A DNA stretch of 64,000 bases. Origin: Clostridiales bacterium (GTDB taxonomy: Bacteria > Bacillota > Clostridia > Oscillospirales > Acutalibacteraceae). Under the pieces are notes generated by a model. That model was not told the DNA's origin. It was given only the letters and a program-made list of their open reading frames with translations, and did no database searches. Location: positions 25,604-89,603 of the forward strand of contig DUNU01000022.1 of the NCBI GenBank assembly GCA_012839185.1, read 5' to 3'. The translations under genes were made by a program, and so were the position numbers. This document shows positions 1 through 64,000 of this stretch, one piece after another (within the stretch, counting starts at the first letter, position 1; the number at the start of each line of letters is the position of its first letter).

Positions 1-1470
1 GATATTTCTTACACTCCCTTTTTTGAATATACCTGCACCGACTGGGAAAGTCCACGTTATATAGAATACGCTGTTGCAAATGGTATTACGGGCGGTCCTT
101 ATGTCAACATTCCCGATTCCATGGGCGGTACTGTTAACTATCTTGGTCGTGTATGTCATACTCTTACCGAAAGCATTTGCAGCAGAGATACATATTTTGG
201 GACACATCCCGAGTATTTTGCATATCGTAACGGCAAGAGAGTTGACAAGCAGTTATGTCTTACAAACTCCGATGTTGTCGATTTGGTCAAAAATGAGGTT
301 CTTGAACTTTTAGCGACGGGACACAACCCCGATGCTTCTCTTCAAATTATTTCATTAACACAGGCGGATAATCAGGAATATTGTACCTGTGAAAACTGCG
401 TTGCCTTTGAAAAAGCACACGGAAACGTTCGCTCCGCCACGATGATAAATTTCGTAAATCAAGTTGCGGATGTTGTTAAAGAGGCGGGATATGACAATGT
501 TGTAATTGATACTTTTGCTTATCAATACACAAGAAAAGCTCCTACCGGAATAGTCCCCCGCGACAATGTTTGTGTTCGTTTATGCCCAATCGAATGTTGT
601 TTTGCTCATACGCTTGATGATAAAAACTGTGCTTCAAACGTTGCATTTATGAAAGACCTTGTTGATTGGAAAAACATTTGCAATCGTCTTTACATTTGGG
701 ATTATACAAACAACTTTTCTCATACTTGTACCGTATTTCCCAATTTTGGTGTCTTACAGCGTAATGTTCAAGTTTTTGTTGAAAACAATGTAAAGGGTGT
801 TTATGAATCGGGCAATTACTATATGTATGCCTGCGACAGTGAGTTTGGTGAACTTCGTGCATATCTTTTATCGAAACTCATGCAAAATCCCTATCTTGAT
901 TATGACAAGACAATGGACGAATTTTTGGCGGCTTATTACGGCAAAGGCTGGATGAATATTCGCAAGGCTATTGATATGTACACCGACAAGGCGGGAGACG
1001 TTCTCGGACATTTGAGAATTTCTTATTTGCCCAAAGACAGTTTGCAATTATCAAACAGACAAGTAAAAATTATTGACAGATATTGGGAAGCAGCTTACAA
1101 TGAAGCGGAAACCGATATGCACAGAGAGAACATTTATCGTAGTGAACTTTCTTGGAGATATTACAAAGCCGACACAGGCAAGGGAGAGTTTTCGTCGTTG
1201 AACTCTGCTCGTTTTGATGAAATGCAGAAACTCTATGATGACCTTATTACACACGGTGTTACTACGCTTAATGAACGCCACCTTCATGATATACTCGATT
1301 GTCCTGTTGCAAGATATGTAAAACCTAATCAGTGGTATCAGTTTGAAGAAGGCACGGCTGCTACTCAAGCTAAAATTACATGGGGACAAGCTCAAGAAAA
1401 TTCACCCTTAAATTCGATCAGGGATTTGTTATACAGGATAATGAATTGGATTTGGGGAATGTTTATCTGA
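1..1470 (+). CDS. DUF4838-like (GH20-like fold) protein, 5' end outside the window
   Basis: Frame 1 is open from base 1, with no stop before the listed ORF 121..1470. Motifs HPEYFAYRNGKR..QLCLTNSDV and YIWDYTNNF resemble the DUF4838 family as I recall it. Confidence 0.5.
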   Translation, partial: DISYTPFFEYTCTDWESPRYIEYAVANGITGGPYVNIPDSMGGTVNYLGRVCHTLTESICSRDTYFGTHPEYFAYRNGKRVDKQLCLTNSDVVDLVKNEVLELLATGHNPDASLQIISLTQADNQEYCTCENCVAFEKAHGNVRSATMINFVNQVADVVKEAGYDNVVIDTFAYQYTRKAPTGIVPRDNVCVRLCPIECCFAHTLDDKNCASNVAFMKDLVDWKNICNRLYIWDYTNNFSHTCTVFPNFGVLQRNVQVFVENNVKGVYESGNYYMYACDSEFGELRAYLLSKLMQNPYLDYDKTMDEFLAAYYGKGWMNIRKAIDMYTDKAGDVLGHLRISYLPKDSLQLSNRQVKIIDRYWEAAYNEAETDMHRENIYRSELSWRYYKADTGKGEFSSLNSARFDEMQKLYDDLITHGVTTLNERHLHDILDCPVARYVKPNQWYQFEEGTAATQAKITWGQAQENSPLNSIRDLLYRIMNWIWGMFI

Positions 1471-1522
1471 TATGAGGGAAATATTGCACGGGCTTAGTCG
1501 TCCGTGCAATACAAATGTGAGA

Positions 1523-2296
1523 ATGAAAATACAATCAAAAAATAACGACAAAATCAAACATATTTCAAAACTCGTACTTTCTTCGTCATACCGACGTGAG
1601 ATGGGTTTGTTTGTGCTTGAAGGAGCAAGACTTTGTGTCGATGCGGTAAGGTCGGATATTTCTCCCGATGAGTTTTATTATACTTATGAAGCAAAGGAAA
1701 AATATGCCGCAGAATTTGACGAAATAAGCGAAAAATGTGAGAATATCTATGAGATAGACAAAGACATTGCGGCGAAAATTTCTGATACGAAATCGCCGCA
1801 GGGTTTTTTCACCGTAAATAAAGCACTTGACAAATCTATATTATTTGATAAAATAAATAACAAAAGTAAACTGGTGGCATTGGACAATGTCCAAAATCCG
1901 GACAATTTGGGAGCAATAACAAGGACTGCCGAGGCTTTGGGCTATGACGGAATGCTTATTGGTTCCGGCTGTGATATTTATAATCCGAAGGCACTTCGTG
2001 CATCCATGGGTGCGTTTTTCAGATTGAACATTGCACGAGCAGAGAGTTTAAATGAACTTTTTGATTTGTGTCCCGACGTTGATATTATCGCAACTGTTCC
2101 TGATTCGGATGCTTTGAGTATTACCGATTATATTCCCGACAAGGGCTTTGCTGTTGTAATCGGGAATGAGGGCAACGGAATATCCGATGATGTCTTAAAG
2201 AGATGTAATGTAAAAACCACAATCAAGATGAAAGGCAGAGCCGAGTCATTAAATGCAGCCGCTGCCGCCGCCATTGTACTTTGGGAACTTTCATAG
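1523..2296 (+). CDS. TrmH/SpoU family RNA 2'-O-methyltransferase
   Basis: ORF 1472..2296 carries SpoU motifs NVQNPDNLGAITRTAEALG, VIGNEGNGIS and ESLNAAAAAAIVLWE. I placed the start at the internal ATG (MKIQSKNNDKIKHI), which fits family N-termini; 1472 remains possible. Confidence 0.85.
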   Translation: MKIQSKNNDKIKHISKLVLSSSYRREMGLFVLEGARLCVDAVRSDISPDEFYYTYEAKEKYAAEFDEISEKCENIYEIDKDIAAKISDTKSPQGFFTVNKALDKSILFDKINNKSKLVALDNVQNPDNLGAITRTAEALGYDGMLIGSGCDIYNPKALRASMGAFFRLNIARAESLNELFDLCPDVDIIATVPDSDALSITDYIPDKGFAVVIGNEGNGISDDVLKRCNVKTTIKMKGRAESLNAAAAAAIVLWELS

Positions 2297-2314
2297 GTTT
2301 AAGGGTGTGATATT

Positions 2315-3505
2315 TTGGTGCGAGCATCAAGTGAATATTGGGTATGGCTCTCAACAGCTTTGGGAGTTGGCTACAATGCCGATGAACTCATTCATTTTTA
2401 CGGCGATGCCAAAAATGTCTTTGATGCAGGCTACCACCAATGGATATTGTCGGGACTTGTGCGGAAAACCGCCGCGGAGAGAATGAAAAATTATTCTCTT
2501 GATGAGGCGAAAAAGACGGTTGCTCTGTGCGAAGAAAACGGATGGGAAATCGTTACTCCCGATAGTGAATATTATCCCTATTTACTTCATGAAATTCATG
2601 CAAAACCTCTTGTTTTATACGTAAACGGAGATGTGTCCGTTCTTAAACACCCTTTGCCTATCGCTTTTGTAGGAACTCGTGATGCATCCGCAAACGGAAT
2701 TAAAATTGCAGAAGAATATGCATATTCACTCGCAAAAGCCGGTGCTTTAATCGTAAGCGGCGGAGCATTGGGGATCGATTCTGCGGCACATATGGGTGCG
2801 TTGCAAGCAGTTGCCGATACGATTGCTTTTTTAGGATGCGGATTTTTGTCTGATTATCTTAAATCCAACAAAAATCTTCGGGACGCAATTTCAAGACACG
2901 GTGCCTGCGTGAGTGAGTTTCATCCGACGGCTCCTGCAAATCGGGGTACATTCCCGATAAGAAATCGTCTTATTGCGGGAATAAGCAGGGCAACGGTGGT
3001 TGTTGAAGCGGGTTTAAGAAGCGGTTCGCTTATTACCGCACGATATGCTATGGAAGAAAATCGTGATGTGTTTGCGTTTCCCGGAGAGGTTACGAGTTTC
3101 AATCATCTCGGAACAAACAAACTAATAGCTGACGGGGCATATTGCGTCATTTCTAAAGAGAGCATATTGAATGTCTATGCTCACGAGTATCCCGATTTGA
3201 TCAATCTTGATTCGTTGAATGATGAATATGACCCGACAATGAAGATTCCTCCTCCCGAAAAACCAAAAAAGGTTGAAGTCAGAGTTAAACCGAAAACACC
3301 CGAAAAAGAGCCGTTTGATACCTCATTATTGTCGGATGATAACAGTGTTCGTGTTTATGGTTTCTTGGCTGATACTCCGAAATCTGTTGATGAAATAGTG
3401 ATTGAATCGGGTATGGATGCTACCGATGTCTTGGTGGCACTGACCGATATTGAAATCTGCGGCGGTGCAAAAACGCTTGCGGGAAAGAGATATATAAAAG
3501 CATAA
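2315..3505 (+). CDS. dprA: DNA-processing protein DprA (Smf)
   Basis: Rossmann-like core motifs FVGTRDAS, SGGALGIDSAAHMGAL and FPIRNRLIAG. It sits in the conserved position upstream of topA. TTG/GTG start. Confidence 0.9.
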   Translation: MVRASSEYWVWLSTALGVGYNADELIHFYGDAKNVFDAGYHQWILSGLVRKTAAERMKNYSLDEAKKTVALCEENGWEIVTPDSEYYPYLLHEIHAKPLVLYVNGDVSVLKHPLPIAFVGTRDASANGIKIAEEYAYSLAKAGALIVSGGALGIDSAAHMGALQAVADTIAFLGCGFLSDYLKSNKNLRDAISRHGACVSEFHPTAPANRGTFPIRNRLIAGISRATVVVEAGLRSGSLITARYAMEENRDVFAFPGEVTSFNHLGTNKLIADGAYCVISKESILNVYAHEYPDLINLDSLNDEYDPTMKIPPPEKPKKVEVRVKPKTPEKEPFDTSLLSDDNSVRVYGFLADTPKSVDEIVIESGMDATDVLVALTDIEICGGAKTLAGKRYIKA

Positions 3506-3515
3506 GGAAGAAAAA

Positions 3516-5627
3516 ATGTCAAATTTACTTATAGTTGAGTCGCCTGCCAAAGCGAAAACAATCGGAAAATATTTAGGTTCTGACTTTGTGGTAAAAGCAT
3601 CTATGGGACATGTACGAGATTTATATCCGTCAAAACTCTCAGTTGATGTTAAAAAGGATTTTGAGCCACAGTATACCTCAATCAAGGGTAAGGAAAAGGT
3701 TATCGAAGAATTGCGTCAAGCTGCCAAAAAAGCGGATAAGGTGTATTTGGGAACAGACCCCGACCGCGAGGGAGAGGCAATTTCTTGGCATCTTGCGACT
3801 TTGCTGAATTTGAATATTGATACGGTTGAGCGTGTAAAATTTAATGAAATCAACAAGACGAGTGTTAAAAATGAAATTGCAAACCCGTCAAAGATTGATA
3901 TTGACTTGGTAAATGCTCAGCAGGCAAGACGCATATTAGACCGTATTGTCGGTTATCAACTCAGTCCGTTTTTGTCAAGCAAGATAAGAAAAGGTCTGTC
4001 TGCTGGTCGTGTTCAGAGTGTTGCCACAAAACTTATCGTTGACCGCGAAAATGAAATTAACGCCTTTGTCCCCGAAGAATATTGGACAATTGATGCGAAA
4101 TTTACCGCCTCAAGAAAGGTATTCAAAGCATCTTTTATCGGAGACGAAACAGGGAAAATCAAACTTACCGATGAGACAACCACAAACAAATACATGAACA
4201 GGCTTGACGGTGCTGTTTACAATATTGCAAACGTAAAGAACGGTACGAGAACAAAACAACCTTTCGCACCGTATATCACTTCCACTTTACAGCAGGACGC
4301 ATCGCATAAGCTCAATTTTACATCAAAACGCACAATGCGTATTGCTCAGGAGCTTTACGAAGGTGTCGATGTGGAAGGTTATGGCTCAATCGGTCTGATT
4401 ACATATATGCGTACGGACTCCACTCGTATTTCCGACGAGTCAAGAAAAGCAGGCAATTCATTTATTGAAAAGAATTACGGAAAAAATTATCTTCCTGAAA
4501 AACCCCGTGTATTTAAGATGAAGGCAAACGCACAAGACGGTCATGAAGCAATTCGCCCGACTACCGTAGAATTAACTCCCGAAAAGGCAAGAGCATCCCT
4601 TACAACAGATCAATATAAGTTATACAAGCTTATCTGGAACAGATTTATTGCAAGTTTAATGGCTAATTGTATTCAGAACACTCAGAAGATTGAAATTCAT
4701 GCAGTCGGCACGGTTGACGCACAATATAACGGAGAGAAATATGTTGCTTTCAGTGCAACGGGATACAGCGTAAAATTTGACGGTTTTACGAAAGTCTATG
4801 AGGTTGCCGACGAAGAGGATGAAACCGCTCTCCCGACGGTAAGTGTGGGTGATACGGTAAAGGTCAAGGAGATTGTTCCAAATCAGCATTTCACTCAACC
4901 TCCTGCAAGATATACGGAAGCCTCTTTGATAAAAATGCTTGAAGAAACGGGTGTCGGCAGACCATCAACTTATGCATCGATTATTTCAACTATCATTGAC
5001 AGAGAATACGTTGTTTTTGAGGCAAAATCACTTAAACCGACGGAGCTTGGATTTGTAACAACCAAAGTTCTCGAAGAAAAATTTCCGAAAATTGTAAACA
5101 CAAAATTTACTGCGGGTATGGAAAGTGATTTGGATAAAGTTGAAGTCGGTCAATTGGATTATATCAAAATGCTTCACACTTTCTATGACGATTTTTCCGC
5201 CACTCTCGATAAGGCAAAGGAAACAATGAAGGGTGTCAAAATTCAGCTTGAAGAAGATAAGACGGATATTCCGTGTCCGAATTGTGGGCAACTTATGATC
5301 ATTAAAGTGGGACGTTTCGGCAAATTCATTGCTTGTCCGAATTATCCTACTTGCAAGACTACCATGCCTTTTGTCAAGGAAACCGGTGCAACATGCCCCG
5401 TATGCGGCGGCAATGTCATTTCCAAAAAAGCAAAAGGTAAATATGTTTTCTACGGATGCTCAAATTATCCGAACTGCAATTTCATGACTTGGGATGTTCC
5501 GACGGGTGAAAACTGTCCCGAATGCGGACATTCTTTATTCAAAAATCGCAGTGGCACGGTAAAATGCTTGTTTGAAGGCTGCAATTATGAAGTAAAAAAA
5601 CGCAGCAAGAAAAATGAAGAAAAATAA
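3516..5627 (+). CDS. topA: DNA topoisomerase I
   Basis: Toprim N-terminus LLIVESPAKAKTIGKYLG, the active-site region ITYMRTDS, and C-terminal Cys4 zinc ribbons (CPNCG..CP, CPVCGG, CPECG). SD AAGGAAG lies upstream. Confidence 0.97.
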   Translation: MSNLLIVESPAKAKTIGKYLGSDFVVKASMGHVRDLYPSKLSVDVKKDFEPQYTSIKGKEKVIEELRQAAKKADKVYLGTDPDREGEAISWHLATLLNLNIDTVERVKFNEINKTSVKNEIANPSKIDIDLVNAQQARRILDRIVGYQLSPFLSSKIRKGLSAGRVQSVATKLIVDRENEINAFVPEEYWTIDAKFTASRKVFKASFIGDETGKIKLTDETTTNKYMNRLDGAVYNIANVKNGTRTKQPFAPYITSTLQQDASHKLNFTSKRTMRIAQELYEGVDVEGYGSIGLITYMRTDSTRISDESRKAGNSFIEKNYGKNYLPEKPRVFKMKANAQDGHEAIRPTTVELTPEKARASLTTDQYKLYKLIWNRFIASLMANCIQNTQKIEIHAVGTVDAQYNGEKYVAFSATGYSVKFDGFTKVYEVADEEDETALPTVSVGDTVKVKEIVPNQHFTQPPARYTEASLIKMLEETGVGRPSTYASIISTIIDREYVVFEAKSLKPTELGFVTTKVLEEKFPKIVNTKFTAGMESDLDKVEVGQLDYIKMLHTFYDDFSATLDKAKETMKGVKIQLEEDKTDIPCPNCGQLMIIKVGRFGKFIACPNYPTCKTTMPFVKETGATCPVCGGNVISKKAKGKYVFYGCSNYPNCNFMTWDVPTGENCPECGHSLFKNRSGTVKCLFEGCNYEVKKRSKKNEEK

Positions 5628-6927
5628 AAATGCGATAGTAATCGGCGGCGGTTTAGCAGGTGTTGAGGCTGCACGACAGCTTTCAAAAGCGGGAATAAAA
5701 GTTACTCTCTATGAGATGAAACCGACAAAATTTTCCGCAGCACACAAAAATGCTGACTTAGCCGAACTTGTTTGCTCAAACTCCTTGAAAGCAGAACGCA
5801 TTGGCTCTGCCGCAGGATTATTAAAAGCCGAGATGGAATATTTCGGCTCTTTGACTCTTGAATGTGCAAAACTTTCAAAAGTTCCCGCAGGCGGTGCACT
5901 TGCCGTCAATCGTGATGAATTTGCTCGTTTGGTTACTGAAAAAATTGAAGCGGATGAAAACATCACGGTTATCCGCGAGGAAGTAACGAAAATTCCCGAT
6001 GCAGACGCGGTTATTATTGCAGCCGGTCCGCTCGTAAGTTTCTCTCTTGCCGAAGAAATCGGAAAACTTTGCGGAAAGGAATTTCTGAGTTTCTTTGATG
6101 CTGCCGCTCCGATTATTACTTTTGACAGCATTGATATGACAAAAGCATTTACGCAGTCCCGCTATGATAGAGGCGGCGAGGATGATTATATAAATTGTCC
6201 GATGAATAAGGCGGAATATGATGCTTTTCATGATGCACTTATCAATGCCGAAAGTGCCGATTTGCACGAGATTGATAAGCAAAAGGGTGTATATGAGGGC
6301 TGTATGCCCATTGAAGTCCTTGCGTCACGCGGAAGGGATGCCATAAGATTTGGACCGATGAAACCCGTCGGACTGCGTGATCCGAATACCGGTCACAGAC
6401 CCTGGGCAGTGCTTCAACTTCGGAAAGAGAATAAAGAAGGCACGATGTACAATATGGTCGGCTTTCAGACAAATCTGAAATTTGCCGAACAGAAAAGAGT
6501 GTTTTCCATGATTTCCGGTCTTGAAAATGCCGAGTTTGTACGCTATGGCGTAATGCACAGAAATACTTTTATCGACTCTCCTCGCTTGCTTAACAACGAT
6601 TTTTCATTCAGAACAAAACCGAATCTCTTTTTTGCAGGTCAGATAACCGGTGTTGAAGGTTATATGGAATCAGCTGCGTCGGGAATTATGGCGGGATACA
6701 ATGCCGCCGCAATGCTTAACAATACGCCCAAACTCAAACTTGAAAATATCACAATGATGGGTGCGTTGGCAAATTATATTTCCGATCCGGATATAAAAGA
6801 TTTTCAGCCTATGGGTGCGGCAATGGGACTTTTGCCCCCGCTTTCTGAGAAAATTCGGGATAAAAAAGAGCGTTACGAACAAATTGCAAAGAGAAGTCTG
6901 GATTATTTAACAAAGGTGATTTTATGA
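5614..6927 (+). CDS. trmFO: Methylenetetrahydrofolate--tRNA-(uracil-5)-methyltransferase TrmFO (Gid)
   Basis: FAD-binding N-terminus VIGGGLAGVEAA, motif LVCSNSLK, and the canonical position after topA. Overlaps the topA stop by 14 nt. Confidence 0.93.
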   Translation: MKKNKNAIVIGGGLAGVEAARQLSKAGIKVTLYEMKPTKFSAAHKNADLAELVCSNSLKAERIGSAAGLLKAEMEYFGSLTLECAKLSKVPAGGALAVNRDEFARLVTEKIEADENITVIREEVTKIPDADAVIIAAGPLVSFSLAEEIGKLCGKEFLSFFDAAAPIITFDSIDMTKAFTQSRYDRGGEDDYINCPMNKAEYDAFHDALINAESADLHEIDKQKGVYEGCMPIEVLASRGRDAIRFGPMKPVGLRDPNTGHRPWAVLQLRKENKEGTMYNMVGFQTNLKFAEQKRVFSMISGLENAEFVRYGVMHRNTFIDSPRLLNNDFSFRTKPNLFFAGQITGVEGYMESAASGIMAGYNAAAMLNNTPKLKLENITMMGALANYISDPDIKDFQPMGAAMGLLPPLSEKIRDKKERYEQIAKRSLDYLTKVIL

Positions 6928-7931
6928 AAATAATTGTCGATGCTTTCGGCGGAGATAATGCTCCGCTTGAAATTATAAAAGGCTCTGTTGACGCGTCGAA
7001 GGAAAACGGTGTTGAAATTATTTTAGTCGGCGACGAGGAGAAAATTCGTTCCTGTGCCGCCGAAAACGGACTTGATATTTCCGCAATAGAAATTTTACAT
7101 GCCCCGACCGTTATTGCGGTTGATGATGACCCGACAAAGGTGGTCAAAGGAATGACCGACAGTTCAATGTCTGTCGGTTTGGTGGCATTAACGGACGGAC
7201 ATGGTGATGCTTTTGTCTCTGCGGGAAGTACCGGTGCCTTGGTTGTCGGCGGAAATCTTATTGTCCGTCGCATTCGCGGTATCAAAAGAGCCGCAATTGC
7301 CACCGTATTGCCGTCGAACGATTCTCCCGTTATGCTTCTTGACAGCGGAGCAAATCTCGATTTGACAACAACATCAATGGTGCAGTTTGGTCTTATGGGA
7401 CATATTTACATGAAGCGGGTTTTGGGAGTATCCAAGCCACGTGTTGCACTTGCCAATATCGGTGTTGAAGAAACTAAAGGCCCCCAACTTTATACGGAAA
7501 GTTATCAGCTTATGAAAGCACTGTCCGACTATAATTTTATCGGAAATATTGAGGCTCGTGATATTCCGATGGGTGCAGCGGATGTGGTTGTTGCAGATGG
7601 TTTTACCGGAAACATTATCCTTAAAATGTACGAAGGTGTTGCCGGTGCTTTAATGAAGAATATCAAGGGTATATTCTTGAAAAATGCAATTACGAAAATC
7701 GGTGCTTTGCTTGTCAAGAATGAGGTCAGTGCTTTCAAGGCAAAAATGGACTATAAACAATACGGCGGTGCTCCGCTTGTGGGACTAAAAAAGCCTGTTA
7801 TAAAAGCACACGGCTCAAGTGATGCTGTTGCTATAAAGAGTGCAATTATGCAGGCAAAATATTTTGCAGAAACCGGTGTTATTGCCGATATTGAAGAATA
7901 TTTAAGTCAAGGTGAGGATAATAATGATTGA
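6924..7931 (+). CDS. plsX: Phosphate acyltransferase PlsX
   Basis: N-terminus MKIIVDAFGGDNAP, plus motifs SAGSTGA, DGFTGN and HGSS. ATGA overlap with trmFO. Confidence 0.95.
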   Translation: MKIIVDAFGGDNAPLEIIKGSVDASKENGVEIILVGDEEKIRSCAAENGLDISAIEILHAPTVIAVDDDPTKVVKGMTDSSMSVGLVALTDGHGDAFVSAGSTGALVVGGNLIVRRIRGIKRAAIATVLPSNDSPVMLLDSGANLDLTTTSMVQFGLMGHIYMKRVLGVSKPRVALANIGVEETKGPQLYTESYQLMKALSDYNFIGNIEARDIPMGAADVVVADGFTGNIILKMYEGVAGALMKNIKGIFLKNAITKIGALLVKNEVSAFKAKMDYKQYGGAPLVGLKKPVIKAHGSSDAVAIKSAIMQAKYFAETGVIADIEEYLSQGEDNND

Positions 7932-8595
7932 GCTTGAAGATAAGATAGGTTATTTATTTAAGAATAAGCAACTTCTTATCAATGCCTTAACTCATTCTTC
8001 CTATAAAAACGAAAACAATTTGGAAATAGATAACGAGCGTCTGGAATTTTTGGGCGATTCGTTACTTGGCTTTATATCTGCTGAATACTTATTTAAGAAA
8101 TTCGAAAAATCACAAGAGGGTAAACTATCCCGCTTGAGAGCCTCCGAAGTATGCGAAAAATCGCTTGCTAACTTTGCAATACAGTTGGAGCTTGGCAAAT
8201 TTATCAGATTAGGTAAAGGGGAATTGGCAAGCGGCGGAGCGGACAGACCGTCAATCTTGTCCAATGCATTTGAGGCGATAATTGCGGCAATATATCTTGA
8301 CGGAGGAATGGAGCCTGCCAAGAAATTCGTGCTTCGATTTGTCAATATTGAAGGAATTAAAGAAGACGAATTTGTTGATTACAAAACGCTTTTGCAAGAG
8401 GTTGTTCAACAAACTCCGGGTGAACGGCTTGAATATGTCAATGTGGCGGAATACGGCCCCGCTCATGAGAGAACTTTTGAAGTCGAGGTGCATCTTAACA
8501 ACAATCCCATCTCAAAAGGCACAGGCTCAAGCAAAAAAAAGAGTGAACAGATGGCAGCAAAAGCCGCATTGGAACTTATGGGGATTAAGATATGA
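7924..8595 (+). CDS. rnc: Ribonuclease III
   Basis: RNase III signature ERLEFLGDS and a C-terminal dsRBD (GSSKKKSEQMAAKAAL). The ATG at 7924 has SD AGGTGAGGA 5 nt upstream. The track ORF starts at GTG 7912. Confidence 0.95.
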   Translation: MIELEDKIGYLFKNKQLLINALTHSSYKNENNLEIDNERLEFLGDSLLGFISAEYLFKKFEKSQEGKLSRLRASEVCEKSLANFAIQLELGKFIRLGKGELASGGADRPSILSNAFEAIIAAIYLDGGMEPAKKFVLRFVNIEGIKEDEFVDYKTLLQEVVQQTPGERLEYVNVAEYGPAHERTFEVEVHLNNNPISKGTGSSKKKSEQMAAKAALELMGIKI

Positions 8596-9428
8596 GTAAG
8601 TTTACGGCAAGAAATTTTGAATTGCCTCTCGGCAAAAAGACCTACATTATGGGCATACTTAATATAACTCCCGACTCCTTTTCGGACGGTGGGAGATATT
8701 TTGATTTAGATTTGGCGATAAAGCATATTGATGAGATGATAAACGACGGAGTGGATATTATCGACATCGGTGCAATGTCAACCAGACCGAATTCAAAAAG
8801 AATTGACGAGGATGAGGAAATAAGCCGTCTTGTGCCTGTTTTTGAATATTTACGAGAAAAATCTTATTTTGAAAAATATCCCATATCGGTTGACACCTTT
8901 AATGTCAAAACTGCAAGGGTTTCCCTTGAATACGGAGCGGCGATAATTAACGATGTCAGCGGTGAGATAAATAATGATATGCTCAATCTTATTCGGGAAT
9001 ATAATGCGGGATATATTTTTATGCATGCAAGAGGACTTGCCGAAAACATCCCCGACTATCCTTTGGGCGTTGTGGCGGATGTTGACAAGTTTTTTGAACA
9101 GGCTATAAGTGCCGCAGATAATGTCGGTCTTAAACGCACACAAATCTGCCTTGATCCCGGCTTGGGATTTGGGAAGAATACCGCAGAAAATATGCAGGTC
9201 TTAAATGCGGGAAAACAACTTAAACGAGAGGATATTGCCTATCTTGTCGCACTTTCCCGAAAAAGATTTATCGGCGATATTTCAAAAATTGCCGAACCCG
9301 AAAAGAGGGATGAATATTCCATAGTTGCATCACTTATGGGCGGCGGGGACATGATTCGTGTGCATGATGTAAAAAATGCCGTTCGTATAGCGAAAATCTT
9401 TGACGATTTGAGGTATTATAATGGGTAA
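8592..9428 (+). CDS. folP: Dihydropteroate synthase
   Basis: Motifs MGILNITPDSFSDGG, DIIDIG, INDVSG and DPGLGFGK. Start overlaps the rnc stop. Confidence 0.93.
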   Translation: MSKFTARNFELPLGKKTYIMGILNITPDSFSDGGRYFDLDLAIKHIDEMINDGVDIIDIGAMSTRPNSKRIDEDEEISRLVPVFEYLREKSYFEKYPISVDTFNVKTARVSLEYGAAIINDVSGEINNDMLNLIREYNAGYIFMHARGLAENIPDYPLGVVADVDKFFEQAISAADNVGLKRTQICLDPGLGFGKNTAENMQVLNAGKQLKREDIAYLVALSRKRFIGDISKIAEPEKRDEYSIVASLMGGGDMIRVHDVKNAVRIAKIFDDLRYYNG

Positions 9429-9780
9429 AATCATAGTTAAAGATTTGAAATTATTTGCATATCACGGAGTAAATCCCGAAGAAAAAATTGAAGGGCAAAA
9501 CTTTATTCTTGATATTGTTGCAGATGTTGATTTAACGACCGCATCGAATACCGATGACCTTAATGATACGGTTAGTTACGCAAAAATCATCAAACTTGCC
9601 CGAACGGTTTTTACGCAGGCTAAATATGATTTGATTGAAAAAGCGGGCGGAGCGGTTGCCGATGCGATTATGGATGAATTTGATAAAATTACCGCCGTAT
9701 CCGTCACGGTAAAGAAACCCGAAGCACCGATTTCTGCGGATTTCGGTTATGTTGCGGTAGTGATTGAAAGGGAAAGATGA
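9421..9780 (+). CDS. folB: Dihydroneopterin aldolase
   Basis: 119 aa with the FolB-like start (I.VKDL.LFAYHGV..EEK..GQ.F), sitting between folP and folK. Confidence 0.85.
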   Translation: MGKIIVKDLKLFAYHGVNPEEKIEGQNFILDIVADVDLTTASNTDDLNDTVSYAKIIKLARTVFTQAKYDLIEKAGGAVADAIMDEFDKITAVSVTVKKPEAPISADFGYVAVVIERER

Positions 9781-10178
9781 AGGCTTATATTGCTTTAGGT
9801 ACCAATATCGGAGACAGGAGAAAGAATATTGAAGACGCTCTGGCTGCTCTTAATCTTGATCCCGATGTTAAAGTGACGAAAATTTCGAATATACATGAAA
9901 CGGAGCCGGTCGGCTATCTTGATCAGGATATGTTTCTCAATGCCTGCTGTGAGGTTGAAACCGAACTTTCTCCCCACGCTCTCTTGGGTGTTTGTCTCGG
10001 TATTGAAGCCGCTATGGGCAGAATTCGTCAAATAAAAAACGGGCCGAGAATTATCGACCTTGATCTGCTTTTATACGAAAATGAAAAAATCAACACCCCT
10101 GAATTAACTCTCCCCCACCCACGTATGTACGAACGCGATTTCGTTATGATCCCGCTTAAGGAAATACTTGAAGATTAG
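9777..10178 (+). CDS. folK: 2-amino-4-hydroxy-6-hydroxymethyldihydropteridine diphosphokinase (HPPK)
   Basis: Motifs AYIALGTNIGDR, TEPVG, RIIDLDLL and LPHPRMYERDFV. ATGA overlap with folB. Confidence 0.87.
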   Translation: MKAYIALGTNIGDRRKNIEDALAALNLDPDVKVTKISNIHETEPVGYLDQDMFLNACCEVETELSPHALLGVCLGIEAAMGRIRQIKNGPRIIDLDLLLYENEKINTPELTLPHPRMYERDFVMIPLKEILED

Positions 10179-10236
10179 AGTTTATTTGTATATTAGAACT
10201 GCTGACAATTTCCGCATTAAGCTCTTATTTAATAAA

Positions 10237-10256
10237 AGGTAGGTAAGCCCCTACCT
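10237..10256. terminator. Bidirectional rho-independent terminator (folK on + / tRNA-Leu readthrough on -)
   Basis: AGGTAGG-taagcc-CCTACCT, a 7-bp stem. An A-run precedes it on + (AATAAAA), which reads as a T-run after the hairpin on the minus strand. Confidence 0.6.
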
Positions 10257-10267
10257 CTAATTTCTAT

Positions 10268-10290
10268 TGGTGCGGATAACAGGGCTTGAA
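10268..10290 (-). repeat. Orphan copy of the last 23 nt (T-loop to CCA) of tRNA-Leu
   Basis: tggtgcggataacagggcttgaa is identical to 10431..10453, the 3' end of the intact tRNA. The match breaks inside the T-loop. Confidence 0.9.
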
Positions 10291-10430
10291 AAGACGGCTT
10301 TGCCGCTTTTCAAATGTTTTATTTATAACGCCTATTTTCGCCCCTGTCGAAAATAGATGCGTAAAGGTTCAAGCCCTGCCGCGAAACATATTAACAAAAT
10401 AGGGATAGGTAAGTCCCTACCTCTATTTTT

Positions 10431-10515
10431 TGGTGCGGATAACAGGGCTTGAACCTGCACACCTCTCGGCACAAGATCCTAAATCTTGCGTGTCTGCCAA
10501 TTCCACCATATCCGC
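10431..10515 (-). tRNA. tRNA-Leu (anticodon UAG), CCA encoded
   Basis: I hand-folded the reverse complement GCGGATATGGTGGAATTGGCAGACACGCAAGATTTAGGATCTTGTGCCGAGAGGTGTGCAGGTTCAAGCCCTGTTATCCGCACCA. It gives a 7-bp acceptor stem, anticodon stem CAAGA/TCTTG with loop TT-TAG-GA, a long variable arm and T-loop TTCAAGC. Confidence 0.88.
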
Positions 10516-10527
10516 TTGTGTTTTGTG

Positions 10528-10556
10528 ATTATATCACACATCTGTGTGTTTTTCAA
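10528..10556 (-). promoter_or_regulatory. Sigma-A-type promoter for tRNA-Leu
   Basis: The minus strand reads TTGAAA-17 nt-TATAAT. The -10 element ends 12 nt upstream of the tRNA 5' end. Confidence 0.6.
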
Positions 10557-10655
10557 GCATTTTTTTGAAATTCAGCGAGTTTGGGAAAAATAATACTTGT
10601 ATTTATCGTGAAAGTATTGTATAATTAAATAGATTTTTATATTGGAGTTGAATTC

Positions 10656-12518
10656 ATGGAACCCATTAAAGTAGATTTTTCAAAAAGTGGAAGCAAGGGC
10701 AGTAAGAGTGCCTATATTGTTCCCGACAAATCCGGCCTTAAAATTGTTTTAAGCATCATTTTAACAATCGTAACCGCAGCGGTTGCATATTATTTTATGC
10801 TTCCTGCACTTAACTTTAAGTCCTACGATTTTTACATGTATGTCGCAATCATTTTAGGAGCTTATGTTATTTGGAACGGCTTGTTTGCGAGGGTGCTTAC
10901 TCGTCCTGAATATGTTCCCTATGTCAAACGCAGGGCATTGGTGCCGATTATTATTTTAGTGATATTCGCTGTTATTTTCGGCATCGGCTATCTCGTATCT
11001 GCTCCTTTTTTCAGAGCCAAATCATATAGCCAAATTATTGAAGTTGAAGAGTATGATCCCGAATCCGAAGATTCAAATAATGCGATAAACAAGATTACAA
11101 ATATTGATAAGCTTTCCGATTTCAATAAGATTGCTCTTATTGACGCAAGTGCAGCGGAAAGGCTCGCCGACAAGACCTTGGGTGCTCTTGCTGAATATAA
11201 CCTCGAATCACAGTTTGAAGTTCTCAATTATTACTCAACTCAGATTAACTATCAGAACTCCCCCTATCGTGTATTTCCGCTCAGATACGGCGATGTTTTC
11301 AAATGGCTTAAAAATCGTACGGACGGTACGGCAGGTTATATCACCGTCAATATGAACACTCAGGAATCTGAATTTGTCAAGACCGAAGAGGGGATAAAAT
11401 ACACTCCGGCAGAACACTTTGACCGTCATTTAAAACGTGTTGTACGCTTTAAATATCCCACATATCTTATCGGTAATATTTCATTTGAAATTGATGAACA
11501 GGGCAATCCTTATTGGCTTGTTCAGCATCTTGACAAGCGTGTCGGATTATTCGGCGGTGATGATGTTGTAGGCATCATTCTTGTTGATGCTTGCACAGGT
11601 GAATGTGTGGAATATACCATTGATGAAGTACATGCAGGAGAAGCTAATGACGGTACTTTCCTTGAATGGGTTGACTCGGTTTATGACGGAGACCTTCTCA
11701 TTCAGCAGTACGACTATAAGTACAAATATTCCAATGGTTTCATTAACTTTTATATCGGTCAGGAAGGTGTTAAACTCACAACCGCAGGTTATGCTTATCT
11801 TACTGACGGCAATGACGTATATATGTACACAGGTGTTACATCTGCAAATACAGACGAATCCATTTTAGGCTTCGCTCTCGTAAATCAGCGTACAAAGGAA
11901 GCATATTTCTACAGCGTGTCCGGTGCAACTGAAGCTGCTGCTCAGTTATCTGCTCAGGGTATCGTTTCCGACAAGGGCTGGATTGCAACTTTCCCGCTTC
12001 TCATCAACTTAAGGGCAACTGACGGCGACTATGTACCGACATATTTCATGGCACTTAAAGACAATAATAACGTTATTAAATCCTATGCAATGGTCAACGT
12101 CGCTCAGTATTCGGATGCTGTTCGTTCTCCCAGTGACGACAACCCCGATCTGAAGGCTTGCTTGCAGGCATATACCAACAAACTTGCTTCAAGAAGCACC
12201 CCCGTTAATATTACTGTAAGCATGACGGGATCTCTTAACACTCCCGCAGAAAATGAAGATGATTTGGGTGACAAAGCGATTGTTACCGGTCCTGTTACAG
12301 ACATTAAAGCGGTTATAATTGCAGGCAATACATATTTCTATGTAACCATTGACAGCAAGGTATATCGTATAGCCGCAACTATCGACAATGCTCTTATTTT
12401 CGCAACGGTCGGAGATTTTATATCTCTTGAATATGTTGAGTCCGATGACGAGATTATTGAGGCAATCGTTGTTCCGCATCCCGAAAATACGGTTGAAGAG
12501 CCGGTAACCACGAATTAA
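10656..12518 (+). CDS. Membrane protein of unknown function (three N-terminal TM helices plus a roughly 500-aa extracytoplasmic domain)
   Basis: 620-aa ORF with SD TGGAG and upstream TTGTAT-17-TATAAT. Hydrophobic segments are LKIVLSIILTIVTAAVAYYF, YMYVAIILGAYVIWNGLF and PIIILVIFAVIFGIGYLV. I recognise no catalytic motif. Confidence 0.7.
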   Translation: MEPIKVDFSKSGSKGSKSAYIVPDKSGLKIVLSIILTIVTAAVAYYFMLPALNFKSYDFYMYVAIILGAYVIWNGLFARVLTRPEYVPYVKRRALVPIIILVIFAVIFGIGYLVSAPFFRAKSYSQIIEVEEYDPESEDSNNAINKITNIDKLSDFNKIALIDASAAERLADKTLGALAEYNLESQFEVLNYYSTQINYQNSPYRVFPLRYGDVFKWLKNRTDGTAGYITVNMNTQESEFVKTEEGIKYTPAEHFDRHLKRVVRFKYPTYLIGNISFEIDEQGNPYWLVQHLDKRVGLFGGDDVVGIILVDACTGECVEYTIDEVHAGEANDGTFLEWVDSVYDGDLLIQQYDYKYKYSNGFINFYIGQEGVKLTTAGYAYLTDGNDVYMYTGVTSANTDESILGFALVNQRTKEAYFYSVSGATEAAAQLSAQGIVSDKGWIATFPLLINLRATDGDYVPTYFMALKDNNNVIKSYAMVNVAQYSDAVRSPSDDNPDLKACLQAYTNKLASRSTPVNITVSMTGSLNTPAENEDDLGDKAIVTGPVTDIKAVIIAGNTYFYVTIDSKVYRIAATIDNALIFATVGDFISLEYVESDDEIIEAIVVPHPENTVEEPVTTN

Positions 12519-12534
12519 ATATTTTATAAGAAAA

Positions 12535-12560
12535 GGTCAATTCCGGATTGACCTTTTTTT
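12535..12560 (+). terminator. Rho-independent terminator
   Basis: GGTCAAT-tccgg-ATTGACC followed by T7. Confidence 0.8.
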
Positions 12561-12609
12561 GTTTTAGTTGTGTTATGATAAAGTCACAAAAACGAAAGGA
12601 AGTAATATC

Positions 12610-13251
12610 ATGAAAACTAATTTAACAGAACTTGTATTTATTCTCGACAGAAGCGGCTCTATGAGCGGGCTTGAAAGCGACACCATCGGCGGCTTTAATT
12701 CTCTTATCGAAAAGCAAAAATCCGAAGACGGAGAATGCTTTGTAACCACCGTGCTTTTTGACCATGAAAATGAAATTGTTCATGACAGAATTGCTCTTTC
12801 CGAAATTTCTAAGATGACCGAAAAAGAGTATTACACCCGCGGTACGACTGCTCTGCTTGATGCCATGGGAACAACAATCAAGCACATCGAAAAAATTCAA
12901 AAGTATGCTCGCAAAGAAGACAGACCGCAAAAAACACTTTTTATTATCACCACCGACGGATATGAAAACGCAAGTCGGAAGTTTAGTTCAAAAGAAGTTA
13001 AAAAACTCGTCGAACAGAAAAAGGAAATCGGTTGGGAATTTCTGTTCTTGGGTGCAAATATTGATGCAGTTGAAACTGCTCATGATTTCGGTATAGCCGA
13101 AGATCGTGCCGTTACTTATCTTTCCGACAATATCGGTACCAAAACGATTTTTCAAAATCTTTCTTCCGCTGTTTCTTATTCTCGTGCCGGAAAGGATATT
13201 ACAAGAGAATGGAAGTCAGAGATTGAGGAAGACTATGAAAAACGCAAGTAG
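12610..13251 (+). CDS. von Willebrand factor A (vWA) domain protein, cytoplasmic
   Basis: MIDAS motif VFILDRSGSMSG, with downstream T (GTTALLDAMG) and D (IITTDGYEN) elements. The ATG at 12610 has SD GAAAGGAAG. The track ORF starts at TTG 12568. Confidence 0.8.
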   Translation: MKTNLTELVFILDRSGSMSGLESDTIGGFNSLIEKQKSEDGECFVTTVLFDHENEIVHDRIALSEISKMTEKEYYTRGTTALLDAMGTTIKHIEKIQKYARKEDRPQKTLFIITTDGYENASRKFSSKEVKKLVEQKKEIGWEFLFLGANIDAVETAHDFGIAEDRAVTYLSDNIGTKTIFQNLSSAVSYSRAGKDITREWKSEIEEDYEKRK

Positions 13252-13306
13252 TTTGATTTGCTTGTAAGTACAAAAAATAAAAAAGCAACTAAATTCTTAA
13301 AAAGTA

Positions 13307-13335
13307 TTGACAAAACAGAAAATACTTTTTACAAT
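13307..13335 (+). promoter_or_regulatory. Consensus-like sigma-A promoter upstream of the sigma-factor gene
   Basis: TTGACA-17 nt-TACAAT. Confidence 0.6.
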
Positions 13336-13341
13336 TACAGT

Positions 13342-13361
13342 GTATCAGGGAGTCCTGATAC
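13342..13361. promoter_or_regulatory. Perfect 8-4-8 palindrome at the predicted +1 (candidate operator)
   Basis: GTATCAGG-gagt-CCTGATAC starts 7 nt after the -10 hexamer. The flanking CAG/CTG extend the pairing. Confidence 0.4.
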
Positions 13362-13514
13362 GCTGTATTTGATTTGGAAAAACAATTCAAGTACAAGAGA
13401 AAGGAATTAAATAAAAATGAAAAAGAAAATATTATTGTCGAAATCAGTAAATTGATATATAAATAAATTACTGTTTATGGAAATGCAGGCATTCCGGGAG
13501 GGAATACGGGACAT

Positions 13515-14060
13515 ATGAATTTTGAAGAGAAAAGAAGAATAGAGAACGATTTATGGCAAGAACATGAGCCGTATATTCGCAAACTTTGTAAATATAAGTT
13601 AGAAAGCGTGCCTGATTGTATTGATGATTGCGTTCAGAATGTTTTTCTGGACTTATCAGAGGCTCTGAATCAAGGGAAAATAATTAAGTATCCGAAGGCT
13701 TGGCTGACTAAGGTTGCTAATAATGAGATTCGGGATATTTACAGCAAAGCGAAAAAAGATGCTGAAAAAATAATTTCTTTTGAATCTCAAAACTTCGATA
13801 ATGCAGATTTAGGAGTGGTATATGATGATCCGTTTTCTGTTGACGATGAGCAAATACTGATGTTAAAAGAAAAAGTACTCAATCGGCTCGATGAAAAAGA
13901 CCGTCAATTACTGAATGACAGATATGTTCTGAATAAAAGCATTGCAGAAATTGCCGAAGAGTATAACACAACTGAGAATAATATTTATCAAAAATTGTTC
14001 AGATTAAAGCAAAAAACGAAAATGATAATCGAAAAAGTCCTTAACGAAAAAAATTTATAA
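13515..14060 (+). CDS. ECF-type (sigma-70 family group 4) RNA polymerase sigma factor
   Basis: 181 aa. It has a region-2-like segment (DCVQNVFLDLSEAL..AWLTKVANNEIRDIY) and a region-4 HTH (LDEKDRQLLNDRYVLNKSIAEIAEEYNTTENNIYQKLFRLKQK). Confidence 0.85.
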   Translation: MNFEEKRRIENDLWQEHEPYIRKLCKYKLESVPDCIDDCVQNVFLDLSEALNQGKIIKYPKAWLTKVANNEIRDIYSKAKKDAEKIISFESQNFDNADLGVVYDDPFSVDDEQILMLKEKVLNRLDEKDRQLLNDRYVLNKSIAEIAEEYNTTENNIYQKLFRLKQKTKMIIEKVLNEKNL

Positions 14061-14064
14061 AAAA

Positions 14065-14100
14065 TTTTTGTAAGAAATGAGAATTATCAAGACTATATAT
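14065..14100 (+). promoter_or_regulatory. Promoter-like module copy 1: TTTTTGTAAGA-N11-TCAAGACTATATAT
   Basis: Repeated with the same 11-nt spacer length and a following G-rich SD at 15534..15569. Confidence 0.45.
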
Positions 14101-14118
14101 GTAGGGGGAGATAGAATT

Positions 14119-14946
14119 ATGATAAACGATAAAGATTTTTTACGCTTTATCAATGACAAGTCTCTTGACGGTTTAACAAAAGAAAGACTTAACACAATAA
14201 TTGATGAAGAGTTAAATAAGCCGGAAGAAGATATGGATACGGCACTTATAGAATATTGTTTAGATACAATAGAAACGCTTAACCAAAACGAACAGGGCGT
14301 TAAAGAAAAGAAAGGAAACGGTGATTCCAATGGTAGATTTATAAAATTCAGGTTAAAAAAGTTTATTGCAGTCGCTGCCGTTGTTGCAGTAATTCTTATA
14401 TGTACGGTTTCAGCATCTGCTGTCATTGACGGTATAAAACTATTTGGCGGTATCGTTGAAATTTATGAGAACGAAATTCGAATCAATTTTACTCAAAGAG
14501 ATGAACAAGCAGATGACTACCAACTTCTTAACACAGAACTTGCTAAAGAACTTGCTGACAAAGGTTTTGACAATGTTTTGTTGCCCGAAGCAATGTTTAG
14601 TGAGAACTTCGAAATCACAAAGAAAGCATATCAGGCTACTGAAGATAACGAAATAAAGCATGTGTCAATAGAGTTATTGATAAAAAAAGACATTGGCATC
14701 TTTATTAAAAAATATGCTGGCATCTTACATATGACCGAGTATAGCAGGGAAGAATATGTTTCTGATGGTCAATTTCCTTACGTAACAAGTGAAGTAAACA
14801 AAATAAAAGTCGGAAATACTACGGTGTATTATTTTGCACAAAACAAAAATACTACAATTACTTATAGAGACGGGTTGAGGATTTATTCTTTTCATATCCC
14901 GATAAGTTTAGATGAAGCATTGGAATTTGCGAAAACAATTAAATAG
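14119..14946 (+). CDS. Putative anti-sigma factor (single-pass membrane protein, DUF4367-like C-terminal domain)
   Basis: Lies immediately downstream of the sigma gene. It has a cytoplasmic N-terminal roughly 90 aa, TM segment FIAVAAVVAVILICTVSASAVI, and a C-terminus ending ..TITYRDGLRIYSFHIPISLDEALEFAKTIK, resembling DUF4367 as I recall it. The ATG at 14119 has SD GGGGGAG. Confidence 0.6.
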   Translation: MINDKDFLRFINDKSLDGLTKERLNTIIDEELNKPEEDMDTALIEYCLDTIETLNQNEQGVKEKKGNGDSNGRFIKFRLKKFIAVAAVVAVILICTVSASAVIDGIKLFGGIVEIYENEIRINFTQRDEQADDYQLLNTELAKELADKGFDNVLLPEAMFSENFEITKKAYQATEDNEIKHVSIELLIKKDIGIFIKKYAGILHMTEYSREEYVSDGQFPYVTSEVNKIKVGNTTVYYFAQNKNTTITYRDGLRIYSFHIPISLDEALEFAKTIK

Positions 14947-14957
14947 GAGTGTTTATA

Positions 14958-15470
14958 ATGAAAAAAATAATTTCGATATTTTTAATCGTACTATTGATGT
15001 TCAGTTTATTCTCAAATGTTGTTCTTGCTCAAGATTTTTATCGGACAAATTCATTTGTCAGCCAAGACGATATTATTGAAGAGGTGTATGGACTGTATAA
15101 TTCAAACAATTATAACGGTACCGGTTCAAGAGCAACAGGTCTGATAACAAAGAATCTTCTTAAATTGACCAAAACGACAAGCAGTTTGAAGATACAAGCA
15201 GAAACATTATGTTCAAGCGATGTTACAAAATGCGGTTTTACCTATGTAAAGTTACAAAGATTGATTAACGGAACATGGACTGATTATACAACTTATTGTT
15301 ATTACGATCAGTATTCTCAATCAAATGGCTTAGTATTTCTCAAAACGATTTATCCTCCTTCGGGTTATAGTTACCGTGTAATTTGCGAACATTATGCGGA
15401 AAAGCCGAAACTTATTTTCTTTAAGGAAACTCAAACGATTTACAATGCAACATCATCCTTGAGTTTCTGA
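14958..15470 (+). CDS. Secreted protein of unknown function
   Basis: Signal peptide MKKIISIFLIVLLMFSLFSNVVLAQD and SD AGGAG. The mature part has five Cys. No recognisable domain. Confidence 0.65.
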   Translation: MKKIISIFLIVLLMFSLFSNVVLAQDFYRTNSFVSQDDIIEEVYGLYNSNNYNGTGSRATGLITKNLLKLTKTTSSLKIQAETLCSSDVTKCGFTYVKLQRLINGTWTDYTTYCYYDQYSQSNGLVFLKTIYPPSGYSYRVICEHYAEKPKLIFFKETQTIYNATSSLSF

Positions 15471-15533
15471 TAAAGAATTAAAATTCTCGAATGAAAAAGT
15501 ATATTTTTATCAAATAAAAATTTTTTCAAAATA

Positions 15534-15569
15534 TTTTTGTAAGATTTCCGATTTTTCAAGACTATATAT
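15534..15569 (+). promoter_or_regulatory. Promoter-like module copy 2: TTTTTGTAAGA-N11-TCAAGACTATATAT
   Basis: Both conserved halves are identical to 14065..14100. It is followed by SD GAGGGAGG and a 9-codon orphan ORF (ATG 15593, MKGVSPMCN*), about 160 nt upstream of the ricin-metzincin gene. Confidence 0.45.
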
Positions 15570-15729
15570 ATGAGGGAGGAAAAAAATAAATTATGAAAGG
15601 CGTGAGTCCGATGTGCAATTAAAACTTTTCTCGAATTTTTCTGCTTTAATCGTAAGACTATTAAATTCAAAAATTAAGTTGTAGAAATTTAAGAGATTTT
15701 GCACACAATTAAGAAAGGAGGATGCAATA

Positions 15730-16692
15730 ATGAGAAAAGCTACAATTTGCGTAATTTTAGTTTTTATTCTTATATTTGTTTCGCCTACCTGTTTTGCATA
15801 CGGACCAACTGAGTTTGAACACGATCATCTGTATTATATACAAAACCAGAATTCAGGCAAGTATTTAACGGTGAATGGGAATAATATTGAGCAAAGATCG
15901 CTTTCTTACAACCAAAATCAGCGATTTTTTGTTCGCTTTATAAAGTCTTCAGATGGATTTGACTATTACTCTTTTATTCCCGACTGTTGCAAGGGGTATA
16001 AGATAGATGTAGAGAATGCTTGGGATATTAACGGTGCAAATATTGGTATATATGGTGATAATACTTACGTGCCTTCAGCACAAAACTTTAGGTTTATATT
16101 AAACAGCAATCTAAGATATCAAATTATGCCAGAAGTTAGCTCAACAAGAGTTTTTGACGTAGCGAATGCAAGCACTTTAGATGGAGCAAACATTGCCCTT
16201 TTTACACGCAGATCAATTAACGATAGTTTAGTAACAGCTCAACAATTTAAATTGTACACAGTTGAATTGAGTGTAATGTCTTATAATTGTGTTGATAGCT
16301 CAAAACATCTTGACTATAGTTGCGAAAGTATGTTTTCTGATTGTGCAGAATTTGCAAAAGATACTTGGAATGGATATAGAGCTGGTGTAGTCAGAAAGTA
16401 TATTCCTATTATAAGACCGAAAGATATAAGTATTATAGGCAAACAAACATTGCCTGCCGGTATTGCTGGAATAACTTACTTTGTAGAAAAGGAAATACAT
16501 ATTAGCATTGCTGTTTGGGATACGCTTACAGGTAATCAAAGAAATAATTTGGTGATTCATGAGATTGGTCATGCTTTAGGAATGGGGCATATTGATGATA
16601 CATCCAATGTTCTGTATTATGCAGTTAATTCAACAATTAGTTTAGAAAGTTCAAATCGGAGTTCTTATGATTTTGCTTATTCTCAATATTAA
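15730..16692 (+). CDS. Secreted ricin-type beta-trefoil lectin / metzincin zinc-metalloprotease fusion
   Basis: Signal peptide ..SPTCFA/YG. Three trefoil sub-repeats end in Q-x-F (NQRFF, QNFRF, QQFKL) with GKYLTV/GANIGIY/GANIALF cores. The C-terminal zinc site HEIGHALGMGH (HExxHxxGxxH) is at 16558..16590. Confidence 0.8.
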   Translation: MRKATICVILVFILIFVSPTCFAYGPTEFEHDHLYYIQNQNSGKYLTVNGNNIEQRSLSYNQNQRFFVRFIKSSDGFDYYSFIPDCCKGYKIDVENAWDINGANIGIYGDNTYVPSAQNFRFILNSNLRYQIMPEVSSTRVFDVANASTLDGANIALFTRRSINDSLVTAQQFKLYTVELSVMSYNCVDSSKHLDYSCESMFSDCAEFAKDTWNGYRAGVVRKYIPIIRPKDISIIGKQTLPAGIAGITYFVEKEIHISIAVWDTLTGNQRNNLVIHEIGHALGMGHIDDTSNVLYYAVNSTISLESSNRSSYDFAYSQY

Positions 16693-16708
16693 AATAGGAG
16701 TGATTAGT

Positions 16709-17365
16709 ATGAAAAAAGTTGGTATTGCCATTATTTCTGTGGTATTGATTTTAGGAATCACTTTGGGCAGTTTTGCTGTTTTAAGGCAAGTTAAAATTAA
16801 AAAATATTCAAAAGAAATATTCCCTATTCCCCAAAACATTGATCTGTTGGAAAAAGAAAAACTTGAAGCCTCATATCTTTTTGACACCGATGACAAGGAA
16901 TTGATGTCGGGAGCATCGCAGTATATAGTTATTGCATATCTCAATAAGATAACCGGAACGAGTTATAAAGATGTTGAAATAGTTAAAGGAGAAGCAAAGG
17001 GAACTCCGTTCACAAATTATACAATGAATATCGTAAAAAATATCAAGGGGAATCTTAAAATTGAAAATGATATTCCTGTCTTGCAGTATGGCGGAGTTTC
17101 CATAGATGGCAAGAAAATGGTTTTTCTTTATCCGTTGCTTGAAGAAAATACGCCTTATGTTCTTTACCTTGATGTCATTGATTCCGATCTTTGTCTGAAT
17201 AAAGCTTATGTCATTCCGGAAGTTGATAGTTTCGAAGAACTTAAGAATGTTTCAGAGACCGACACAAAAATTGATATTATTGAAGAGTGTATCCTTGCGT
17301 ATGAAAATGAGGATCCTAAGTATGCAACTCGAAAAAATGGAAAAAGCCCCTATGATTTAGGTTAA
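16709..17365 (+). CDS. Membrane-anchored or secreted protein of unknown function
   Basis: SD AGGAG and N-terminal hydrophobic segment VGIAIISVVLILGITLGSFAVL. The gene is 16 nt after the metalloprotease stop. Confidence 0.6.
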   Translation: MKKVGIAIISVVLILGITLGSFAVLRQVKIKKYSKEIFPIPQNIDLLEKEKLEASYLFDTDDKELMSGASQYIVIAYLNKITGTSYKDVEIVKGEAKGTPFTNYTMNIVKNIKGNLKIENDIPVLQYGGVSIDGKKMVFLYPLLEENTPYVLYLDVIDSDLCLNKAYVIPEVDSFEELKNVSETDTKIDIIEECILAYENEDPKYATRKNGKSPYDLG

Positions 17366-17435
17366 TGTTTAAGCTGATAGCATATAATGTAACTATGCTG
17401 ATGTAAACATAAATGACTATGGGTAGGTATTTATC

Positions 17436-18347
17436 ATGAAAATCTTGCGTAAAATTATTGGCATTGTACTACTGACAGTTTTCTTAATGACCGTGTTTTC
17501 ATTTTGGTGTTATGGTGTAAACAAAGATGAAAACTATGAACTGCTTTTGGAATATGGTTTCACATCAGATTATCTTGATAACTTAAGTGACGTGTTCATT
17601 GAAAAGATGGCTGATACAATCAGAGAAACGAGTGGGGAAAAACAGGCTAATGATTATTATTACTTGTTGTCCTGCGGCTATCCTAAAGCGTTTTTGGAAT
17701 TGCTGACTGACTCAACTCTGAAAAATATCGTTTCTTCAATAGGAGACAATGAAATTATATCTGTGACTTACACAAACAAAGATCCTGCTTTTAATATGAG
17801 TGACAATTCAAAAGTTGTAATCAAACGTGTTTCCGTCAAAATGAAAGATAAGAAAAGCGATAAAATTGTCGGTGAAACGGTATGCGTATATTGGGAATGG
17901 CTTGACAATAAGCCGTTGATAAGAGAAGAAGATTTTGTTGCAGTAAAATGGAACAGCGAGCTTTTCACATATAACCCGGATTCTTTCTATGCAGAAGATT
18001 ATTGGAAAGAAAACACAACGGATAAGTGGACGGTTGCCGATTCATATACCGTATTGACAAGAGCAACTCAGGAAGCAATCGGTCATTGGACAAAGCTTAA
18101 ATCATCAGGAAACATTGTCGGCGGTGCGATGATTTTCAGTTTGTTATCTAAATCTGAAATAGACAAAAAGACCGATTATACCAATAAGATAACGGTAGAG
18201 TATACTCATCAGTACAGATTGACGAAATTTATAATAATTGTCGTTATTCTTGTTGTAATATTATTAACTGCCGTAATAATTGTATTATCTAAAAAACACA
18301 GAAGAAAAATTCAAAAAACAACTGAAAGTCTTAAAAATAAGGACTGA
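17436..18347 (+). CDS. Exported protein of unknown function with a C-terminal TM anchor
   Basis: N-terminal signal IGIVLLTVFLMTVFSFWCYG. An internal duplicated segment reads LLEYGFTSDYLDNLSDVFIEKM / LLSCGYPKAFLELLTDSTLKNI. C-terminal TM FIIIVVILVVILLTAVIIVL followed by KKHRRK. Confidence 0.6.
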   Translation: MKILRKIIGIVLLTVFLMTVFSFWCYGVNKDENYELLLEYGFTSDYLDNLSDVFIEKMADTIRETSGEKQANDYYYLLSCGYPKAFLELLTDSTLKNIVSSIGDNEIISVTYTNKDPAFNMSDNSKVVIKRVSVKMKDKKSDKIVGETVCVYWEWLDNKPLIREEDFVAVKWNSELFTYNPDSFYAEDYWKENTTDKWTVADSYTVLTRATQEAIGHWTKLKSSGNIVGGAMIFSLLSKSEIDKKTDYTNKITVEYTHQYRLTKFIIIVVILVVILLTAVIIVLSKKHRRKIQKTTESLKNKD

Positions 18348-18452
18348 GTATATCAATAAAGGAAAATTAAAGCATTATTGATTTTTTGATAAAGAAGTAA
18401 ATTTTTCTCGAATATTTCCATTGTTAGATAAAAATAAAGGAATTAAATAAAA

Positions 18453-18884
18453 ATGAAAAAGATAATTGTTCTGTTGACCGTTGTTCTTTGTTTTGCAATG
18501 CTGTCTTCATGCACAACAGGTGAAGAAACGGATAGCTCAACGATGACAACGACGGAGATTAATGCTCCAACCGGACGCGATGACGGACTGCCGCAAAAAG
18601 CAATGATTTTTTATAACGACTGCCTTTATGAAGCCGATCTGTACTTTTTCATGCTTGAAGAAAACGGGGGATATGTTGAAGTTCCTGATGCAAATAAAAA
18701 AGAGGTCTATGAACAGGAACACATTTTGACACCCTGCGGGAAAATAGAGAGCGTAATTGATACTGTGCCGGACAAAAATTTTGTCGGCTACGGAGTAAAA
18801 GAAGGTACACCTATGTACACAGATGAACTTGGTAATCTCTTTATTGAAACAGACGGTATTTTACGGGCATTTGTACTATCTTAA
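18453..18884 (+). CDS. Lipoprotein of unknown function
   Basis: Lipobox LSSC after the signal MKKIIVLLTVVLCFAM. Confidence 0.65.
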   Translation: MKKIIVLLTVVLCFAMLSSCTTGEETDSSTMTTTEINAPTGRDDGLPQKAMIFYNDCLYEADLYFFMLEENGGYVEVPDANKKEVYEQEHILTPCGKIESVIDTVPDKNFVGYGVKEGTPMYTDELGNLFIETDGILRAFVLS

Positions 18885-18905
18885 TTTTGAATATGAGGCA
18901 TAAAC

Positions 18906-19442
18906 ATGAAAAACACAAAGAAAAAACGCAGAATACTAATGTTTCTGTCCGTGATTTTAGCAATTATTTTAATTTCATCTATTACCTTAAGTTTTTATTT
19001 CCTGAGACCATTAAGATATTCCAATGCTGAAATAATAGTTTATAACTTTGATTATCAACCGGCGTTTGACAGTAAGATTCGTCAATATAACGAGAATAGT
19101 CTTGTCAGCTTTAGGAATGAAAATTGCACATTTTCTTCGCGAGACATGAATGATTATTGCAAGGTCAATGTCAGCGTGGATGTATATAACAGAACAGGGA
19201 TAAATGCATTTGTTAATTATATTTATCCGATTACTGACAATGATTTTATTATTTTCGGAATTATTCCCCTTGCCACAATGCAAGCACCCGCAAATACCAT
19301 TTCGGAATGTTACAGTACATTCATCTGCTTAAGGAATGGTAAAACTGATGAAGAAATAATTAACGCAATGTCTGAAATGGATTACAAGATAGTCTTTGGT
19401 AACAGTGTTCTCTGGGAAAATAGTCAGACAATACATTTTTAA
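18906..19442 (+). CDS. Membrane-anchored protein of unknown function
   Basis: Basic N-terminus KKKRR followed by TM ILMFLSVILAIILISSITLSFYF. Confidence 0.55.
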   Translation: MKNTKKKRRILMFLSVILAIILISSITLSFYFLRPLRYSNAEIIVYNFDYQPAFDSKIRQYNENSLVSFRNENCTFSSRDMNDYCKVNVSVDVYNRTGINAFVNYIYPITDNDFIIFGIIPLATMQAPANTISECYSTFICLRNGKTDEEIINAMSEMDYKIVFGNSVLWENSQTIHF

Positions 19443-19542
19443 TTTATTGTAATTTAATTAAAAAGAATTTGTTGTTTATATTATAAAATAAGAAGGTTTT
19501 GAATATAGACGTTAATGCAAATATGAAGGCAGTTTTTCAGAA

Positions 19543-19575
19543 TAAAAAAGCATCTCTCGGTTTTCCCGTGAGATG
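19543..19575 (-). terminator. Rho-independent terminator of the XRE gene
   Basis: CATCTCTCGG-ttttc-CCGTGAGATG (one mismatch), followed on the minus strand by T6. Confidence 0.65.
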
Positions 19576-19606
19576 TATTTATTAGCTATCAAAATACTTT
19601 TCGATA

Positions 19607-19852
19607 TTATTCAGCACCGACAAGCCAAAGCATTGAAACGCCGAGAATTTCAGAAATGGCAAGAAGCTCTCTGTCACTTACACTTCGAAGCTGTCCTTCA
19701 ATTTTTGAAAGAGCAGATGAATTAAGGTCAATACCTTTGAGTTGAAGTTGCATAAGCAAGTCTTTTTGTTTCATGTTGAGAGCAGTGCGACGCTGTTCTA
19801 TCCGAATGCCGCAGATGTTTTTATCTCCGATTTCCTGTTTTCTTAAACGCAT
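19607..19852 (-). CDS. XRE-family helix-turn-helix transcriptional regulator
   Basis: HTH_3-like segment IRIEQRRTALNMKQKDLLMQLQ..SALSKIEG in an 81-aa protein. Confidence 0.75.
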   Translation of the reverse strand: MRLRKQEIGDKNICGIRIEQRRTALNMKQKDLLMQLQLKGIDLNSSALSKIEGQLRSVSDRELLAISEILGVSMLWLVGAE

Positions 19853-20008
19853 ATAAAAACTCCTGTTTTTTTTAATAATATCACATTTTTTTCTTTATAT
19901 CAATATAAAAAAATCAATTTTTATACAAATTCTTACTTTATATACAAAAATCGAACTTTTGTCTATTATCTTTTTTCTCTTTTGGCAATTAAGTTTTAGA
20001 AAATGTTC

Positions 20009-20037
20009 TTGCAATTAGCAACTAAATGTGTTATTAT
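20009..20037 (+). promoter_or_regulatory. Sigma-A-type promoter of pncB
   Basis: TTGCAA-17 nt-TATTAT. Confidence 0.5.
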
Positions 20038-20095
20038 ATACTGGAAGTTGATATAATAGATAAGTAGTAGCCAAATTGATTAACGGAGGATATTT

Positions 20096-21541
20096 ATGAG
20101 TATTTCTGACAATTTGAATCTTTCGATTTTTACCGATTATTATTCTTTTGCTACTGCAAACGGTTTTTTACGCGAAGGAATTGGCGAGAAAATCGCTTGG
20201 TTTGATTTGATTTTCAGAAAAAATCCGAATTATAACGGTTTTGCCATTGTTGCAGGACTTAAAGAAACTTGTGAATATTTATCAAAACTTAAATTTAGTG
20301 AGGATGACATTGAGTTTCTTCGCTCAAATGGTATGGATGAAGATTTTCTTGCTTACCTTCGTGATTTCAAGTTTACTTGTGATGTCTGGGCAATTCCGGA
20401 GGGTACTCCCGTATTTCCCGGCGAGCCGGTTATAAAAGTTCGCGGTCCGATGATTCAGGCACAACTTATAGAAACGGTTTTACAACTTACCATTAACCAT
20501 TCGACTGTTATAGCTACAAAAGCAAATAAAATAGTCCGTGCGGCAGGCGGCAGACGGGTAGTCGAATTTGGCGTAAGGAAAGCACATGGTCCGTTTGCAT
20601 CGCTCTACGGTTCAAGGGCGGCGTATATCGGCGGTTGTAACGCTACCACTTCAACCGTTGCCGCAAAAGAATTCGGTATTCCGCTGTTTGTCGGTATGAA
20701 CCACAGTTTTATTCAGATGTTTGATAACGAATTGGATGCTTTTCGTGCTTATGCCAGATGCTATCCCGATAATTGCGTATTATTGATTGATACATTCGAT
20801 TGTATGAATTCGGGGCTTAAGAATGCTATAAAAGTATTTAATGAAATTATTTTGCCTCTTGGATTCAGACCGAAGGGTGTTCGTATTGACAGCGGAGATT
20901 TGACTTATTTGTCAAAGAATATCCGCAGAGAACTCAATGATGTGGGTTTTCCGGATTGCGATATTATTGTATCCAATTCACTTGATGAGTACATTATCCG
21001 TGAAATGCTTCAGCATGGAGCAAGAGCAGACACATTTTTATGCGGCGAACGTCTTGTAACTCCCTTTGATAAGGGTGCATTCGGTGGTGCATATCGCTTG
21101 GTTGCTGTTGATAACGGCGAGGAAATTGAGCCGAAACTGCGTATTTATCAGAACGTTTCAAAAATTGCGGCTCCTTGTTCAAAATTAGTCTGGCGTCTGT
21201 TCGATAACGAAACGGGCAAGGCAATAGCCGATGTTCTTACATTGGAAGATGAAGATTTGGGCAAGTGTTCAAGTTATGAACTTTTTGATCCTGATTATAC
21301 TTGGAAACGCAAAACGGTTGATAATTTTGTTTCAAGACAGTTGCTTGTCCCCATATTTATCAACGGTGAATGTATTTATAAATCCCCGTCTTTAGATGAT
21401 ATTCGTTCATATTGTGCCGAGCAGGTTGATGCTCTTTGGGAGGAAGTCCTCCGCTTTGAAAATCCGCACGGTTATTATGTTGATATGTCGCAAGATTTAT
21501 GGGAAATTCGTCAGGAGTTAATTACAAAAACTTATGAATGA
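20096..21541 (+). CDS. pncB: Nicotinate phosphoribosyltransferase
   Basis: 481 aa starting L..FTDYY.F..ANGF. Contains motifs FGVRKAHG and GVRIDSGDL. Confidence 0.9.
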   Translation: MSISDNLNLSIFTDYYSFATANGFLREGIGEKIAWFDLIFRKNPNYNGFAIVAGLKETCEYLSKLKFSEDDIEFLRSNGMDEDFLAYLRDFKFTCDVWAIPEGTPVFPGEPVIKVRGPMIQAQLIETVLQLTINHSTVIATKANKIVRAAGGRRVVEFGVRKAHGPFASLYGSRAAYIGGCNATTSTVAAKEFGIPLFVGMNHSFIQMFDNELDAFRAYARCYPDNCVLLIDTFDCMNSGLKNAIKVFNEIILPLGFRPKGVRIDSGDLTYLSKNIRRELNDVGFPDCDIIVSNSLDEYIIREMLQHGARADTFLCGERLVTPFDKGAFGGAYRLVAVDNGEEIEPKLRIYQNVSKIAAPCSKLVWRLFDNETGKAIADVLTLEDEDLGKCSSYELFDPDYTWKRKTVDNFVSRQLLVPIFINGECIYKSPSLDDIRSYCAEQVDALWEEVLRFENPHGYYVDMSQDLWEIRQELITKTYE

Positions 21542-21812
21542 TATAGATAGACAGGCTGCAATCAATAAATATGAAGAAAATTTGGTTGCTCAAAATATAA
21601 AAGAAAAGAAAATTTCAGTTGTAAGCATTTTTTCAGCGGCTGTTTTCGCTGCAATTGTTGCATATTTTGTTTCTTGCGTAGCATCTTACGGATACCTTCA
21701 TGTTTTTTCAACGCTTCAAGGTTTTCAGGATGTTTTGACAGAAAGTTACAATTTAATTATCGCTTTTGTCGCTTTTCTCTTTACTTTAATTGTCGGTTTG
21801 GTAAAGAGATAG
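21534..21812 (+). CDS. Small membrane protein of unknown function
   Basis: Overlaps the pncB stop. Two hydrophobic helices: VVSIFSAAVFAAIVAYFVSCV and LIIAFVAFLFTLIVGLV. Confidence 0.45.
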   Translation: MNDIDRQAAINKYEENLVAQNIKEKKISVVSIFSAAVFAAIVAYFVSCVASYGYLHVFSTLQGFQDVLTESYNLIIAFVAFLFTLIVGLVKR

Positions 21813-21870
21813 CGGTAAAAAATATTCGCACTGTATCTTTTTTTAAGAACAGTAGCAAAGGAGTATTGTT

Positions 21871-22470
21871 ATGAAAACAAAAACCAATCGTTCGCAAATC
21901 CAGAAGCTCGCAATCGGCGCAATTATGACTGCACTCGTGGTGGTACTTCAATTGGTCGGTAGCACTATCCGCTTAGGTCCATTCTCAATTTCTCTTGTGC
22001 TTATCCCGATAGTAATCGGTGCTGCTATGTCCGGTATCGGAATTGGCAGTTGGCTTGGTTTGGTCTTCGGTGTTGTCGTCTTGTTAAGCGGTGATGCGTC
22101 GGCTTTCCTCGCCTTAAGTGTACCCGGTGCAATCATCACTTGTATTGTCAAGGGTGTTGCTTGCGGTGCTGCTGCCGGTTTGGTATACAAACTGCTTGAG
22201 AAGAAAAATCGCTATCTTGCGGTTATTGTTGCAGCAATAGTTTGTCCTATTGTCAATACAGGTGTCTTCCTTTTATGTTCTCGCATATTCTTCTTTGAGG
22301 CAATCAAGGAATGGGGACTTTCAGCTGGTTATGAAAATGTTGTTGCTTATATGTTCTTAGGATTAGTCGGCGGCAATTTCCTTGTAGAACTTGCTTCCAA
22401 CATTGTTTTAAGTCCTATTGTTGTCCGTATTCTTAACGCAGTTCTTAAAAGAAAAGATACTGTTGAATAA
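21871..22470 (+). CDS. ECF-transporter substrate-binding (S) component, substrate unknown
   Basis: 199 aa with about 6 TM helices, an N-terminus typical of S components (KLAIGAIMTALVVVLQ), and SD AAGGAG. Confidence 0.6.
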   Translation: MKTKTNRSQIQKLAIGAIMTALVVVLQLVGSTIRLGPFSISLVLIPIVIGAAMSGIGIGSWLGLVFGVVVLLSGDASAFLALSVPGAIITCIVKGVACGAAAGLVYKLLEKKNRYLAVIVAAIVCPIVNTGVFLLCSRIFFFEAIKEWGLSAGYENVVAYMFLGLVGGNFLVELASNIVLSPIVVRILNAVLKRKDTVE

Positions 22471-22608
22471 TCGGGAATAAAAAACTGATAATCAGAAATT
22501 GCGGTGGGAGATTGTTCTGATTTCCCACACAATTTCCTTACATTTAATTGAAAATCTTAGCTCTTCGTTTCGCTCTAATAATAAAAATCATAAAACAAGG
22601 TAAACAAA

Positions 22609-24027
22609 ATGCGTCATACAAAAATAATTTGCACGTTAGGTCCTGCAAGTTCATCCGAAAAAGAGATTGAAAAAATGCTCAAAAACGGAATGAATGTCGC
22701 TCGTCTTAATTTTTCTCACGGCACACATGAATCTCATAAGGAAACTATCGAGAGATTTCGTAAAGTCCGTGATGAAATGGGCATTGCGGCAGCAGTCTTA
22801 CTCGACACGAAAGGTCCTGAAATTCGTATCGGAGAATTTGAAAACTCGCCGGTTATCCTTAAAACCGGTGATGATTTTACATTAACAATAAGGGATGTTG
22901 TCGGTACAAATTCAGTCGTGCATGTGGATTACAAGCATTTTGCCGAGGAAATAAAAGAAGGTCTTAAACTTTTGCTTGATGACGGAAAAATTACACTTAA
23001 AGTATTGCGTAAGACAAAGACGGATGTTGTTTGCAAAGTGGTTGAAGGCGGAGAGCTTGCAAATAGAAAGAGTATAAATATCCCTTATTTTCATATGAAT
23101 ATGCCGTATATTTCCGAGCAAGATAAAGAGGACTTGCTTTTCGGAATAAAAATGGACGTGGATTTCATTGCGGCATCTTTTGTACGTTCAAAAGATGATG
23201 TTATTAAGTTGAGAAATTTCTTAGATTTCCACGGCGGTCATAGTATAAAGATTATTGCTAAGATTGAAAATAATGAGGGCGTAGAGAATTTTGATGAAAT
23301 ATTAAAACACTCTGACGGAATTATGGTAGCTCGCGGCGATATGGGTGTTGAAGTGGAATTTGAGCGACTTCCCGGAATTCAGAAGGTAATGATTAAAAAA
23401 TGCTATCAGTCAGGAAAAATGGTTATCACCGCAACTCAGATGCTCGAGTCAATGGTCAGTTCTCCGACACCCACTCGTGCGGAAATCAGCGATGTGGCAA
23501 ACGCTGTATTTGACGGCACTTCCGCTGTTATGCTTTCCGCTGAAACTGCAATGGGTGTAAATCCCGCAAGAGTGGTTAAAGTTATGGCAAAAATCGTACA
23601 GCAGGCTGAAGCTGATGCTTTTGCTATGAATGCTTATCAAGGCTATGACTATGAAATTGACACGGACGATATTGCAAATGCGATATGTGATGCTGCCCAC
23701 ACGACTGCAAAAGATATAAAAGCAAAAGCGATTATTACGGTTACAAAGAGCGGACATACTGCCAGACGAGCATCGAAATTCAGACCTTTTGAACCTATCG
23801 TCGGTGCTACTCCCGATGTTAAAACTTTTCATCAGCTTTCATTATCTTGGGGGGTTGTTCCTGTTTTAGCATTAAGTCAGGAAACCTCCGATGCACTTAT
23901 TCAACATGCAGTTGACTGTGCAAAGACGATAAATGTTGTTAAAAAAGGCGATATAGTGGTTGTTATCGCCGGTATTCCCGTAAATATTGCCGGTATGACA
24001 AATCTTATCAAAGTTACGACAGTATGA
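22609..24027 (+). CDS. pyk: Pyruvate kinase
   Basis: Motifs TKIICTLGPAS, GMNVARLNFSHG, MVARGDMGVE and the MLESM region. Confidence 0.96.
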   Translation: MRHTKIICTLGPASSSEKEIEKMLKNGMNVARLNFSHGTHESHKETIERFRKVRDEMGIAAAVLLDTKGPEIRIGEFENSPVILKTGDDFTLTIRDVVGTNSVVHVDYKHFAEEIKEGLKLLLDDGKITLKVLRKTKTDVVCKVVEGGELANRKSINIPYFHMNMPYISEQDKEDLLFGIKMDVDFIAASFVRSKDDVIKLRNFLDFHGGHSIKIIAKIENNEGVENFDEILKHSDGIMVARGDMGVEVEFERLPGIQKVMIKKCYQSGKMVITATQMLESMVSSPTPTRAEISDVANAVFDGTSAVMLSAETAMGVNPARVVKVMAKIVQQAEADAFAMNAYQGYDYEIDTDDIANAICDAAHTTAKDIKAKAIITVTKSGHTARRASKFRPFEPIVGATPDVKTFHQLSLSWGVVPVLALSQETSDALIQHAVDCAKTINVVKKGDIVVVIAGIPVNIAGMTNLIKVTTV

Positions 24028-24647
24028 TAAAATTAGTCCTTTGGGATTGGAATGGTACAATTCTTGATGACGTATATCAAAGCATGGAAGCTGTCAATCG
24101 TATGCTTGACAGAAAGAATATGCCGAGAATTGATATTGACAAATATTATTCTTTAGTCGATACCCCGATTGAACGATTTTATCATAAATTATTCGGTACA
24201 ACGGACATTGATTTTGCCGAGATTGCACACGAATTTCACAACGATTATGACGAGCAGATACCGACACTTTCGCTTAATGACGGAGCGAATGAAATGCTTG
24301 AATATTTTGAAAGTATCGGAGCAAAGCAGGCTGTAATATCTTCCGCTCATGTAGATATGATTGAAAAAGTTATCGATAATTTCGATGTTCGTAAATATTT
24401 TGATGTGATTTTAGCCTCAAGAGATAAGGAAGCGGGAAGTAAGATCGAGCGTGCAAAAAAATATTTTGAAAATGTCAGAAAAAGTCCCGATGAAACGATA
24501 TTTATCGGGGACACATTACATGATTTTGAAACCGCAAAGGCTTTGGGCGTAAAATGTATTTTGACTACACAGGGGCATCAGACAAGAAGAGAATTTAAAA
24601 GTATCGATGCTTTGATTGTGGATAATTTGGAGGAGATTAACTTATGA
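24024..24647 (+). CDS. HAD-superfamily hydrolase (subfamily IA-like)
   Basis: Motif I variant LWDWNGTILDD, motif II ISSA, and motif IV-like FIGDTLHD. Confidence 0.75.
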   Translation: MIKLVLWDWNGTILDDVYQSMEAVNRMLDRKNMPRIDIDKYYSLVDTPIERFYHKLFGTTDIDFAEIAHEFHNDYDEQIPTLSLNDGANEMLEYFESIGAKQAVISSAHVDMIEKVIDNFDVRKYFDVILASRDKEAGSKIERAKKYFENVRKSPDETIFIGDTLHDFETAKALGVKCILTTQGHQTRREFKSIDALIVDNLEEINL

Positions 24648-26221
24648 AATTAAAGACATCTCTGAAAATCGGTGCGGCTGGTATGTTGGCTGCTGCCGGA
24701 TTTTTTACCAAGAAATTCTTTGAAACCTTTGACGGCAAGCGGTTTGCCTTTGATAAAGTGAATGATTTTGTATATTCATTTTGCAAGAATTTCGCTAAAA
24801 TAATTCCCGACGACCATTTCCCTTATGCCTTTGAATATGACAATATTGGCTTTATGGCAGGGAATGAGGAGATTGCAAAAGAGCCGATTGAGAACGCTGT
24901 CTGGCGATGCGGTTATTCAAAAGCAAGTCTTCTTCCTGACGAAATAACCGACGGAACATATTATGTCGGCGGTTATCTTCATATGCCGCCCAATGTTGCA
25001 AATGACGTGCTTGATGATCAGATGTTTCGTTGTTACGCACTAAATGACGGAAGGGCAACTTCTGTTTTCGGCGTAATCGACTGTGTCGGTATTTCCAATC
25101 ACGATATACGTGATATTCGTATTGCATTAGCCGATTTTTGTCGTGAAAATAATGTGGTAAGCATAAATATTTCCGCCTCTCATTCGCATTCCGAGATTGA
25201 TACTCAAGGTCTATGGGGAGATTTGTTTGAGATGCTTAAGAAAAATCCGCTTAAAATCATCAACGGCGAAGGGGATTATTTATCGGGCAGAAATCCGGAA
25301 CACATGGCAAATCTCAAAACTCGCTGTGCCGAGAGTATTAAAGAGGCTGTACTCAACATGAAGACAGGCAAACTCTATTCGTCTGTTGTTGACGGCACTC
25401 GTTTTGTCCGTGATAAGCGTCCGCCCAATGTAATGGTAACGGATATTTTGAATATTAAGTTTATCCCCGATGACGGTTCAGCACCGACTCACGCGGTATA
25501 TATGGCGGCTCATCCGACACAGTTCGGCGATGACAACAAGATGATTTCCGCTGATTTTCCGTATTATGTCTGTGAGGAACTTGAAAAGAACGGTGAAAAT
25601 GCTCTGTTTTTCCAAAGTGCCGAACTTGCCGTTGCCACCGACAGAGGTCCGAATGTTCCCGAGGGATTGGATAGAATAGGCGAAATTCAGGCTTACGGCA
25701 GAGCAGTCGGTCGTTATTGTATTGATAACTATGACCAAAATGCCAAGGAGATTAAACCCTTATTGAATGTCCGCAATCACGAAGTATTCCTTGCGGTTGA
25801 AAATTATCTCTATCTTATTATCGGCAGACTTAGAATAGTTACAAATAATATGGTGCGTGTCGGCGATAAGAAAACAGACATGAATTTCGTTACCGAAGTC
25901 GGTATGATTAAACTCGGCGATGATTTGAATATTGTTATGGTACCCGGCGAAATGGCTCCTGAATTGTTGCTCGGCGGATGTTTCTCTGCAGAAGAAAGTT
26001 ATAACCGTGAAGAATGGACAATGCCGCCCATGAAAGACATGGCAAGCGGTTATATGCATTGCGTCGGTCTTTGCAATGATGCGATTGGATATATCTTGCC
26101 CGATAACGATTTCGGCTCGGTTATCGCACCTTTGCACTATGAAGAAGCAGTATCCACCGGAAAACGTGCAGGCAGTCAGATTGTCGGTGCATTTAAGAAA
26201 GTCGCTGCGGAGTTTCAGTAA
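24644..26221 (+). CDS. Membrane-anchored hypothetical hydrolase, possibly neutral-ceramidase-like
   Basis: N-terminal TM IGAAGMLAAAGFF. The segment INISASHSHSEIDTQGLWG resembles the H-x-H-S metal motif of the neutral/alkaline ceramidase N-domain. This is a weak by-eye call. Confidence 0.35.
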   Translation: MKLKTSLKIGAAGMLAAAGFFTKKFFETFDGKRFAFDKVNDFVYSFCKNFAKIIPDDHFPYAFEYDNIGFMAGNEEIAKEPIENAVWRCGYSKASLLPDEITDGTYYVGGYLHMPPNVANDVLDDQMFRCYALNDGRATSVFGVIDCVGISNHDIRDIRIALADFCRENNVVSINISASHSHSEIDTQGLWGDLFEMLKKNPLKIINGEGDYLSGRNPEHMANLKTRCAESIKEAVLNMKTGKLYSSVVDGTRFVRDKRPPNVMVTDILNIKFIPDDGSAPTHAVYMAAHPTQFGDDNKMISADFPYYVCEELEKNGENALFFQSAELAVATDRGPNVPEGLDRIGEIQAYGRAVGRYCIDNYDQNAKEIKPLLNVRNHEVFLAVENYLYLIIGRLRIVTNNMVRVGDKKTDMNFVTEVGMIKLGDDLNIVMVPGEMAPELLLGGCFSAEESYNREEWTMPPMKDMASGYMHCVGLCNDAIGYILPDNDFGSVIAPLHYEEAVSTGKRAGSQIVGAFKKVAAEFQ

Positions 26222-26293
26222 TAATCGCAAATAACGGATTTGCTCTGATAAAACAATAAATTTTACTCAACAAAACGAAAGAGAGGTATATTT

Positions 26294-27166
26294 ATGAATA
26301 TTAAGTATTCCGTAAGTTCTTATTCATTTTCTCGTCTGGTAAATGAAGGAAAATATAAAGAAATCGAACTTCCCGCCCTTGCAAAAGAGATGGGTTTTGA
26401 CGGAATTGAATTTGCCGAGATACACAATGGTGATATTGATAAGAAAGAATATGCCAAGATGCTTCGTGATGAGTGTGAGCGTGTCGGTATAGAAGTTGCA
26501 AATTATGCAATCGGTGCTGATTTTATTTACGGTTCGGACGGGGATATTGAAAAGGAAATCGAGCGACTTAAGGGAGAGGTTGACATTGCCGAAATTTTAG
26601 GTTGCAAGACAATGCGTCATGATGCAACCCGTGGTTTTGACAAGAATATTCATCCGCAAAAGGGCTTTCCCGACGCATTGCCGATTGTAATAAAAGGTTG
26701 TCGTGCGGTTACCGAATATGCAAAAACGAAGGGTATTCGTACAATGGTTGAAAATCACGGATATTTTATTCAGGACAGCCTTCGTTTGGAAGATATTGTT
26801 TGCGGCGTTGATAATGAAAACTTCGGTCTTTTGCTTGATATGGGCAACTTCCTTTGTGCCGATGAAGATCCCGAAAAAGCATTCGGCAGATTAGTGAGTT
26901 TTGCATATATGATTCACTCAAAGGATTTTCATGTAAAATCGGGGAACAATATTGCTCCTAAAAACGGCTTTTTCACAACTCGTGGCGGAAATTTCCTTCG
27001 CGGTGCAATTATCGGACATGGCGATGTTCCCGTATTGCAATGCCTGAATATCCTTAAAAATGCAAATTACAGCGGTTATATTACGGTGGAATTTGAAGGA
27101 ATGGAAGATCCTATCTTAGGTGTAAAATACGGCTTTGAGAATTTGAAATACTATGCTCAACTATAA
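26294..27166 (+). CDS. Sugar phosphate isomerase/epimerase (xylose-isomerase-like TIM barrel)
   Basis: Motifs GFDGIEF, VENHG, LLLDMGNF and ITVEFEG, typical of the AP_endonuc_2 family. Confidence 0.75.
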   Translation: MNIKYSVSSYSFSRLVNEGKYKEIELPALAKEMGFDGIEFAEIHNGDIDKKEYAKMLRDECERVGIEVANYAIGADFIYGSDGDIEKEIERLKGEVDIAEILGCKTMRHDATRGFDKNIHPQKGFPDALPIVIKGCRAVTEYAKTKGIRTMVENHGYFIQDSLRLEDIVCGVDNENFGLLLDMGNFLCADEDPEKAFGRLVSFAYMIHSKDFHVKSGNNIAPKNGFFTTRGGNFLRGAIIGHGDVPVLQCLNILKNANYSGYITVEFEGMEDPILGVKYGFENLKYYAQL

Positions 27167-27737
27167 TTTAGTGGAATTTGAAACTGCATTCGGCACGGTT
27201 AGTCAGTTGGATGCGGGAGATATACCCGAAATAGTCTTTGCGGGTAAGTCCAATGTCGGCAAATCTTCGCTCTTAAACCGACTTTTTAGCAGAAAGAATT
27301 TTGCACGGGTAAGTTCAACTCCCGGAAAGACCATTACGATAAATTTTTTCAGAATTGAAGATGTCCGTTTTGTCGACCTTCCGGGCTATGGTTTTGCTAA
27401 ACGACCGCGTGGCGAAATGCGTCGCTGGGCGGATTTGATGGAGTATTATTTTGCAAGTGAACGAAATATAAAACTCGTTGTTCAACTTCTTGATATGCGT
27501 CATAAGCCTACCGCTGATGATATTGATATGCTAAATTATCTTATTGCACATGATTTTCCGTTCTTGGTTGTGCTTACAAAATCGGATAAACTTAAACCCA
27601 CAGAACGCAAAAAACGTGAAGAAGAAATTAAAATTGAACTTGAAAATCTGGGCGACACGGTCATTATTCCCTTTTCTTCGGAAAACGGAGAGGGCTGTGA
27701 ACGCTTAAAAGAAGAGATAGAAAAGGTTTTACAATGA
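27153..27737 (+). CDS. engB: Ribosome-biogenesis GTPase YsxC/EngB
   Basis: G1 motif GKSNVGKSSLLN, G3 DLPGYG and G4 TKSDK. Confidence 0.92.
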   Translation: MLNYNLVEFETAFGTVSQLDAGDIPEIVFAGKSNVGKSSLLNRLFSRKNFARVSSTPGKTITINFFRIEDVRFVDLPGYGFAKRPRGEMRRWADLMEYYFASERNIKLVVQLLDMRHKPTADDIDMLNYLIAHDFPFLVVLTKSDKLKPTERKKREEEIKIELENLGDTVIIPFSSENGEGCERLKEEIEKVLQ

Positions 27738-28417
27738 GCGATTTTTTGGACCGCACTCGTTCTCTTATCGGCAGTGATAATGTCGATAAACTTAAAAGAT
27801 CGCACGTCGCCGTTTTTGGATTGGGCGGCGTCGGTTCTTTTGTAGTGGAGGCTCTTGTGAGAAGCGGTATCGGAGAAATTACGCTTGTTGACAGCGATGA
27901 TGTCGATATTACCAATATTAACCGTCAGATTATCGCAACCGTGCATTCCGTCGGGAAAGCCAAGACGGAGGTTTCAAAAGAACGTGTGCTGTCGATAAAT
28001 CCCGAATGCCTTGTTCATACGATAAAAGGAATGTATCTTCCCGAAACTCGCAACGAATTTTGGGGGAACTACGATTATGTCGTTGATGCGATTGACAATG
28101 TAACCGCAAAAATTGATTTGGTTGCAGAGGCGAAAAAGAGAAATATTCCGATTATCTCATCAATGGGTACGGGGAATAAATTAAGACCGGATATGTTCGA
28201 GATTGCAGATATTAATGAAACAAGTGTTTGTCCGCTTTGTCGGATTATAAGAAAAGAACTTCGTGCTCGTCAGATAGATAAACTTAAAGTTGTCTATTCA
28301 AAGGAAGAACCGATTAAAACCGGAATGCGTAAACCTGCAAGTATTGCTTTTGTGCCGTCCTCCGCGGGACTTCTTATCGCTTCCGAAGTAATTAAAGACC
28401 TTATTGATATTTCATGA
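27734..28417 (+). CDS. tcdA: tRNA threonylcarbamoyladenosine dehydratase (ThiF/MoeB-family E1-like)
   Basis: Motifs VAVFGLGGVGS, LVDSDDVDITNINRQ and DAIDNV. Confidence 0.8.
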   Translation: MSDFLDRTRSLIGSDNVDKLKRSHVAVFGLGGVGSFVVEALVRSGIGEITLVDSDDVDITNINRQIIATVHSVGKAKTEVSKERVLSINPECLVHTIKGMYLPETRNEFWGNYDYVVDAIDNVTAKIDLVAEAKKRNIPIISSMGTGNKLRPDMFEIADINETSVCPLCRIIRKELRARQIDKLKVVYSKEEPIKTGMRKPASIAFVPSSAGLLIASEVIKDLIDIS

Positions 28418-28454
28418 AACATTACACTACAAAACAAATACTTAAAATTTTGCA

Positions 28455-32467
<4,013 letters not shown>

Positions 32468-32469
32468 AT

Positions 32470-33432
32470 ATGAAAAGTTTTACGATAAATAAGAACGATT
32501 CGGGACAGCGGCTTGATAAGTTTGTCGCTAAAACCGCCCCTTTGCTTCCGCAATCGCTTCTTTATAAGTATATCCGACTGAAAAGAATTAAAATTAACAA
32601 CAAACGAGCCGAGATTTCAACGAAACTTTCGGTTGGTGACGTTGTCGATATGTATATCGGCGATGAATTTTTTGCTCAGGTTGAGAGGAAATACGATTTT
32701 ATGTCGGCGTCCAAGCAGCTTGATATTGTCTATGAAGACGAAAATATCATGCTTCTTGATAAAAAAGTCGGACTTCTGTCCCATCCCGATAATGAGGAAT
32801 ATTCCGACACACTTATCACCCGCGTGAAACGATATTTGTATGAAAAAGGGGAATATAACCCTGATGATGAGGCAAGTTTTTCTCCCGCTCTTGCAAATCG
32901 CATTGACCGAAATACCGGTGGAATTGTTATTGCTGCAAAGAATGCTGAGGCATTGCGTGATTTGAATAACGCAATTAAAAATCGGGAGATTACAAAACTT
33001 TATATATGTGTATGTATCGGCAAGCTGAAAAAGTCAGAAGATACGCTTGAGGGTTATCTTTTTAAAGACGAGAAAAAGAATCAGGTCTTTGTTTCAAAAG
33101 AGGAAAAACCGAACTCAAAATACATCGAAACTCACTATCGTGTGATTGATTACAAGAACGGCTTATCACTGTGTGAGGTTAATTTGTTGACCGGTCGTTC
33201 ACACCAGATTCGTGCTCATTTTGCATCAATCGGACATCCGCTTTTAGGTGATGCCAAATATGGAATAAATGCTCAAAACAATGCTAATAAGAACTACAAG
33301 AAACAATTTTTATACTCCTATAAACTTATTTTTTCCGGTGAAAATTTGGGTAGTCTTGGCTATCTTAAAGGTAACATGTACCAAATTAACAATATTTGGT
33401 TTGTTGAGGAGTTCAAAAACAACAAATTGTAA
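32470..33432 (+). CDS. RluA-family 23S rRNA/tRNA pseudouridine synthase
   Basis: N-terminal S4 domain (QRLDKFV), catalytic motif ANRIDRNTGG and GRSHQIRAH. Confidence 0.88.
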   Translation: MKSFTINKNDSGQRLDKFVAKTAPLLPQSLLYKYIRLKRIKINNKRAEISTKLSVGDVVDMYIGDEFFAQVERKYDFMSASKQLDIVYEDENIMLLDKKVGLLSHPDNEEYSDTLITRVKRYLYEKGEYNPDDEASFSPALANRIDRNTGGIVIAAKNAEALRDLNNAIKNREITKLYICVCIGKLKKSEDTLEGYLFKDEKKNQVFVSKEEKPNSKYIETHYRVIDYKNGLSLCEVNLLTGRSHQIRAHFASIGHPLLGDAKYGINAQNNANKNYKKQFLYSYKLIFSGENLGSLGYLKGNMYQINNIWFVEEFKNNKL

Positions 33433-33470
33433 TAATTTGTAACATTTATCTTAAATTTCTTAAATAAGAC

Positions 33471-33499
33471 TTGACATTAAGCTAAAAAAAAGGTATAAT
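33471..33499 (+). promoter_or_regulatory. Consensus sigma-A promoter
   Basis: TTGACA-17 nt-TATAAT, a perfect consensus. Confidence 0.7.
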
Positions 33500-33562
33500 A
33501 CACTTGTCATGTATGGAGATTTATCTCAATATGTCGAAAAAATGAAAAGAGGGTTTATTGAT

Positions 33563-34249
33563 ATGAAAATCACTAAAACTATTCTCGCTTTTGTAGTAGC
33601 ACTTTCTCTTGCTCTTACCATGAGCATTTCTGCTTTTGCAACTTCTTCCGCAAGCATTTCAGCTCCCGCAAAGGTAACTGAAGGCGAAACATTCACAGTT
33701 AAAGTTGCTGTTTCCAATGCAGCTTCCGGTGACCTTCCTCTTACATACTCCACCGAGTATCTTGAGGTTGTTGATACTGAAAGCCTTCTTGGCGGCGAAG
33801 TCGGTTCCATTGCTGAATCTGCAGGTGGCAAAGTTTATGCAGGTTTTGCTGTCGCTGACAATGTCACTGCTGATGTTTACAGCGTAACATTCAAGGCTCT
33901 CAGTGCTGTTGATGGTGTTGAAGGTGAAGCTAAACTTTCTGTTGACGGTTATGTAATTGATGCTGACGACAATCAGACTGATGTTAAGTCAGAATTTGTT
34001 GTTGATATCGTAGAGGCTGAAGAAGACACAACCAAGGCTGATGAAGACACAACCAAGGCTGATGAAGACACAACCAAGGCTGATGAAGACACAACCAAGG
34101 CTGATGAAGACACAACAAAGAAGCCCGATGACGGAACAAAGGCAACTGATAAAACTCCCAAAACCAGTACAGATGTTTCTCTTTCAACCGTAGCAGGTCT
34201 TTCTGTTCTTGCAGCAGCAGCATTTGTTCTCACAAAGAAGAGAAAGTAA
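33563..34249 (+). CDS. Cell-surface protein: signal peptide, cohesin-like domain, EDTTKAD repeats, C-terminal hydrophobic anchor
   Basis: Signal ILAFVVALSLALTMSISAFA. The roughly 125-aa beta-rich domain (KVTEGETFTVKVAVSNAASGDL..YSTEYLEVVD) resembles cohesin modules. The tail is VAGLSVLAAAAFVLTKKRK. ATG at 33563 has SD AGAGGG. Confidence 0.6.
   Translation: MKITKTILAFVVALSLALTMSISAFATSSASISAPAKVTEGETFTVKVAVSNAASGDLPLTYSTEYLEVVDTESLLGGEVGSIAESAGGKVYAGFAVADNVTADVYSVTFKALSAVDGVEGEAKLSVDGYVIDADDNQTDVKSEFVVDIVEAEEDTTKADEDTTKADEDTTKADEDTTKADEDTTKKPDDGTKATDKTPKTSTDVSLSTVAGLSVLAAAAFVLTKKRK
34022..34126 (+). repeat. Coding tandem repeat, 21 bp x 4 perfect copies plus 1 degenerate copy
   Basis: gaagacacaaccaaggctgat (EDTTKAD) repeats head to tail. 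The fifth copy has diverged (gaagacacaacaaagaagccc). Confidence 0.95.
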
Positions 34250-34271
34250 TTAGTTTTATTAAACAATAAAA

Positions 34272-34296
34272 GGCGAGATTAAACTCTCGTCTTTTT
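34272..34296. terminator. Bidirectional rho-independent terminator between convergent genes
   Basis: GGCGAGA-ttaaac-TCTCGTC followed by T5. An A-run precedes it, which gives a T-run on the minus strand. Confidence 0.7.
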
Positions 34297-34393
34297 GTTA
34301 TTTGCTTGAAAATGATATTGGAAAAACTATTATTTTGACGTGATATTTCTGCAGCTCCTGATGTTTTCATTCCTTTCGTTTTACGAAACCGTA

Positions 34394-34978
34394 TTATTTA
34401 ATATCGGTTATCTTTTCCCCGTTAACATAAAGTCCGTCAAATTTAAAGTGATTCAGAAAACCTTTAATTACAACCGTAACATATGCAGGTGAACCGTCAA
34501 ACTCAAGTTTTGTGTCATTATCTAAATCGTAAATCCCGATTGTAAATCCGTCTTCATAAGAGAAATCAATATATTTTTTTGTAACATTTTTATTATCATC
34601 GGGAAACTCATTATAAAACTTTTTTGCGTCATTTATCGGGAGCTTCAGGCTAATTGTACCAACGTAATCACCAACGTCCATCCAACCGTCATAATCCCCG
34701 CAAATATCGATATTCAAATAATCGTACTTATTATTCATTTTAATATCCGAAGACAAAGTATAAAATTGAGCTTCCATAGATATAATATCTTCATTATATG
34801 CAGTCCAATTGTAAGCTATTTTATTGACTTTATATTCATATTTTATACCGAAATTTTCACAGCAGAAGTCTATAAGAGTGGGGTTTGCTATGATGATACC
34901 CGCAATAATAAGTTGGATAACAAGGGCCAAAATTATTTTTTTAAGCAATAATATCGCCTTCTTTCTCCGAAAGGTCAT
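34394..34978 (-). CDS. Membrane-anchored paralog P1 of an unassigned family
   Basis: Shares the N-terminal TM (LKKIILALVIQLIIAGIIIA) and the C-terminal block LEFDGSPAYVTVVIKGFL..FDGLYVNGEKI with P2 and P3. The start homologous to P2/P3 is a TTG at 34948; an upstream in-frame ATG lies at 34978. Confidence 0.7.
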   Translation of the reverse strand: MTFRRKKAILLLKKIILALVIQLIIAGIIIANPTLIDFCCENFGIKYEYKVNKIAYNWTAYNEDIISMEAQFYTLSSDIKMNNKYDYLNIDICGDYDGWMDVGDYVGTISLKLPINDAKKFYNEFPDDNKNVTKKYIDFSYEDGFTIGIYDLDNDTKLEFDGSPAYVTVVIKGFLNHFKFDGLYVNGEKITDIK

Positions 34979-35025
34979 TGTTAATCTTTTTATAACGTGT
35001 TTGCCTATTGAATATTGTTAATATA

Positions 35026-35583
35026 TTATTTGTGTTTGATCTGGGTGATTTTTTCTCCGTCAACATAAAGTCCGTCAAATTTAAGGTGATCCAGAAAACC
35101 TTGAATTACAACCGTCACATATGCAGGTGAGCCGTCAAACTCAAGAATGGAATCGGAATTTGAATCGTCAATAGAAATTGTAAAACGGTTAGTATAATAA
35201 GAGTAATTTATATGCTCTTTTCTGATATTCGGGTTGTTGTCGGGAAACTGCTCGTAGAACTTCTCCGCATCATCAATCGGTATAGTAAGGTAAAGTTCGC
35301 CGAGATTATCGTTAATGCTTATATAGTCATCATAGTTATTGTTGATACTGGCACCGGATTCGTACCACCGTGTAAGTATTATTAAATCTGAAGCATCGAA
35401 TTCAACATTAAGTTTTATTATACTATTGTTATATAATTTCCAACTGTAAACAATGTTTTTTACTTTACATTCATATATAGTACCACAATTCTCATGGTAA
35501 TAATCACCAAGTGTGGGACTTGCGATGATAATTCCGGCAATAACGAGTTGGATTACAAGAGCGACAATTATTTTTTTAAGCAT
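35026..35583 (-). CDS. Membrane-anchored paralog P2 of an unassigned family
   Basis: ATG at 35583 is preceded by SD GAAGGTG. N-terminus MLKKIIVALVIQLVIAGIIIASPT, C-terminal block LEFDGSPAYVTVVIQGFLDHLKFDGLYVDGEKITQIK. Confidence 0.75.
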   Translation of the reverse strand: MLKKIIVALVIQLVIAGIIIASPTLGDYYHENCGTIYECKVKNIVYSWKLYNNSIIKLNVEFDASDLIILTRWYESGASINNNYDDYISINDNLGELYLTIPIDDAEKFYEQFPDNNPNIRKEHINYSYYTNRFTISIDDSNSDSILEFDGSPAYVTVVIQGFLDHLKFDGLYVDGEKITQIKHK

Positions 35584-35673
35584 TGTATTCACCTTCTTTT
35601 TACTCTGTTCCCATAGGTGATTTCATTTTAATGAGTTTGTTTGTTGAGCTTTCTTTAAGCTGTTATTCAGTTT

Positions 35674-36237
35674 TTATGGGTTTTTTGGTTTGATCTGCGT
35701 TATTTTTTCTCCGTCAACATAAAGTCCGTTAAATTCAATGCGATCCAAGAATACTCCGATAACAACCGTAACGTCTGCGGGCGAGCCGTCAAACTCAAGT
35801 TTTGAATCATGATTTGCATCATCGATAAATATTCTAAATCCGTATTTCTCGTCGTAGTAGTATTCTATATCCTCTTTTTCAATATTTGAATTGTCGTCGG
35901 GGAATTGAGAATAAAACTTCTCCGCGTCATCAATCGGGAGATTAAGGCTAAGAGTGCCGCTATTGTCATATAGGCTTATATAACCCTCATATTTATTGTA
36001 GAAAGCGGAACGTCGATAGTCATACCGTGTGATTTCTACATCTGAGAAGTCAAATTCGGCACTAAGCTGTATAATGTCTTTGTTATACTCATCCCAAAAA
36101 TATGATATGTTCGTAACTTTGCACTCATATTCAGTGCCGAAATTCTCTAATACGTAATCTGTAATTGTGGGGCTGGCGATGATAATTCCGGCAATAATGA
36201 GTTGGATTACAAGAGCAACCGCTATTTTTTTAAGCAT
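35674..36237 (-). CDS. Membrane-anchored paralog P3 of an unassigned family
   Basis: The ATG at 36237 (SD GGAAGGTG) overlaps the stop of the upstream HTH-membrane gene by 8 nt (AATGCTTAA). Same N- and C-terminal blocks as P2. Confidence 0.75.
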   Translation of the reverse strand: MLKKIAVALVIQLIIAGIIIASPTITDYVLENFGTEYECKVTNISYFWDEYNKDIIQLSAEFDFSDVEITRYDYRRSAFYNKYEGYISLYDNSGTLSLNLPIDDAEKFYSQFPDDNSNIEKEDIEYYYDEKYGFRIFIDDANHDSKLEFDGSPADVTVVIGVFLDRIEFNGLYVDGEKITQIKPKNP

Positions 36238-37708
36238 TGTTATCACCTTCCCTGTCGGAAAGTTCTTCGGGAATTTCTTTATCGGCTGTTTTTTTATTGA
36301 ATTTTATGAACATAATTCGATTTGCAAGCAGGAGTGTAATTCCGACAACGATCATGATAACTCCCTGTGTGACAAATTCCAAATCAGTTCCGACTACAAG
36401 GACAATTACAAGAACTGCAATCATAATGAGACCGAAATTTATCGTACTCATTTTTGTTTTTAACGCACCTTCAACAATGAACGTAATTGCGGAAATTCCG
36501 CATAATGCAAATATAAGTACTTGATTGTCTTCAATATTGGATGGAAAGAAGGTAATAAAGGTGTTCAGCAGAATGGTTGTAGCAATCAATATCCAGGATA
36601 CGCCGAATTTCTTAAGGTTTTTACGAGCCTTAATTACTCCGCCCAAGATAAGAAGCAATGAAATTAGGGTTATAAAGACGGAGCCATAAACAGCAGTTTC
36701 TGTGTTGCCGGGATAGAAATAGGGATTTCCATCAATTAAAGCGAAAACAGTCGTTATTGTTATTGATGCAGCCAAGCCGAGTCGGGAGAAAAAAGCACAA
36801 TCAACTTCTTTTCTTTCGTCTTTATCAATAAGCATCAATGCCGCGAAAATTGAGCCGGTTATAATAAAAATTGCAAATCCATCTAAGCAATAGTTAAGTT
36901 CTGTACTGATAAAATAAATGACGGCGGTGAAATTCAAAAATATTGTCGCAAATGTAATAGCATAGAAGTGCTTTTTTGCACCGAATTGTCCGCATTTTTT
37001 TGCCAATAATACACCGACAAATATTAAAATACCGAAGAGCACCGAGTATATTATTCCGCCTTGCAATGAGGAATAGGAGAGGAGAGACAGGAATGAATAG
37101 GATAAGCCGCAGAAATAGAATGTCATCGGCAAAATTCCGTGTGTAATCAGGATTACGGGAATTACGGCAATCGTGTCGAGAACCAATGCTCCCTCAAAGC
37201 CTAATTGTGCGTAATATATTGAATTGAGAAAAGCATTGGTGACGATGATGCCGATACTCCAGACAACAGCACCGATTTCATTCCAGACAGCACCGGTTTT
37301 CTTTTTAGATACGAAAATTTCAAAGCCGACACCGACCAAAAGAGGAATGAAGGCAAGTACGGTTTTGATAAGTCCGTTTATTGTGTCCCAAAGCGAGTAG
37401 AATAATAGTGCGATACCGCCGGCAATTAATAGTGTTCCCAATATGCTGAATATTGTAATAAAAAGTTTTTTATTATCTTTTTTCGGCGGCTCTAATCCGA
37501 TTTTGTTGTTTTTGCCGTAAATTAGCTCTTCAATGCTGATTTCAAAGATTTCTGCTATTTTTTCAAGCATCTGATAGTCGGGTTGAGTTCGTGAAGTTTC
37601 CCAACTTGAAATGGTTTGTCTGGTAACCTGAAGATTTTGAGCCAATATATCTTGAGTGATACCTTTTTCTGTTCTGAATTTTTTAATGTTTGAGGATATT
37701 TTTATCAT
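36230..37708 (-). CDS. XRE-type HTH domain fused to a polytopic (roughly 10-12 TM) membrane domain
   Basis: N-terminus IKKFRTEKGITQDILAQNLQVTRQTISSWETSRTQPDYQMLEKIAEIF matches HTH_3. The remaining roughly 410 aa are almost entirely hydrophobic helices. SD GGAGGAGG. Confidence 0.8.
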   Translation of the reverse strand: MIKISSNIKKFRTEKGITQDILAQNLQVTRQTISSWETSRTQPDYQMLEKIAEIFEISIEELIYGKNNKIGLEPPKKDNKKLFITIFSILGTLLIAGGIALLFYSLWDTINGLIKTVLAFIPLLVGVGFEIFVSKKKTGAVWNEIGAVVWSIGIIVTNAFLNSIYYAQLGFEGALVLDTIAVIPVILITHGILPMTFYFCGLSYSFLSLLSYSSLQGGIIYSVLFGILIFVGVLLAKKCGQFGAKKHFYAITFATIFLNFTAVIYFISTELNYCLDGFAIFIITGSIFAALMLIDKDERKEVDCAFFSRLGLAASITITTVFALIDGNPYFYPGNTETAVYGSVFITLISLLLILGGVIKARKNLKKFGVSWILIATTILLNTFITFFPSNIEDNQVLIFALCGISAITFIVEGALKTKMSTINFGLIMIAVLVIVLVVGTDLEFVTQGVIMIVVGITLLLANRIMFIKFNKKTADKEIPEELSDREGDNNA

Positions 37709-37864
37709 AAAACCTCCTCCTTTCGACCAAAGTATATCACTTTTTATATAAAATGTCCAGCAATATTTTGTTGCAATGGGTATTTTTATATAATAATATG
37801 GTGTTTTGCAAAATTTATGCTATATTAAGTGTTTGGAAGTATGATAAATTTTCTAATTGTTTGC

Positions 37865-37893
37865 TTGACAAATTGTTTTCAATATAGTATTAT
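37865..37893 (+). promoter_or_regulatory. Sigma-A-type promoter
   Basis: TTGACA-17 nt-TATTAT. Confidence 0.6.
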
Positions 37894-37925
37894 TATAAGG
37901 TATGCTTACATTATGGAGGAATGTC

Positions 37926-39737
37926 ATGAAAATTTGTGCTGAATGTAAATTTAACGTAGAATACGATCAATCTGTATGCCCTATTTGTGGCTGCGATCGT
38001 TTTGAAGAAACTGAAACGGAAGATATTGCAGAGGATAAAGTTGTTACTGAAACAACCGAAGAAGGAACAAGCTCTTTCGGTACACTTGTTGAAGAAGTTA
38101 AAAATCCCGCTCCTGCTCCCGTTGACGAGAATGAATTAAAGATAAAGAAAAAGAACAAGCAACTTACAGTTATTATCGCTGTATTGCTTGTTATTATCGC
38201 AGGTTTTGTCGGCATTATCGGTGCTGCATTCTATTCTTATTGGAGAGACCAAAATCCCAAGGTAGAAAAGACACCCGAATATGTACAGACAGCTCAGAAG
38301 AAAAAGAACTTCCCGATGCACAATTTCGGTGAAGTTGCCGGCAAAATCAATGAAACCGAAGTTTCTATGGACATGGTTGAGCTTTGCTATATTGATCAGC
38401 TCAATTCAATGACATATTTAAATTCCATGTACGAAAGCAATTACGGTGAGGGTTACGGTATGTTATTTACCGGCTTTGATCCCGATATCAATCCCGCTTT
38501 GCAGACAACAACAAACCAAGACGGAGATACGGTTTCTTTCGATGATTACTTTATGGATTGTGCCGAAAGCGAAATTGAGCGTGTTGTTTTCCTTTATAAT
38601 AAAGGTGTAGAGGCAGAATATGAATTAAGCGATGAACAGATAGAAAAAATCAACACTGCAGTCGATGCCGCAGTAAAGGGTACCGACGGATTTACTGTTT
38701 CCACCTATTCTTATCTGACCGAGGAAAAGGGTTACAGTGCAAAAGATGCAAAAGTTATTTTAGCTCAGTATTATTACCTTATTTATTTTGCTGATAATTA
38801 CACCGTTTTCGCTCAGGATGAACTTGATGCCCAAGTAAGCGATGATGAAATTGCTGCTTATATTTCTGAAAATGAGGAAGATTTCAAGGTTGCCGACATC
38901 TATATTCTTTCAAAAGATACCAATGATGTAGAAGATGTTGCAGAATATATCGCAGGTCTTAAGGAATCTGTAGTTGATTTAGAGAGCTTTAAGGCAGTTG
39001 CTGTTTCTGATTTTGATATTCCCACAGATGAAATTGAAGATAAGTGTTTGATGACAAGTGTTGCTCGTGAAGTTATTTCAGCTAATGTTGACGAAGAGGC
39101 AGCAGAGTGGATGTTCAGTGATGAGCGTAAGCCCGGCGACTGTTTCGTAGTCGATTTAACGACTTTTGGCGGTATCTATGTTTTCTGTATTTCTGAAAAA
39201 GCCTATCTTTCAAATGAGAAGCTTCCCTCAATCCGTCTTATCCCGATTTATGATGAGACAGGTGAACAGACTATTGAAGACATTAAGGCAAAGGCTGACG
39301 AATGTGTGGCGAACTTTAATGACGGAGACAAGACAGAGGACAGTTTTGTAAAATTGGTATCCGAATATTCAAGTGATCCTAATTTGGTTGAGGATGGCGG
39401 TCTTTTTGAGGCTATCGAAAGAAACAGCTTCATTAAATCAATAGAGACTTGGGCTTTTGACGAAAGCCGTCAGGCAGGCGATATTGATGTGTTGGAGCTT
39501 AATGCAAACGGTTATGTTGTAGCTTACTATGTAAAGCTGGGCAGATCTTCTGCAGAAAATGCTGCTGTTGAATCCCTTACCGCAGAAAAGAAAACTGCTT
39601 TGACTGAAGGCTGGGCAGAGGAATATAAAGATACATTTGAGTTTGAAAAAGAACTTCGCAAGAGCACTCAGACTGCACTTCTTGCCTATCTTGAAAAGAT
39701 AATGAAGTTTGGAGAAGAAGGCACAACCGCTGCATAA
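37926..39737 (+). CDS. Membrane protein: N-terminal zinc ribbon, single TM, extracytoplasmic PrsA/parvulin-like peptidyl-prolyl isomerase domain
   Basis: CAEC..x13..CPICG ribbon and TM LTVIIAVLLVIIAGFVGIIGAAFYSYW. The C-terminal segment SSDPNLVEDGGLFEAIERNSFIKSIETWAFDESRQAGDIDVLELNANGYVVAYYV resembles the parvulin core. Confidence 0.6.
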   Translation: MKICAECKFNVEYDQSVCPICGCDRFEETETEDIAEDKVVTETTEEGTSSFGTLVEEVKNPAPAPVDENELKIKKKNKQLTVIIAVLLVIIAGFVGIIGAAFYSYWRDQNPKVEKTPEYVQTAQKKKNFPMHNFGEVAGKINETEVSMDMVELCYIDQLNSMTYLNSMYESNYGEGYGMLFTGFDPDINPALQTTTNQDGDTVSFDDYFMDCAESEIERVVFLYNKGVEAEYELSDEQIEKINTAVDAAVKGTDGFTVSTYSYLTEEKGYSAKDAKVILAQYYYLIYFADNYTVFAQDELDAQVSDDEIAAYISENEEDFKVADIYILSKDTNDVEDVAEYIAGLKESVVDLESFKAVAVSDFDIPTDEIEDKCLMTSVAREVISANVDEEAAEWMFSDERKPGDCFVVDLTTFGGIYVFCISEKAYLSNEKLPSIRLIPIYDETGEQTIEDIKAKADECVANFNDGDKTEDSFVKLVSEYSSDPNLVEDGGLFEAIERNSFIKSIETWAFDESRQAGDIDVLELNANGYVVAYYVKLGRSSAENAAVESLTAEKKTALTEGWAEEYKDTFEFEKELRKSTQTALLAYLEKIMKFGEEGTTAA

Positions 39738-39758
39738 TTTAATATGGAGGTGGACGGA

Positions 39759-40442
39759 ATGAAAAACCGAATGATTGTTTTCATAACTTTGATTTTGTCT
39801 GTTCTCCTCCTGTTTTCTTCTTGCATACAGACGGGTTATGAAATTGACACGCTCAGAGCTACCGATATGATAACCGGTGAGGTTGTAAATATTAAAATTG
39901 AACCGGTGAAAGCAGATGTCGTTGATTATACGGGATTTACGGGCTTTTATTCTAACAAGTCGCTTGAAAAAATTGCCAAATCCCTTGACGGATTAACTAC
40001 CGAAGAAAAGGGCAAGGTTAAACTTTTCTCACTTGGAGCAAAACAGGCTGTATTTCTTGTTGAAACCTATGAGGGCAGAAAGATTTATTTTGCACTGACA
40101 AATATTGGTAAAAAGCAGTTTGTTTTTCATGATTGTGTCGCAAAGATTGATGACTTCATCGTTGCTTTTCCGTATTATGTGTTAAATGACGAGGAGGAAG
40201 TTTTCACATCTTTGGATAATATCGAAAACAGAAAGTTTGAAACTTTGTATTTCTGCGAGGACTTGCTTCGCTATTATCAGTCGCTTGGTGTTTATGCAAC
40301 GACAAGTGTTGACGAAAATGCTTTTGAACTTGTTGCCGTGACGAGTGAGAATAAGGATATAAAATCCGCCGTTCCGATTCGTGTTGAATTTTTTACCGAA
40401 GATAAGGGTACAAGATATTTTACAATAGAAAAGATTGACTAA
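39759..40442 (+). CDS. Lipoprotein of unknown function
   Basis: SD GGAGG 8 nt upstream and lipobox LFSSC. Confidence 0.6.
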   Translation: MKNRMIVFITLILSVLLLFSSCIQTGYEIDTLRATDMITGEVVNIKIEPVKADVVDYTGFTGFYSNKSLEKIAKSLDGLTTEEKGKVKLFSLGAKQAVFLVETYEGRKIYFALTNIGKKQFVFHDCVAKIDDFIVAFPYYVLNDEEEVFTSLDNIENRKFETLYFCEDLLRYYQSLGVYATTSVDENAFELVAVTSENKDIKSAVPIRVEFFTEDKGTRYFTIEKID

Positions 40443-40444
40443 TT

Positions 40445-41575
40445 ATGTTTGATGCTAATTTAACTTCACGCAGCTATGCAAAAATAGACCTTAATGCGAT
40501 TTGCCACAATTTTGACGAGCTTAAATCTCGATTAAGCCCGAATGTTCTGACAATGGCAATTGTTAAAGCGGATGCCTATTCTCACGGAGTGGTACAAGTT
40601 ACAAAAACCTTGTCTGATAAGGTGGATTATTTTGGTGTTGCGGTTGTTGAAGAAGCGATTGAGCTAAGAGAAAACGGCATAGATAAGCCGATTCTTATAT
40701 TGTCTCATACCTTACCGCATCAATATCCATTGCTTTTAGAATATGACATTGTTCAGACGGTTTCGTCTTATGAGAGTGCAAGACTTATTTCCGAAACAGC
40801 TCAAAAAGAGGGCAAGACGGCTAAAATTCATATTGCACTTGATACCGGAATGAACCGACTTGGCTTTGAGGCAACGGATGAAAGCGTTGAGCAAATAAGG
40901 GAAATTGCAAAATTGCCGAATGTGTATATCGAAGGGCTTTTCAGTCATTATGCCTGTGCAGATGCAAGCGACAAAACAGCGGCAAATGAGCAGACGGCGA
41001 AATTTAAAGAATTTATTGCAAAACTTGAGACTGTGGGAGTAAATATTCCGATAAAACACATATGCAATTCCGCCGGTATTATTGACCTTGATGAACATTT
41101 TGATATGGTGCGAATGGGTATTGCTTTATATGGAATGTATCCTTCCGAGACAGTTAACAAAGCTGCTGTAAATCTTGTTCCCGCAATGGAGATTGTTTCG
41201 CATATTGTTCATATTCATACAGTCCCGAAAGGTACTCCCGTCGGTTACGGGTATAGCTTTATAACCGAGAGAGAGACAAAAATCGCCACAATCGGTATTG
41301 GATATGCCGATGGATATTCAAGAAGTTTTTCCAATAAAGGATATGTTTTAATTAATGGTAACCGTGCAAATGTCATTGGCAGAGTATGTATGGACTTGTG
41401 TACGGTAGATGTAACTGATATTGATGATGCGGAAATAGGTTCTCATGTTATCATAATGGGAAAAAGCGGTAACGATGAGATTTCCGCTGAAATGCTTGGT
41501 GAGCTTTCCGGTAGTTTTAATTATGAAGTGATTTGCGGCTACAAAAAGAGGGTCGCAAGAGTGTATGTCGATTAG
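40445..41575 (+). CDS. alr: Alanine racemase
   Basis: PLP-lysine motif AIVKADAYSHG, plus GIALYG and the YGY..F region. Confidence 0.93.
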   Translation: MFDANLTSRSYAKIDLNAICHNFDELKSRLSPNVLTMAIVKADAYSHGVVQVTKTLSDKVDYFGVAVVEEAIELRENGIDKPILILSHTLPHQYPLLLEYDIVQTVSSYESARLISETAQKEGKTAKIHIALDTGMNRLGFEATDESVEQIREIAKLPNVYIEGLFSHYACADASDKTAANEQTAKFKEFIAKLETVGVNIPIKHICNSAGIIDLDEHFDMVRMGIALYGMYPSETVNKAAVNLVPAMEIVSHIVHIHTVPKGTPVGYGYSFITERETKIATIGIGYADGYSRSFSNKGYVLINGNRANVIGRVCMDLCTVDVTDIDDAEIGSHVIIMGKSGNDEISAEMLGELSGSFNYEVICGYKKRVARVYVD

Positions 41576-41579
41576 AGTC

Positions 41580-43001
41580 ATGAGAAGATTTTTAACCATA
41601 GTTGTTGCGTTATCAATGCTTGTCGGGGTATTACCTGCATCCAATGCAGCAGGGGTATTTCAGGAATATCTCGTTGAAAATGAAAACGGTGTTCCGATTT
41701 ATTTTTCGGACAATACCGATTCTGTGATTATGACTTATGCTCCGAAAGGTACAATTTTGGGTGCTACTGCTGCAAATTTAGAGTTTATCAAAACAAGTTA
41801 TGACGGATATATCGGTTGGGCATTGATTGAAGATTTGACGAAATTGGACAATTCAAATGACGTAGGAGAAATTTCAGGAATTGAGATTACGCAATTGCCC
41901 GACAAGACGGAATACTACGAAGATGAAATGCTGGAAACTGCCGGTATGGTTGTGTCCGCCAAATATAAAAACGGCTTATTAAAGGAGATTAAAGGATATA
42001 CCGTTCTTGCTCCGCCGATGAATACAAGCGGGTATTCTACCGTAACAGTATTGTATAAAGGTTTCGAAACAAGTTTTGATGTTTGGGTAGCTGTTCTTCC
42101 CATCGAAAAGATAGAAGTTACAAAACTACCCTCCAAATTATCATACAAGCAAGGCTCACCGCTTGATTTTTCAGATATGGAAGTTACTGCAACCTTGACC
42201 GACAAGACTACTCGCAAGGTTACAAACTATAAGATTATGAATTATGATCCCGATTTGGTCGGAGTTCAACAGGTGCGGATTGTCTATAAAACAGTATATT
42301 GCAATCTTCCTGTCGAGGTTATTAAGCGAGAATTAGTCGGTGTTCGGCTCGATGTAGCCCCGCGAATTAAGACATATTACGGCACAAATTTTTCGATTGA
42401 TTTAAGCGGTCTTAAACTCATGGCTTTATATGATAACGGCGATGAGGAGAAAGTATTTCCTGATTCGGCAGTATGCAAACATGCAATCACCGTCGGTACA
42501 AACACGGTTATTTTGAGTTACGGCGGATTTACCGTACAGTATGACATCGAAGTCGAGCAGCGTATGCCGAAAGGTCTTTCTGTTTCTCCTCCTGCAAAAC
42601 TCAGTTACGAGGTTGGTGAGGAAGTAGATTATTCGGGACTTATCGTATATCTTGATTTTAATGACGGCTCAAAAACACCGATTGATGATTATAATATTAT
42701 TACTGAGTTTGATAATACGAAAATAGGCACGCAAAATATTACGGTTGAATACGAAGGTATGACTGCATATTTTACATTGACCGTCCAGAATATTTTTCCG
42801 TACGGAGATGCCAACGGTGACGGCAAAGTTAATGTAAATGATGCAAGATTGGTTCTTCGGTTTGCATTGGGTTTGGAAAGTTGGAGCAAAGGTATCGATT
42901 ATTGTGATGTTAACGGTGATTTTGATGTTACGATTATGGATGCACGACTTATTTTGCAACGAGCATTGGGACTTATTCCGGCATTCCCGATTGAACGATA
43001 G
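41580..43001 (+). CDS. Secreted dockerin-containing protein with an SH3b-like domain and four Ig-like (Big_3-type) repeats
   Basis: Signal FLTIVVALSMLVGVLPASNA. Four repeats of the form L/P.K..Y..G...D.SG(L/M).V.A.Y.(N/D)G. C-terminal type I dockerin duplication GDANGDGKVNVNDARLVLRFALGL / CDVNGDFDVTIMDARLILQRALGL. Confidence 0.8.
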   Translation: MRRFLTIVVALSMLVGVLPASNAAGVFQEYLVENENGVPIYFSDNTDSVIMTYAPKGTILGATAANLEFIKTSYDGYIGWALIEDLTKLDNSNDVGEISGIEITQLPDKTEYYEDEMLETAGMVVSAKYKNGLLKEIKGYTVLAPPMNTSGYSTVTVLYKGFETSFDVWVAVLPIEKIEVTKLPSKLSYKQGSPLDFSDMEVTATLTDKTTRKVTNYKIMNYDPDLVGVQQVRIVYKTVYCNLPVEVIKRELVGVRLDVAPRIKTYYGTNFSIDLSGLKLMALYDNGDEEKVFPDSAVCKHAITVGTNTVILSYGGFTVQYDIEVEQRMPKGLSVSPPAKLSYEVGEEVDYSGLIVYLDFNDGSKTPIDDYNIITEFDNTKIGTQNITVEYEGMTAYFTLTVQNIFPYGDANGDGKVNVNDARLVLRFALGLESWSKGIDYCDVNGDFDVTIMDARLILQRALGLIPAFPIER

Positions 43002-43008
43002 GTGAATT

Positions 43009-44205
43009 ATGAGTGAAACAGAGAGACTTATAAATATTAAACCGAGCGACATTCAACTTGAATATAGTGATTTCGGGTATTATTCATTCGTTCACTACGG
43101 AATGAATACTTTTACCGGTGTTGAATGGGGCAGCGGCAAGGAAGAACCCTCCATGTTTAATCCTGAAATTGTCGATACAGACCAGTGGGTGCGTGTCCTG
43201 AAAGACAGCGGAAGCAAGGCTGTCATTTTTACGGCCAAACATCATGACGGTTTTTGTCTTTTCCAGACAAAATATACTGAACACTCAATAAAAAACAGCC
43301 CTTATCGAGACGGTAAGGGTGATATTGTCCAACAACTTGCGGAGAGTTGCAAAAAATATGATATGAAGATGGGAATATATTTATCTCCGTGGGACAGGCA
43401 CGACAGTCGTTACGGTTTTGATGAATATAACGACTATTTCTGCAATCAACTTGTTGAACTTTGCACAAATTACGGTGATATATGGATGTTCTGGTTTGAC
43501 GGTGCAAAGGGTGATGATGCTCCCGCTTTTACTTATGATTTTGAACGCTATTATTCTACCATTCGCAAGTATCAGCCAAAATGTATTATAGCAAACTGCG
43601 GTCCGGATGTACGCTGGATAGGCAATGAAGCGGGGAAAGAGAGAGTTTCCGAATGGAGTGTTGTCCCCGTCGATCCGCCGAGAACAGAGAGTGATTTGGG
43701 TAGCCGTGAATATTTAGCAGATAAGAAAGATTTGTGCTGGTATCCCGCTGAGGCTGATGTATCAATTCATCACGGCTGGTTTTATCATAAGAGCAATAAA
43801 AGTCGAACGGCAAAGCAACTTGCGGATATATATTTCAAGACGGTCGGCGGAAACGCATCTTTGCTTATGAATGTTCCGCCGTCAAAAGCGGGAATTATCG
43901 AGCCTCGTGACGTAAAAACTTTGGAGAAGTTCAAAGAACTAATCGACAAGCCTTTCAAAACGCCCGTTGAGAAAAACAGCGAAAATTTAGTAAAAACAGT
44001 TGTTATTCGTGAGGATTTGAGGTTTAGTCAGCGGGTTGAGAAATTTAAGATATATGCGGATAAAAAATGCGTGTACAGCGGTACAACCATCGGCTCAAAG
44101 AAGATAGCATTCCTCAAAAAAGCAGTACCCGCCAACCAAATTGAACTTAGAATTCTTGAATGCAGGGAAGAGGCTCATATTCGGGATATTGAATATTTCG
44201 CTTAA
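43009..44205 (+). CDS. Alpha-L-fucosidase (GH29), no signal peptide
   Basis: Motifs AKHHDGFCLFQTKYT, LSPWDR and WFDGA. Confidence 0.85.
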   Translation: MSETERLINIKPSDIQLEYSDFGYYSFVHYGMNTFTGVEWGSGKEEPSMFNPEIVDTDQWVRVLKDSGSKAVIFTAKHHDGFCLFQTKYTEHSIKNSPYRDGKGDIVQQLAESCKKYDMKMGIYLSPWDRHDSRYGFDEYNDYFCNQLVELCTNYGDIWMFWFDGAKGDDAPAFTYDFERYYSTIRKYQPKCIIANCGPDVRWIGNEAGKERVSEWSVVPVDPPRTESDLGSREYLADKKDLCWYPAEADVSIHHGWFYHKSNKSRTAKQLADIYFKTVGGNASLLMNVPPSKAGIIEPRDVKTLEKFKELIDKPFKTPVEKNSENLVKTVVIREDLRFSQRVEKFKIYADKKCVYSGTTIGSKKIAFLKKAVPANQIELRILECREEAHIRDIEYFA

Positions 44206-44212
44206 TAAAAAA

Positions 44213-44234
44213 GGACGGTCATTATAAACCGTCC
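44213..44234. terminator. Hairpin terminator between convergent transcription units
   Basis: GGACGGT-cattataa-ACCGTCC, a 7-bp stem. The T-run is present only on the minus-strand reading (preceding A6 on +). Confidence 0.5.
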
Positions 44235-44441
44235 TGTAAGTGATATTTATTTAGGCATAACGATCAAGTAAATTTTTATATTCGCCGCTGAATAAATAAT
44301 TGTTTCTGTTCTTGTTTTCACATTCCTTTATTTATCAACAAATTGATTGCCGCACACCGATAAGGCATGCTGAGAATGAAGTTAACTTTGTATCTGGATT
44401 TGGAATGGTATTCTTAAAAGATTTAATTTTTTAGACTTTCG

Positions 44442-45965
44442 CTATGAAAGTTCTTTTTTGTTTCTTTTCAGAAATTTTTCTAAGATTAAATCTATTGCAA
44501 ATTTCGCAATTTTCGGCTCGGCAAGTGATGCAATTCCGAAGAATAATAAGAGAGTAATAATTGTATACGGAACACACCAAAGTATGATTTTGAAATATGA
44601 CGTAAGGTCAAGTTTGATGAAAGAGCTGATAAATGCAATAAGAAAGAAAGTAGCAACATTTATTAGCCAGCGTTTGTATGTAATAAGTGGTGAGCGGTGG
44701 AGAACTCTTTTGTTGGCAAAAATTATCATATCATTCGTGCGGTAGAATAAAGCAGCAATAGTTCCGAAAAGCACGCCATAGATACCGAAGAAATAAACGC
44801 AAACTATTGAAACAACAATATTTATTACCGATTCGAGAATTGAACGCCATTGAGTTGATTTGAAATTTCCGCTGATGCTTATCGCCAAACCGGGTGCGGA
44901 ACGACCTGTTGACAGCATATATATGGCAATAAACAACCACGGCAAAGCCTTATCTATATATTCAATATCGGTAATGCCTTCGGTATAGAGTGCAATAAAC
45001 GGCAGTATAAAGTGATGAGCAACGGTGTAGAGTGCGAAAACAAAAGCGGTATAATATATCTCATAGCAGTCATAGAACAACATAAACCGCTCTTTATTTT
45101 TATGAAATGTCTGACCGAGTTTGAAAGAAAGGCTTGAAGAAACCGTTCCCAACACTGTAAGAATCATGCTGTAAAGCATGGTGTACATTGAATATACGCT
45201 GACAACTTTCAGACCGCAGAAAATGGAGAGTACGATATTATCGGTATTGTTGAATACAAGTTCTCCGATTTTATGGACAAAAACATTCTTGCTCTGTGAG
45301 ATGGATTTGAAATCGGGCTCTACGGATATATCCACCCATTTAAGATGTTTTCTGACATACCAGAGCATATAAATTGCCTGAACAATGGTCATGCACATCG
45401 GTATGGCCTGAACGGAAATAATATCAAATCCGAGCATTAAAAGAACGATTCTCGAGATATTTTTGAGCATATTTGTCGCCATGTATAAAGCGGTTTGAAT
45501 ATAGTTTTTTCCTTGAGCCTGAAGAAGAAGGAAGTATTTTGCCGTAAAGGAATAGTTGATTACACTACCCGCACCATTGAGAATGATAATCAAAACGACA
45601 GTCATTGTGGGGATTGTCGTTTTGACTACAAGCGGATAGACAATTGAGAAAATCGCAATGGCAAGAATATAAAATATTCCGGTGCGTTTATATTGTTTGT
45701 CGGTGGCGGCAAGAATACGATTTGTAGCATGTTTATCTTTATTTGCAACGGTTTTGTATAGAGCCTGCAGAGTAGCAGTACCGATACCCGCTTCAAGCAG
45801 TGCGACATATGAATATATCTGTGATACTGAATTTACAAGTCCGTTAATCTCCGAGCCGAAACTCTTTAATGTTAATCGCGGAATAACGAAACCTAAAAGA
45901 ATGGTTAATGCTTCTGCGGCAAAACCAAAGATAATATTGTAACTAATCTTCTTTGTATCTTTCAT
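44442..45965 (-). CDS. wzx: Oligosaccharide flippase (Wzx, MOP superfamily polysaccharide biosynthesis protein)
   Basis: About 12-14 TM helices. The start at ATG 45965 (MKDTKKISYNIIFGF) forms an ATGA overlap with the upstream GT2 stop. The track ORF extends to 46094. Confidence 0.8.
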   Translation of the reverse strand: MKDTKKISYNIIFGFAAEALTILLGFVIPRLTLKSFGSEINGLVNSVSQIYSYVALLEAGIGTATLQALYKTVANKDKHATNRILAATDKQYKRTGIFYILAIAIFSIVYPLVVKTTIPTMTVVLIIILNGAGSVINYSFTAKYFLLLQAQGKNYIQTALYMATNMLKNISRIVLLMLGFDIISVQAIPMCMTIVQAIYMLWYVRKHLKWVDISVEPDFKSISQSKNVFVHKIGELVFNNTDNIVLSIFCGLKVVSVYSMYTMLYSMILTVLGTVSSSLSFKLGQTFHKNKERFMLFYDCYEIYYTAFVFALYTVAHHFILPFIALYTEGITDIEYIDKALPWLFIAIYMLSTGRSAPGLAISISGNFKSTQWRSILESVINIVVSIVCVYFFGIYGVLFGTIAALFYRTNDMIIFANKRVLHRSPLITYKRWLINVATFFLIAFISSFIKLDLTSYFKIILWCVPYTIITLLLFFGIASLAEPKIAKFAIDLILEKFLKRNKKELS

Positions 45966-46900
45966 CTTATCACTTTCAAAATCAGTTTGCGAACGGTGAA
46001 ATATAATTTGATAATAAAAAATTTTCTCTTTACAAGTTGTCTGAAAACAAAGAATTTCTTGCATTCTCCGCCTGTGATTTCGTTGATTACACAATCAGGA
46101 ATTTGATTGAGAATATCCTCGCAGGCGGTCGGGATATCGCTTATTTTTTTTGAATTCAGATAGGAGAAAATTAAATTCAAAATATTTTTTATCGGTACAG
46201 ATAAATCGATATCTATGTCTCGTGCCACTAACATTATTTTTACTTGATTTTTGATAAAATCAAGCAGAGGAAAGGTCTTGCGTTTTGGCTCAAAGAGGTA
46301 GAAATAATCGTGTTCGTTGATAATTTTGATCTTATTCGTTTTGCTGTATGCAGAGAGAGCAAAATCAAAATCTTCCTGAACGGTCATATTCTCATTAAAA
46401 CGAACATCATCAAGAATACCAAGTCGATACATTTTATTTGTAGCGAAGCCGTAAGCTCCGTTAGTTTGATTTGCGACATTTTGCATATGGATATTTGACG
46501 AAGTATCAGGCAATATAATTTCTCTTGTGCCGTCTTTCAGTATTTTTGTTATTCCGCCGATAACAATATCCGCATCTGTTGATTTAGCCGTATCAATATA
46601 AGATTTAATATAATTTTCACCGATATAATCATCACCGTCGATAAACATAATATATTCGCCTGTTGCATGATTTATACCGACATTTCGGGTATATGAAACA
46701 CCGTGATTTTCGTGCGAAAAGACTTGTATTCGATTATCTTTTTTTGCATATTCATTCAGTATATTTAGCGAATTATCTTTTGAGCCGTCGTTTACAACAA
46801 TAATTTCAAGATTAAAATAAACTTGACCGATAATGCTGTCTAAACATACGGACAAATCATTTTCTGCGTTATAAACGGGAATAATAATACTGACTTTCAT
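45962..46900 (-). CDS. Glycosyltransferase family 2
   Basis: VSIIIPVYNAE...VVNDGSKDNS...IDGDD. Confidence 0.88.
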   Translation of the reverse strand: MKVSIIIPVYNAENDLSVCLDSIIGQVYFNLEIIVVNDGSKDNSLNILNEYAKKDNRIQVFSHENHGVSYTRNVGINHATGEYIMFIDGDDYIGENYIKSYIDTAKSTDADIVIGGITKILKDGTREIILPDTSSNIHMQNVANQTNGAYGFATNKMYRLGILDDVRFNENMTVQEDFDFALSAYSKTNKIKIINEHDYFYLFEPKRKTFPLLDFIKNQVKIMLVARDIDIDLSVPIKNILNLIFSYLNSKKISDIPTACEDILNQIPDCVINEITGGECKKFFVFRQLVKRKFFIIKLYFTVRKLILKVIR

Positions 46901-47913
46901 ATTATTGCCAATAATTTGCTCATCTTGAATTTGATTAAATAGAGCATTGCTTTAAGTTTCAGAGATACATCCGCTTTATCAATATGCTTCATAGCATCAA
47001 CCGTGACGGGATCGGTGCAAATTTTTCTGATAAAGCTCTCACGCTCTTTGACGTTTTCTATATGATGTCTGTCTGCAAGTGCACTTAATACCAAGAACAT
47101 TTTAAGCAGTGCAAGTTGTTTCTCATAATCAATATCGGTACAGTCTGAGAAATCTCTCTCAAAATATTCTATTATTTTTTTTGAAACATCAAATCTGTCC
47201 GGCTTGAAAGATTTGGTAATTGAAGCCGAATTGAAGAAATAGTGATAGAAATTCGGACCGTCAAGGTAGTAGAATGAATTTGCACGATAGACGACATTCG
47301 CACTGAATATCATATCCTCACCGTAACGAACATTGTCATAAAACCAAAGATTATTTCGTTTCAGAAAATCGTGATTATAGAATGAACGGCAAGCGGACAC
47401 AATCGCTCCTTGCGTAATTTTATCTGTTGCAATAAGACGAGGGAATATTTCCTTTTCAATTCTTGCACGGTCATAATATCCGGGAGCGACTTTTCTCGCT
47501 TTGCCGTCATTATAAGCCGTACCGTCCGGAATATCTTTACGCCCCGCATACATCGGCCAGTATCTGACAAAATCGCAGTTATGTTCTATAATCAGGTCGT
47601 AGAGAGCCTGTATGCTGTGCAAATCAAGCCAATCGTCACTGTCAAGGAAAAAGATAAAATTGCCGTTTGCTTCACTCAGACCTGCATTTCTTGCGGAAGA
47701 AAGACCACCGTTTTGTTTGTGAACGACTTTGATGCGAGAATCCTGCTTCGCATATTCATCGCACATTTCGGGGCATCTGTCGGGAGATCCGTCGTTTACT
47801 AAAATTATTTCGATATTTTTATGCGTTTGATTTATAACGCTTTGAACACAGCGGTCTAAAAATTCTTCGACCTTATATACCGGAATAATTACGGATACAT
47901 CAATATCAGCCAT
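46897..47913 (-). CDS. Glycosyltransferase family 2
   Basis: VSVIIPVYKVEEFL..LVNDGSPD..LDSDDW. Confidence 0.88.
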   Translation of the reverse strand: MADIDVSVIIPVYKVEEFLDRCVQSVINQTHKNIEIILVNDGSPDRCPEMCDEYAKQDSRIKVVHKQNGGLSSARNAGLSEANGNFIFFLDSDDWLDLHSIQALYDLIIEHNCDFVRYWPMYAGRKDIPDGTAYNDGKARKVAPGYYDRARIEKEIFPRLIATDKITQGAIVSACRSFYNHDFLKRNNLWFYDNVRYGEDMIFSANVVYRANSFYYLDGPNFYHYFFNSASITKSFKPDRFDVSKKIIEYFERDFSDCTDIDYEKQLALLKMFLVLSALADRHHIENVKERESFIRKICTDPVTVDAMKHIDKADVSLKLKAMLYLIKFKMSKLLAII

Positions 47914-47916
47914 ATC

Positions 47917-49044
47917 TTATCCTTTCAATAATTCACCGAGTTTCTTAATTTTTCTTGTCAGTTCTTGCTTTCTCTCATATTTGTTGAACATTTTGATAGT
48001 TTTATCAAAAGGCTCATTTGCAAGCGAGTTTAATATTTCCTGACGAATGTTAGGTATAGGGATGTCTTGATTAAGTTGAGCCGACAAAACAGTACTGTTA
48101 TCAAGTGGTTTTATTGTAAAATCAGCGAGTTCATTTATTGCGTCATATCCCTTTTGTGAGAAGGTCAACACGCTGGACATCCCTTCACCCTTTGCTTCAA
48201 TTCCTCTTTGCCAGAAGTCGCCGAGTTTTATATCAGCCTCGCTTGTTGCTCCTCTGTATTTACATGTGTAACAAGAATTTTGGAGGGCAATATTGCGAAT
48301 GTACATTCTGAAATATAATCCCGAGTCTTCGGTTGATGAAAACTCGTTGCCGTTTATATCTCTAATCTCAAGGGTGTATTTTCCCCAGCCACTTTTTTTG
48401 CTTCTGAAGTTTATACTGTCAATCTTACCGATGTCTTTCTTATTTCTGATAGACGCAAGATAATTTTGCCAGAGATTATTTGAAGGTACGCCGTGACAGA
48501 AAAGGTCGATAAATAAAACATTTTCAAGAGCCTCTGGATTTAGTTCTTCGAGAATTAATTTAAGACCTGCAATCTGACAGGGAAGGGCAAATACTGCATA
48601 TTTCGCACCGGATTTATCATAGACTATTTTATTAAAAGCTTCTACTGTATGGCTCTGGATATATTTCGAGCCTCGCATATTTTGAATATCGGCAATATTT
48701 TTTGCGATAATATGTTTTGCGGTGTCTGTGTTTGCATCATAGATCGCACCGACAATGTTATAGCCTTTGTTAAACAGCATTACCGAAAGTCCGAAAGCGA
48801 CCGCACCGGATGTAGATTTTTTAAGTATTTCGGCTGAATTTGAGTAAATACAAAAAGCGTTTGCATCTTTAGTTTTTACGTCAACGGAAATATTTTGAAT
48901 TTTCTTGCAAAGTCCGCAATCAATACAATTATCCTGCTTTACAGGTCGCAAAAAACCTTCGCTGTTTGGCAAAAGTTTTATTGCCCCTATGGGACATACG
49001 GCGACACAAGCACCGCAACCCGTACACATATCACTTGCCGTCAT
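47917..49044 (-). CDS. FrhB/FdhB-like (coenzyme F420 hydrogenase beta-subunit family) protein with 2x[4Fe-4S] ferredoxin motifs
   Basis: CTGCGACVAVCP and CIDCGLCKK at the N-terminus. It lies next to a pyruvyl transferase, which is the usual pairing for this family. Confidence 0.7.
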   Translation of the reverse strand: MTASDMCTGCGACVAVCPIGAIKLLPNSEGFLRPVKQDNCIDCGLCKKIQNISVDVKTKDANAFCIYSNSAEILKKSTSGAVAFGLSVMLFNKGYNIVGAIYDANTDTAKHIIAKNIADIQNMRGSKYIQSHTVEAFNKIVYDKSGAKYAVFALPCQIAGLKLILEELNPEALENVLFIDLFCHGVPSNNLWQNYLASIRNKKDIGKIDSINFRSKKSGWGKYTLEIRDINGNEFSSTEDSGLYFRMYIRNIALQNSCYTCKYRGATSEADIKLGDFWQRGIEAKGEGMSSVLTFSQKGYDAINELADFTIKPLDNSTVLSAQLNQDIPIPNIRQEILNSLANEPFDKTIKMFNKYERKQELTRKIKKLGELLKG

Positions 49045-50122
49045 TTTTTATTACCTTGTCAATATAGTTTTTAGATGACGCTTGAAGTTCGTTAAGCTTA
49101 TTGCATACCAAATCATAGTCAATCGGCTCTGAACTTGCATTATCAACATCAATAATCAATCTGTCGGATAAGCCTAAATCGGCGAGGAGGTCACGCATAC
49201 GGGTATTTATTGCCTGCTTGCGATTTATAACCGCAAACTCTTTCTTATATATTACCGAAAACGCTGTTGCATGGAATGAATTTGATATTACGAAATCAGC
49301 ATTTTTTATTATTCCGACAAACTCACGAGGACACATAAATTCAAATGTTTTGTCTGCAAAATCGGATTTAAAGAGGGAATAAATCTTCAGATTTTTTTCT
49401 TTTGCAATTCTTTTTGCAATCCGTGTTATCTCCTCGTTACCGTCAAAGTCATATAGGAATAGATAAGGTTCATGATCTTCTTCAACCGCAATTTCATCCC
49501 AAGATGATTTTTCAAGCAGAAATACCGGATCAAGCACTCGCTCTCCCTGATAGCCCAAATTTTCAAGTATTCTGACGGCGGATTTTTCTCGTACAGAAAT
49601 ATAATCAAGATTTGCAAGTGAGGTTTTATAGTGTTCTATCAAATCGTCGGGAATATTATCGCAAGCAAAACTTGCAGCATAAGATGCTTTTATCCCCGAT
49701 TTTACAAAATCCAAGAAAAAAGCCTTGTCTTTGCCGTTAGGGAAAAGGGGATTCCAAATCTGATCACTGCCGGCAAAATAAATATCGGCAGGCGGCGGAT
49801 TGCTTTTTAGTTCATCGAGTGATGAATATCGGGTTGTAATCGGCAGATACTGTTCTCTGAAAACATCAAATTTGCGTTTGCGTTTTAATGCTCTGAGGCG
49901 TGAGGGAAGTTTTGCTGCAAGATATGTTTGTCTGATTAACGGTTTATCGTATATCGGATTGCTTACGGACATTAAACTGTAATGTCCGCTTAAATAATCG
50001 GGTTTGTAGTCAATGATTTTCGTTTCAATTCCCAAATTGTTCAGATACTTACACAAAGCATACGCTTGAAGCGATGCTCCGACATTGTAAACATCATGAC
50101 AAGTAATAGTTAATGCTTTCAT
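49031..50122 (-). CDS. Polysaccharide pyruvyl transferase family protein
   Basis: N-terminal YNVGASLQAYAL, plus SDQIWNP and a C-terminal SFHATAF-like motif. Confidence 0.75.
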   Translation of the reverse strand: MKALTITCHDVYNVGASLQAYALCKYLNNLGIETKIIDYKPDYLSGHYSLMSVSNPIYDKPLIRQTYLAAKLPSRLRALKRKRKFDVFREQYLPITTRYSSLDELKSNPPPADIYFAGSDQIWNPLFPNGKDKAFFLDFVKSGIKASYAASFACDNIPDDLIEHYKTSLANLDYISVREKSAVRILENLGYQGERVLDPVFLLEKSSWDEIAVEEDHEPYLFLYDFDGNEEITRIAKRIAKEKNLKIYSLFKSDFADKTFEFMCPREFVGIIKNADFVISNSFHATAFSVIYKKEFAVINRKQAINTRMRDLLADLGLSDRLIIDVDNASSEPIDYDLVCNKLNELQASSKNYIDKVIKNDGK

Positions 50123-50152
50123 AATTAAATCTTAATCTTAAATAACAGTTGC

Positions 50153-51238
50153 TTAACGACTTCCTGTTACGAATGAATATGTTTTCGGCATAATTTTTTT
50201 GACTATCATACCGGCAAGGATGATAATTGTGATAGTAAGAAATGCAGAAGCGAAGAAGGTGATTAAGAGGGCAATATCGCTTGCACCGATAATTTTTGCA
50301 ATAATTTTTTTCAACGCACTGGCGATGGGATGGTGAGTAACGAAAATCAAGAATGAATAAGATGCAATTTCCCATTCTTTTTTCTCTACAAATTTTGGAG
50401 CAGTATACCAGACGGCAACGAGTCCCGATATTATCGACAGTCGCATTGAATAGTGCAAAATGGGGTCATATTTTCCAAAGAGCAATACATCTTCCGGTAA
50501 AGAACACAGATAATATGTCCGGAAAATTATTATACCGAGCCAAAGTATCAGAGCAACAATGCCGATAATGTTCTTATGTTTTATTTTCTTGCTGATATTC
50601 GTCAGTTTTTCGTTGTGTAATGCGAATAATGCACCGAGCGAGAAGAATAAAATTGTTTCAGAGCGAATAATTATATTAACATTGAAAAACCAGATTGCGA
50701 AAGCGGCGGGAATAACTATAAACGGCAGTTTCTTTATTGCAATATAAAACAGCGGGGAGAGAAGGGCAAATACGATAAGATAACGACAAAACCACAGAGG
50801 CGAGTTAAATGATGTGATGAAAATGTTGTAAAGAATATCGAGAATACCGAAATTGGTTGTATCTCTCGTAGAGAAAAAAGAGGCGAGTGAGGGGATTCGT
50901 TGTGCGATAAAGAACATAAAGAATACAGCGGCAGACCAGATTGTATAGGGAATAGCAAGAGAGAAAAAGCGACGTTTGAGTTTGTATTTATAGCCGTCAA
51001 GTGTGTTTTTGTATGTGATAAAAAAGAGATATCCGGAGATAATCAAAAACAATGGAACGGCAACCCGACACACACCTTCCGTAAAAAAGAGTTGAATAAA
51101 AGTGGCTGCGTTTTGACCGTATATGCTCACCGTTTCGCCCTGAAGATTTATCACATAGGAAGACGAATGGATGAATACAATCAAAATACTTAACATAAAT
51201 TGTATATGTGTAATTTTATGGCTTAATTCTTTTTTCAT
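50153..51238 (-). CDS. Acyltransferase family 3 (membrane O-acyltransferase)
   Basis: About 10 TM helices. N-terminal IQFMLSILIVFIHS and RVAVPLFLIISGYLFF. Confidence 0.8.
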   Translation of the reverse strand: MKKELSHKITHIQFMLSILIVFIHSSSYVINLQGETVSIYGQNAATFIQLFFTEGVCRVAVPLFLIISGYLFFITYKNTLDGYKYKLKRRFFSLAIPYTIWSAAVFFMFFIAQRIPSLASFFSTRDTTNFGILDILYNIFITSFNSPLWFCRYLIVFALLSPLFYIAIKKLPFIVIPAAFAIWFFNVNIIIRSETILFFSLGALFALHNEKLTNISKKIKHKNIIGIVALILWLGIIIFRTYYLCSLPEDVLLFGKYDPILHYSMRLSIISGLVAVWYTAPKFVEKKEWEIASYSFLIFVTHHPIASALKKIIAKIIGASDIALLITFFASAFLTITIIILAGMIVKKIMPKTYSFVTGSR

Positions 51239-51476
51239 ATCTTTTTCTTTTTATAAAAACATAGAACACTGAAAACACAATGGATGAGATTGCGGTTAAA
51301 ATAAATGTCAGGGAATAGGTCAAATTCATAAAGGGAATGCGAAATAATATTTGTGACATAAAATAGTGGAGCATCGGGTGAACGTCTAAAAATAAGTCAG
51401 TGTGTAATGCAACGATAAGCAATGCGAATATTACACGCAAAATGTCAATTGTATTATTTCGTCTTTTTGTCATCAT
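51216..51476 (-). pseudogene. Truncated acyltransferase-3 N-terminal fragment (86 codons)
   Basis: NNTIDILRVIFALLIVALH is a typical acyltransferase_3 N-terminal motif. The ORF stops after about 2 TM helices and overlaps the next gene by 23 nt. Confidence 0.45.
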
Positions 51477-52651
51477 ATGTCAAGTATATCCTTAACCGCA
51501 GATGCGTTTGAATAGTCACGCGTTTTGCAGTTATTGCTTAAAAATTCAAGTTTTTCTGTATCTTTCAAAAGTTCTGCTATGCCTTTTGCACAGCCTTCGT
51601 TATCAAGCGGAACGATAATTCCGTCAACCCCGTTTTCAAGTTGAGCGTTGGCAGTGGGGAAAGCGGTGATACATACGGGTTTGTTAAGTGCCTGAGCTTC
51701 ACGCACCGTTACGGCCTTTCCTTCAAACCGAGAGGGCTGGACGTAGAGTGTGCAGGCATTCATATATTTATATGGATTTTCTCGTTTTCCCAATATGATG
51801 ACACGATTTTGCATATTATTTTTTTCTATTTCTTCCCGAATCTTGCTTTCGAGACCGCCGAAACCGATAAGATACCATTTAACGTCAAGGTCGTATTCTA
51901 CAAGCCTTCTTGTAATATCCGGTATATTTTCAAAATTCTTTGCCGTACCGAAACGACCGACAGAAAGGAGAATATATTTTGAATCATTCGGCATATCGTC
52001 AACATTTTCAAGTGCTGCTTTTTTTACACTGTTCACGGATAAAATATTTTCCGCCACACCGACCTTCTTTTCGTCTACGGGTAATGAACTTATCAGTTTT
52101 TCTCTGACTTCTTGGGATACGCACTGAATTTGGTCTATACGTTCAAACATATTTATTATCGCTTTTGTGCCGATATGAACCGTCGAATAGTCGGTATGAA
52201 TAAGTCCGACTTTTTTGGTTGCGGTTACTTTATCAAGGACATAGTAATAGGGCATATTGAAACTGACGGCAAGGTCATATTTCTTTTCTTGTGCCTTCAT
52301 TTTTTTGATTATCATCTTGTGATATATGAATGCTTCGACAGACAAAGCCTTATCTTTTTTGACTATTCTCAGAAGTTTTTCAATCGGTTTTGCAATAAAA
52401 CGAGCGAAAGATTCAAATAAATATCCTTGCTTAATTGCGGATGTAAGCGGGATCCCGAATGCTTGGTATCTTTTTTCAACGGGGAGCAAGTTGATATGTT
52501 CGGGAATATCCCCCATAAGTTCTCCCTCATGTTTTGCAAGGAACAAATCAATCTCGTATTTGTTGGGGTTTGCCGCTTCCAAAAGTCCGATCAGACTTCT
52601 TTCAATTCCGCCCAATTCAAGATTGTAGGCATAAATAAATATTTTTTTCAT
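51473..52651 (-). CDS. Glycosyltransferase family 4 (GT-B, GT1-like)
   Basis: N-terminal LELGGIERSL and a C-terminal E(x7)E-like region (SRFEGKAVTVREAQAL). Confidence 0.82.
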   Translation of the reverse strand: MKKIFIYAYNLELGGIERSLIGLLEAANPNKYEIDLFLAKHEGELMGDIPEHINLLPVEKRYQAFGIPLTSAIKQGYLFESFARFIAKPIEKLLRIVKKDKALSVEAFIYHKMIIKKMKAQEKKYDLAVSFNMPYYYVLDKVTATKKVGLIHTDYSTVHIGTKAIINMFERIDQIQCVSQEVREKLISSLPVDEKKVGVAENILSVNSVKKAALENVDDMPNDSKYILLSVGRFGTAKNFENIPDITRRLVEYDLDVKWYLIGFGGLESKIREEIEKNNMQNRVIILGKRENPYKYMNACTLYVQPSRFEGKAVTVREAQALNKPVCITAFPTANAQLENGVDGIIVPLDNEGCAKGIAELLKDTEKLEFLSNNCKTRDYSNASAVKDILDI

Positions 52652-53634
52652 TCCGTTATCCTCGGAAGATTTTTATATTCCTCTGTTTTTGTATATTTTA
52701 GCCCGTCACGCATTCCCTTGATTTGAAGGGTTACATGTTTTTCGGAGGGTTTTAGTATTCTTTTTATCGTCAGATGAATTGAGTTTACAAGAAAATAATA
52801 GTTGAAAGCCGAACGAGCGAGAAATTTACCGAAAAAATTTTTTTCGGTACTGTATATAAATCTGTGCCAAAACACCGCACGATTAAAGCCAGCCCAATAT
52901 GACTTGTTTGCTTTTGCTTCGGGTGATGAAGTGGCTGATTTTGCACTTAAATGGTCATAATGAGCATCGGTAACAACGCAGGGGGTATATCCTAATTTTT
53001 TTGCTTTATAGAACATTATCTGGTCATCGGCGGGTGCTAAATGTCCGTGTTGTGCCCAAACAAGTTCATCTTCAAAATTAATGTTCTTAAAAGCCTCTTT
53101 TGATGCATAGAACATACATCCTGCTGCCGAGTCGGTTGGTAATACCAAATTTTCAGTGGGGGTGAAGCGATTATAGGACCAGCCGTTTGAACGAAGAATG
53201 GTTACATATTTGTCTTTGTTGAAAATTGTCGGGACGGCGGCAGCATGAATAATCGGTAGAATTTTCTTCAATCCTTTTGCAGGGGGCAAAAAATCCAAAA
53301 CTTCGCCTGTTGCAAATGAATATCCGAGTACGGTAACTGCACGATGCAATTTTTTTACAAAATCGCTGTCAAATTGAATATCATCATCACAGAAAAGGAT
53401 ATAATCCGCAACATCAAAATCTAATGTTGCAATTCGTTGTGTCATCATTCCTTTTTTTGCATATACAAAATTTTCCGTACCGATTTTTTCGGGCGGTTCA
53501 TTACCGCCTTCAGGCAGTATAACCCATATTTCTCTCGGTTGCGGGTCAAGATTCTTAATCGAATTCAGGAGAGCCTGATACTTTTCTCCGCCTTTGCCGA
53601 CGGTTCGTATTGCAACATCATATACTATACTCAT
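52648..53634 (-). CDS. Glycosyltransferase (GT-A fold, GT2-like)
   Basis: N-terminal VAIRTVGKGG and the FCDDDIQF DXD region. Translationally coupled on both sides. Confidence 0.6.
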   Translation of the reverse strand: MSIVYDVAIRTVGKGGEKYQALLNSIKNLDPQPREIWVILPEGGNEPPEKIGTENFVYAKKGMMTQRIATLDFDVADYILFCDDDIQFDSDFVKKLHRAVTVLGYSFATGEVLDFLPPAKGLKKILPIIHAAAVPTIFNKDKYVTILRSNGWSYNRFTPTENLVLPTDSAAGCMFYASKEAFKNINFEDELVWAQHGHLAPADDQIMFYKAKKLGYTPCVVTDAHYDHLSAKSATSSPEAKANKSYWAGFNRAVFWHRFIYSTEKNFFGKFLARSAFNYYFLVNSIHLTIKRILKPSEKHVTLQIKGMRDGLKYTKTEEYKNLPRITE

Positions 53635-54347
53635 TTCTTACCACCCAATTTCTGTCTGATGTCTGTGCCAAAATATCTGTGTAAAATACGGGTGAATTTA
53701 TTGCGGATTATCTTTGATTTTGGCATCCAAGATTTGTCGTACCAATGAATTGAATAGGTGTTTTCGGTTTTGTGTAAAAGACCGGTAGCATCATCAAAGG
53801 GATTGAAATAATCTGTCGGGTACAATGTCATTCCGCAGACGGTTTGAAGTTGATTGTTTTGTTCAAAGCCATGTGATTTGAGAATACTTGTAAAAATTCC
53901 GCAGACATTTATCTTTATTCTTTCACCGCTATCATCCAAAAATCTTGCGTTGTCGTAGTATTTTCGAGCTTCGGTAATAAGCGGATGATTCGGGTTTTTA
54001 CTCCACAATACAAGTCCGGGAGCGATATATTCGGAAGTTTCAAAGCCGGCAAAAGCGTCATTTTCGAGCAAATCGTCAAATGGTCTGATTACTTCAACAT
54101 CCGTATCAAAATACATACCGCCATACTTTTCGAGAATATTAAATCTCGCATAGTCTGATACGAACGCCCATTTTTTTGCGTTATAAGCCTCTCTGACATA
54201 TTGGTTGCAGTTTATGTCAAAATTAGATTCATCCCAGAGTTTTATTTCAAAATCAGGGAAAAACTTTTTCCAGCTTTCAATGCATTTTAATGTTTTTGGT
54301 GGTAAGGGATTTCCGCCGAACCAAAAATAATGAATGATTTTTACCAT
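53631..54347 (-). CDS. Glycosyltransferase family 32-like (Gly_transf_sug / OCH1-type, DXD)
   Basis: FWFGGNPLP..SWKKFFPDFEIKLWDE..SDYARFNILEKYGGMYFDTDVE. Confidence 0.75.
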   Translation of the reverse strand: MVKIIHYFWFGGNPLPPKTLKCIESWKKFFPDFEIKLWDESNFDINCNQYVREAYNAKKWAFVSDYARFNILEKYGGMYFDTDVEVIRPFDDLLENDAFAGFETSEYIAPGLVLWSKNPNHPLITEARKYYDNARFLDDSGERIKINVCGIFTSILKSHGFEQNNQLQTVCGMTLYPTDYFNPFDDATGLLHKTENTYSIHWYDKSWMPKSKIIRNKFTRILHRYFGTDIRQKLGGKK

Positions 54348-54354
54348 AATAACC

Positions 54355-55503
54355 TCATTTGAATAATGCCGTAATACTTTGATGCCCGAAATATTCGACA
54401 GTCAAACTTGTTCCGTATTTTGAAAAGTACGTGTACATAAAGAATGAATGTGCCGCCATCGAACCTGCTTTTACAAAACCTTTCAGTCTCTCGTCAAAGC
54501 ATGTTGTGATAATTCCGGGCAAAGCAATATAGTTAAACACCTCAAAATAGTTCGCAAGTCGTCCGAAAAAGTTTGCACCTCCGAAGGAGGCTATGATTAA
54601 AAATCCCGTACTGACAAGAGACAGGTTAACGCAACACTTAAATATCTTATCATCGTTGTTGTCGTTTATTTTATTCTTAAAAACAAGTGACAAGATAGGA
54701 GTAACAAGGAAAAAGATAAGTCGATAAATATTTAGACCTTCACCGCCGGTTAATTCTTCATAAGTGTAAATATCTCCTATGTATTCAGTTGCCTCCAGTG
54801 CGTAAGGGACAAAACGTTCCATATAAGTGCCGACCACAACAGCCGCTACAATCAATATGGTTGATCTTATACTCCATACCTTACCCAAAAGGAATGGAAT
54901 AGCAATGTACGTGAAAACATAGGGATGGAATGTTATTGCAAGTAACAAAACAATAGCTGCCTTAATCCATTTCTTCTCAATTGTTAAAGGTAGTACCCAT
55001 ATGCCGATTGCCATAGCCAAAACTTGTTTTTGTGCCGCCATGGTGAAAAAATATAAAGTGGAACCAATGAAAAAGAATATACTCAGCATAAAGTCCTTAG
55101 AATATTTTCTATAAAAGGAAAGAAAAGATACAACAGCAATAAATGCCGAGATAGTTAAAAACCAAACCTCATTATTTCCGAAAATAATCTTGATAAAAAT
55201 TTGGTAAAGCTGGAATCCGGGGTTGGAACCAAGTTCAGTATTGATGTTTTTAATTGCTTCAAAAGTACCTTCAACATTCAGCAAGAAACTGGCGATATAA
55301 AGGGAGGTGTCATTAAATCTTGTTCTTAATCCCGAAAAAAGAATGAGTGTTATTACCAAACCGACATAACAAAAAACTCCCAAAAAGTTAGAACTCTTTC
55401 TGTTTCTTTTTCTTATCTTTTTGCTTTGTACTACAACGGCATTCTGTTGGTAAATATAAGCCAAAATACTTGAGCCGAACAAAAGAAGAAAAACTTGTCC
55501 CAT
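54355..55503 (-). CDS. wzy: EpsG-family polysaccharide polymerase (Wzy-like)
   Basis: 382 aa with about 11 TM helices. Its size and position in the locus are typical of EpsG/Wzy. Confidence 0.65.
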   Translation of the reverse strand: MGQVFLLLFGSSILAYIYQQNAVVVQSKKIRKRNRKSSNFLGVFCYVGLVITLILFSGLRTRFNDTSLYIASFLLNVEGTFEAIKNINTELGSNPGFQLYQIFIKIIFGNNEVWFLTISAFIAVVSFLSFYRKYSKDFMLSIFFFIGSTLYFFTMAAQKQVLAMAIGIWVLPLTIEKKWIKAAIVLLLAITFHPYVFTYIAIPFLLGKVWSIRSTILIVAAVVVGTYMERFVPYALEATEYIGDIYTYEELTGGEGLNIYRLIFFLVTPILSLVFKNKINDNNDDKIFKCCVNLSLVSTGFLIIASFGGANFFGRLANYFEVFNYIALPGIITTCFDERLKGFVKAGSMAAHSFFMYTYFSKYGTSLTVEYFGHQSITALFK

Positions 55504-55514
55504 TTGGAAATATC

Positions 55515-56225
55515 CTAAATCTTTCTTTTAACAAAATACAGGAATGACAACAACCTGTCATATAGTGAGAGTTTGCGGTCTTTAAGTTCTATTTCGTGAA
55601 ATGAACCGAAAGATGCTTTATTTTCAAGAAGAAAAGTCTCTAAATGTTCAAAATCGCTGTCTTGCATAGTATTCGGATGATAACAGAAAGTAACGAGTTT
55701 GAAATTTAATTTTCGTACGACTCCGCTTTGTTGTGGGATATAGAAAAATTTACCTTTCTTATAAACATCACTTGCAATAGTATCGCTGATAATTCTAATA
55801 TCAGTTTTTTCTTCAAGTGCTTTCAGTGTGTTATCATCGAAAGTATGAGCAGGTGCAACGAAAATTTTTGGCTTAACGTCGTTTTGACATAATAATTTGT
55901 AGCCTTTTTCAATTTTGGATGCTTGGATGCTGTATTCTTTACCTGCAAATTCGCTACGATTGTTGACGGGGTTTATTCCTGCATTTTCGCTGTCAAGAAC
56001 ATGATTATAACCATGTAATGCAGGTGTCCATCCTTCATTGATCAGCCTGTTGATATTTTGCCAATAATTGTTGTCGTAATCGAGCTCAATCAGTTTTTTG
56101 TCCTCGTTATATGGAATTATCGCAAATATGGGTTTGATGTCGTGTTTTTTTAGTGTTTCATACATCCGATTCCATTTGTCGATATTTCGATATTCAGACA
56201 TATCATCAAGTCTCAAAATGTACAT
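55515..56225 (-). CDS. DUF2334-type polysaccharide-deacetylase-like protein
   Basis: ILRLDDMS and ALHGYNH motifs. Confidence 0.55.
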   Translation of the reverse strand: MYILRLDDMSEYRNIDKWNRMYETLKKHDIKPIFAIIPYNEDKKLIELDYDNNYWQNINRLINEGWTPALHGYNHVLDSENAGINPVNNRSEFAGKEYSIQASKIEKGYKLLCQNDVKPKIFVAPAHTFDDNTLKALEEKTDIRIISDTIASDVYKKGKFFYIPQQSGVVRKLNFKLVTFCYHPNTMQDSDFEHLETFLLENKASFGSFHEIELKDRKLSLYDRLLSFLYFVKRKI

Positions 56226-56227
56226 AA

Positions 56228-57010
56228 TTACCCTTTTAATCTTCTTTTCAGTTTTAATGCTGTAAGTGCTAATTTGCCTATGGGGCTTTTAGCAACTAAG
56301 TAGTTTGCATAAGTAACTTTATTTTCCTTTTCGAAAGTTAATTTAAACTTTGCAATGCCGTTTGGCTCATCAAAGCTGTTAATTCCTCCAAAATCATAAT
56401 AAAAAATTTCGTTAGCCTTACACCACAACATTTCTTTCCAATGGAGATTTTGATGTAATCGACTTAATGCTTGTTTATCTTTCTCTTCATTTCTGAAATC
56501 AAATGCACATACCCAATTTCGAGCATTCGGAGCTTCAATAATAACAGCATTAAAGCCCACGATTTCACCATCTATTTTTGCCGTAACCAATATCAAATTC
56601 CCTGTGTCAAAAAGAAGTTTTGCAAGTTTTTCATTATATCTTTGCGAAATACCTTTATCTGAAAACATTTTTTCATAAATGTATACTGCAGTATCGTTAA
56701 TTTGCTTGAATTGTTCAGGCGTGGTATTATTTTTATGGAAAATTTGAACTTCAGTATTTTCTCTTTCACTTCGTGATATGTAGCTACGTAAATGCTTACC
56801 GAAAGTTGCAAATAATTCTTCATCAGTCATATTCAAATTTTTAATTAGGGTATTTTGATGATTTAATAAAATAGAATTTTTTGGTGCAGGTGCATCAAGC
56901 GGTACACCATGCATAAATATCACATCAGTTTTCACAGTAGAAATATCTTCGTTTGATGCAAAATATGCATGAGTCAAGCGAATGCCGTGTTTTCTGTATG
57001 TTGTCAACAT
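56228..57010 (-). CDS. FemAB-like / GNAT-fold acyl(aminoacyl)transferase
   Basis: The C-terminal segment YYDFGGI...GIAKFK resembles FemAB/Acetyltransf_6 proteins. By-eye call. Confidence 0.45.
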   Translation of the reverse strand: MLTTYRKHGIRLTHAYFASNEDISTVKTDVIFMHGVPLDAPAPKNSILLNHQNTLIKNLNMTDEELFATFGKHLRSYISRSERENTEVQIFHKNNTTPEQFKQINDTAVYIYEKMFSDKGISQRYNEKLAKLLFDTGNLILVTAKIDGEIVGFNAVIIEAPNARNWVCAFDFRNEEKDKQALSRLHQNLHWKEMLWCKANEIFYYDFGGINSFDEPNGIAKFKLTFEKENKVTYANYLVAKSPIGKLALTALKLKRRLKG

Positions 57011-57013
57011 TTT

Positions 57014-57895
57014 TCAATACTTCCTTTTCGTCTTGTTCAGGTATATGTAAAACAGGTTTCCCGGGATGAGCATCAATGCTGCATAAAATTTACGGTGAGC
57101 GTTTTTTATGGGATGTTTTATTCCCGCATATTTGCATTCCGCGATATAGTGAAGCATCTGATTTAAGATATATTTCGGCTCATTGGACACCTTGGAAGTT
57201 TCATTGCGAAAATGTGCAAAACCGTTTGCACAGGTTTGATATTGCTTAAACTTACCAAAAGTCATGCTGTCGGGGTTATAGTCAACAATGCATACAACCT
57301 CATCGCAAATAAGCATTTTATATTCTTGGTCGAGCAAAATATACTTATAGGATGCGGGATAAAATTTCTCTCCTTCAAATTCGGGGAAAGGATTAAGTTT
57401 AATTAAATCGCTTCTGTATACAAGTTTCTTGTCTCCCTTGCCGCCGAGTTTACCGAAAAATTCACGAAACTTACATTCTTTAATCCCTTTGGGCATAGGT
57501 GAGCCGATAATATTTCCATTAGGATCGGCATTTTGACATATCATACCCGCAATATCGTCACGTTTGTTTTCGTTCCAGAAGGTGATAATTTTCTCGACTG
57601 CACCATCCGCCATCCAGTCATCGGAATCTATAATTACATTTATTTCTGTATGCAATTTTTCATAAGCTGCATTTCGTGCCGTGTGCATACCGCCGTTTTC
57701 TTTGTAGTAGTATTCAATCTCAATCTTGTTTTCGGCAATCCAGGAGTCAACTAAAGATTTTGTGTTATCACTTGAGCCGTCGTCCATGATAAGCCATATA
57801 AAATCATTGTTCTCTTGACGGACAAGCGAATCATAAACCTGACCTAAACAATAATCTCGGTTATAGGTTGTTGTAATTACGGTTAATGTTTTCAT
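57014..57895 (-). CDS. Glycosyltransferase family 2
   Basis: LTVITTTYNR...LIMDDGSSDNT...IDSDDW. Confidence 0.88.
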   Translation of the reverse strand: MKTLTVITTTYNRDYCLGQVYDSLVRQENNDFIWLIMDDGSSDNTKSLVDSWIAENKIEIEYYYKENGGMHTARNAAYEKLHTEINVIIDSDDWMADGAVEKIITFWNENKRDDIAGMICQNADPNGNIIGSPMPKGIKECKFREFFGKLGGKGDKKLVYRSDLIKLNPFPEFEGEKFYPASYKYILLDQEYKMLICDEVVCIVDYNPDSMTFGKFKQYQTCANGFAHFRNETSKVSNEPKYILNQMLHYIAECKYAGIKHPIKNAHRKFYAALMLIPGNLFYIYLNKTKRKY

Positions 57896-57913
57896 TGAAC
57901 ACCTCAGATTACA

Positions 57914-59011
57914 TTATGAATATATGTCTTCCAATCTGTTGATTTCATAGGCAAGACTGTAGTGTCGATTGTTAAAAGCAGTTTCAATAACGCTAAAATC
58001 GGGAGAATTTAATTTAAGTCCCGAATTGACCGCATCAATAAACTTCTCAATTTCAAGCGGTACGGCATTAACCAGACCGATATTCATATCAGCCTCATTT
58101 GTAAAAGTGTTTGATTTGACGACCGGTGTTCCTGCCGCTTGTGCTTCTAAAATAATTCCACCTAAGCCTTCAAATAATGAGGGAACGATGAGAATATCGA
58201 AAACGTGCATCCAGATATTTACGTCTTTTCTTATACCCGTCAATATGACATTGTCTGTTAATTTCAGTGCATTTATTTTTGCGACTATTTCTTCTCGGAG
58301 TTGTCCGTCACCGACAAATACAAGTTTTGTATTCGGATGTGATTTTAAATATTCGGCAAAAAAGTCAAGGGCAAAAGTGTGATTTTTCATTGAATCAAAT
58401 CGCCCAACCATGCCGATAATCGTTGTGTTATGCAGATTAAATTCTGTTTTTATATGCTCCGTTTCTTCAACGGTTACATTTTCATATTTGTCCAAATCAA
58501 TCGCATTGGGCATAACCTCAAATTCAGATTTGCCGAACAAATATTCTCCCGACATTTTGGAGATAGCCAAGCGTTTTGTGGAGAACAAGGCAATAAGAGA
58601 ACGCCCTAAAATAAGTGCGATTTTGTTCTTGAATGACGGATTTTTACTTCCCGTTGTCCGTGCATGGGCAATACGAATTTTTATTCTCGCGAAGAATGCA
58701 GCAAGACAGACAAGTCCGCAGTGAAAGGATGTGTGTGCATGTACCGCATCATAATTTCCTTCCTTGAGCACTCGTTTTATATCGGAAAAATTTCCGAAAC
58801 TGCCACGTTCTCTCGGTGGTTTGATTTTAATAATTTTTCCGCCGAGTGTAAGAATTTCATCTTCAAAATATTGCTTGTCTTCCTGCATGGTCAAAAAATC
58901 AAAATCTATTTTTTCTTTATCAATTTTTCGATATACATCCATCATTCGGCTTTCCGCACCGCCCATATTAAGACTGGCGAAAATTTGCAATACTTTAACC
59001 TGTTTTTTCAT
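57914..59011 (-). CDS. Glycosyltransferase family 4 (first gene of the locus)
   Basis: N-terminal NMGGAESR, C-terminal PSLFEGLGGIILEAQAAGTPVV. Confidence 0.85.
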   Translation of the reverse strand: MKKQVKVLQIFASLNMGGAESRMMDVYRKIDKEKIDFDFLTMQEDKQYFEDEILTLGGKIIKIKPPRERGSFGNFSDIKRVLKEGNYDAVHAHTSFHCGLVCLAAFFARIKIRIAHARTTGSKNPSFKNKIALILGRSLIALFSTKRLAISKMSGEYLFGKSEFEVMPNAIDLDKYENVTVEETEHIKTEFNLHNTTIIGMVGRFDSMKNHTFALDFFAEYLKSHPNTKLVFVGDGQLREEIVAKINALKLTDNVILTGIRKDVNIWMHVFDILIVPSLFEGLGGIILEAQAAGTPVVKSNTFTNEADMNIGLVNAVPLEIEKFIDAVNSGLKLNSPDFSVIETAFNNRHYSLAYEINRLEDIYS

Positions 59012-59040
59012 TACGGTCTACTCCATAATAATCTTATTAT

Positions 59041-59069
59041 ATAATACCACACTATAATAAAACTGTCAA
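59041..59069 (-). promoter_or_regulatory. Sigma-A-type promoter of the polysaccharide operon
   Basis: The minus strand reads TTGACA-17 nt-TATTAT, about 30 nt upstream of the GT4 start. Confidence 0.55.
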
Positions 59070-59089
59070 GCGAAAAAGATATGTTATGC

Positions 59090-59118
59090 TTGCAATTTGT
59101 CAACCGTTATGATATAAT
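59090..59118 (+). promoter_or_regulatory. Sigma-A-type promoter of the apbE operon
   Basis: TTGCAA-17 nt-TATAAT. Confidence 0.6.
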
Positions 59119-59135
59119 TCAAGTGGTGTTTGCGT

Positions 59136-60116
59136 ATGAAAAAATTTAAGACAGCTTTAATAATTATTCTTGCGATTGCTCTTGTAATTGCAATTATTTT
59201 GCTTTTCGGCGGACGAAAGAAAGAACAAGTCGTTATTAACGGATATGCCATGGGTTCTGTCACCACATTCAAGTATTTTGAAGATAAAGCGTTTGATTTA
59301 TCGGCAGCAAATGAACTTGAAAATCTTATCTCCAACAAAATTGATAACTCAGAAATATCAAAATTAAATGAAAATCTTACCGCAGAACTTTCGGATATTA
59401 CAAAGGAAATACTCGAATATTCGCTTAAAGTTGCCAAAAAAAGTGATGGTGCGTTTGACATAACGCTCGGGAAATTAACTGATATTTGGGAAAGTTCGGC
59501 TCTTGAAAACATCGTCCCGTCTGAGAATATTCTCAAATCTTTGCTTAAAGATACGGGTTATAAGAAGCTGAAAATTAAGAAAAATACCGCTACGATTGAA
59601 GACGGAATGAAGATTGATCTGGGTGCTGTCGGCAAGGGAGCTGCCTGCGATGTTATCATAAATGCTGCTCGTGAAAACGGAATTAAGTCGGGGATAGTTA
59701 CCGTCGGCGGTTCTGTCGGTGCTTTTGGTAAAAATCCCAACAACAATAAGGGCTGGACTATCGGTATTCGCAATCCCGATATGGAAATTGATGATCAGAC
59801 GCTTATGAATATTCTTATCAAAGACGGTTTTGTTTCCACTTCGGGCAATTATGAGAAATACTACGAAATTGACGGTGTAAAATATCATCATATTCTTGAT
59901 CCGGATACCGGTTTCCCGTCAGATGCGGGACTAAAACAAGTAACCGTTATTTGTGATAACGGTGGGTTGAGTGATGCTCTTTCAACTGCTTGTTTCGTTC
60001 TGGGATATGAAAAAAGCAAGGAATTATTAGATTATTATGACGCCGGCGGAATATTTGTTACCGAGAGTGATAAGATTTTTATCATAGGCGAAGGTTTTGA
60101 AGTATTGGATAAATGA
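59136..60116 (+). CDS. apbE: FAD:protein FMN transferase (ApbE family), membrane-anchored
   Basis: Motifs MGS.. and DITLG, DLGAVGKGAA, TSGNYE and HHILDP. Confidence 0.88.
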   Translation: MKKFKTALIIILAIALVIAIILLFGGRKKEQVVINGYAMGSVTTFKYFEDKAFDLSAANELENLISNKIDNSEISKLNENLTAELSDITKEILEYSLKVAKKSDGAFDITLGKLTDIWESSALENIVPSENILKSLLKDTGYKKLKIKKNTATIEDGMKIDLGAVGKGAACDVIINAARENGIKSGIVTVGGSVGAFGKNPNNNKGWTIGIRNPDMEIDDQTLMNILIKDGFVSTSGNYEKYYEIDGVKYHHILDPDTGFPSDAGLKQVTVICDNGGLSDALSTACFVLGYEKSKELLDYYDAGGIFVTESDKIFIIGEGFEVLDK

Positions 60117-60463
60117 AACGCAAGGATTTTGTAATTATTGCCGTCTTGATTTTGGCGGCACTTGTGCTTTTAAGTATAAACAAAACTCGCAAGGAAGCAG
60201 TCTTTTGCGAGATTTTGGAATACGGCGAAATAGTCAGAACTTATGATTTATCAGCACTCTCGGATGATGAGATTATCGTTGTAAATGATGTCGAAATATT
60301 GATTTCACGAAACGGCTGTCAGGTAAATCAATCTGACTGTCCCGACAAAATATGCATTAATTCCGGCAAAATTTCCCGTGTGGGAGAATTTATATACTGT
60401 GCTCCCAATGGTGTGCTTGTTCGATTAAGCGGAGAAAGCGAGGCGGATGCTGTTGCGTATTAA
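60113..60463 (+). CDS. NusG domain II-containing protein (DUF1312)
   Basis: 116 aa with an N-terminal TM and the motif CPDKICI..G. Usual partner of the downstream Gx transporter gene. Confidence 0.65.
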   Translation: MKRKDFVIIAVLILAALVLLSINKTRKEAVFCEILEYGEIVRTYDLSALSDDEIIVVNDVEILISRNGCQVNQSDCPDKICINSGKISRVGEFIYCAPNGVLVRLSGESEADAVAY

Positions 60464-60968
60464 GGATAGTGCCAAAACAGTTGCCGTAGGCGGTATACTC
60501 TCTGCCGTCGCAATAGTTTTGTCGTATCTTGAAAGTCTTATCCCACCGCTTGCGTTCTTGCCCGTAGGTGCAAAATTGGGACTTTCCAATATTTCTCTGT
60601 TATTTTCAGCTCAGACTTTTGGTTTTCCCGTAACTCTTGCGATTTGTATCATAAAATCCGGTTTCGTGTTTTTGGTTCGGGGAGCAAGTGCAGGATTTAT
60701 AAGCCTTTGCGGCGGACTGATTGCGACAATAATTATGGTATTATTGAGCAAAATCGCTGATAAAAAAGATATTTCCGTAATCGGTATATCGGTCGTTGCC
60801 GCCGTCGGTCATAATTTCGGTCAATATATCGCCGCATCCGTTCTGGCAGGCTCCAATCTTTTTATTGCTTACGCTCCCGCTTTAATTATTTATGGTGTAA
60901 TATTCGGTATCATTACCGGAATAATTGCAAAGGTTATAATCCCAAAAATAAAGCCGCTTGTAAAATGA
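60447..60968 (+). CDS. Gx transporter family protein (heptaprenyl diphosphate synthase component I-like)
   Basis: 173 aa with about 5 TM helices, beginning A..G.L.A.A..LS.LE..IP. Confidence 0.65.
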   Translation: MLLRIKDSAKTVAVGGILSAVAIVLSYLESLIPPLAFLPVGAKLGLSNISLLFSAQTFGFPVTLAICIIKSGFVFLVRGASAGFISLCGGLIATIIMVLLSKIADKKDISVIGISVVAAVGHNFGQYIAASVLAGSNLFIAYAPALIIYGVIFGIITGIIAKVIIPKIKPLVK

Positions 60969-60976
60969 CAAGCGGT
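60953..60976. terminator. Bidirectional terminator between the Gx transporter gene and typA
   Basis: GCCGCTTG-taaaatga-CAAGCGGT. The flanks are A-rich upstream and T-rich downstream, and the loop contains the + strand stop codon. Confidence 0.6.
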
Positions 60977-60987
60977 CTGAATTTTGT

Positions 60988-62805
60988 TTATTTTCTGTGT
61001 TCGGACTTCATTCGCTGCTCTTTGTTAAGAATGGCTTTTCTCATACGAAGTGATTTCGGTGTAACTTCAAGAAGTTCGTCATCTTTGATAAATTCCATAC
61101 ATTGTTCGAGAGATAAAACTGAGTGGGGAACGAGACGAAGTGCCTCGTCCGAGCCGCTTGCTCGCATATTTGTCATCTGTTTTTTCTTGCAAATATTGCA
61201 AATTACATCTTCGTTCTTGCTACATTCGCCGACAATCATCCCTTCATATACTTCAACACCTGCACCGATGAACAGACGACCTCTGTCCTGAGCATTAAAT
61301 AAGCCGTAGGCGGTACTTTCGCCGGTTTCAAATGATACGATTGAGCCACGCTCACGAGTAACAATATCCCCCTTGAAAGGTTCATATCCCGCAAAAAGGT
61401 TGTTCATGATACCTAATCCGCAGGTATCAGTCAGAAATTCATTTCGGTATCCTATAAGTCCGCGAGCGGGAAGCTTAAACTCCAAGTGAGTTGCTCCTCC
61501 CTCCCGGGTTGACATATCTTCAAGTTCTCCTTTGCGTGCACCGATTTTTTCCATAACGGCACCGACATATTCCTGAGGAACTTCAACTATAAGCAATTCC
61601 ATCGGTTCAAGTTTTACAGCGTCTTCATATTTATAAATCACATTCGGGCGACTTACCTGAAATTCATAATTTTCACGACGCATGGTTTCAATAAGAATTG
61701 ATAAATGCAATTCACCTCTGCCGCTTACTTTGAACACTTTTGTATCGTCGGTTTCTTCAACTCTCATTGAAACGTTTGTTTCAACTTCTTTAAAAAGTCT
61801 GTCGCGAATATTTCTTGACGTAACATATTTCCCCTCACGGCCTGCAAACGGAGAATCGTTTGCTATAAAATTCATGGAAAGTGTCGGTTCGTCGATTTTA
61901 ATAAAAGGAAGTGGCTCAACGCAGTTTGGATCGCAGACGGTTTCTCCGATATTTAAGTCGGAAATGCCCGATACGCAGATTATGTCCCCCATGCTTGCAC
62001 TTTCAACTTCAACTCTGTGTAAGCCTTCAAACTGATAAAGACGAGAGATTTTAACGTTTTGAGTGGTGCCGTCTGTTTTGCATAATACAACGGATTGTCC
62101 GTGTTTAATGGTTCCTCGTTCCACTCTGCCGATGCCGATTCGCCCTACATAGTCATCATAGTCAAGAGAAGAGAAACGAACTTGTGTCGGTCCGTTAATA
62201 TCTCCCTTCGGGGCAGCAATATTATCAACGATTGCATCAAGCAGTGGACGCATATCTCCGCATCTTGTATTTTCATCAAGAGAAGCATAGCCTTCACGAG
62301 CAGAGGCGTATACAACAGGGAATTCAAGTTGGTCATCGTCTGCACCAAGTTCAATAAATAAATCAAGAACTTCGTCAATTACTTCCAAAGGTCGAGCATT
62401 GGGACGGTCAATCTTATTGATAACCACGATAGCTTTTTTCCCCAATGCCAATGCTTTTGACAATACAAATCTTGTCTGAGGCATACAGCCTTCAAATGCA
62501 TCAACTAAAAGTAATACTCCGTCAACCATCATCATAATACGCTCAACCTCACCGCCGAAATCAGCGTGACCGGGAGTGTCAATGATGTTGATTTTTATAC
62601 CGTTGTAGTTTACGGATGTATTCTTTGAAAGGATGGTTATGCCTCTTTCTCTTTCAAGGTCACCGGAGTCCATAACTCTGTCTTCAACCTGTTCATGTGC
62701 ACGGAAAGTACCGCCCTGTTTTAATAACTCATCAACAAGGGTTGTCTTGCCGTGGTCAACGTGTGCGATTATTGCAACGTTTCTGATATCTTCTCTGATA
62801 TTCAT
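60988..62805 (-). CDS. typA: Translational GTPase TypA/BipA
   Basis: Motifs AHVDHGKTTL, DTPGHADFGGEVER and NKID, with an EF-G-like domain order in 605 aa. Confidence 0.96.
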   Translation of the reverse strand: MNIREDIRNVAIIAHVDHGKTTLVDELLKQGGTFRAHEQVEDRVMDSGDLERERGITILSKNTSVNYNGIKINIIDTPGHADFGGEVERIMMMVDGVLLLVDAFEGCMPQTRFVLSKALALGKKAIVVINKIDRPNARPLEVIDEVLDLFIELGADDDQLEFPVVYASAREGYASLDENTRCGDMRPLLDAIVDNIAAPKGDINGPTQVRFSSLDYDDYVGRIGIGRVERGTIKHGQSVVLCKTDGTTQNVKISRLYQFEGLHRVEVESASMGDIICVSGISDLNIGETVCDPNCVEPLPFIKIDEPTLSMNFIANDSPFAGREGKYVTSRNIRDRLFKEVETNVSMRVEETDDTKVFKVSGRGELHLSILIETMRRENYEFQVSRPNVIYKYEDAVKLEPMELLIVEVPQEYVGAVMEKIGARKGELEDMSTREGGATHLEFKLPARGLIGYRNEFLTDTCGLGIMNNLFAGYEPFKGDIVTRERGSIVSFETGESTAYGLFNAQDRGRLFIGAGVEVYEGMIVGECSKNEDVICNICKKKQMTNMRASGSDEALRLVPHSVLSLEQCMEFIKDDELLEVTPKSLRMRKAILNKEQRMKSEHRK

Positions 62806-62876
62806 AAATTTATCACCAATATCACATTATAACAAATGTCAGTTTTACTGTCAATAGCTTTTCTTGAAAAAAGTGC

Positions 62877-62906
62877 TTGACATTTTGATGTGGTTTATAG
62901 TATAAT
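62877..62906 (+). promoter_or_regulatory. Sigma-A-type promoter of rpmH-rnpA
   Basis: TTGACA-18 nt-TATAAT. Confidence 0.6.
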
Positions 62907-62969
62907 ATGCTATTGTAGGGTGTAATTGCACAACCCGGTTTCCCATAAACAAGCAAGGGGGGTTACTCA

Positions 62970-63104
62970 ATGAAAAGAACATATCAGCCCAAGAAGCGTC
63001 AGCGTATGAGAGAACACGGTTTTCGTAAGAGAATGGCTGATCGTAGCGGTCGCAAGATTCTTGCTCGTCGCAGAGCAAAGGGCAGAAAGCAGCTCTCATA
63101 CTAA
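62970..63104 (+). CDS. rpmH: 50S ribosomal protein L34
   Basis: Not in the ORF track because it has only 44 codons. Hand translation gives [52 protein letters not shown] lies upstream, and there is a TAATG overlap with rnpA. Confidence 0.95.
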
Positions 63105-63448
63105 TGTCTGACTTTAAGAGTCTGACAAGAAATGGCGAGTTTCGAAGAGTATATGCTAAGGGGAAATCTTTCGGTGACAGAGCTTTAGTGATTTATGTTT
63201 TTAAGAATCGCCAAAATAGTCTCCGTTTAGGGATTTCCACCGGCAAAAAACTCGGGAATGCAGTCGTCAGAAACAGAGCACGAAGAATTATTAAAGAGGC
63301 TTTTCGTCAACTTGCTCCGGGTCTTGCAAAGAATTATGATTATGTAATTGTTGCAAAATCAGGCATTTTGAATTTGAAGAGTACGGATGTTTATAATATC
63401 CTTCAAAGTCGTCTTGAAGGTACGCAATATATGCTCAACGGAGGATAA
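63104..63448 (+). CDS. rnpA: Ribonuclease P protein component
   Basis: 114 aa, basic, with F..V...G and the RNR motif NAVVRNRARRIIKEAFR. Confidence 0.92.
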   Translation: MSDFKSLTRNGEFRRVYAKGKSFGDRALVIYVFKNRQNSLRLGISTGKKLGNAVVRNRARRIIKEAFRQLAPGLAKNYDYVIVAKSGILNLKSTDVYNILQSRLEGTQYMLNGG

Positions 63449-63451
63449 AAA

Positions 63452-63685
63452 ATGATTAAGCATCTTTTTATCCGTCTTGTTCTATTTTATCAACGCAGAA
63501 TTTCTCCGTTATTTCCGCCGATGTGTCGGTATTATCCGACTTGTTCCAATTATGTATTACAGGCTATTGAAATACATGGATTTGCGAAAGGTCTGCTTTT
63601 GGGAATATTGCGAATTTTAAGATGCAATCAACTCTTTAAGGGTGGTTACGATCCCGTTCCGCCCAAAAAACAGCCAAAGAAATAG
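63452..63685 (+). CDS. yidD: Membrane protein insertion efficiency factor YidD
   Basis: [29 protein letters not shown]. Confidence 0.92.
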
Positions 63686-63761
63686 ATTGTTTTTCAGGGA
63701 GTTGAATTTTTGTAGTCTTATATGTAAGATTACATATCATTAAAACTATTTGGAGCACCTA

Positions 63762-64000
63762 ATGTCCGCATTATATGATATTTTGTCAATCCCATTTGGT
63801 TGGGTATTAGCATTTTTTTATGAGATTTCAAACAGCTATTTGTTGTCACTTTTCTTGTTGACTCTCATAGTCCGTTTAATTCTCCTGCCCTCATCGATTA
63901 AACAGCAAAAATCTTCTGCCGGTCAGCTTCGCATGCAAGCAAAAGTTAACAAGATACGTGAGAAATATGCAGGCAATCAGCAGAAAATCAATGAAGCTAC
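63762..64000 (+). CDS. yidC: Membrane insertase YidC/OxaA, 3' end outside the window
   Basis: Hand translation gives MSALYDILSIPFGWVLAFFYEISNSYLLSLFLLTLIVRLILLPSSIKQQKSSAGQLRMQ... SD TGGAG. The frame is open to the window end. Confidence 0.85.
   Translation, partial: MSALYDILSIPFGWVLAFFYEISNSYLLSLFLLTLIVRLILLPSSIKQQKSSAGQLRMQAKVNKIREKYAGNQQKINEA

Follow-up and report, generated by a model that had tools for sequence, protein, structure and literature searches.

A run of co-directional genes in a 64,000-nt stretch of Clostridiales DNA (the window) opens with an ECF-type sigma factor and an anti-sigma-like protein and continues with six exported proteins. The question it raises is whether these genes form one horizontally acquired machine, as the first-pass annotation proposed, or a regulatory switch to which other genes have been attached. 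The reading preferred here, at a probability of roughly 0.6, is that the block combines an ECF-type sigma/anti-sigma cassette, which includes a conserved third member, and lineage-specific exported proteins probably under its control.

Composition and extent of the block

The visual estimate that the block is AT-rich is borne out by computed composition. From 13252 to 19606 the GC content is 32.4% against 38.9% elsewhere in the window; no stretch of equal length in the window is lower than this island, and windows of this size reach so low a value in only 0.5% of cases. Counted per kilobase, positions 13001-20000 have 31-34% GC and the flanks 38-44%, and the island genes have a GC3 of 0.305 versus 0.354 (Mann-Whitney p 4e-4). 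The dip at the first three genes recurs in 22 of 23 other genomes. The open reading frames between 13515 and 19442 lie where they were first placed, but the plus strand holds eight genes rather than the nine announced, and the first-pass list itself sums to eight. One annotation has a 50-aa ORF at 13258-13410 as a ninth gene; it spans the promoter and hairpin upstream of the sigma gene and is unlikely to be real.

Only the sigma factor and g4 reach curated Pfam or NCBIfam thresholds among the eight island proteins, and the other genes are publicly annotated as "hypothetical protein"; the six proteins described as having no assignable family still have none. The reported lack of integrase, transposase and phage genes also held when the eight proteins were compared with Pfam, NCBIfam, PHROGs and PADLOC, and neither att repeats nor mobility genes were found at the island. 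Horizontal acquisition is no more than plausible. The internal duplications of promoter and RBS modules are real and comprise two repeats, D1 (14047-14119 and 15516-15588, 73 nt, 74% identity) and D2 (13395-13441 and 18431-18477, 47 nt, 83% identity). In D2 the copy 5' of the sigma gene is a relic gene head that matches the RBS and start of g7. The XRE gene, previously taken as the end of the block, belongs instead to the pncB backbone, being a conserved pncB neighbour in island-free relatives (L058, L076). On the plus strand, the hairpin between g8 and this gene is the sole strong stem 3' of g8.

Table 1. Features of the block and its borders, in window coordinates
Feature	Position	Strand	Details
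Candidate housekeeping-type promoter of sigma gene	13307-13335	+	TTGACA-17-TACAAT, 11/12 matches
Strong hairpin (14 pairs), then T-rich tract	13336-13367	+	fold z -5.0 for 13336-13480
Relic gene head	13395-13455	+	RBS and 12-codon ORF (13417-13455) encoding MKKKILLSKSVN and a stop; repeat D2
ECF-type (group 4) sigma-70 family factor	13515-14060	+	181 aa; regions 2 and 4 only
P1, predicted cognate ECF-type promoter	14068-14098	+	TTGTAAG-N16-GACTATAT, directly 5' of anti-sigma RBS
Anti-sigma-like protein	14119-14946	+	275 aa; weak DUF4179 and DUF4367 matches, position, topology
g3, secreted	14958-15470	+	170 aa; signal peptide, disordered linker, Ig-like beta-sandwich
P2, second ECF-type motif copy	15537-15567	+	repeat D1; then RBS-like GAGGGAGG
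g4, secreted	15730-16692	+	ricin-type beta-trefoil lectin and short matrixin-like metalloprotease domain, HEIGHALGMGH
g5, N-terminally anchored	16709-17365	+	218 aa; no assigned family
g6, type I membrane protein	17436-18347	+	signal peptide, C-terminal TM segment, basic tail
g7, lipoprotein	18453-18884	+	143 aa; lipobox LSSC; no family
g8, N-terminally anchored	18906-19442	+	178 aa; no family
Hairpin, g8/XRE intergenic	19550-19576		minus strand: canonical terminator, then TTTTTTATT
XRE gene	19607-19852	-	convergent to island genes

The conserved trio

The sigma factor matches TIGR02937 (75.3 bits, threshold 42.9), Sigma70_r2 (25.9 bits, cut-off 24) and Sigma70_r4_2 (35.1 bits, cut-off 25.7), and 37 of 40 species loci carry a homologue (27-72% identity) at the equivalent place. 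Upstream of the sigma genes in most related loci is a TGnTATAAT-type promoter, not the ECF-type motif described below. The hairpin at 13336-13367 is probably the terminator of the preceding 620-aa/VWA operon, and the predicted start site of the candidate sigma promoter would lie within its 5' arm.

The second protein is predicted to be N-in, with a cytoplasmic N-terminus of ~80 aa, one TM segment (~82-101) and an extracytoplasmic domain of ~170 aa. The TM segment ends in A-S-A before V, and Ala101 is invariant among homologues. Both domain matches, DUF4179 at 17.4 bits and DUF4367 at 19.4 bits, are below the Pfam threshold; among 17 homologues DUF4367 is matched in 10 and DUF4179 in 4. The protein has no zinc-binding anti-sigma motif, and a profile search against solved structures gave no match; it is called anti-sigma-like from the sub-threshold matches together with its position and topology. 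DUF4179 contains the signal-peptidase site-1 switch of RsiV (PMC6066255), and anti-sigma factors of this type form a Firmicutes ECF class (PMC7826278). The earlier statement that no such system had been described is therefore overstated for the regulator, since ECF sigma factors paired with DUF4179-type anti-sigma factors are known (PMC7826278, PMC6066255).

The third protein, g3, has a model with a pLDDT of 83, and no Pfam or NCBIfam family matched it. Its mean column identity in the alignment is 61%, and a wider search gave 273 representative clusters. No fusion of anti-sigma factor and g3 was found; the domain occurs instead fused in dockerin-bearing proteins. Among 40 loci from different GTDB species, 37 keep the order and spacing of the sigma, anti-sigma and g3 genes, and the trio is also present in four metagenome loci, while the flanking genes differ. 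By gene neighbourhood, the conserved unit is this trio and not the entire block, and the idea of a self-contained unit of partner proteins is not supported, because co-conservation is restricted to these three genes.

The repeated motif and the genes behind it

The promoter module seen as duplicated corresponds, in the sequence, to the bipartite motif TTGTAAG-N16-GACTATAT, with one copy (P1) between the sigma and anti-sigma genes and a second (P2) 3' of g3, where it is followed by a 9-codon ORF (15593-15622) and a leader up to the g4 start. P2-equivalent copies lie 130-210 nt 3' of g3 in ~22 loci. Each matching trio locus has 1-4 occurrences of the exact form TGTAAG-N16-GACTATA, on the gene strand every time; 79 pncB-anchored control loci (~1.1 Mb) contain none. 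A looser regular expression gives 87 plus-strand and 11 minus-strand matches, and with up to two mismatches the window holds 2 matches against 0.13 expected. Among 26 genuine first ORFs after downstream motif copies, 20 score as signal or anchor N-termini. The promoter scan raised no sigma-70-like flag at the motif, whose -35 (GTAAG) and -10 (GACTAT) elements bear a mere resemblance to the ECF AAC/CGT pattern. Judged from position, orientation and conservation, it is probably the promoter recognised by the island's own sigma factor, and the suggestion that the block is gated by that factor gains support from its presence before the anti-sigma gene and again before g4.

None of the proteins encoded behind P2 belongs to a recognised toxin or immunity family. 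In g4 the zinc motif is complete and Leu replaces Met at the Met-turn position. The ectodomain of g5 is 42% identical to that of a protein (P0155, L136) that stands where the anti-sigma factor would be in another ECF pair but, unlike it, g5 has no cytoplasmic N-terminal domain. The interior of g6 is predicted to consist of two helical repeats and a jelly-roll beta-sandwich (pLDDT 82), and its family of 26 sequences has 15 invariant columns. Homologues are scarce, with 3 for g5 and 33 for g6 among 5.8 billion clusters; those of g6 adjoin sigma/anti-sigma genes or XRE regulators in three loci (L010, L011, L009), of which L010, from a look-up separate from the 40 species loci, carries two. Within the 40, g4 and g5 have homologues only in L019/L020, weak ones at 26-28% identity, and there the pair sits 3' of a motif copy. 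A second strain with 97% identity keeps g4-g8 as a block with all five ORFs free of internal stops; dN/dS is 0.18-0.77, below 1 in each gene and above the flanks (Fisher p 7e-9), with few substitutions. The gaps between g5 and g6 (70 nt) and between g6 and g7 (105 nt) are no more stably folded than shuffled controls (z 0.05 and -1.3). The terminator scan found no convincing plus-strand terminator between g4 and 19550.

In other genomes the trio and motif are followed by RHS_repeat proteins (2e-41 to 1e-7) of up to 2045 aa, a Radical_SAM and ABC exporter cluster, a muramidase-like protein (PG_binding_1 and Rv2525c-like) or a lipase (LCAT/PGAP1). Because the cargo varies between genomes, g4-g8 do not appear to be a co-evolved machine.

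A proposed switch, its alternatives and its relatives

In the proposed mechanism, the housekeeping-type promoter would drive the sigma gene, with read-through into the anti-sigma gene because the intervening space is too small for a terminator. The cytoplasmic N-terminus of the anti-sigma-like protein would tether the sigma factor at the membrane until an extracytoplasmic cue is sensed by the DUF4367-like ectodomain, perhaps with the help of secreted g3. The cue may bare the conserved A-x-A site where the TM segment meets the outside, so that signal peptidase could cut there; intramembrane proteolysis would then free the sigma factor, on the model of RsiV/sigma-V. The sigma-RNA polymerase complex would then start at the motif, whose placement and conservation are as described above. 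[quoted passage not shown] The output in this genome would comprise the lectin-metalloprotease g4, which is secreted, g5 as a sensor-like partner anchored in the membrane, g6 as a beta-sandwich protein at the surface, the lipoprotein g7 and the anchored g8.

That the eight genes are instead one horizontally acquired machine, whose six exported proteins jointly position a glycan-targeted protease at the surface, would agree with the shared orientation, short gaps and single downstream promoter copy, with the atypical base composition, and with the persistence of g4-g8 in the second strain and of the g4-like/g5-like pair in L019/L020. It is nevertheless improbable, as g4-g8 do not accompany the trio beyond these weak homologues and those of g6 in L010, g5 and g6 are rare, mobility genes and att repeats are absent, and the relic gene heads of D1 and D2 point to piecemeal assembly. 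The same relic heads, with their 9- and 12-codon ORFs, could suggest that only the trio is functional and that g4-g8 are remnants of earlier cassettes without coordinated function, their AT-richness reflecting weak selection; the likeness of g5 to an anti-sigma factor minus its cytoplasmic domain, the lost Met of the g4 Met-turn and the raised dN/dS would fit. Such decay is more improbable still, given five ORFs intact in two strains ~3% apart, dN/dS below 1 throughout, a complete zinc motif in g4 and the invariant columns of g6.

A regulon for envelope stress, in which the cassette senses damage to the cell's own envelope and g3-g8 maintain or protect it as in the sigma-V, sigma-W and sigma-M systems, is unlikely but deserves some weight. 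A DUF4179-type anti-sigma factor with an AXA site recalls RsiV (PMC6066255), the majority of the products are membrane-anchored or lipoproteins, and the muramidase-like and ABC transporter cargo elsewhere could suit cell-wall turnover or resistance. However, RHS-repeat proteins, a lectin-protease and a lipase are atypical stress-protection genes, and the cargo is hypervariable across species whereas stress regulons are usually conserved.

The cassette reading can also be set beside known systems. [quoted passage not shown] The gene order (sigma, membrane anti-sigma, exported protein) is the same and makes this system the closest parallel for a possible regulatory role of g3, although the two are unrelated in sequence and fold: RseB is LolA-like, but in the island it is the anti-sigma-like protein that has LolA-like DUF4367 similarity, and g3 is Ig-like. 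Sigma-V/RsiV of Bacillus subtilis and the DUF4179-type ECF pairs (ECF30; PMC6066255, PMC7826278) place a group 4 sigma factor beside a single-pass anti-sigma factor, as the island does, and share with it the Firmicutes range. The weak DUF4179 match of the island protein covers the TM and juxtamembrane segment, and its small-x-Ala site, at the extracellular end of that TM segment, corresponds to the site-1 position cleaved by signal peptidase in RsiV (PMC6066255). The ectodomain here is DUF4367-like and that of RsiV lysozyme-binding, the island adds the conserved secreted g3, all its domain matches are sub-threshold in Pfam, the cognate-type promoter is placed after the sigma gene, in front of the anti-sigma gene, and not 5' of sigma, and the regulon would consist of variable secreted proteins.

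TcdR/UviA-type factors of toxigenic clostridia are small dedicated sigma-70-family proteins in AT-rich loci that use their own promoter type for secreted toxins or bacteriocins (PMC10223161), features that the island resembles, and the TcdR locus also encodes a membrane-associated negative regulator, TcdC (PMC10223161), comparable to the anti-sigma-like protein. The island sigma factor, however, matches the generic ECF model TIGR02937 and no toxin-regulator family, and has a canonical adjacent anti-sigma. With sigma-I/RsgI of cellulolytic clostridia, in which recognition of an extracellular polymer by the anti-sigma ectodomain turns on secreted-enzyme genes (PMC6582324, PMC7826278), the island shares the occurrence of multiple sigma/anti-sigma pairs in related Clostridia and a dockerin link, through the g3 domain. 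Sigma-I, though, has a sigma-I-C domain in place of the canonical region 4 retained here, and the N-terminal domain of RsgI differs from that of the island anti-sigma.

The varied cargo behind a common motif therefore favours a switch for interchangeable secreted attack or degradation factors. This reading is the weakest step, extrapolated from other genomes. The trio itself appears to be a regulatory cassette that gut Clostridia share, marked by a promoter signature of its own, and it may turn on swappable secreted factors against external targets, either competitors or glycosylated substrates.

Composition, gene content and borders of the island

The island between positions 13252 and 19606 has a GC content of 32.4%, against 38.9% in the remainder of the window, a value equally low in just 0.5% of same-size windows. 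Per kilobase, GC lies at 31-34% over 13001-20000 and at 38-44% on both flanks, and the GC3 of the eight island genes is 0.305 versus 0.354 in the 53 other genes of the window (Mann-Whitney p 4e-4), so that the AT-richness estimated by eye in the first-pass annotation is borne out. The same annotation described nine co-directional genes. The co-directional layout of the reading frames stands and the count becomes eight, the ninth being a 50-aa reading frame that spans the promoter and hairpin region, is called by one public annotation and is unlikely to be a genuine gene. The duplicated promoter/RBS modules that it reported were located as two repeat pairs, 14047-14119 with 15516-15588 (73 nt, 74% identity) and 13395-13441 with 18431-18477 (47 nt, 83% identity). 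Two of the eight island proteins, the sigma factor and g4, score above curated family thresholds, and the remaining six are hypothetical in public records.

Genes of the island, its two candidate promoter copies and the convergent regulator gene at its 3' side (window positions)
Feature	Position	Strand	Length
ECF-type sigma factor	13515-14060	+	181 aa
P1, candidate ECF-type promoter motif	14068-14098		
Anti-sigma-like single-pass membrane protein	14119-14946	+	
g3, signal-peptide protein	14958-15470	+	
P2, candidate ECF-type promoter motif	15537-15567		
g4, signal-peptide protein	15730-16692	+	
g5, N-anchored protein	16709-17365	+	
g6, signal peptide and C-terminal TM segment	17436-18347	+	
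g7, lipoprotein	18453-18884	+	
g8, N-anchored protein	18906-19442	+	
XRE gene, convergent	19607-19852	-	

As first described, the island carries no mobility genes: none of its eight proteins matches an integrase, a transposase or a phage protein family of that kind. The PHROGs collection gives generic sigma and HTH matches only, PADLOC finds no defence system apart from weak HTH matches for XRE, and Rfam recognizes a tRNA-Leu alone in the whole window, with no riboswitch or leader family. No island protein has a paralogue within the window by blastp or tblastn, and no direct repeats flank the island. A phage origin was rejected, since IMG/VR contigs contain no relatives of g3 or g8.

The tRNA-Leu gene (10431-10515, minus strand) lies 2.7 kb from the island, with two normal-GC genes between them. 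A direct repeat of about 50 nt (90% identity) occurs at 10240-10290 and 10406-10453, the second copy overlapping the tRNA-Leu gene, and may be the remnant of an old integration site. The VWA protein encoded directly upstream of the island (12568-13251) matches phrog_7371 (E 5.5e-58), the 620-aa protein beside it (10656-12518) has no Pfam match, and both genes have normal GC. A second AT-rich block, on the minus strand at 34394-37708 (GC 0.32-0.375), encodes a 492-aa membrane regulator with HTH_3 and DUF2157 and, after it, three N-anchored paralogues of about 190 aa that belong to no family. This arrangement recurs in a comparison locus (L009, genes 214-3040), a few kb from a homologue of g6.

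The XRE gene had been taken as the end of the block, which is not borne out: the order XRE-pncB(-pyk) is kept in L058 and L076, two related loci without island genes, and XRE was accordingly rejected as an island member. Identities between L058 and the window are 73% for pncB, 77% for pyk and 59% for XRE. L058 lacks the island, but it has an ABC-transporter pair upstream of XRE and synteny is broken there, so it does not represent a clean empty site. The strict empty-site test thus failed, synteny upstream of XRE being lost in this nearest relative found.

The conserved trio and its proteins

The treatment of the whole block as one conserved unit does not survive comparison with other genomes. 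What is conserved is the trio of sigma factor, anti-sigma-like protein and g3, and g4-g8 almost never accompany it. A g3 profile scan of one genome per GTDB species gave 40 loci, labelled mostly as Acutalibacteraceae, Oscillospiraceae, Ruminococcaceae or "Clostridia" MAGs, many of them from ruminant and other animal guts. Homologues of the sigma factor (27-72% identity) and of the anti-sigma-like protein (26-55%) are encoded directly upstream of g3 in 37 of these 40 species loci, in most of the 37 with the order and spacing seen in the window; a divergent subgroup (L047, L048 and L052-L054) has g3 some 1.5 kb farther downstream. The trio is also present in the metagenome loci L010, L013, L014 and L015, each with different flanking genes. 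Weak homologues of both g4 and g5 were found in L019/L020 only, about 5 kb downstream, and L010 has two g6 homologues directly after g3. Among 5.8 billion, there are 33 homologous clusters for g6 and three for g5, while g3 has more than 134 clusters at 90% identity and 273 representative clusters at 50% (profile search). It is the most conserved member of the trio: across 32 diverse sequences, column identity averages 61%.

The sigma factor matches Sigma70_r2 and Sigma70_r4_2 above their cut-offs, with no region 3 match, and scores 75.3 bits with TIGR02937 (cut-off 42.9). None of the best 25 of its 43 NCBIfam matches is to a toxin-regulator family; the generic ECF model ranks first. No solved structure was matched by the sigma factor sequence or by the anti-sigma profile search. 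The anti-sigma-like protein has a cytoplasmic N-terminus of about 80 residues with conserved E31, K34, D40 and C47, then a K/R-rich stretch and a single TM segment that leads to an ectodomain of about 170 residues; the zinc-binding motif HxxxCxxC is absent from it. The window protein stays under the cut-offs for both DUF4179 (17.4 bits, cut-off 30.1) and DUF4367 (19.4 bits, cut-off 22.1), and among 17 homologues four match the former and ten the latter at E <= 0.01, the best DUF4367 match reaching 6e-5. The TM segment ends in A99-S-A101|V, where Ala101 (position -1) is invariant and position -3 has a small residue (A, V or G) throughout the 17 homologues, a pattern at the outer end of the membrane segment that fits a putative signal-peptidase-type site. 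DUF4179 is the TM and juxtamembrane module of RsiV and holds the signal-peptidase site-1 cleavage site, which its amphipathic helices mask until ligand binds (PMC6066255). Anti-sigma factors with this module are almost confined to Firmicutes ECF systems, for which Firmicutes groups have been listed (PMC7826278). The regulator is of a known kind, in which a Firmicutes ECF sigma factor is paired with a single-pass anti-sigma factor of the DUF4179 type, here a putative one.

The AlphaFold model of g3 (pLDDT 83) combines a cleavable signal peptide and some 35 disordered residues with an eight-stranded Ig-like sandwich, and the family has three conserved cysteines and a conserved C-E-H-Y motif. Foldseek against the PDB returned weak generic matches only (NEAT domains, arrestin and the Ig repeats of ester-bond adhesins), with E-values of 4e-3 or worse and TM-scores of at most 0.45, and no family was assigned. 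A profile search found the same domain at the C-terminus of secreted proteins of 322-628 aa (P0161-P0191), in which a signal peptide, repeats and a duplicated dockerin-like GDVNxDGxV motif, recognized by eye, directly precede it. Its occurrence in these longer proteins makes the g3 domain a portable extracellular module, and the neighbouring dockerin-like motif suggests a link to cellulosome-type surface assemblies. A search for g3/anti-sigma fusions (the Rosetta-stone test) found none. By analogy with RseB, g3 may act as a co-sensor, an idea drawn from its strict linkage to the anti-sigma gene and its co-transcription with that gene.

The candidate promoter motif and its proposed wiring

The first of the duplicated modules proved to be a bipartite motif conserved across the family, with the consensus T-rich-TGTAAgA-N(about 15)-AGACTATAT over 50 distinct sites. 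One copy lies between the sigma and anti-sigma genes, in a gap of 57-90 nt, and stops a few bases short of the anti-sigma RBS. The motif recurs 130-210 nt downstream of g3 and, in many loci, further downstream again, so that a locus can have up to four copies. With a loose regular expression, 87 matches fell on the gene strand and 11, mostly poor, on the opposite strand. The exact form TGTAAG-N16-GACTATA is confined to the gene strand of trio loci and is missing from all 79 pncB-anchored control loci (L057-L135), which comprise about 1.1 Mb of DNA from related Clostridia. When up to two mismatches to TTGTAAG-N16-GACTATAT are allowed, the window contains matches at 14068 and 15537 only, where 0.13 would be expected by chance.

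A housekeeping promoter was considered for these sites and rejected: a sigma-70 scan does not flag them, and the spacing from TTGTAA to TATATA would be 20 nt. ECF target promoters have an AAC-type -35 and a CGT-type -10 element about 16-17 nt apart, and the Bacillus sigma-X promoter is of the type TGTAAC-N17-CGAC. Compared with the general ECF pattern, the conserved TGTAAG/C/T-N16-GACTAT fits in spacing, and its bases are similar, not identical. The 16-nt spacing and the GTAA(G/C) and GAC elements resemble ECF promoters such as this sigma-X type. Divergent subfamilies carry the -35 variants TGTAAT, TGTAAC and TGTCAC, and in the most divergent one (L047, L048 and L053) the motif lies upstream of the sigma gene instead.

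The sigma gene of the window is preceded by a housekeeping-type TTGACA-17-TACAAT (13307-13335), and most loci have a promoter of this type, often with TGnTATAAT, at the same place. In one subfamily (L026-L032) it is accompanied by a second, ECF-like element ahead of the sigma gene, CGTAAC-N15-CGTCATAT, and in such lineages the sigma gene may be autoregulated too. In the proposed wiring, basal expression of the sigma gene would read through into the anti-sigma gene, the sigma-dependent P1 would drive the anti-sigma gene and g3, and the sigma-dependent P2 would drive the cargo behind them. Wiring of this kind implies negative feedback, not the usual positive autoregulation. It is unusual in that a sigma-dependent promoter drives the anti-sigma gene and not the sigma gene; should the model hold, expression is predicted to come in a self-limiting pulse.

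Other repeats were noted in the intergenic DNA of the island. The sequence TTCTCGAAT occurs three times, at 15484, 15626 and 18403, and the g3-g4 and g6-g7 spacers share longer similar stretches (15454-15488 with 18373-18407, and 15622-15641 with 18399-18418). A similar sequence, TTCTCGAA, lies upstream of the sigma genes in L026-L030.

Variable cargo, possible origin and possible role of the cassette

The gene g4 encodes the one cargo protein of the window with assignable domains. By domain match it contains a ricin-type beta-trefoil lectin with putative sugar binding (RicinB_lectin_2, 51.8 bits, cut-off 25.6; match to ThreeFoil, E 4e-7). To this is joined a short matrixin-like domain in which the zinc-binding motif HEXXHXXGXXH is complete, as HEIGHALGMGH. 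Peptidase_M10 scores 25.1 bits (cut-off 24) over 33 residues, and MMP-12 is matched at E 7e-3. The Met-turn position is occupied by Leu (NVLYY versus AVMFP in MMP-12), with no Met after the zinc motif; the L019 relative has NIM at this position. The ectodomain of g5 is 42% identical to that of P0155 (276 aa), which occupies the anti-sigma position in another locus (L136, 7456-8831), the start of its gene overlapping the stop codon of an ECF sigma gene different from that of the window. At its N-terminus P0155 has about 57 cytoplasmic residues more than g5, and this likeness together with the missing part makes g5 look like an orphan anti-sigma-type sensor domain whose cytoplasmic part has been lost. 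In the g6 model (pLDDT 82), two helical repeats are followed by a jelly-roll sandwich, then by a TM segment with a basic tail. Its Foldseek matches are generic only (jelly-roll, CBM, lectin, adhesin and phage-tail folds, TM-scores of at most 0.43), and no family was assigned. Homologues of g6 stand beside regulators in a trio operon (L010), by a divergent sigma/DUF4367 pair (L011) and overlapping an XRE gene (L009). For g7 and g8, the searched families and loci gave no relatives. Neither the g5-g6 gap nor the g6-g7 gap folds better than shuffled sequence, and the first strong stem after g8 lies at 19550-19576, which fits a putative single P2-driven transcript for g4-g8.

Behind the trio and motif in other genomes the cargo is of many kinds. 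Five loci (L013, L021, L022, L025, the last with CBM96, and L039) encode RHS-repeat proteins of 467-2045 aa, with a small reading frame after each, and the island of the window has no RHS match. Further examples are a radical-SAM enzyme with an ABC exporter (L019), a glycoside-hydrolase-like protein with PG_binding_1 and an Rv2525c-like part (L026), an LCAT/PGAP1-type lipase (L050) and many small signal-peptide proteins. Among the 26 genuine first reading frames after downstream motif copies, 20 were scored as having a signal or anchor N-terminus, and a twenty-first was recognized by eye in L046 after a downstream start codon. Secreted hydrolases and toxin-like proteins are the common theme, and by extrapolation a role directed outward, in antagonism or degradation, is favoured over a housekeeping one in envelope stress.

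In a second strain (97.2% identity, L056), g4-g8 are present and intact. Position 1 of its 257-kb contig corresponds to window position 15537, so that the contig end coincides exactly with the second promoter copy, which separates the trio from g4. The assembly may have broken at the repeat, or the junction may be subject to strain heterogeneity. The 90% clusters of the sigma factor, the anti-sigma-like protein and g3 each include a sequence recorded from LSQX01, the same assembly as the second strain. An apparently different genomic context in L008 was rejected, the DNA being identical and the difference one of gene calling only. Between the two strains dS is 0.01-0.07 in g4-g8 and 0.04-0.15 in most flanking genes, and the non-synonymous share is higher in g4-g8 than in the flanks (Fisher p 7e-9, on small substitution counts). 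Within the limits of such counts, this pattern fits a more recent shared ancestry and weaker or diversifying selection.

In 22 of 23 other genomes the GC of the trio is below that of its own upstream flank, by 7 points on average (Wilcoxon p 2e-6), which indicates that AT-richness is a trait of the cassette family wherever it is located. Repeated transfer may explain this trait, or it may be inherent in such genes. Relic gene heads, namely a 12-codon reading frame at 13417 that copies the start of g7 and a 9-codon one after P2, point to assembly by recombination at shared promoter/RBS heads.

Taken at its fullest, the model describes the trio as an undescribed surface-signalling module of gut and rumen Oscillospirales, and we give it a probability of roughly one in four. 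An outside cue, for instance a competitor or a polymer, would be perceived by the g3 co-sensor together with the DUF4367 anti-sigma factor. The freed sigma factor would fire a portable promoter copied before exchangeable "weapon" cassettes (RHS toxins, lytic enzymes, RiPP clusters and lectin-proteases), and cargo would be swapped between strains with the repeated promoter/RBS heads as recombination handles. Three features appear to be undescribed in the annotation and literature searched: the strictly linked secreted g3 family, the placing of a sigma-type promoter after the sigma gene, and the reuse of the same promoter before hypervariable secreted cargo.

For the window alone the consequence is modest, as five of the six family-less proteins are still without a function. 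If the model holds, the g3 family, whose window member has 170 aa, with 273 representative clusters and no Pfam entry, gains a concrete and testable role, and the promoter signature can serve to read out the regulon of the cassette in any genome. The signature would mark unannotatable secreted proteins, including RHS toxins and the lectin-protease, as conditionally expressed, and the trio would constitute an uncharacterised ECF cassette in abundant, poorly studied Clostridia of the gut and rumen, present in at least 40 GTDB species.

Follow-up and report, generated by a model that had tools for sequence, protein, structure and literature searches.

A bipartite element, TTTTTGTAAGA-N11-TCAAGACTATATAT, stands twice in the same short region of a Clostridiales genome, once ahead of a putative anti-sigma gene and once ahead of a metalloprotease gene, and the question raised by this locus is what the two copies are for. 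The original prediction, made for the 64,000-nucleotide stretch of DNA analysed here (the window), left two answers: the element is either the target promoter of the adjacent ECF sigma factor, defining a two-promoter regulon, or a scar, left by a cassette duplication in which the 5′ end of the anti-sigma gene was carried along. From comparison of the window with related loci, we consider it very probable, at roughly four in five, that the sigma factor whose gene precedes copy 1 reads both copies as its cognate promoters (P1 and P2).

Results

The duplicated element in the window

The features concerned, with positions in the window, are as follows.

13307..13335, plus strand: housekeeping-type promoter of the sigma gene (TTGACA-17-TACAAT, 11/12 matches)
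13336..13367, plus strand: hairpin with 14-bp stem, plus T-tract, opening the sigma leader
13515..14060, plus strand: gene of a 181-aa ECF-type sigma factor limited to regions 2 and 4
14065..14100, plus strand: P1, predicted cognate promoter, copy 1 (−35 TGTAAGA, 14069-14075; −10 GACTATAT, 14091-14098; predicted start ~14101-14106)
14104..14110, plus strand: ribosome-binding site (RBS) of the anti-sigma gene, 5 nt past the P1 −10 box
14119..14946, plus strand: gene of a putative membrane anti-sigma factor, 275 aa, directly downstream of sigma
14958..15470, plus strand: gene of p170, a secreted protein of 170 aa with a beta-sandwich fold, in every case the third gene of the module
15534..15569, plus strand: P2, predicted cognate promoter, copy 2 (−35, 15538-15544; −10, 15560-15567; predicted start ~15570-15575)
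15593..15622, plus strand: 9-codon ORF (MKGVSPMCN) in the P2 leader, probably incidental
15730..16692, plus strand: ricin-B/metzincin gene (Pfam RicinB_lectin_2, Peptidase_M10), cargo presumably driven by P2
16667-17365, 17436-18347, 18453-18884 and 18906-19442, plus strand: four further cargo genes, presumably driven by P2

Inspection of the sequence and a pattern search of the window (≤3 mismatches) located TTTTTGTAAGA-N11-TCAAGACTATATAT at both of the predicted places and on the same strand, with the two halves 100% identical between the copies and a spacer of equal length, as had been claimed; 100 shuffles, used as the chance control, gave an expectation of 0 copies. The predicted Shine–Dalgarno sequence and ATG are likewise found after each copy, namely GGGGGAG (14104-14110) and ATG 14119 after copy 1, and GAGGGAGG (15572-15579) after copy 2, followed 13 nt on by the 9-codon ORF, with the metalloprotease ATG at 15730. 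ATG 14119 is taken as the true anti-sigma start because the homologues start with M-x-(N/T)-D-K-(D/E)-F-L. The remark that the −35 half of the element matches TTGACA/TATAAT poorly is in keeping with the consensus scan (TTGACA-16..18-TATAAT, at least 9/12 matches), which listed neither copy among the sigma-70-type promoters, and the best SigA reading of the sites, TTGTAA-17-GACTAT, reaches 7/12 by manual count. Extending the search for further copies to the whole 1.93-Mb genome, as the original prediction had proposed, returned only these two and one 3-mismatch match (≤3 mismatches allowed), and in a matrix scan of the same genome the two copies score 36.2 and 32.7 bits, the next-best site scoring 16.3.

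Two other roles for the region were considered and rejected. The 9-codon ORF is not regarded as a leader peptide because it is not conserved, the relatives having unrelated ORFs of 2-9 codons or none at this place. As for an RNA element, no Rfam match was obtained within 13200-16000, the P2 leader folds no better than shuffled sequences (z = +0.78), and the half-sites are not complementary to each other.

The sigma factor and its own promoter

The 181-residue protein carries Sigma70_r2 (residues 13-80) and Sigma70_r4_2 (120-167) but no region 3 in Pfam, scores 75.3 bits with TIGR02937 (sigma70-ECF; cut-off 42.9) and, having regions 2 and 4 only and a length within the range of ~170-200 aa, falls under the definition of ECF (group 4) sigma factors. 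About 200 clusters of homologues were found at 60-74% identity. All subfamily and equivalog models of the named ECF subgroups (SigM, SigX, SigZ, SigV, SigW and others) remained far below their cut-offs (e.g., 35 against 212 for SigZ), and comparison of the sigma-family profile with PDB sequences gave no match at E ≤ 0.001, the sole match being CnrH (E = 0.014).

Positive autoregulation from a promoter upstream of sigma is usual for ECF sigma factors, though not obligatory. In the present family, the matrix scan detected no cognate box at or above 13 bits upstream of sigma in any of the 14 loci, where housekeeping-type promoters are found instead: the 11/12 match in the window, and in the relatives an extended −10 element (TGTTATAAT or TGATATAAT) ~140 nt upstream of sigma. 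For the hairpin that opens the sigma leader in the window, the candidate roles are operator, 5′ hairpin and attenuator; the leaders of other loci contain palindromes too, but different ones.

The motif across homologous cassettes

Among 60 genomes searched for relatives, one useful locus (G022) was found, and a contig search with the sigma protein alone gave only two distant, uninformative loci. In the relatives as a whole, the conserved core is TTTGTAAGA-N15-GACTATAT, in fuller form TT-TGTAAGA-N15-(A)GACTATAT, and it occurs on the coding strand at the two corresponding places in 14 diverged cassettes (sigma 26-74% identical); since the protein identity is 26-74%, these loci are not recent copies of the window. 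Many of the cassette loci are related to one another, and the sites are therefore not fully independent.

The motif was aligned from 22 non-identical sites in 12 cassettes, to which two decayed cassettes add sites with 1-2 mismatches. GACTATAT is invariant in all 22 sites, the TGTAAGA half carries 1.1-2.6 bits per position, and the spacer is unconserved in sequence, with a length of 15 nt in 20/22 sites. A T-tract lies upstream of the sites, which are asymmetric, neither palindromic nor with inverted-repeat symmetry. The TCAA before GAC and the AT that follows the −10 box, common to both copies in the window, are extra identity specific to the lineage. The element thus has the bipartite −35/−10 structure with fixed spacing of an ECF promoter (TGTAAGA-N15-GACTATAT). 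The usual ECF promoter consensus is AAC/CGT, which the box here does not resemble, and this counts against the assignment. The 8-nt invariant −10 block is also longer than in typical ECF promoters, which likewise counts against it.

In 14 distinct cassettes, site 1 occupies the interval from the sigma stop codon to the anti-sigma RBS, with the same geometry in all copies: the box, 4-7 nt, GGAGG, and an ATG 16-21 nt past the box. A start at the predicted place would leave hardly any P1 transcript 5′ of the anti-sigma RBS, which counts against the promoter reading. Site 2, present in most cassettes, is found 3′ of the gene for the 170-aa secreted protein, usually past a terminator, and 140-190 nt ahead of unrelated cargo; some cassettes have a third copy of the box ahead of further cargo genes.

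The association of the motif with the cassette was seen in both directions. A matrix scan of 237 kb of cassette loci returned no sites but these, each oriented with the genes and none of them ahead of the sigma gene, and 400 related genomes of the same order without the cassette gave just 3 single matches, all without the upstream T-rich tract and without a sigma homologue within 1.5 kb. Conversely, in metagenome and viral collections, 13 of the 15 loci with an exact match to the motif (20 specified bases) proved to be this cassette, in which the motif stood where expected; in the other two it lay inside ORFs. Nothing relevant on the box GACTATAT came out of a literature search.

The −35 half varies together with sigma region 4.2, against an unchanged region 2 and −10 box. 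Both copies in L036/L037 have TGTAATT, and NNIYQK in region 4.2 is replaced by NLIQQQ; in L034/L035, the box is TGTCACA and region 4.2 is very different. The −10 boxes are mutated to GACCATAT and GACATTAT in the decayed cassettes L027/L028, with a broken anti-sigma gene, and L029/L030, with a truncated p170 gene and the cargo lost.

The putative anti-sigma factor, p170 and the cargo

The protein encoded after P1 is putatively an anti-sigma factor, judged by its position, its topology and below-threshold domain matches. Its cytoplasmic N-terminal part is helical and is followed by a single transmembrane helix and a beta domain outside the cell; the conserved sequence (S/T)(A/V)SA closes that transmembrane helix in an alignment of 42 homologues reaching down to 28% identity. 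Its matches to Pfam DUF4179 (17.4 against a cut-off of 30.1 bits) and DUF4367 are weak and sub-cut-off, and none of the anti-sigma domain models matched. The AlphaFold model has a mean pLDDT of 69.6; in a fold search with the ectodomain, the best matches were MucB and RseB, with a probability of 0.96-0.97 but E of ~0.01-0.05 and TM of 0.2. The model of p170 (pLDDT 84.6) has only a weak NEAT/Ig-like likeness, and its 134 homologues are all hypothetical proteins, none with a Pfam family. Neither protein gave a significant match in the fold searches (all E > 0.001).

The presumed P2 cargo spans 15730..19442, within which the plus strand showed neither another cognate box nor a terminator-like site. 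These genes have no homologue in the other cassettes, where site 2 is followed by genes for an RHS toxin, DUF3289 proteins, a Zn phospholipase C or ABC transporters. Unlike other loci, the window has no terminator ahead of P2, and read-through could therefore also express the cargo. Homology between the loci stops ~15 nt past the −10 box of site 2, P2 thus marking the 3′ edge of the conserved module. The cassette loci carry genes for serine recombinase, TnpV, Mob_Pre and relaxase, and the predicted promoter, sigma, anti-sigma and p170 travel jointly on mobile DNA of gut Clostridia, with different toxin-like genes in each host that they would switch on.

Discussion

The reading of the element as the target promoter of the adjacent ECF sigma, with a two-promoter regulon, is strongly supported by the position of the sites in 14 cassettes, the free spacer, the co-variation with region 4.2, the decay of the boxes in degenerate cassettes and the association of motif and cassette. 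In the proposed mechanism, the sigma gene is transcribed from its housekeeping-type promoter, and the single-pass anti-sigma-like protein would hold the sigma factor at the membrane. Once released by an as yet conjectural signal, sigma would direct RNA polymerase to P1, yielding more anti-sigma and p170 as a negative feedback or reset, and to P2, yielding the cargo, which here is the ricin-lectin/metzincin protease and four other exported proteins. Transcription would probably start at the conserved TG/TA, 4-5 nt past the −10 box. Sigma, P1, anti-sigma, p170 and P2 would thus form one horizontally mobile module that ends at P2, the cargo varying by host.

The other possibility raised by the original prediction, a local duplication that copied the promoter and RBS at the 5′ end of the anti-sigma gene to a place ahead of the metalloprotease gene, is suggested by the 100% identity of the two halves and by the G-rich RBS-like tract and ...ATTATGA that follow both copies in the window. 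However, site 2 also occurs in cassettes whose sigma is just 40-51% identical and whose cargo is unrelated, and only the boxes are conserved, not the spacer and flanks. G022, moreover, has a matching ...GACTATATATATGAGAGGA after its own site 2, and the tract is therefore old rather than a recent copy of site 1. We accordingly reject the scar, whose probability we regard as negligible. The end of homology just past site 2, with unrelated cargo beyond, and the recombinase, TnpV, Mob_Pre and relaxase genes in the loci would also fit a recombination or docking site for cargo exchange that is not primarily a promoter. Such a role is highly improbable in view of site 1, which is flanked by conserved genes on both sides at a fixed distance from the anti-sigma start, and of the third copies, which lie inside cargo regions ahead of genes; furthermore, the site lacks inverted-repeat or core-site symmetry, and no recombinase is conserved with the module.

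The remaining alternatives concern the protein that reads the motif. The promoter of SigD/FliA is TAAA-N15-GCCGATAT, which the motif loosely resembles (6/8 in the −10 part), and a host alternative sigma of SigD/FliA-like or SigH-like type might be responsible instead of the cassette sigma. There are, however, only two sites in the genome and none at other genes, the motif moves with the cassette across hosts while being nearly absent from the related genomes without it, and the −35 half co-varies with region 4.2 of the cassette sigma; we give recognition by a host sigma very little credence. Somewhat less improbable, but still unlikely, is an operator, bound by a non-sigma regulator or by the sigma-like protein in the role of a classical transcription factor, with transcripts starting at nearby unrecognised housekeeping promoters. 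HTH_3/XRE genes do occur near some cassettes, and the length of the invariant block is unusual for an ECF −10 element. Against this stand the asymmetry and fixed orientation of the site with its fixed −35/−10-like spacing, the lack of any sigma-70-type promoter overlapping either site, and the presence of both regions 2 and 4 in the protein; in addition, sigma is the sole DNA-binding protein of the conserved module, the upstream neighbour in the window being a vWA protein.

If the two copies are cognate promoters as we infer, a specific promoter of 15-20 informative bases, nearly absent elsewhere in the genomes, can be assigned to an uncharacterised ECF-like sigma family of roughly 200 sequence clusters in gut and rumen-type Clostridia, and the full regulon of each host is predicted to comprise two or three transcription units. 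Unrelated toxin-like and exo-enzyme genes on mobile elements would thereby be brought under one switch. Sigma, anti-sigma and promoter together may constitute a compact, probably orthogonal expression switch, and the motif may serve as a marker for cassette cargo genes in metagenomes. Going further, we tentatively speculate that the cassette is a self-contained, horizontally mobile 'sense-and-fire' platform of gut Oscillospirales, with P2 as the fixed docking end for swappable cargo, although we think this somewhat doubtful as a whole. The cargo (RHS/YD toxins, DUF3289 proteins, phospholipase C, metzincin and cysteine proteases, ABC exporters) would then be antagonistic exoproteins; the LolA-like ectodomain of the anti-sigma and secreted p170 would jointly detect an extracellular trigger, which would be relayed, by analogy to RsiV and RsiP, through signal-peptidase cleavage at (S/T)(A/V)SA; and anti-sigma synthesis from P1 would make the response a pulse.

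The system is worth comparing with several known ones. TcdR, UviA, BotR and TetR are small sigma-70-family factors encoded beside clostridial toxin or bacteriocin genes in variable or mobile loci, which they specifically switch on. They form a group of their own, however, are positively autoregulated, are not known to have the pair of membrane anti-sigma and p170, and use different promoter boxes, and no TcdR-type family name appeared among the best 25 of the 32 NCBIfam matches of the present sigma. In RseA-RseB of Escherichia coli and MucA-MucB of Pseudomonas aeruginosa, a LolA-like periplasmic sensor domain is likewise coupled to a membrane anti-sigma, but RseB and MucB are separate proteins, whereas here the LolA-like domain, for which the fold matches are weak, would be fused to the anti-sigma in a monoderm organism. 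The sigV and sigP genes show positive autoregulation through a promoter ahead of sigma, a place where no cognate box was found here. Their products, in sigmaV-RsiV of Bacillus and Clostridioides and sigmaP-RsiP of B. thuringiensis, belong to ECF30 with DUF4179 anti-sigma factors (PMC6066255, PMC8844934), and they resemble the present pair in being Firmicute ECF sigmas with a single-pass anti-sigma that has a transmembrane DUF4179 match. Site-1 cleavage of RsiV and RsiP is performed by signal peptidase, and (S/T)(A/V)SA is conserved here at the end of the transmembrane helix; in contrast, the DUF4179 match here is below the cut-off, and the ectodomain appears LolA/RseB-like, not an RsiV lysozyme-binding domain. 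ECF258 is a Firmicutes-only group with DUF4179 anti-sigma factors and an ABC transporter association (Casas-Pastor et al. 2021, PMC7826278), and is alike by description in that ABC transporters are cargo in several of the cassettes.

An experimental precedent for the architecture is sigH-rshA of Corynebacterium glutamicum, in which housekeeping promoters serve sigma and the anti-sigma gene alone has a sigma-dependent promoter, an arrangement that its authors read as allowing fast shut-off (Busche et al. 2012, PMC3489674). In both loci the sigma and anti-sigma genes are adjacent, with a housekeeping promoter ahead of the first and a cognate promoter ahead of the second, both promoters being assigned here by sequence position only. 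RshA, however, is a soluble zinc/redox anti-sigma of Actinobacteria, and SigH governs a large chromosomal regulon through a GGAA/GTT-type promoter, whereas the window has a putative membrane anti-sigma, a predicted regulon of 2-3 promoters in a mobile cassette and an unrelated promoter sequence. The cassette would represent a second, independent case of an ECF circuit in which the anti-sigma, but not sigma, is under sigma control.

Results

The bipartite element TTTTTGTAAGA-N11-TCAAGACTATATAT occurs at 14065-14100 and 15534-15569, both on the forward strand. Both copies were recovered from the sequence and by a pattern search allowing up to 3 mismatches, with none expected by chance, so that the two-copy repeat of the original prediction is real. 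The whole-genome search proposed with it returned no further copies anywhere in the 1.93-Mb assembly, and with a position-weight matrix made from sites in related cassettes the two copies score 36.2 and 32.7 bits, the genome's runner-up site reaching 16.3. A sigma-70-type promoter scan detects neither copy.

Features of the window module and of related cassettes
13515-14060: sigma gene, 181 aa, regions 2 and 4 only
14065-14100, + strand: copy 1 (P1, site 1), between the sigma stop codon and the ribosome-binding site/ATG (14119) of the membrane protein gene
14119-14946: anti-sigma-like membrane protein gene, 275 aa
14958-15470: p170 gene, secreted protein of 170 aa, beta-sandwich model, pLDDT 84.6
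15534-15569, + strand: copy 2 (P2, site 2), 64 nt 3' of the p170 stop, 160 nt 5' of the ricin-lectin/metzincin gene
15730-16692: ricin-lectin/metzincin gene, first cargo behind copy 2
L018 10630-14268; L021 3345-5552; L015 10304-11311; L011 11778-15465: cargo behind P2 in relatives
L027 8998-10633: P2 lost; followed by genes for a dockerin-bearing papain-like peptidase
L027/L028 8544-9000; L029/L030 8550-10000: decaying cassettes

The sigma factor passes the general ECF model TIGR02937; no named ECF subfamily fits it, and its single PDB sequence match is CnrH (E = 0.014). The membrane protein, a putative anti-sigma factor, consists of a helical N-terminal part, a single transmembrane helix and an ectodomain rich in beta structure, with sub-threshold Pfam matches to DUF4179 and DUF4367 and a fold weakly resembling RseB and MucB. 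Its transmembrane helix ends (residues 95-101) in (S/T)(A/V)SA, a motif shared by almost every one of 42 homologues, the most distant at 28% identity, and resembling a masked signal peptidase I site of the kind used for site-1 cleavage in RsiV/RsiP; this conservation, together with the sub-threshold DUF4179 match, hints at a possible RsiV/RsiP-like activation by signal peptidase. For p170 the predicted beta-sandwich is confident, and fold and homologue searches gave neither a significant structural match nor a family assignment.

Across the cassette loci scanned, TTTGTAAGA-N15-GACTATAT is restricted to three sites and always oriented as the genes are. Site 1 separates the sigma stop codon from the anti-sigma ribosome-binding site, with the start codon 16-21 nt past the box; site 2 is located 100-150 nt 3' of p170 and 140-190 nt 5' of the first cargo gene, in most loci directly after an intrinsic terminator; and site 3 is found in two families 5' of more cargo (VanZ in L013/14/31/32; a gene at L018 16111). 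In a logo of 22 non-identical sites, GACTATAT is invariant and the -35 block TGTAAGA almost so, flanked by two T's before the -35 block, an A before the -10 block and TG 4-5 nt after it; the spacer is unconserved in sequence and 15 nt long, except for one site each of 14 and 16 nt.

The box changes with the sigma factor. The L036/L037 sigma, which is 40% identical, has NLIQQQ in place of NNIYQK in the region 4.2 recognition helix, and TGTAATT is found at both sites; that of L034/L035 is 27% identical, with a strongly diverged region 4.2 and TGTCACA as the box; the -10 box and the region 2 motifs DDCxQ and WLxxVxxN stay constant in both. The -10 boxes are mutated (GACCATAT and GACATTAT) in the decayed cassettes L027/L028, where the anti-sigma gene is a truncated pseudogene lacking ribosome-binding site and start, and L029/L030, where p170 is reduced to a signal peptide and the cargo is lost. 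As a test of reverse association, exact matches to the motif with 20 specified bases were sought, giving 14 loci from the metagenome collection and one from the viral collection; 13 of these 15 are cassettes that carry the motif at one or both of sites 1 and 2, and two lie within unrelated ORFs. The latter (L051 507-543 and L052 3348-3384, both within long ORFs, one on a contig with a eukaryote-like RRM/chromodomain protein, the other on a large viral contig) are the sole exact matches outside the cassette and are chance matches. Among 400 same-order genomes, the only matches to the 15-base core are three isolated ones without a sigma gene nearby, about the frequency of a reversed-pattern control.

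The sigma gene itself lacks a cognate box upstream in every cassette scanned. In the window it has a housekeeping-type promoter, TTGACA-17-TACAAT, with a 14-bp-stem hairpin and T-tract directly 3' (13307-13367 region), and relatives have extended -10 elements. Because relatives carry differing palindromes in the same leader (e.g., TTGTCACATTATGACAA in L013 and TTGCATTTTAAGCAA in L015), the leader may contain a conserved structural feature, as the sequences suggest, such as an operator, 5' hairpin or attenuator governing sigma synthesis.

The sigma factor was not found in a same-genus genome and is present in 1 of 60 relatives; its homologues form about 200 clusters (60-74% identity) from metagenomes and MAGs labelled Clostridia, Acutalibacteraceae, Oscillospiraceae and Ruminococcaceae. 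Among 14 distinct cassettes, 12 keep the order sigma, anti-sigma-like, p170, the remaining two being decayed. Since TnpV, Mob_Pre, relaxase, serine recombinase or integrase genes are frequent neighbours, the module travels on mobilisable transposon-like or integrative elements. The G+C content of 32-33% over 13.5-19.5 kb (sigma to cargo end), against ~40% in the flanks, is consistent with horizontal acquisition of 13500-19500. In L013, L014, L021, L031, L032 and L035, a TnpV gene and a 50-aa ORF often lie 5' of the sigma gene, and Mob_Pre, relaxase, large serine recombinase or integrase genes are found near it. Close to the island is a tRNA-Leu gene (10431-10515, - strand); at 10656-13251, the G+C content is normal in the genes for a 620-aa membrane protein and a vWA protein, and none of the other cassettes contains homologues of them.

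The genes after p170 vary from cassette to cassette (RHS/YD protein, DUF3289 protein, Zn phospholipase C-like protein, ABC transporters, VanZ), a diversity that suggests antagonism or exo-enzyme functions; the RHS/YD-shell protein has small downstream genes. No other locus compared contains homologues of the window cargo genes or upstream neighbours. Homology between cassettes ends ~15 nt beyond the P2 -10 box, which makes P2 the 3' boundary of the mobile regulatory module; behind P2, cargo is apparently exchanged. In the window (15471-15533), the terminator that in most relatives separates p170 from P2 (AAAAAGTCTCG...CGAGACTTTTTT) is absent, with only a weak GAATTAAAATTC hairpin retained, and read-through from P1 may thus contribute to cargo expression. 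Rfam gives no match in the P2 leader, and its predicted folding is not unusual; GTAAGACTAT at 15652-15661, two half-sites joined without spacer, is probably a chance occurrence.

Discussion

The element is an oriented, bipartite cis-element with a fixed distance between its halves; it is part of the cassette and varies together with the cassette's sigma factor. The original prediction left two readings, the target promoter of the adjacent ECF sigma or the scar of a cassette duplication. The scar is excluded, since site 2 is ancient and occurs in front of cargo of unrelated kinds, and since site 2 of G022, a locus from another genome, has the same G-rich tract after it as site 2 of the window. 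The 9-codon ORF after copy 2 (15593-15622) is not conserved among the cassettes. The promoter reading draws strong comparative support from conserved positions, co-variation, joint decay and reverse association, and both copies are best read as cognate promoters of the cassette sigma, with transcription predicted to start at ~14101-14106 (P1) and ~15570-15575 (P2). The sole DNA-binding protein conserved in the module is the sigma factor, and we infer that it, rather than a host factor, is responsible.

In the proposed circuit, sigma would be made from the housekeeping-type promoter, P1 would drive the anti-sigma and p170 genes, and P2, with P3 in some relatives, would drive the cargo. Similar wiring is known in sigH-rshA of Corynebacterium glutamicum (PMC3489674), in which experiments show sigma-dependent expression for the anti-sigma alone, interpreted by the authors as fast shut-off; in the present module the arrangement is read from sequence. 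Notable here are the lack of positive autoregulation, the mobility of the module, and toxin-like cargo swapped behind a fixed promoter. Altogether, the cassette is a new, well-defined example of a pairing already known in kind, that of an ECF-type sigma and the promoter it targets.

Follow-up and report, generated by a model that had tools for sequence, protein, structure and literature searches.

The locus is a single operon on the minus strand, running from position 37708 to position 34394 of the window (the whole 64-kb stretch of DNA analyzed), in which a regulator gene is followed by three paralogous genes, P3, P2, and P1 (Table 1). The regulator gene is preceded by the SD AGGAGGAGG, and a protein identical to its 492-aa product is named 'DUF2157 domain-containing protein' by NCBI. 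The terminator at the other end is common to the P operon and a convergent gene (33509-34249). The features described in the original prediction were found where they had been placed, with the exception of the number of TM helices and the assignment of the TM domain.

Table 1. Features of the regulator-P operon, with positions in the window.
Feature	Position	Strand	Basis
Regulator gene, 492 aa; HTH_3, DUF2157, and 10 further TM helices	36230..37708	-	ORF, Pfam
Cytoplasmic XRE/Cro-type HTH domain, residues 1-66	37511..37708	-	HTH_3, AlphaFold, Foldseek, invariant columns
DUF2157 region, residues 77-189, TM helices 1-4	37142..37480	-	PF09925, 37.2 bits vs 32.4-bit cut-off
TM helices 5-14, residues 190-470	36299..37141	-	Hydropathy, positive-inside, AlphaFold, conservation
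Overlap of regulator stop and P3 ATG, ATGCTTAA, 8 nt	36230..36237	-	Sequence
P3, 187 aa from ATG, P family	35674..36237	-	ORF; family HMM, E 1e-37
P2, 185 aa, paralogue with its own SD GAAGGTG	35026..35583	-	ORF, sequence
P1, 194 aa from ATG at 34978, or 184 aa from TTG at 34948	34394..34978	-	ORF
Bidirectional intrinsic terminator	34268..34295	.	Terminator scan: 11-bp stem and T run, both strands
Candidate operator, 15-bp palindrome, minus-strand GCAACA-AAA-TATTGC	37760..37774	.	1 mismatch to GCAACANNNTGTTGC
Sigma-70-type promoter, TG-extended -10	37731..37759	-	Consensus scan 10/12 and TG motif

As predicted, the stop of the regulator gene and the start of P3 overlap by 8 nt (ATGCTTAA), and the SD of P3 (GAAGGTG) sits within the 3′ end of the regulator gene. 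The junction GGAGG-N6-8-ATGNNTAA was kept in most of 84 loci. Judged by its sequence, the overlap is a translational coupling junction. The original prediction had allowed for P proteins as ligands, modulators, or outputs of the regulator; because translational coupling would be stoichiometric, a role as partner or modulator is favored and one as output is disfavored.

Regulator and P proteins

The XRE HTH claimed for the first ~65 residues of the regulator was recovered as a Pfam HTH_3 match at residues 8-62 (E 2.9e-13; 50.1 bits vs a 23-bit cut-off). In the AlphaFold model of the regulator (pLDDT 70.8 overall) this domain reached a pLDDT of about 90. It has the Cro/C1 five-helix fold, superposable on DNA-bound SinR and P22 c2 at about 1.2 Å, and the DNA-binding domains of SinR (3zkc), P22 c2 (3jxb), and DdrO (6rnz) were returned by Foldseek with TM 0.85-0.9 and rmsd 1.1-1.3 Å. 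The recognition helix is invariant across homologues ((T/S)RQ(T/A)(I/V)S.WE; TRQTISSWE here), as is the juxtamembrane motif EELIYG (residues 60-65), which joins the HTH to TM1 and is followed by a segment with pLDDT <50 (residues 67-77). For the DNA-binding domain, only XRE-type HTH families were matched in Pfam, with no match to Trans_reg_C (CadC-like winged helix). The PADLOC anti-phage models gave HTH-only matches plus one TM-only match at E 0.004, which does not place the module among known defense systems. RodZ was rejected as an identity for the protein, given that the best HTH model was HTH_3, DUF4115 was absent, and 14 TM helices were found rather than one.

Hydropathy and the AlphaFold helices gave about 14 TM helices, instead of the 10-12 claimed. 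The TM domain, too, could be assigned in part: residues 77-189 match Pfam DUF2157 (PF09925) above the gathering score, and the family was matched in 7/7 homologues (best E 7.4e-15). DUF2157 genes of the canonical kind usually have DUF4401 and GDYXXLXY genes beside them; hmmscan found no member of either family here. For TM helices 5-14, a family match was absent in Pfam and Foldseek. Positive loops alternate on one side of the membrane and every outside loop has ≤15 residues. Two asparagines in the last two helices (N424 and N463) are 100% conserved.

The three tandem paralogues downstream of the regulator, for which 185-194 aa had been given, are 184-194 aa long and share 53-66% mutual identity (P2 is 66% and P1 55-57% identical to P3). 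The TTG at 34948 aligns with the starts of P2 and P3 and lies downstream of the SD GAAGGCG; a near-identical P1 variant in the database (P0003) begins at the position aligned with this TTG. The reported duplication of the SD GAAGGTG holds for P3 and P2 and fails for P1, which has GAAGGCG. The N-terminal anchor, the ENxG..YExKV segment, and the C-terminal block described as common to P1-P3 are all invariant or nearly so. Because these conserved blocks carry many synonymous differences, they are under selection and not recently converted; the anchor and C-terminal strands are under purifying selection and the mid-ectodomain has diverged.

All P proteins start with a hydrophobic helix. In P3, behind a TM anchor with a conserved Gln comes a beta-rich domain of some 160 aa outside the cytoplasm; AlphaFold models the protein at moderate confidence (pLDDT 64.8) as a helix at residues 2-33 and about 10 strands. 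Q12 in the anchor is 97% conserved, and the anchor is better conserved than the ectodomain, whose mean pairwise identity across 42 non-redundant loci is 20%, vs 64% for the HTH. The N-terminal segment might conceivably be removed as a signal peptide (IIA/S) instead of serving as an anchor.

The P family had been noted as lying outside any known family, and searches of Pfam, NCBIfam, PADLOC, PHROGs, PDB sequences, and Foldseek agreed in giving no match. When the P3 model (pLDDT 64.8) was compared with the PDB by Foldseek, the lowest E was 0.22, TM stayed <0.2, and lipocalins, VtrC, and ToxS were all absent from the hits; neither a lipocalin-like nor another sensor fold was seen in this model. 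The earlier rejection of GDYXXLXY as the identity of P was upheld, since PF14345 gave no match at E≤10 for P1-P3, 34 diverse P family members, or the P family consensus.

Conservation of the module and candidate operator

A genome scan yielded 124 relatives, and 80 of their loci were retrieved. P genes were recognized by iterative HMM (E 1e-20 to 1e-49). Co-occurrence of the two genes elsewhere, proposed as a test of the original prediction, proved near-obligate both ways: a P-family gene lies directly 3′ of the HTH-DUF2157 gene in 82/84 loci with downstream DNA, from gut and rumen MAGs of Acutalibacteraceae/Oscillospiraceae, and in reverse look-ups from P proteins an HTH_3-DUF2157 gene was immediately upstream in 6/6. 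The arrangement, with the regulator-P pair recurring in these related loci and the overlap kept in most, is far beyond chance. P is not strictly required: in two related loci (L070 and L073) the regulator stands alone, with no P gene. A survey of copy number, also proposed, showed that three P copies are peculiar to this genome and that other module loci carry one; the ancestral module is one with a single P gene. Neither an ABC transporter nor UppP was consistently adjacent in the loci examined.

The promoter of the operon consists of a -35 TGGACA (37754-37759) and a -10 TATACT (37731-37736) separated by a 17-nt spacer, and when the promoters of the homologues are aligned it keeps its position. 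The candidate operator abuts the -35 hexamer and, counted from the predicted transcription start, is centered at about -43. The palindrome GCAACA-N3-TGTTGC was found upstream of 79/79 analyzable homologous genes and, with ≤2 mismatches, in 36/42 non-redundant upstream regions (0.16 expected). Some palindromes are changed symmetrically on both sides (e.g., GCTACA...TGTAGC), and the palindrome accompanies the regulator gene through differing neighborhoods. This conserved palindrome at every analyzed promoter, together with the invariant recognition helix, argues for the HTH being a genuine DNA-binding domain. The original proposal of a membrane-tethered one-component transcription factor with co-expressed extracytoplasmic partners is supported: neither the TM part nor P matched a characterized family, the two genes co-occur elsewhere, and the palindrome is independent evidence for the HTH.

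In the 64-kb window, the 22-nt family motif has a single match, at the regulator promoter. Among sites with ≤1 mismatch in 334 kb of related loci, 12/16 are at the gene's own promoter. Other promoters in the DNA searched (the window and these 334 kb) yielded no operator; the operon itself is the only demonstrable target. Operator and -35 adjoin with a gap of exactly 0 in 15 loci (window included) and stand 21-22 bp apart in 12 loci, and the palindrome center lies near -43 or -65, two positions two helical turns apart. Since it stands upstream of the -35 and on the same helix face in both geometries, the regulator probably activates its own operon; the position of the site is the sole basis for preferring activation to repression.

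Proposed mechanism and alternative explanations

We consider it somewhat more probable than otherwise that the operon encodes an autoregulated membrane-embedded signaling cassette, in which a regulator with a docked P sensor partner exerts positive feedback on its own operon. The regulator would be held in the membrane by about 14 TM helices with few exposed loops, its N-terminal HTH and C-terminal tail both being cytoplasmic. An HTH dimer would bind GCAACA-N3-TGTTGC, a site whose conservation is observed, abutting the -35, and binding upstream of the -35 would activate the operon and so close the feedback loop. Through the stop/start overlap ATGNNTAA, P would be synthesized at a constant ratio to the regulator, and it would be inserted N-in/C-out. 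The P TM helix, with its near-invariant Gln, would probably dock into the polytopic domain, which carries the invariant intramembrane Asn, and the fast-evolving beta-rich ectodomain would provide the sensing surface outside the cell that is missing from the regulator. P1-P3 would most likely be alternative sensor modules that compete for one regulator and widen the input range.

Alternatively, P could be the output: the polytopic regulator would sense a membrane or envelope cue itself, like BcrR and as has been suggested for LiaF-type TM domains, and switch on surface P effectors, with envelope protection, adhesion, and exclusion as conceivable roles and three copies raising dose or diversity. 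We regard this as unlikely, although the only operator found drives the operon encoding P, DUF2157 and the envelope-stress domain LiaI-LiaF-TM have been unified (PMC11237479), the two loci with the regulator alone indicate that it can exist without P, and quick ectodomain evolution also suits a surface protein under diversifying pressure. Against it, the overlap in most loci ties P 1:1 to a regulator, usually a low-amount protein, and such coupling is typical of complex partners, not effectors. The conservation of the anchor above the ectodomain and of its intramembrane Gln suggests a specific helix-helix contact, and none of the Toastrack, PspC, PspA, and LiaRS Pfam families was found among the neighbors in the loci examined.

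Gating by proteolysis, in which P shields the regulator from membrane proteases, much as TcpH does for TcpP, or cleavage at EELIYG frees a soluble HTH, is more doubtful still. The linker is invariant and the segment after it is poorly modeled, and there is precedent in TcpP/TcpH and ToxR/ToxS (PMC10269533, PMC11323476). However, no protease gene is conserved in the neighborhoods examined, P would find no extracytoplasmic domain of the regulator to shield, and EELIYG may just as well form the final helix of the HTH fold or a dimer contact. It is very unlikely that the polytopic domain is a transporter or permease, with P as accessory or substrate-binding subunit and the HTH coupling flux to transcription in the manner of a trigger transporter. 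Fourteen TM helices are a transporter-like number, and Gram-positive substrate-binding proteins are likewise anchored outside the cytoplasm, as the P partner would be, but no transporter fold was found by Foldseek (best non-HTH match PepT, probability 0.23, TM 0.13), hhalign detected no internal repeat or inverted-repeat symmetry (probabilities <16%), no Pfam transporter family was matched in the regulator or its homologues, and P had no SBP fold match.

RodZ is a membrane-anchored protein whose XRE-like HTH can bind protein in place of DNA, and HTH_25+DUF4115 is the RodZ-type architecture. By this precedent, and with HTH_25+DUF4115 proteins among the hits of the TTR survey (PMC10269533), the HTH could be a protein-interaction module in a structural membrane complex and the palindrome could belong to another regulator; this is highly improbable, as the domain is an HTH_3 with DNA-bound repressors as nearest structures, the dyad motif is with the gene in every genome, whatever its neighbors, and an invariant recognition helix is paired with a nearly invariant half-site.

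Relation to known regulatory systems

The regulator falls under the definition of a TTR, a single protein with both a DNA-binding domain and TM segments (Demey et al. 2023, PMC10269533), and HTH_3 makes up about 9% of the TTRs catalogued in that survey. In its text and those of its supplementary files that were examined, DUF2157 is unmentioned, and the HTH-DUF2157 architecture, the partner family, and the operator are not described. TTRs with co-transcribed partners have so far been understood almost only in Vibrio and enterics, where virulence is controlled; here, an unrelated cassette with the same logic is defined in uncultured gut and rumen Clostridia (Acutalibacteraceae/Oscillospiraceae). 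The orphan P family, the candidate operator GCAACA-N3-TGTTGC, the two promoter geometries, and the conserved intramembrane residues supply handles for tests. The candidate operator is usable for regulon prediction in complete genomes, and a compact sensor/promoter pair might be put to use as a genetic tool in these anaerobes, which are hard to manipulate. The presence of three paralogues is a natural experiment in which sensor modules would diversify while docking surfaces are kept.

The original prediction of an undescribed module is supported, in that P has no family match and the TM part matches only DUF2157, an uncharacterized family. DUF2157 has been unified with the LiaI-LiaF-TM domain, a homology taken here from that paper alone (PMC11237479). 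The association with Toastrack, PspC, PspA, and LiaRS of the LiaI-LiaF-TM and PSP systems was not seen here, and the XRE HTH fusion, the ten extra helices, and the P partner are outside any described DUF2157 or Lia context.

BcrR of Enterococcus faecalis is a membrane-bound XRE-type one-component regulator and bacitracin sensor (PMC3968067, PMC10269533). As in BcrR, also from a Firmicute, an N-terminal XRE-type HTH is fused directly to a membrane sensor domain with little exposed loop. BcrR, the domain details of which are reportedly given by Gauntlett 2008 and Darnell 2019 (both cited in PMC10269533), is a membrane-located transcription activator with four TM helices and no partner protein, whereas about 14 helices and a near-obligate coupled partner are found here. 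The target of BcrR is a neighboring ABC transporter operon, bcrABD, whose transcription unit is distinct from its own; the candidate site here is autoregulatory and there is no adjacent transporter target.

Co-component systems consist of overlapping genes, one for a transcription factor in the membrane and the other for an anchored sensor that evolves fast (Kinch et al. 2022, PMC9214523). Like VtrA/VtrC, ToxR/ToxS, TcpP/TcpH, and PsaE/PsaF, the module is a two-gene, self-contained cassette (PMC9214523), with a same-strand, often overlapping downstream gene for an N-terminally anchored, beta-rich, fast-evolving extracytoplasmic protein. Sequence homology is absent in every part. The DNA-binding domain is of the XRE/Cro type instead of the CadC/OmpR-type winged helix, and about 14 helices without a periplasmic domain stand in place of one TM helix plus a periplasmic part by which the barrel of the partner is completed. 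The co-component partner is lipocalin-like, whereas the P ectodomain has no such match (P3 model, pLDDT 64.8), and the module occurs in Gram-positive Clostridia of gut and rumen, whereas the co-component systems are those of enteric Proteobacteria.

The ToxR-like logic originally suggested is supported, though co-component systems and BcrR already provide precedents for it; by this comparison, the cassette is a new variant and not a new category. Tentatively, and as a possibility rather than an expectation, it may represent a Gram-positive co-component class of VtrA/VtrC-independent origin, spread over >80 Oscillospirales species of gut and rumen, in which a loop-less polytopic XRE regulator is fed outside signals by an interchangeable bitopic sensor docked via an intramembrane Gln/Asn contact; three diverged sensors competing for one regulator would here make the input modular, of a plug-in kind. 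On present comparison, the module is best read as a Gram-positive analogue of co-component transmembrane regulators such as VtrA/VtrC and ToxR/ToxS, apparently built from unrelated parts.

Operon layout in the window

The original prediction had placed an XRE-type membrane regulator, translationally coupled to three tandem paralogous anchored proteins, at 34394–37708, and the minus-strand ORFs found there match that description exactly (see table). The four genes are bracketed by a promoter-like site and a terminator. The terminator scan gave none between them, and promoter-like matches within the operon were not commoner than in shuffled sequence. The regulator gene ends in GAT AAC AAT GCT TAA with the ATG of P3 embedded, resulting in an 8-nt overlap, ATGCTTAA, with GAAGGTG 5′ of it. 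P2 has the same arrangement (GAAGGTG-N7-ATG). In P1, the aligned position reads GAAGGCG-N7-TTG, and an ATG lies ten codons further upstream; the start of P0003, a database protein and near-identical variant of P1, aligns with the TTG. As approximately 20 nt 5′ of each P start can be aligned among the three paralogues, the duplication unit took in the 3′ end of the regulator gene.

Features of the operon and its surroundings, in window coordinates
Feature	Position	Strand	Description
Regulator gene	36230–37708	-	ORF, 492 aa
P3	35674–36237	-	ORF, head to tail after regulator
P2	35026–35583	-	ORF, head to tail
P1	34394–34978	-	ORF, head to tail
Promoter-like site	37731–37759		TGGACA, 17-nt spacer, TG-extended TATACT
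Operator	37760–37774		No other match to the 22-nt motif across the 64-kb window
Bidirectional terminator	34268–34295		Terminator scan
Convergent neighbour	33509–34249	+	246 aa
Tandem repeats in convergent neighbour gene	34014–34120		Five 21-nt repeats (7-aa, EDTTKAD)
Divergent neighbour	37902–39737	+	611 aa
Promoter of divergent neighbour	37865–37893		TTGACA-17-TATTAT, near-consensus
Protein with dockerin-like motif	41565–43001	+	Secreted, 478 aa
Low-GC segment	14001–20000		GC 31–34% vs ~40% elsewhere
tRNA gene	10434–10515	-	Sole Rfam match within the window

The operon is the sole minus-strand block within a 44-kb run of plus-strand genes and is slightly AT-richer than its flanks (GC content 34.5–36% vs 39–40%). 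No regulatory RNAs were found in the operon region using Rfam. The convergent neighbour, probably a cell-surface protein, has a signal-like N-terminus and, at its C-terminus, a hydrophobic segment with KKRK at the end. In the divergent neighbour, a zinc-ribbon (CxxC...CxxC) at the N-terminus is combined with a single TM helix and a large extracytoplasmic domain. Elsewhere in the window, a secreted protein carries a C-terminal dockerin-like duplicated motif, GDANGDGKVNVNDARLVLR ... DVNGDFDVTIMDARLILQ, suggesting a cellulosome-type organism of Ruminococcaceae/Oscillospirales, and the low-GC segment may have been horizontally acquired.

Conservation of the regulator–P gene pair

Full-length regulator homologues were found at approximately 30% identity, and in each of the first four contexts inspected, the next gene overlapped the homologue and encoded a protein of 182–230 aa without Pfam match. 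Subsequently, 185,579 species genomes were scanned using an alignment of the TM part as query. This gave 124 relatives, from which 80 loci were retrieved. These belong mostly to Acutalibacteraceae, Oscillospiraceae, "Candidatus Fimenecus" or unclassified Clostridia MAGs; where sample names state a source, it is gut, faecal or rumen. The regulator ORF and the genes 3′ of it were located by script, and P was recognised by an HMM iterated from P1–3. The first downstream protein belongs to the P family in 82 of the 84 loci with downstream DNA (E 1e-20 to 1e-49), and no second or third downstream protein in the loci was recognised by the iterated HMM. The junction GGAGG-N6-8-ATGNNTAA is conserved across loci, which accounts for the ...N-A that the regulators conserve at their C-terminus. 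In the reverse look-up, an HTH_3-DUF2157 gene was located directly upstream of all six P-family proteins obtained by profile search. A single P gene is present in 89 of the 90 loci with a P gene, and three only in the window. Depending on the clade, the pair adjoins TraX together with a small 4-TM protein, DUF2238 or a GtrA-like protein; the regulator and P therefore form the conserved unit. Two P-first scans of JGI metagenome contigs gave no confirmed relatives. As tblastn against 72,556 plasmids and 50,697 phages was negative, a mobile-element origin was rejected.

The two exceptions (L070:2934-4416 from the RGIG4597 MAG and L073:3814-5305 from the SIG577 MAG) encode a TspO/MBR-like 159-aa membrane protein where P would be. 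Their operator is the variant GCCACA-N3-TGTAGAGC, and in this lineage the regulator may work alone. On a Logan contig (L095:1071-2511), two separate ORFs were called for the HTH (73 aa) and for the DUF2157 membrane part (391 aa), followed by a normal P gene, reflecting either a natural split, or a frameshift or assembly error. In one subclade (L006:2735-3889, likewise L014, L021, L026, L031, L032, L038 and L043), a TraX-family membrane protein gene (254 aa) joins the pair via 1–4-nt overlaps or short gaps and is followed in most loci by a small multi-pass membrane protein of 115–124 aa; together these may form an extended operon. Another subclade (L089:3694-5133, L091, L093, L097) has a DUF2238 membrane protein, 398–488 aa where Pfam-annotated, approximately 110–220 nt after P, within the conserved gene order DUF1846 / 157-aa protein / regulator / P / DUF2238 / P-type ATPase. 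For six further loci (L019, L048, L050, L054, L063, L081), DUF2238 identity was assumed from similar size (480–494 aa) and position.

Regulator and P proteins

The regulator carries HTH_3 at residues 8–62 (Pfam, E 2.9e-13, above cut-off) and DUF2157 at residues 77–189 (37.2 bits vs a cut-off of 32.4 bits); the identical protein at NCBI, from a Clostridiales MAG, is named "DUF2157 domain-containing protein". Hydropathy and the positive-inside rule gave approximately 14 TM helices, with the Lys/Arg-rich loops 135–144, 237–249, 360–369 and 416–421 and the C-terminal tail all on the cytoplasmic side, and every outside loop 15 residues or shorter. The same 14 helices were present in the AlphaFold model (pLDDT 70.8 overall, ~90 in the HTH). 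Using Foldseek against the PDB, the HTH matched SinR, P22 c2, 434 Cro, DdrO and ImmR (TM 0.85–0.9, rmsd ~1.1–1.3 Å), and the membrane part matched nothing. Internal repeats were not detectable in the 14-TM domain (segment-vs-segment hhalign probabilities <16%).

The three P paralogues share 53–66% identity, and their anchor, ENxG..YExKV and C-terminal blocks are invariant. From the basic N-terminus (MLKK) followed by a single hydrophobic helix, P is predicted to be an N-in/C-out bitopic protein. The P3 model, of moderate confidence (pLDDT 64.8, pTM 0.58), consists of a long N-terminal helix (2–33), then approximately ten strands and one short helix. No significant structural neighbour was found in PDB or BFVD, PDB sequences searched with the P profile gave nothing, and Pfam, NCBIfam, PADLOC and PHROG contain no matching family. 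The P1–3 profile recovered only the paralogues themselves from 5.8 billion proteins (word-indexed) and from 1.84 billion representatives (exhaustive HMMER), besides three compositional artefacts (P0013–P0015, cadherin-like or RTX repeat proteins). Matches to DUF4179 (E 0.08) and PADLOC Unk_05 (E 0.004) were rejected, being confined to the TM helix. Canonical DUF2157 genes adjoin DUF4401 and GDYXXLXY genes. Neither was found in the cassette by hmmscan: DUF4401 was rejected as hidden identity of the distal TM region (no match in 7 regulators), and GDYXXLXY as that of P (no match for 34 members or the family consensus). P constitutes a new orphan partner family.

Mean pairwise identity over 42 non-redundant loci was 64% for the HTH, 38% for the DUF2157 part and 22% for the remaining TM helices of the regulator, and 30% for the P anchor and 20% for the P ectodomain. 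Invariant or nearly invariant regulator residues are EELIYG (60–65), W107, P122, E144, W150, G414, N424, G426, G456 and N463; in the P anchor, Q12 is conserved at 97%. The window paralogues show many synonymous differences in the conserved anchor and C-terminal blocks (anchor codons of P3 vs P1: 11 identical, 10 synonymous, 6 non-synonymous), so these ends are kept by selection and not by recent gene conversion. Non-synonymous change dominates mid-ectodomain.

Operator, proposed mechanism and known systems

A newly defined operator, TTGCAACA-N3-TGTTGC followed by GTGAC(T/A), is common to the regulator upstream regions. GCAACANNNTGTTGC was matched with at most 2 mismatches in 36 of 42 non-redundant upstream regions (0.16 in shuffles); a recognisable palindrome variant was the best match in all 79 regions long enough to analyse, 67 of which contain the left half-site GCAACA. 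Several variants are symmetric in both half-sites, for example GCTACA-TAT-TGTAGC. The recognition helix (T/S)RQ(T/A)(I/V)S.WE is invariant, and the regulator would be expected to bind DNA; helix and operator are both too invariant for their covariation to be informative. The 15-nt core has one other loose match in the window, at chance level. The related loci (334 kb) contain 16 sites with at most 1 mismatch: 12 are located at the regulator's own promoter and none of the remaining 4 precedes a gene start. Extra operators at other promoters, sought as regulon clues, were found neither in the window nor in these loci. The window operator lies approximately 90 nt upstream of the −35 hexamer of the divergent neighbour, so co-regulation of that gene is not obvious.

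Where a good promoter was predicted, 15 loci, among them the window, had a gap of exactly 0 between operator and −35 (site centre ~−43), and 12 loci had one of 21–22 bp (~−65). Both positions, two helical turns apart, are upstream of the core promoter. Such geometry is shown by class II and class I activator sites and not by repressor sites (CRP-type and lambda cI activation). From this placement we infer positive autoregulation of the operon, with the regulator acting as putative activator.

The original prediction had interpreted the module as a membrane-tethered transcription factor with a polytopic sensor, and the co-transcribed proteins as its possible ligands, modulators or outputs; the present analysis supports it. 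In the best-supported reading, the membrane-embedded XRE regulator would autoregulate its own operon and P, co-translated stoichiometrically, would supply the extracellular input, docking to the regulator through its TM helix. What the data demonstrate is the gene pair with its overlap, the conservation of the operator, the predicted topology and the pattern of selection. Contact with the regulator and a sensing role for P are proposed, and the three copies in this genome may act as alternative sensor modules. Among four rivals, P as an output carries most weight, followed by proteolytic gating and then a trigger transporter; a RodZ-like non-DNA role was given least.

The cassette is well defined and testable, in poorly studied gut anaerobes, and its concept is already anticipated by known transmembrane regulators. 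No description of its architecture was found in the literature searched, where DUF2157 or GDYXXLXY occur in four papers, in three of them with only a passing mention, and DUF4401 in none. A published analysis unifies DUF2157 with the envelope-stress domain LiaI-LiaF-TM (PMC11237479); the partner genes of Lia/Psp systems are absent from the loci examined. Closest in logic are the co-component systems VtrA/VtrC, ToxR/ToxS and TcpP/TcpH, in which the genes overlap and a transcription factor in the membrane is paired with an anchored partner that evolves fast (PMC9214523; PMC10269533). Also close is BcrR, a membrane-bound XRE-type bacitracin sensor (PMC3968067). The cassette is a member of neither family, because it lacks a detectable lipocalin fold, present in co-component partners, and the adjacent transporter target of BcrR, because its DNA-binding domain differs in type from that of the co-component systems, and because its regulator has 14 helices, compared with one in the co-component systems and four in BcrR.
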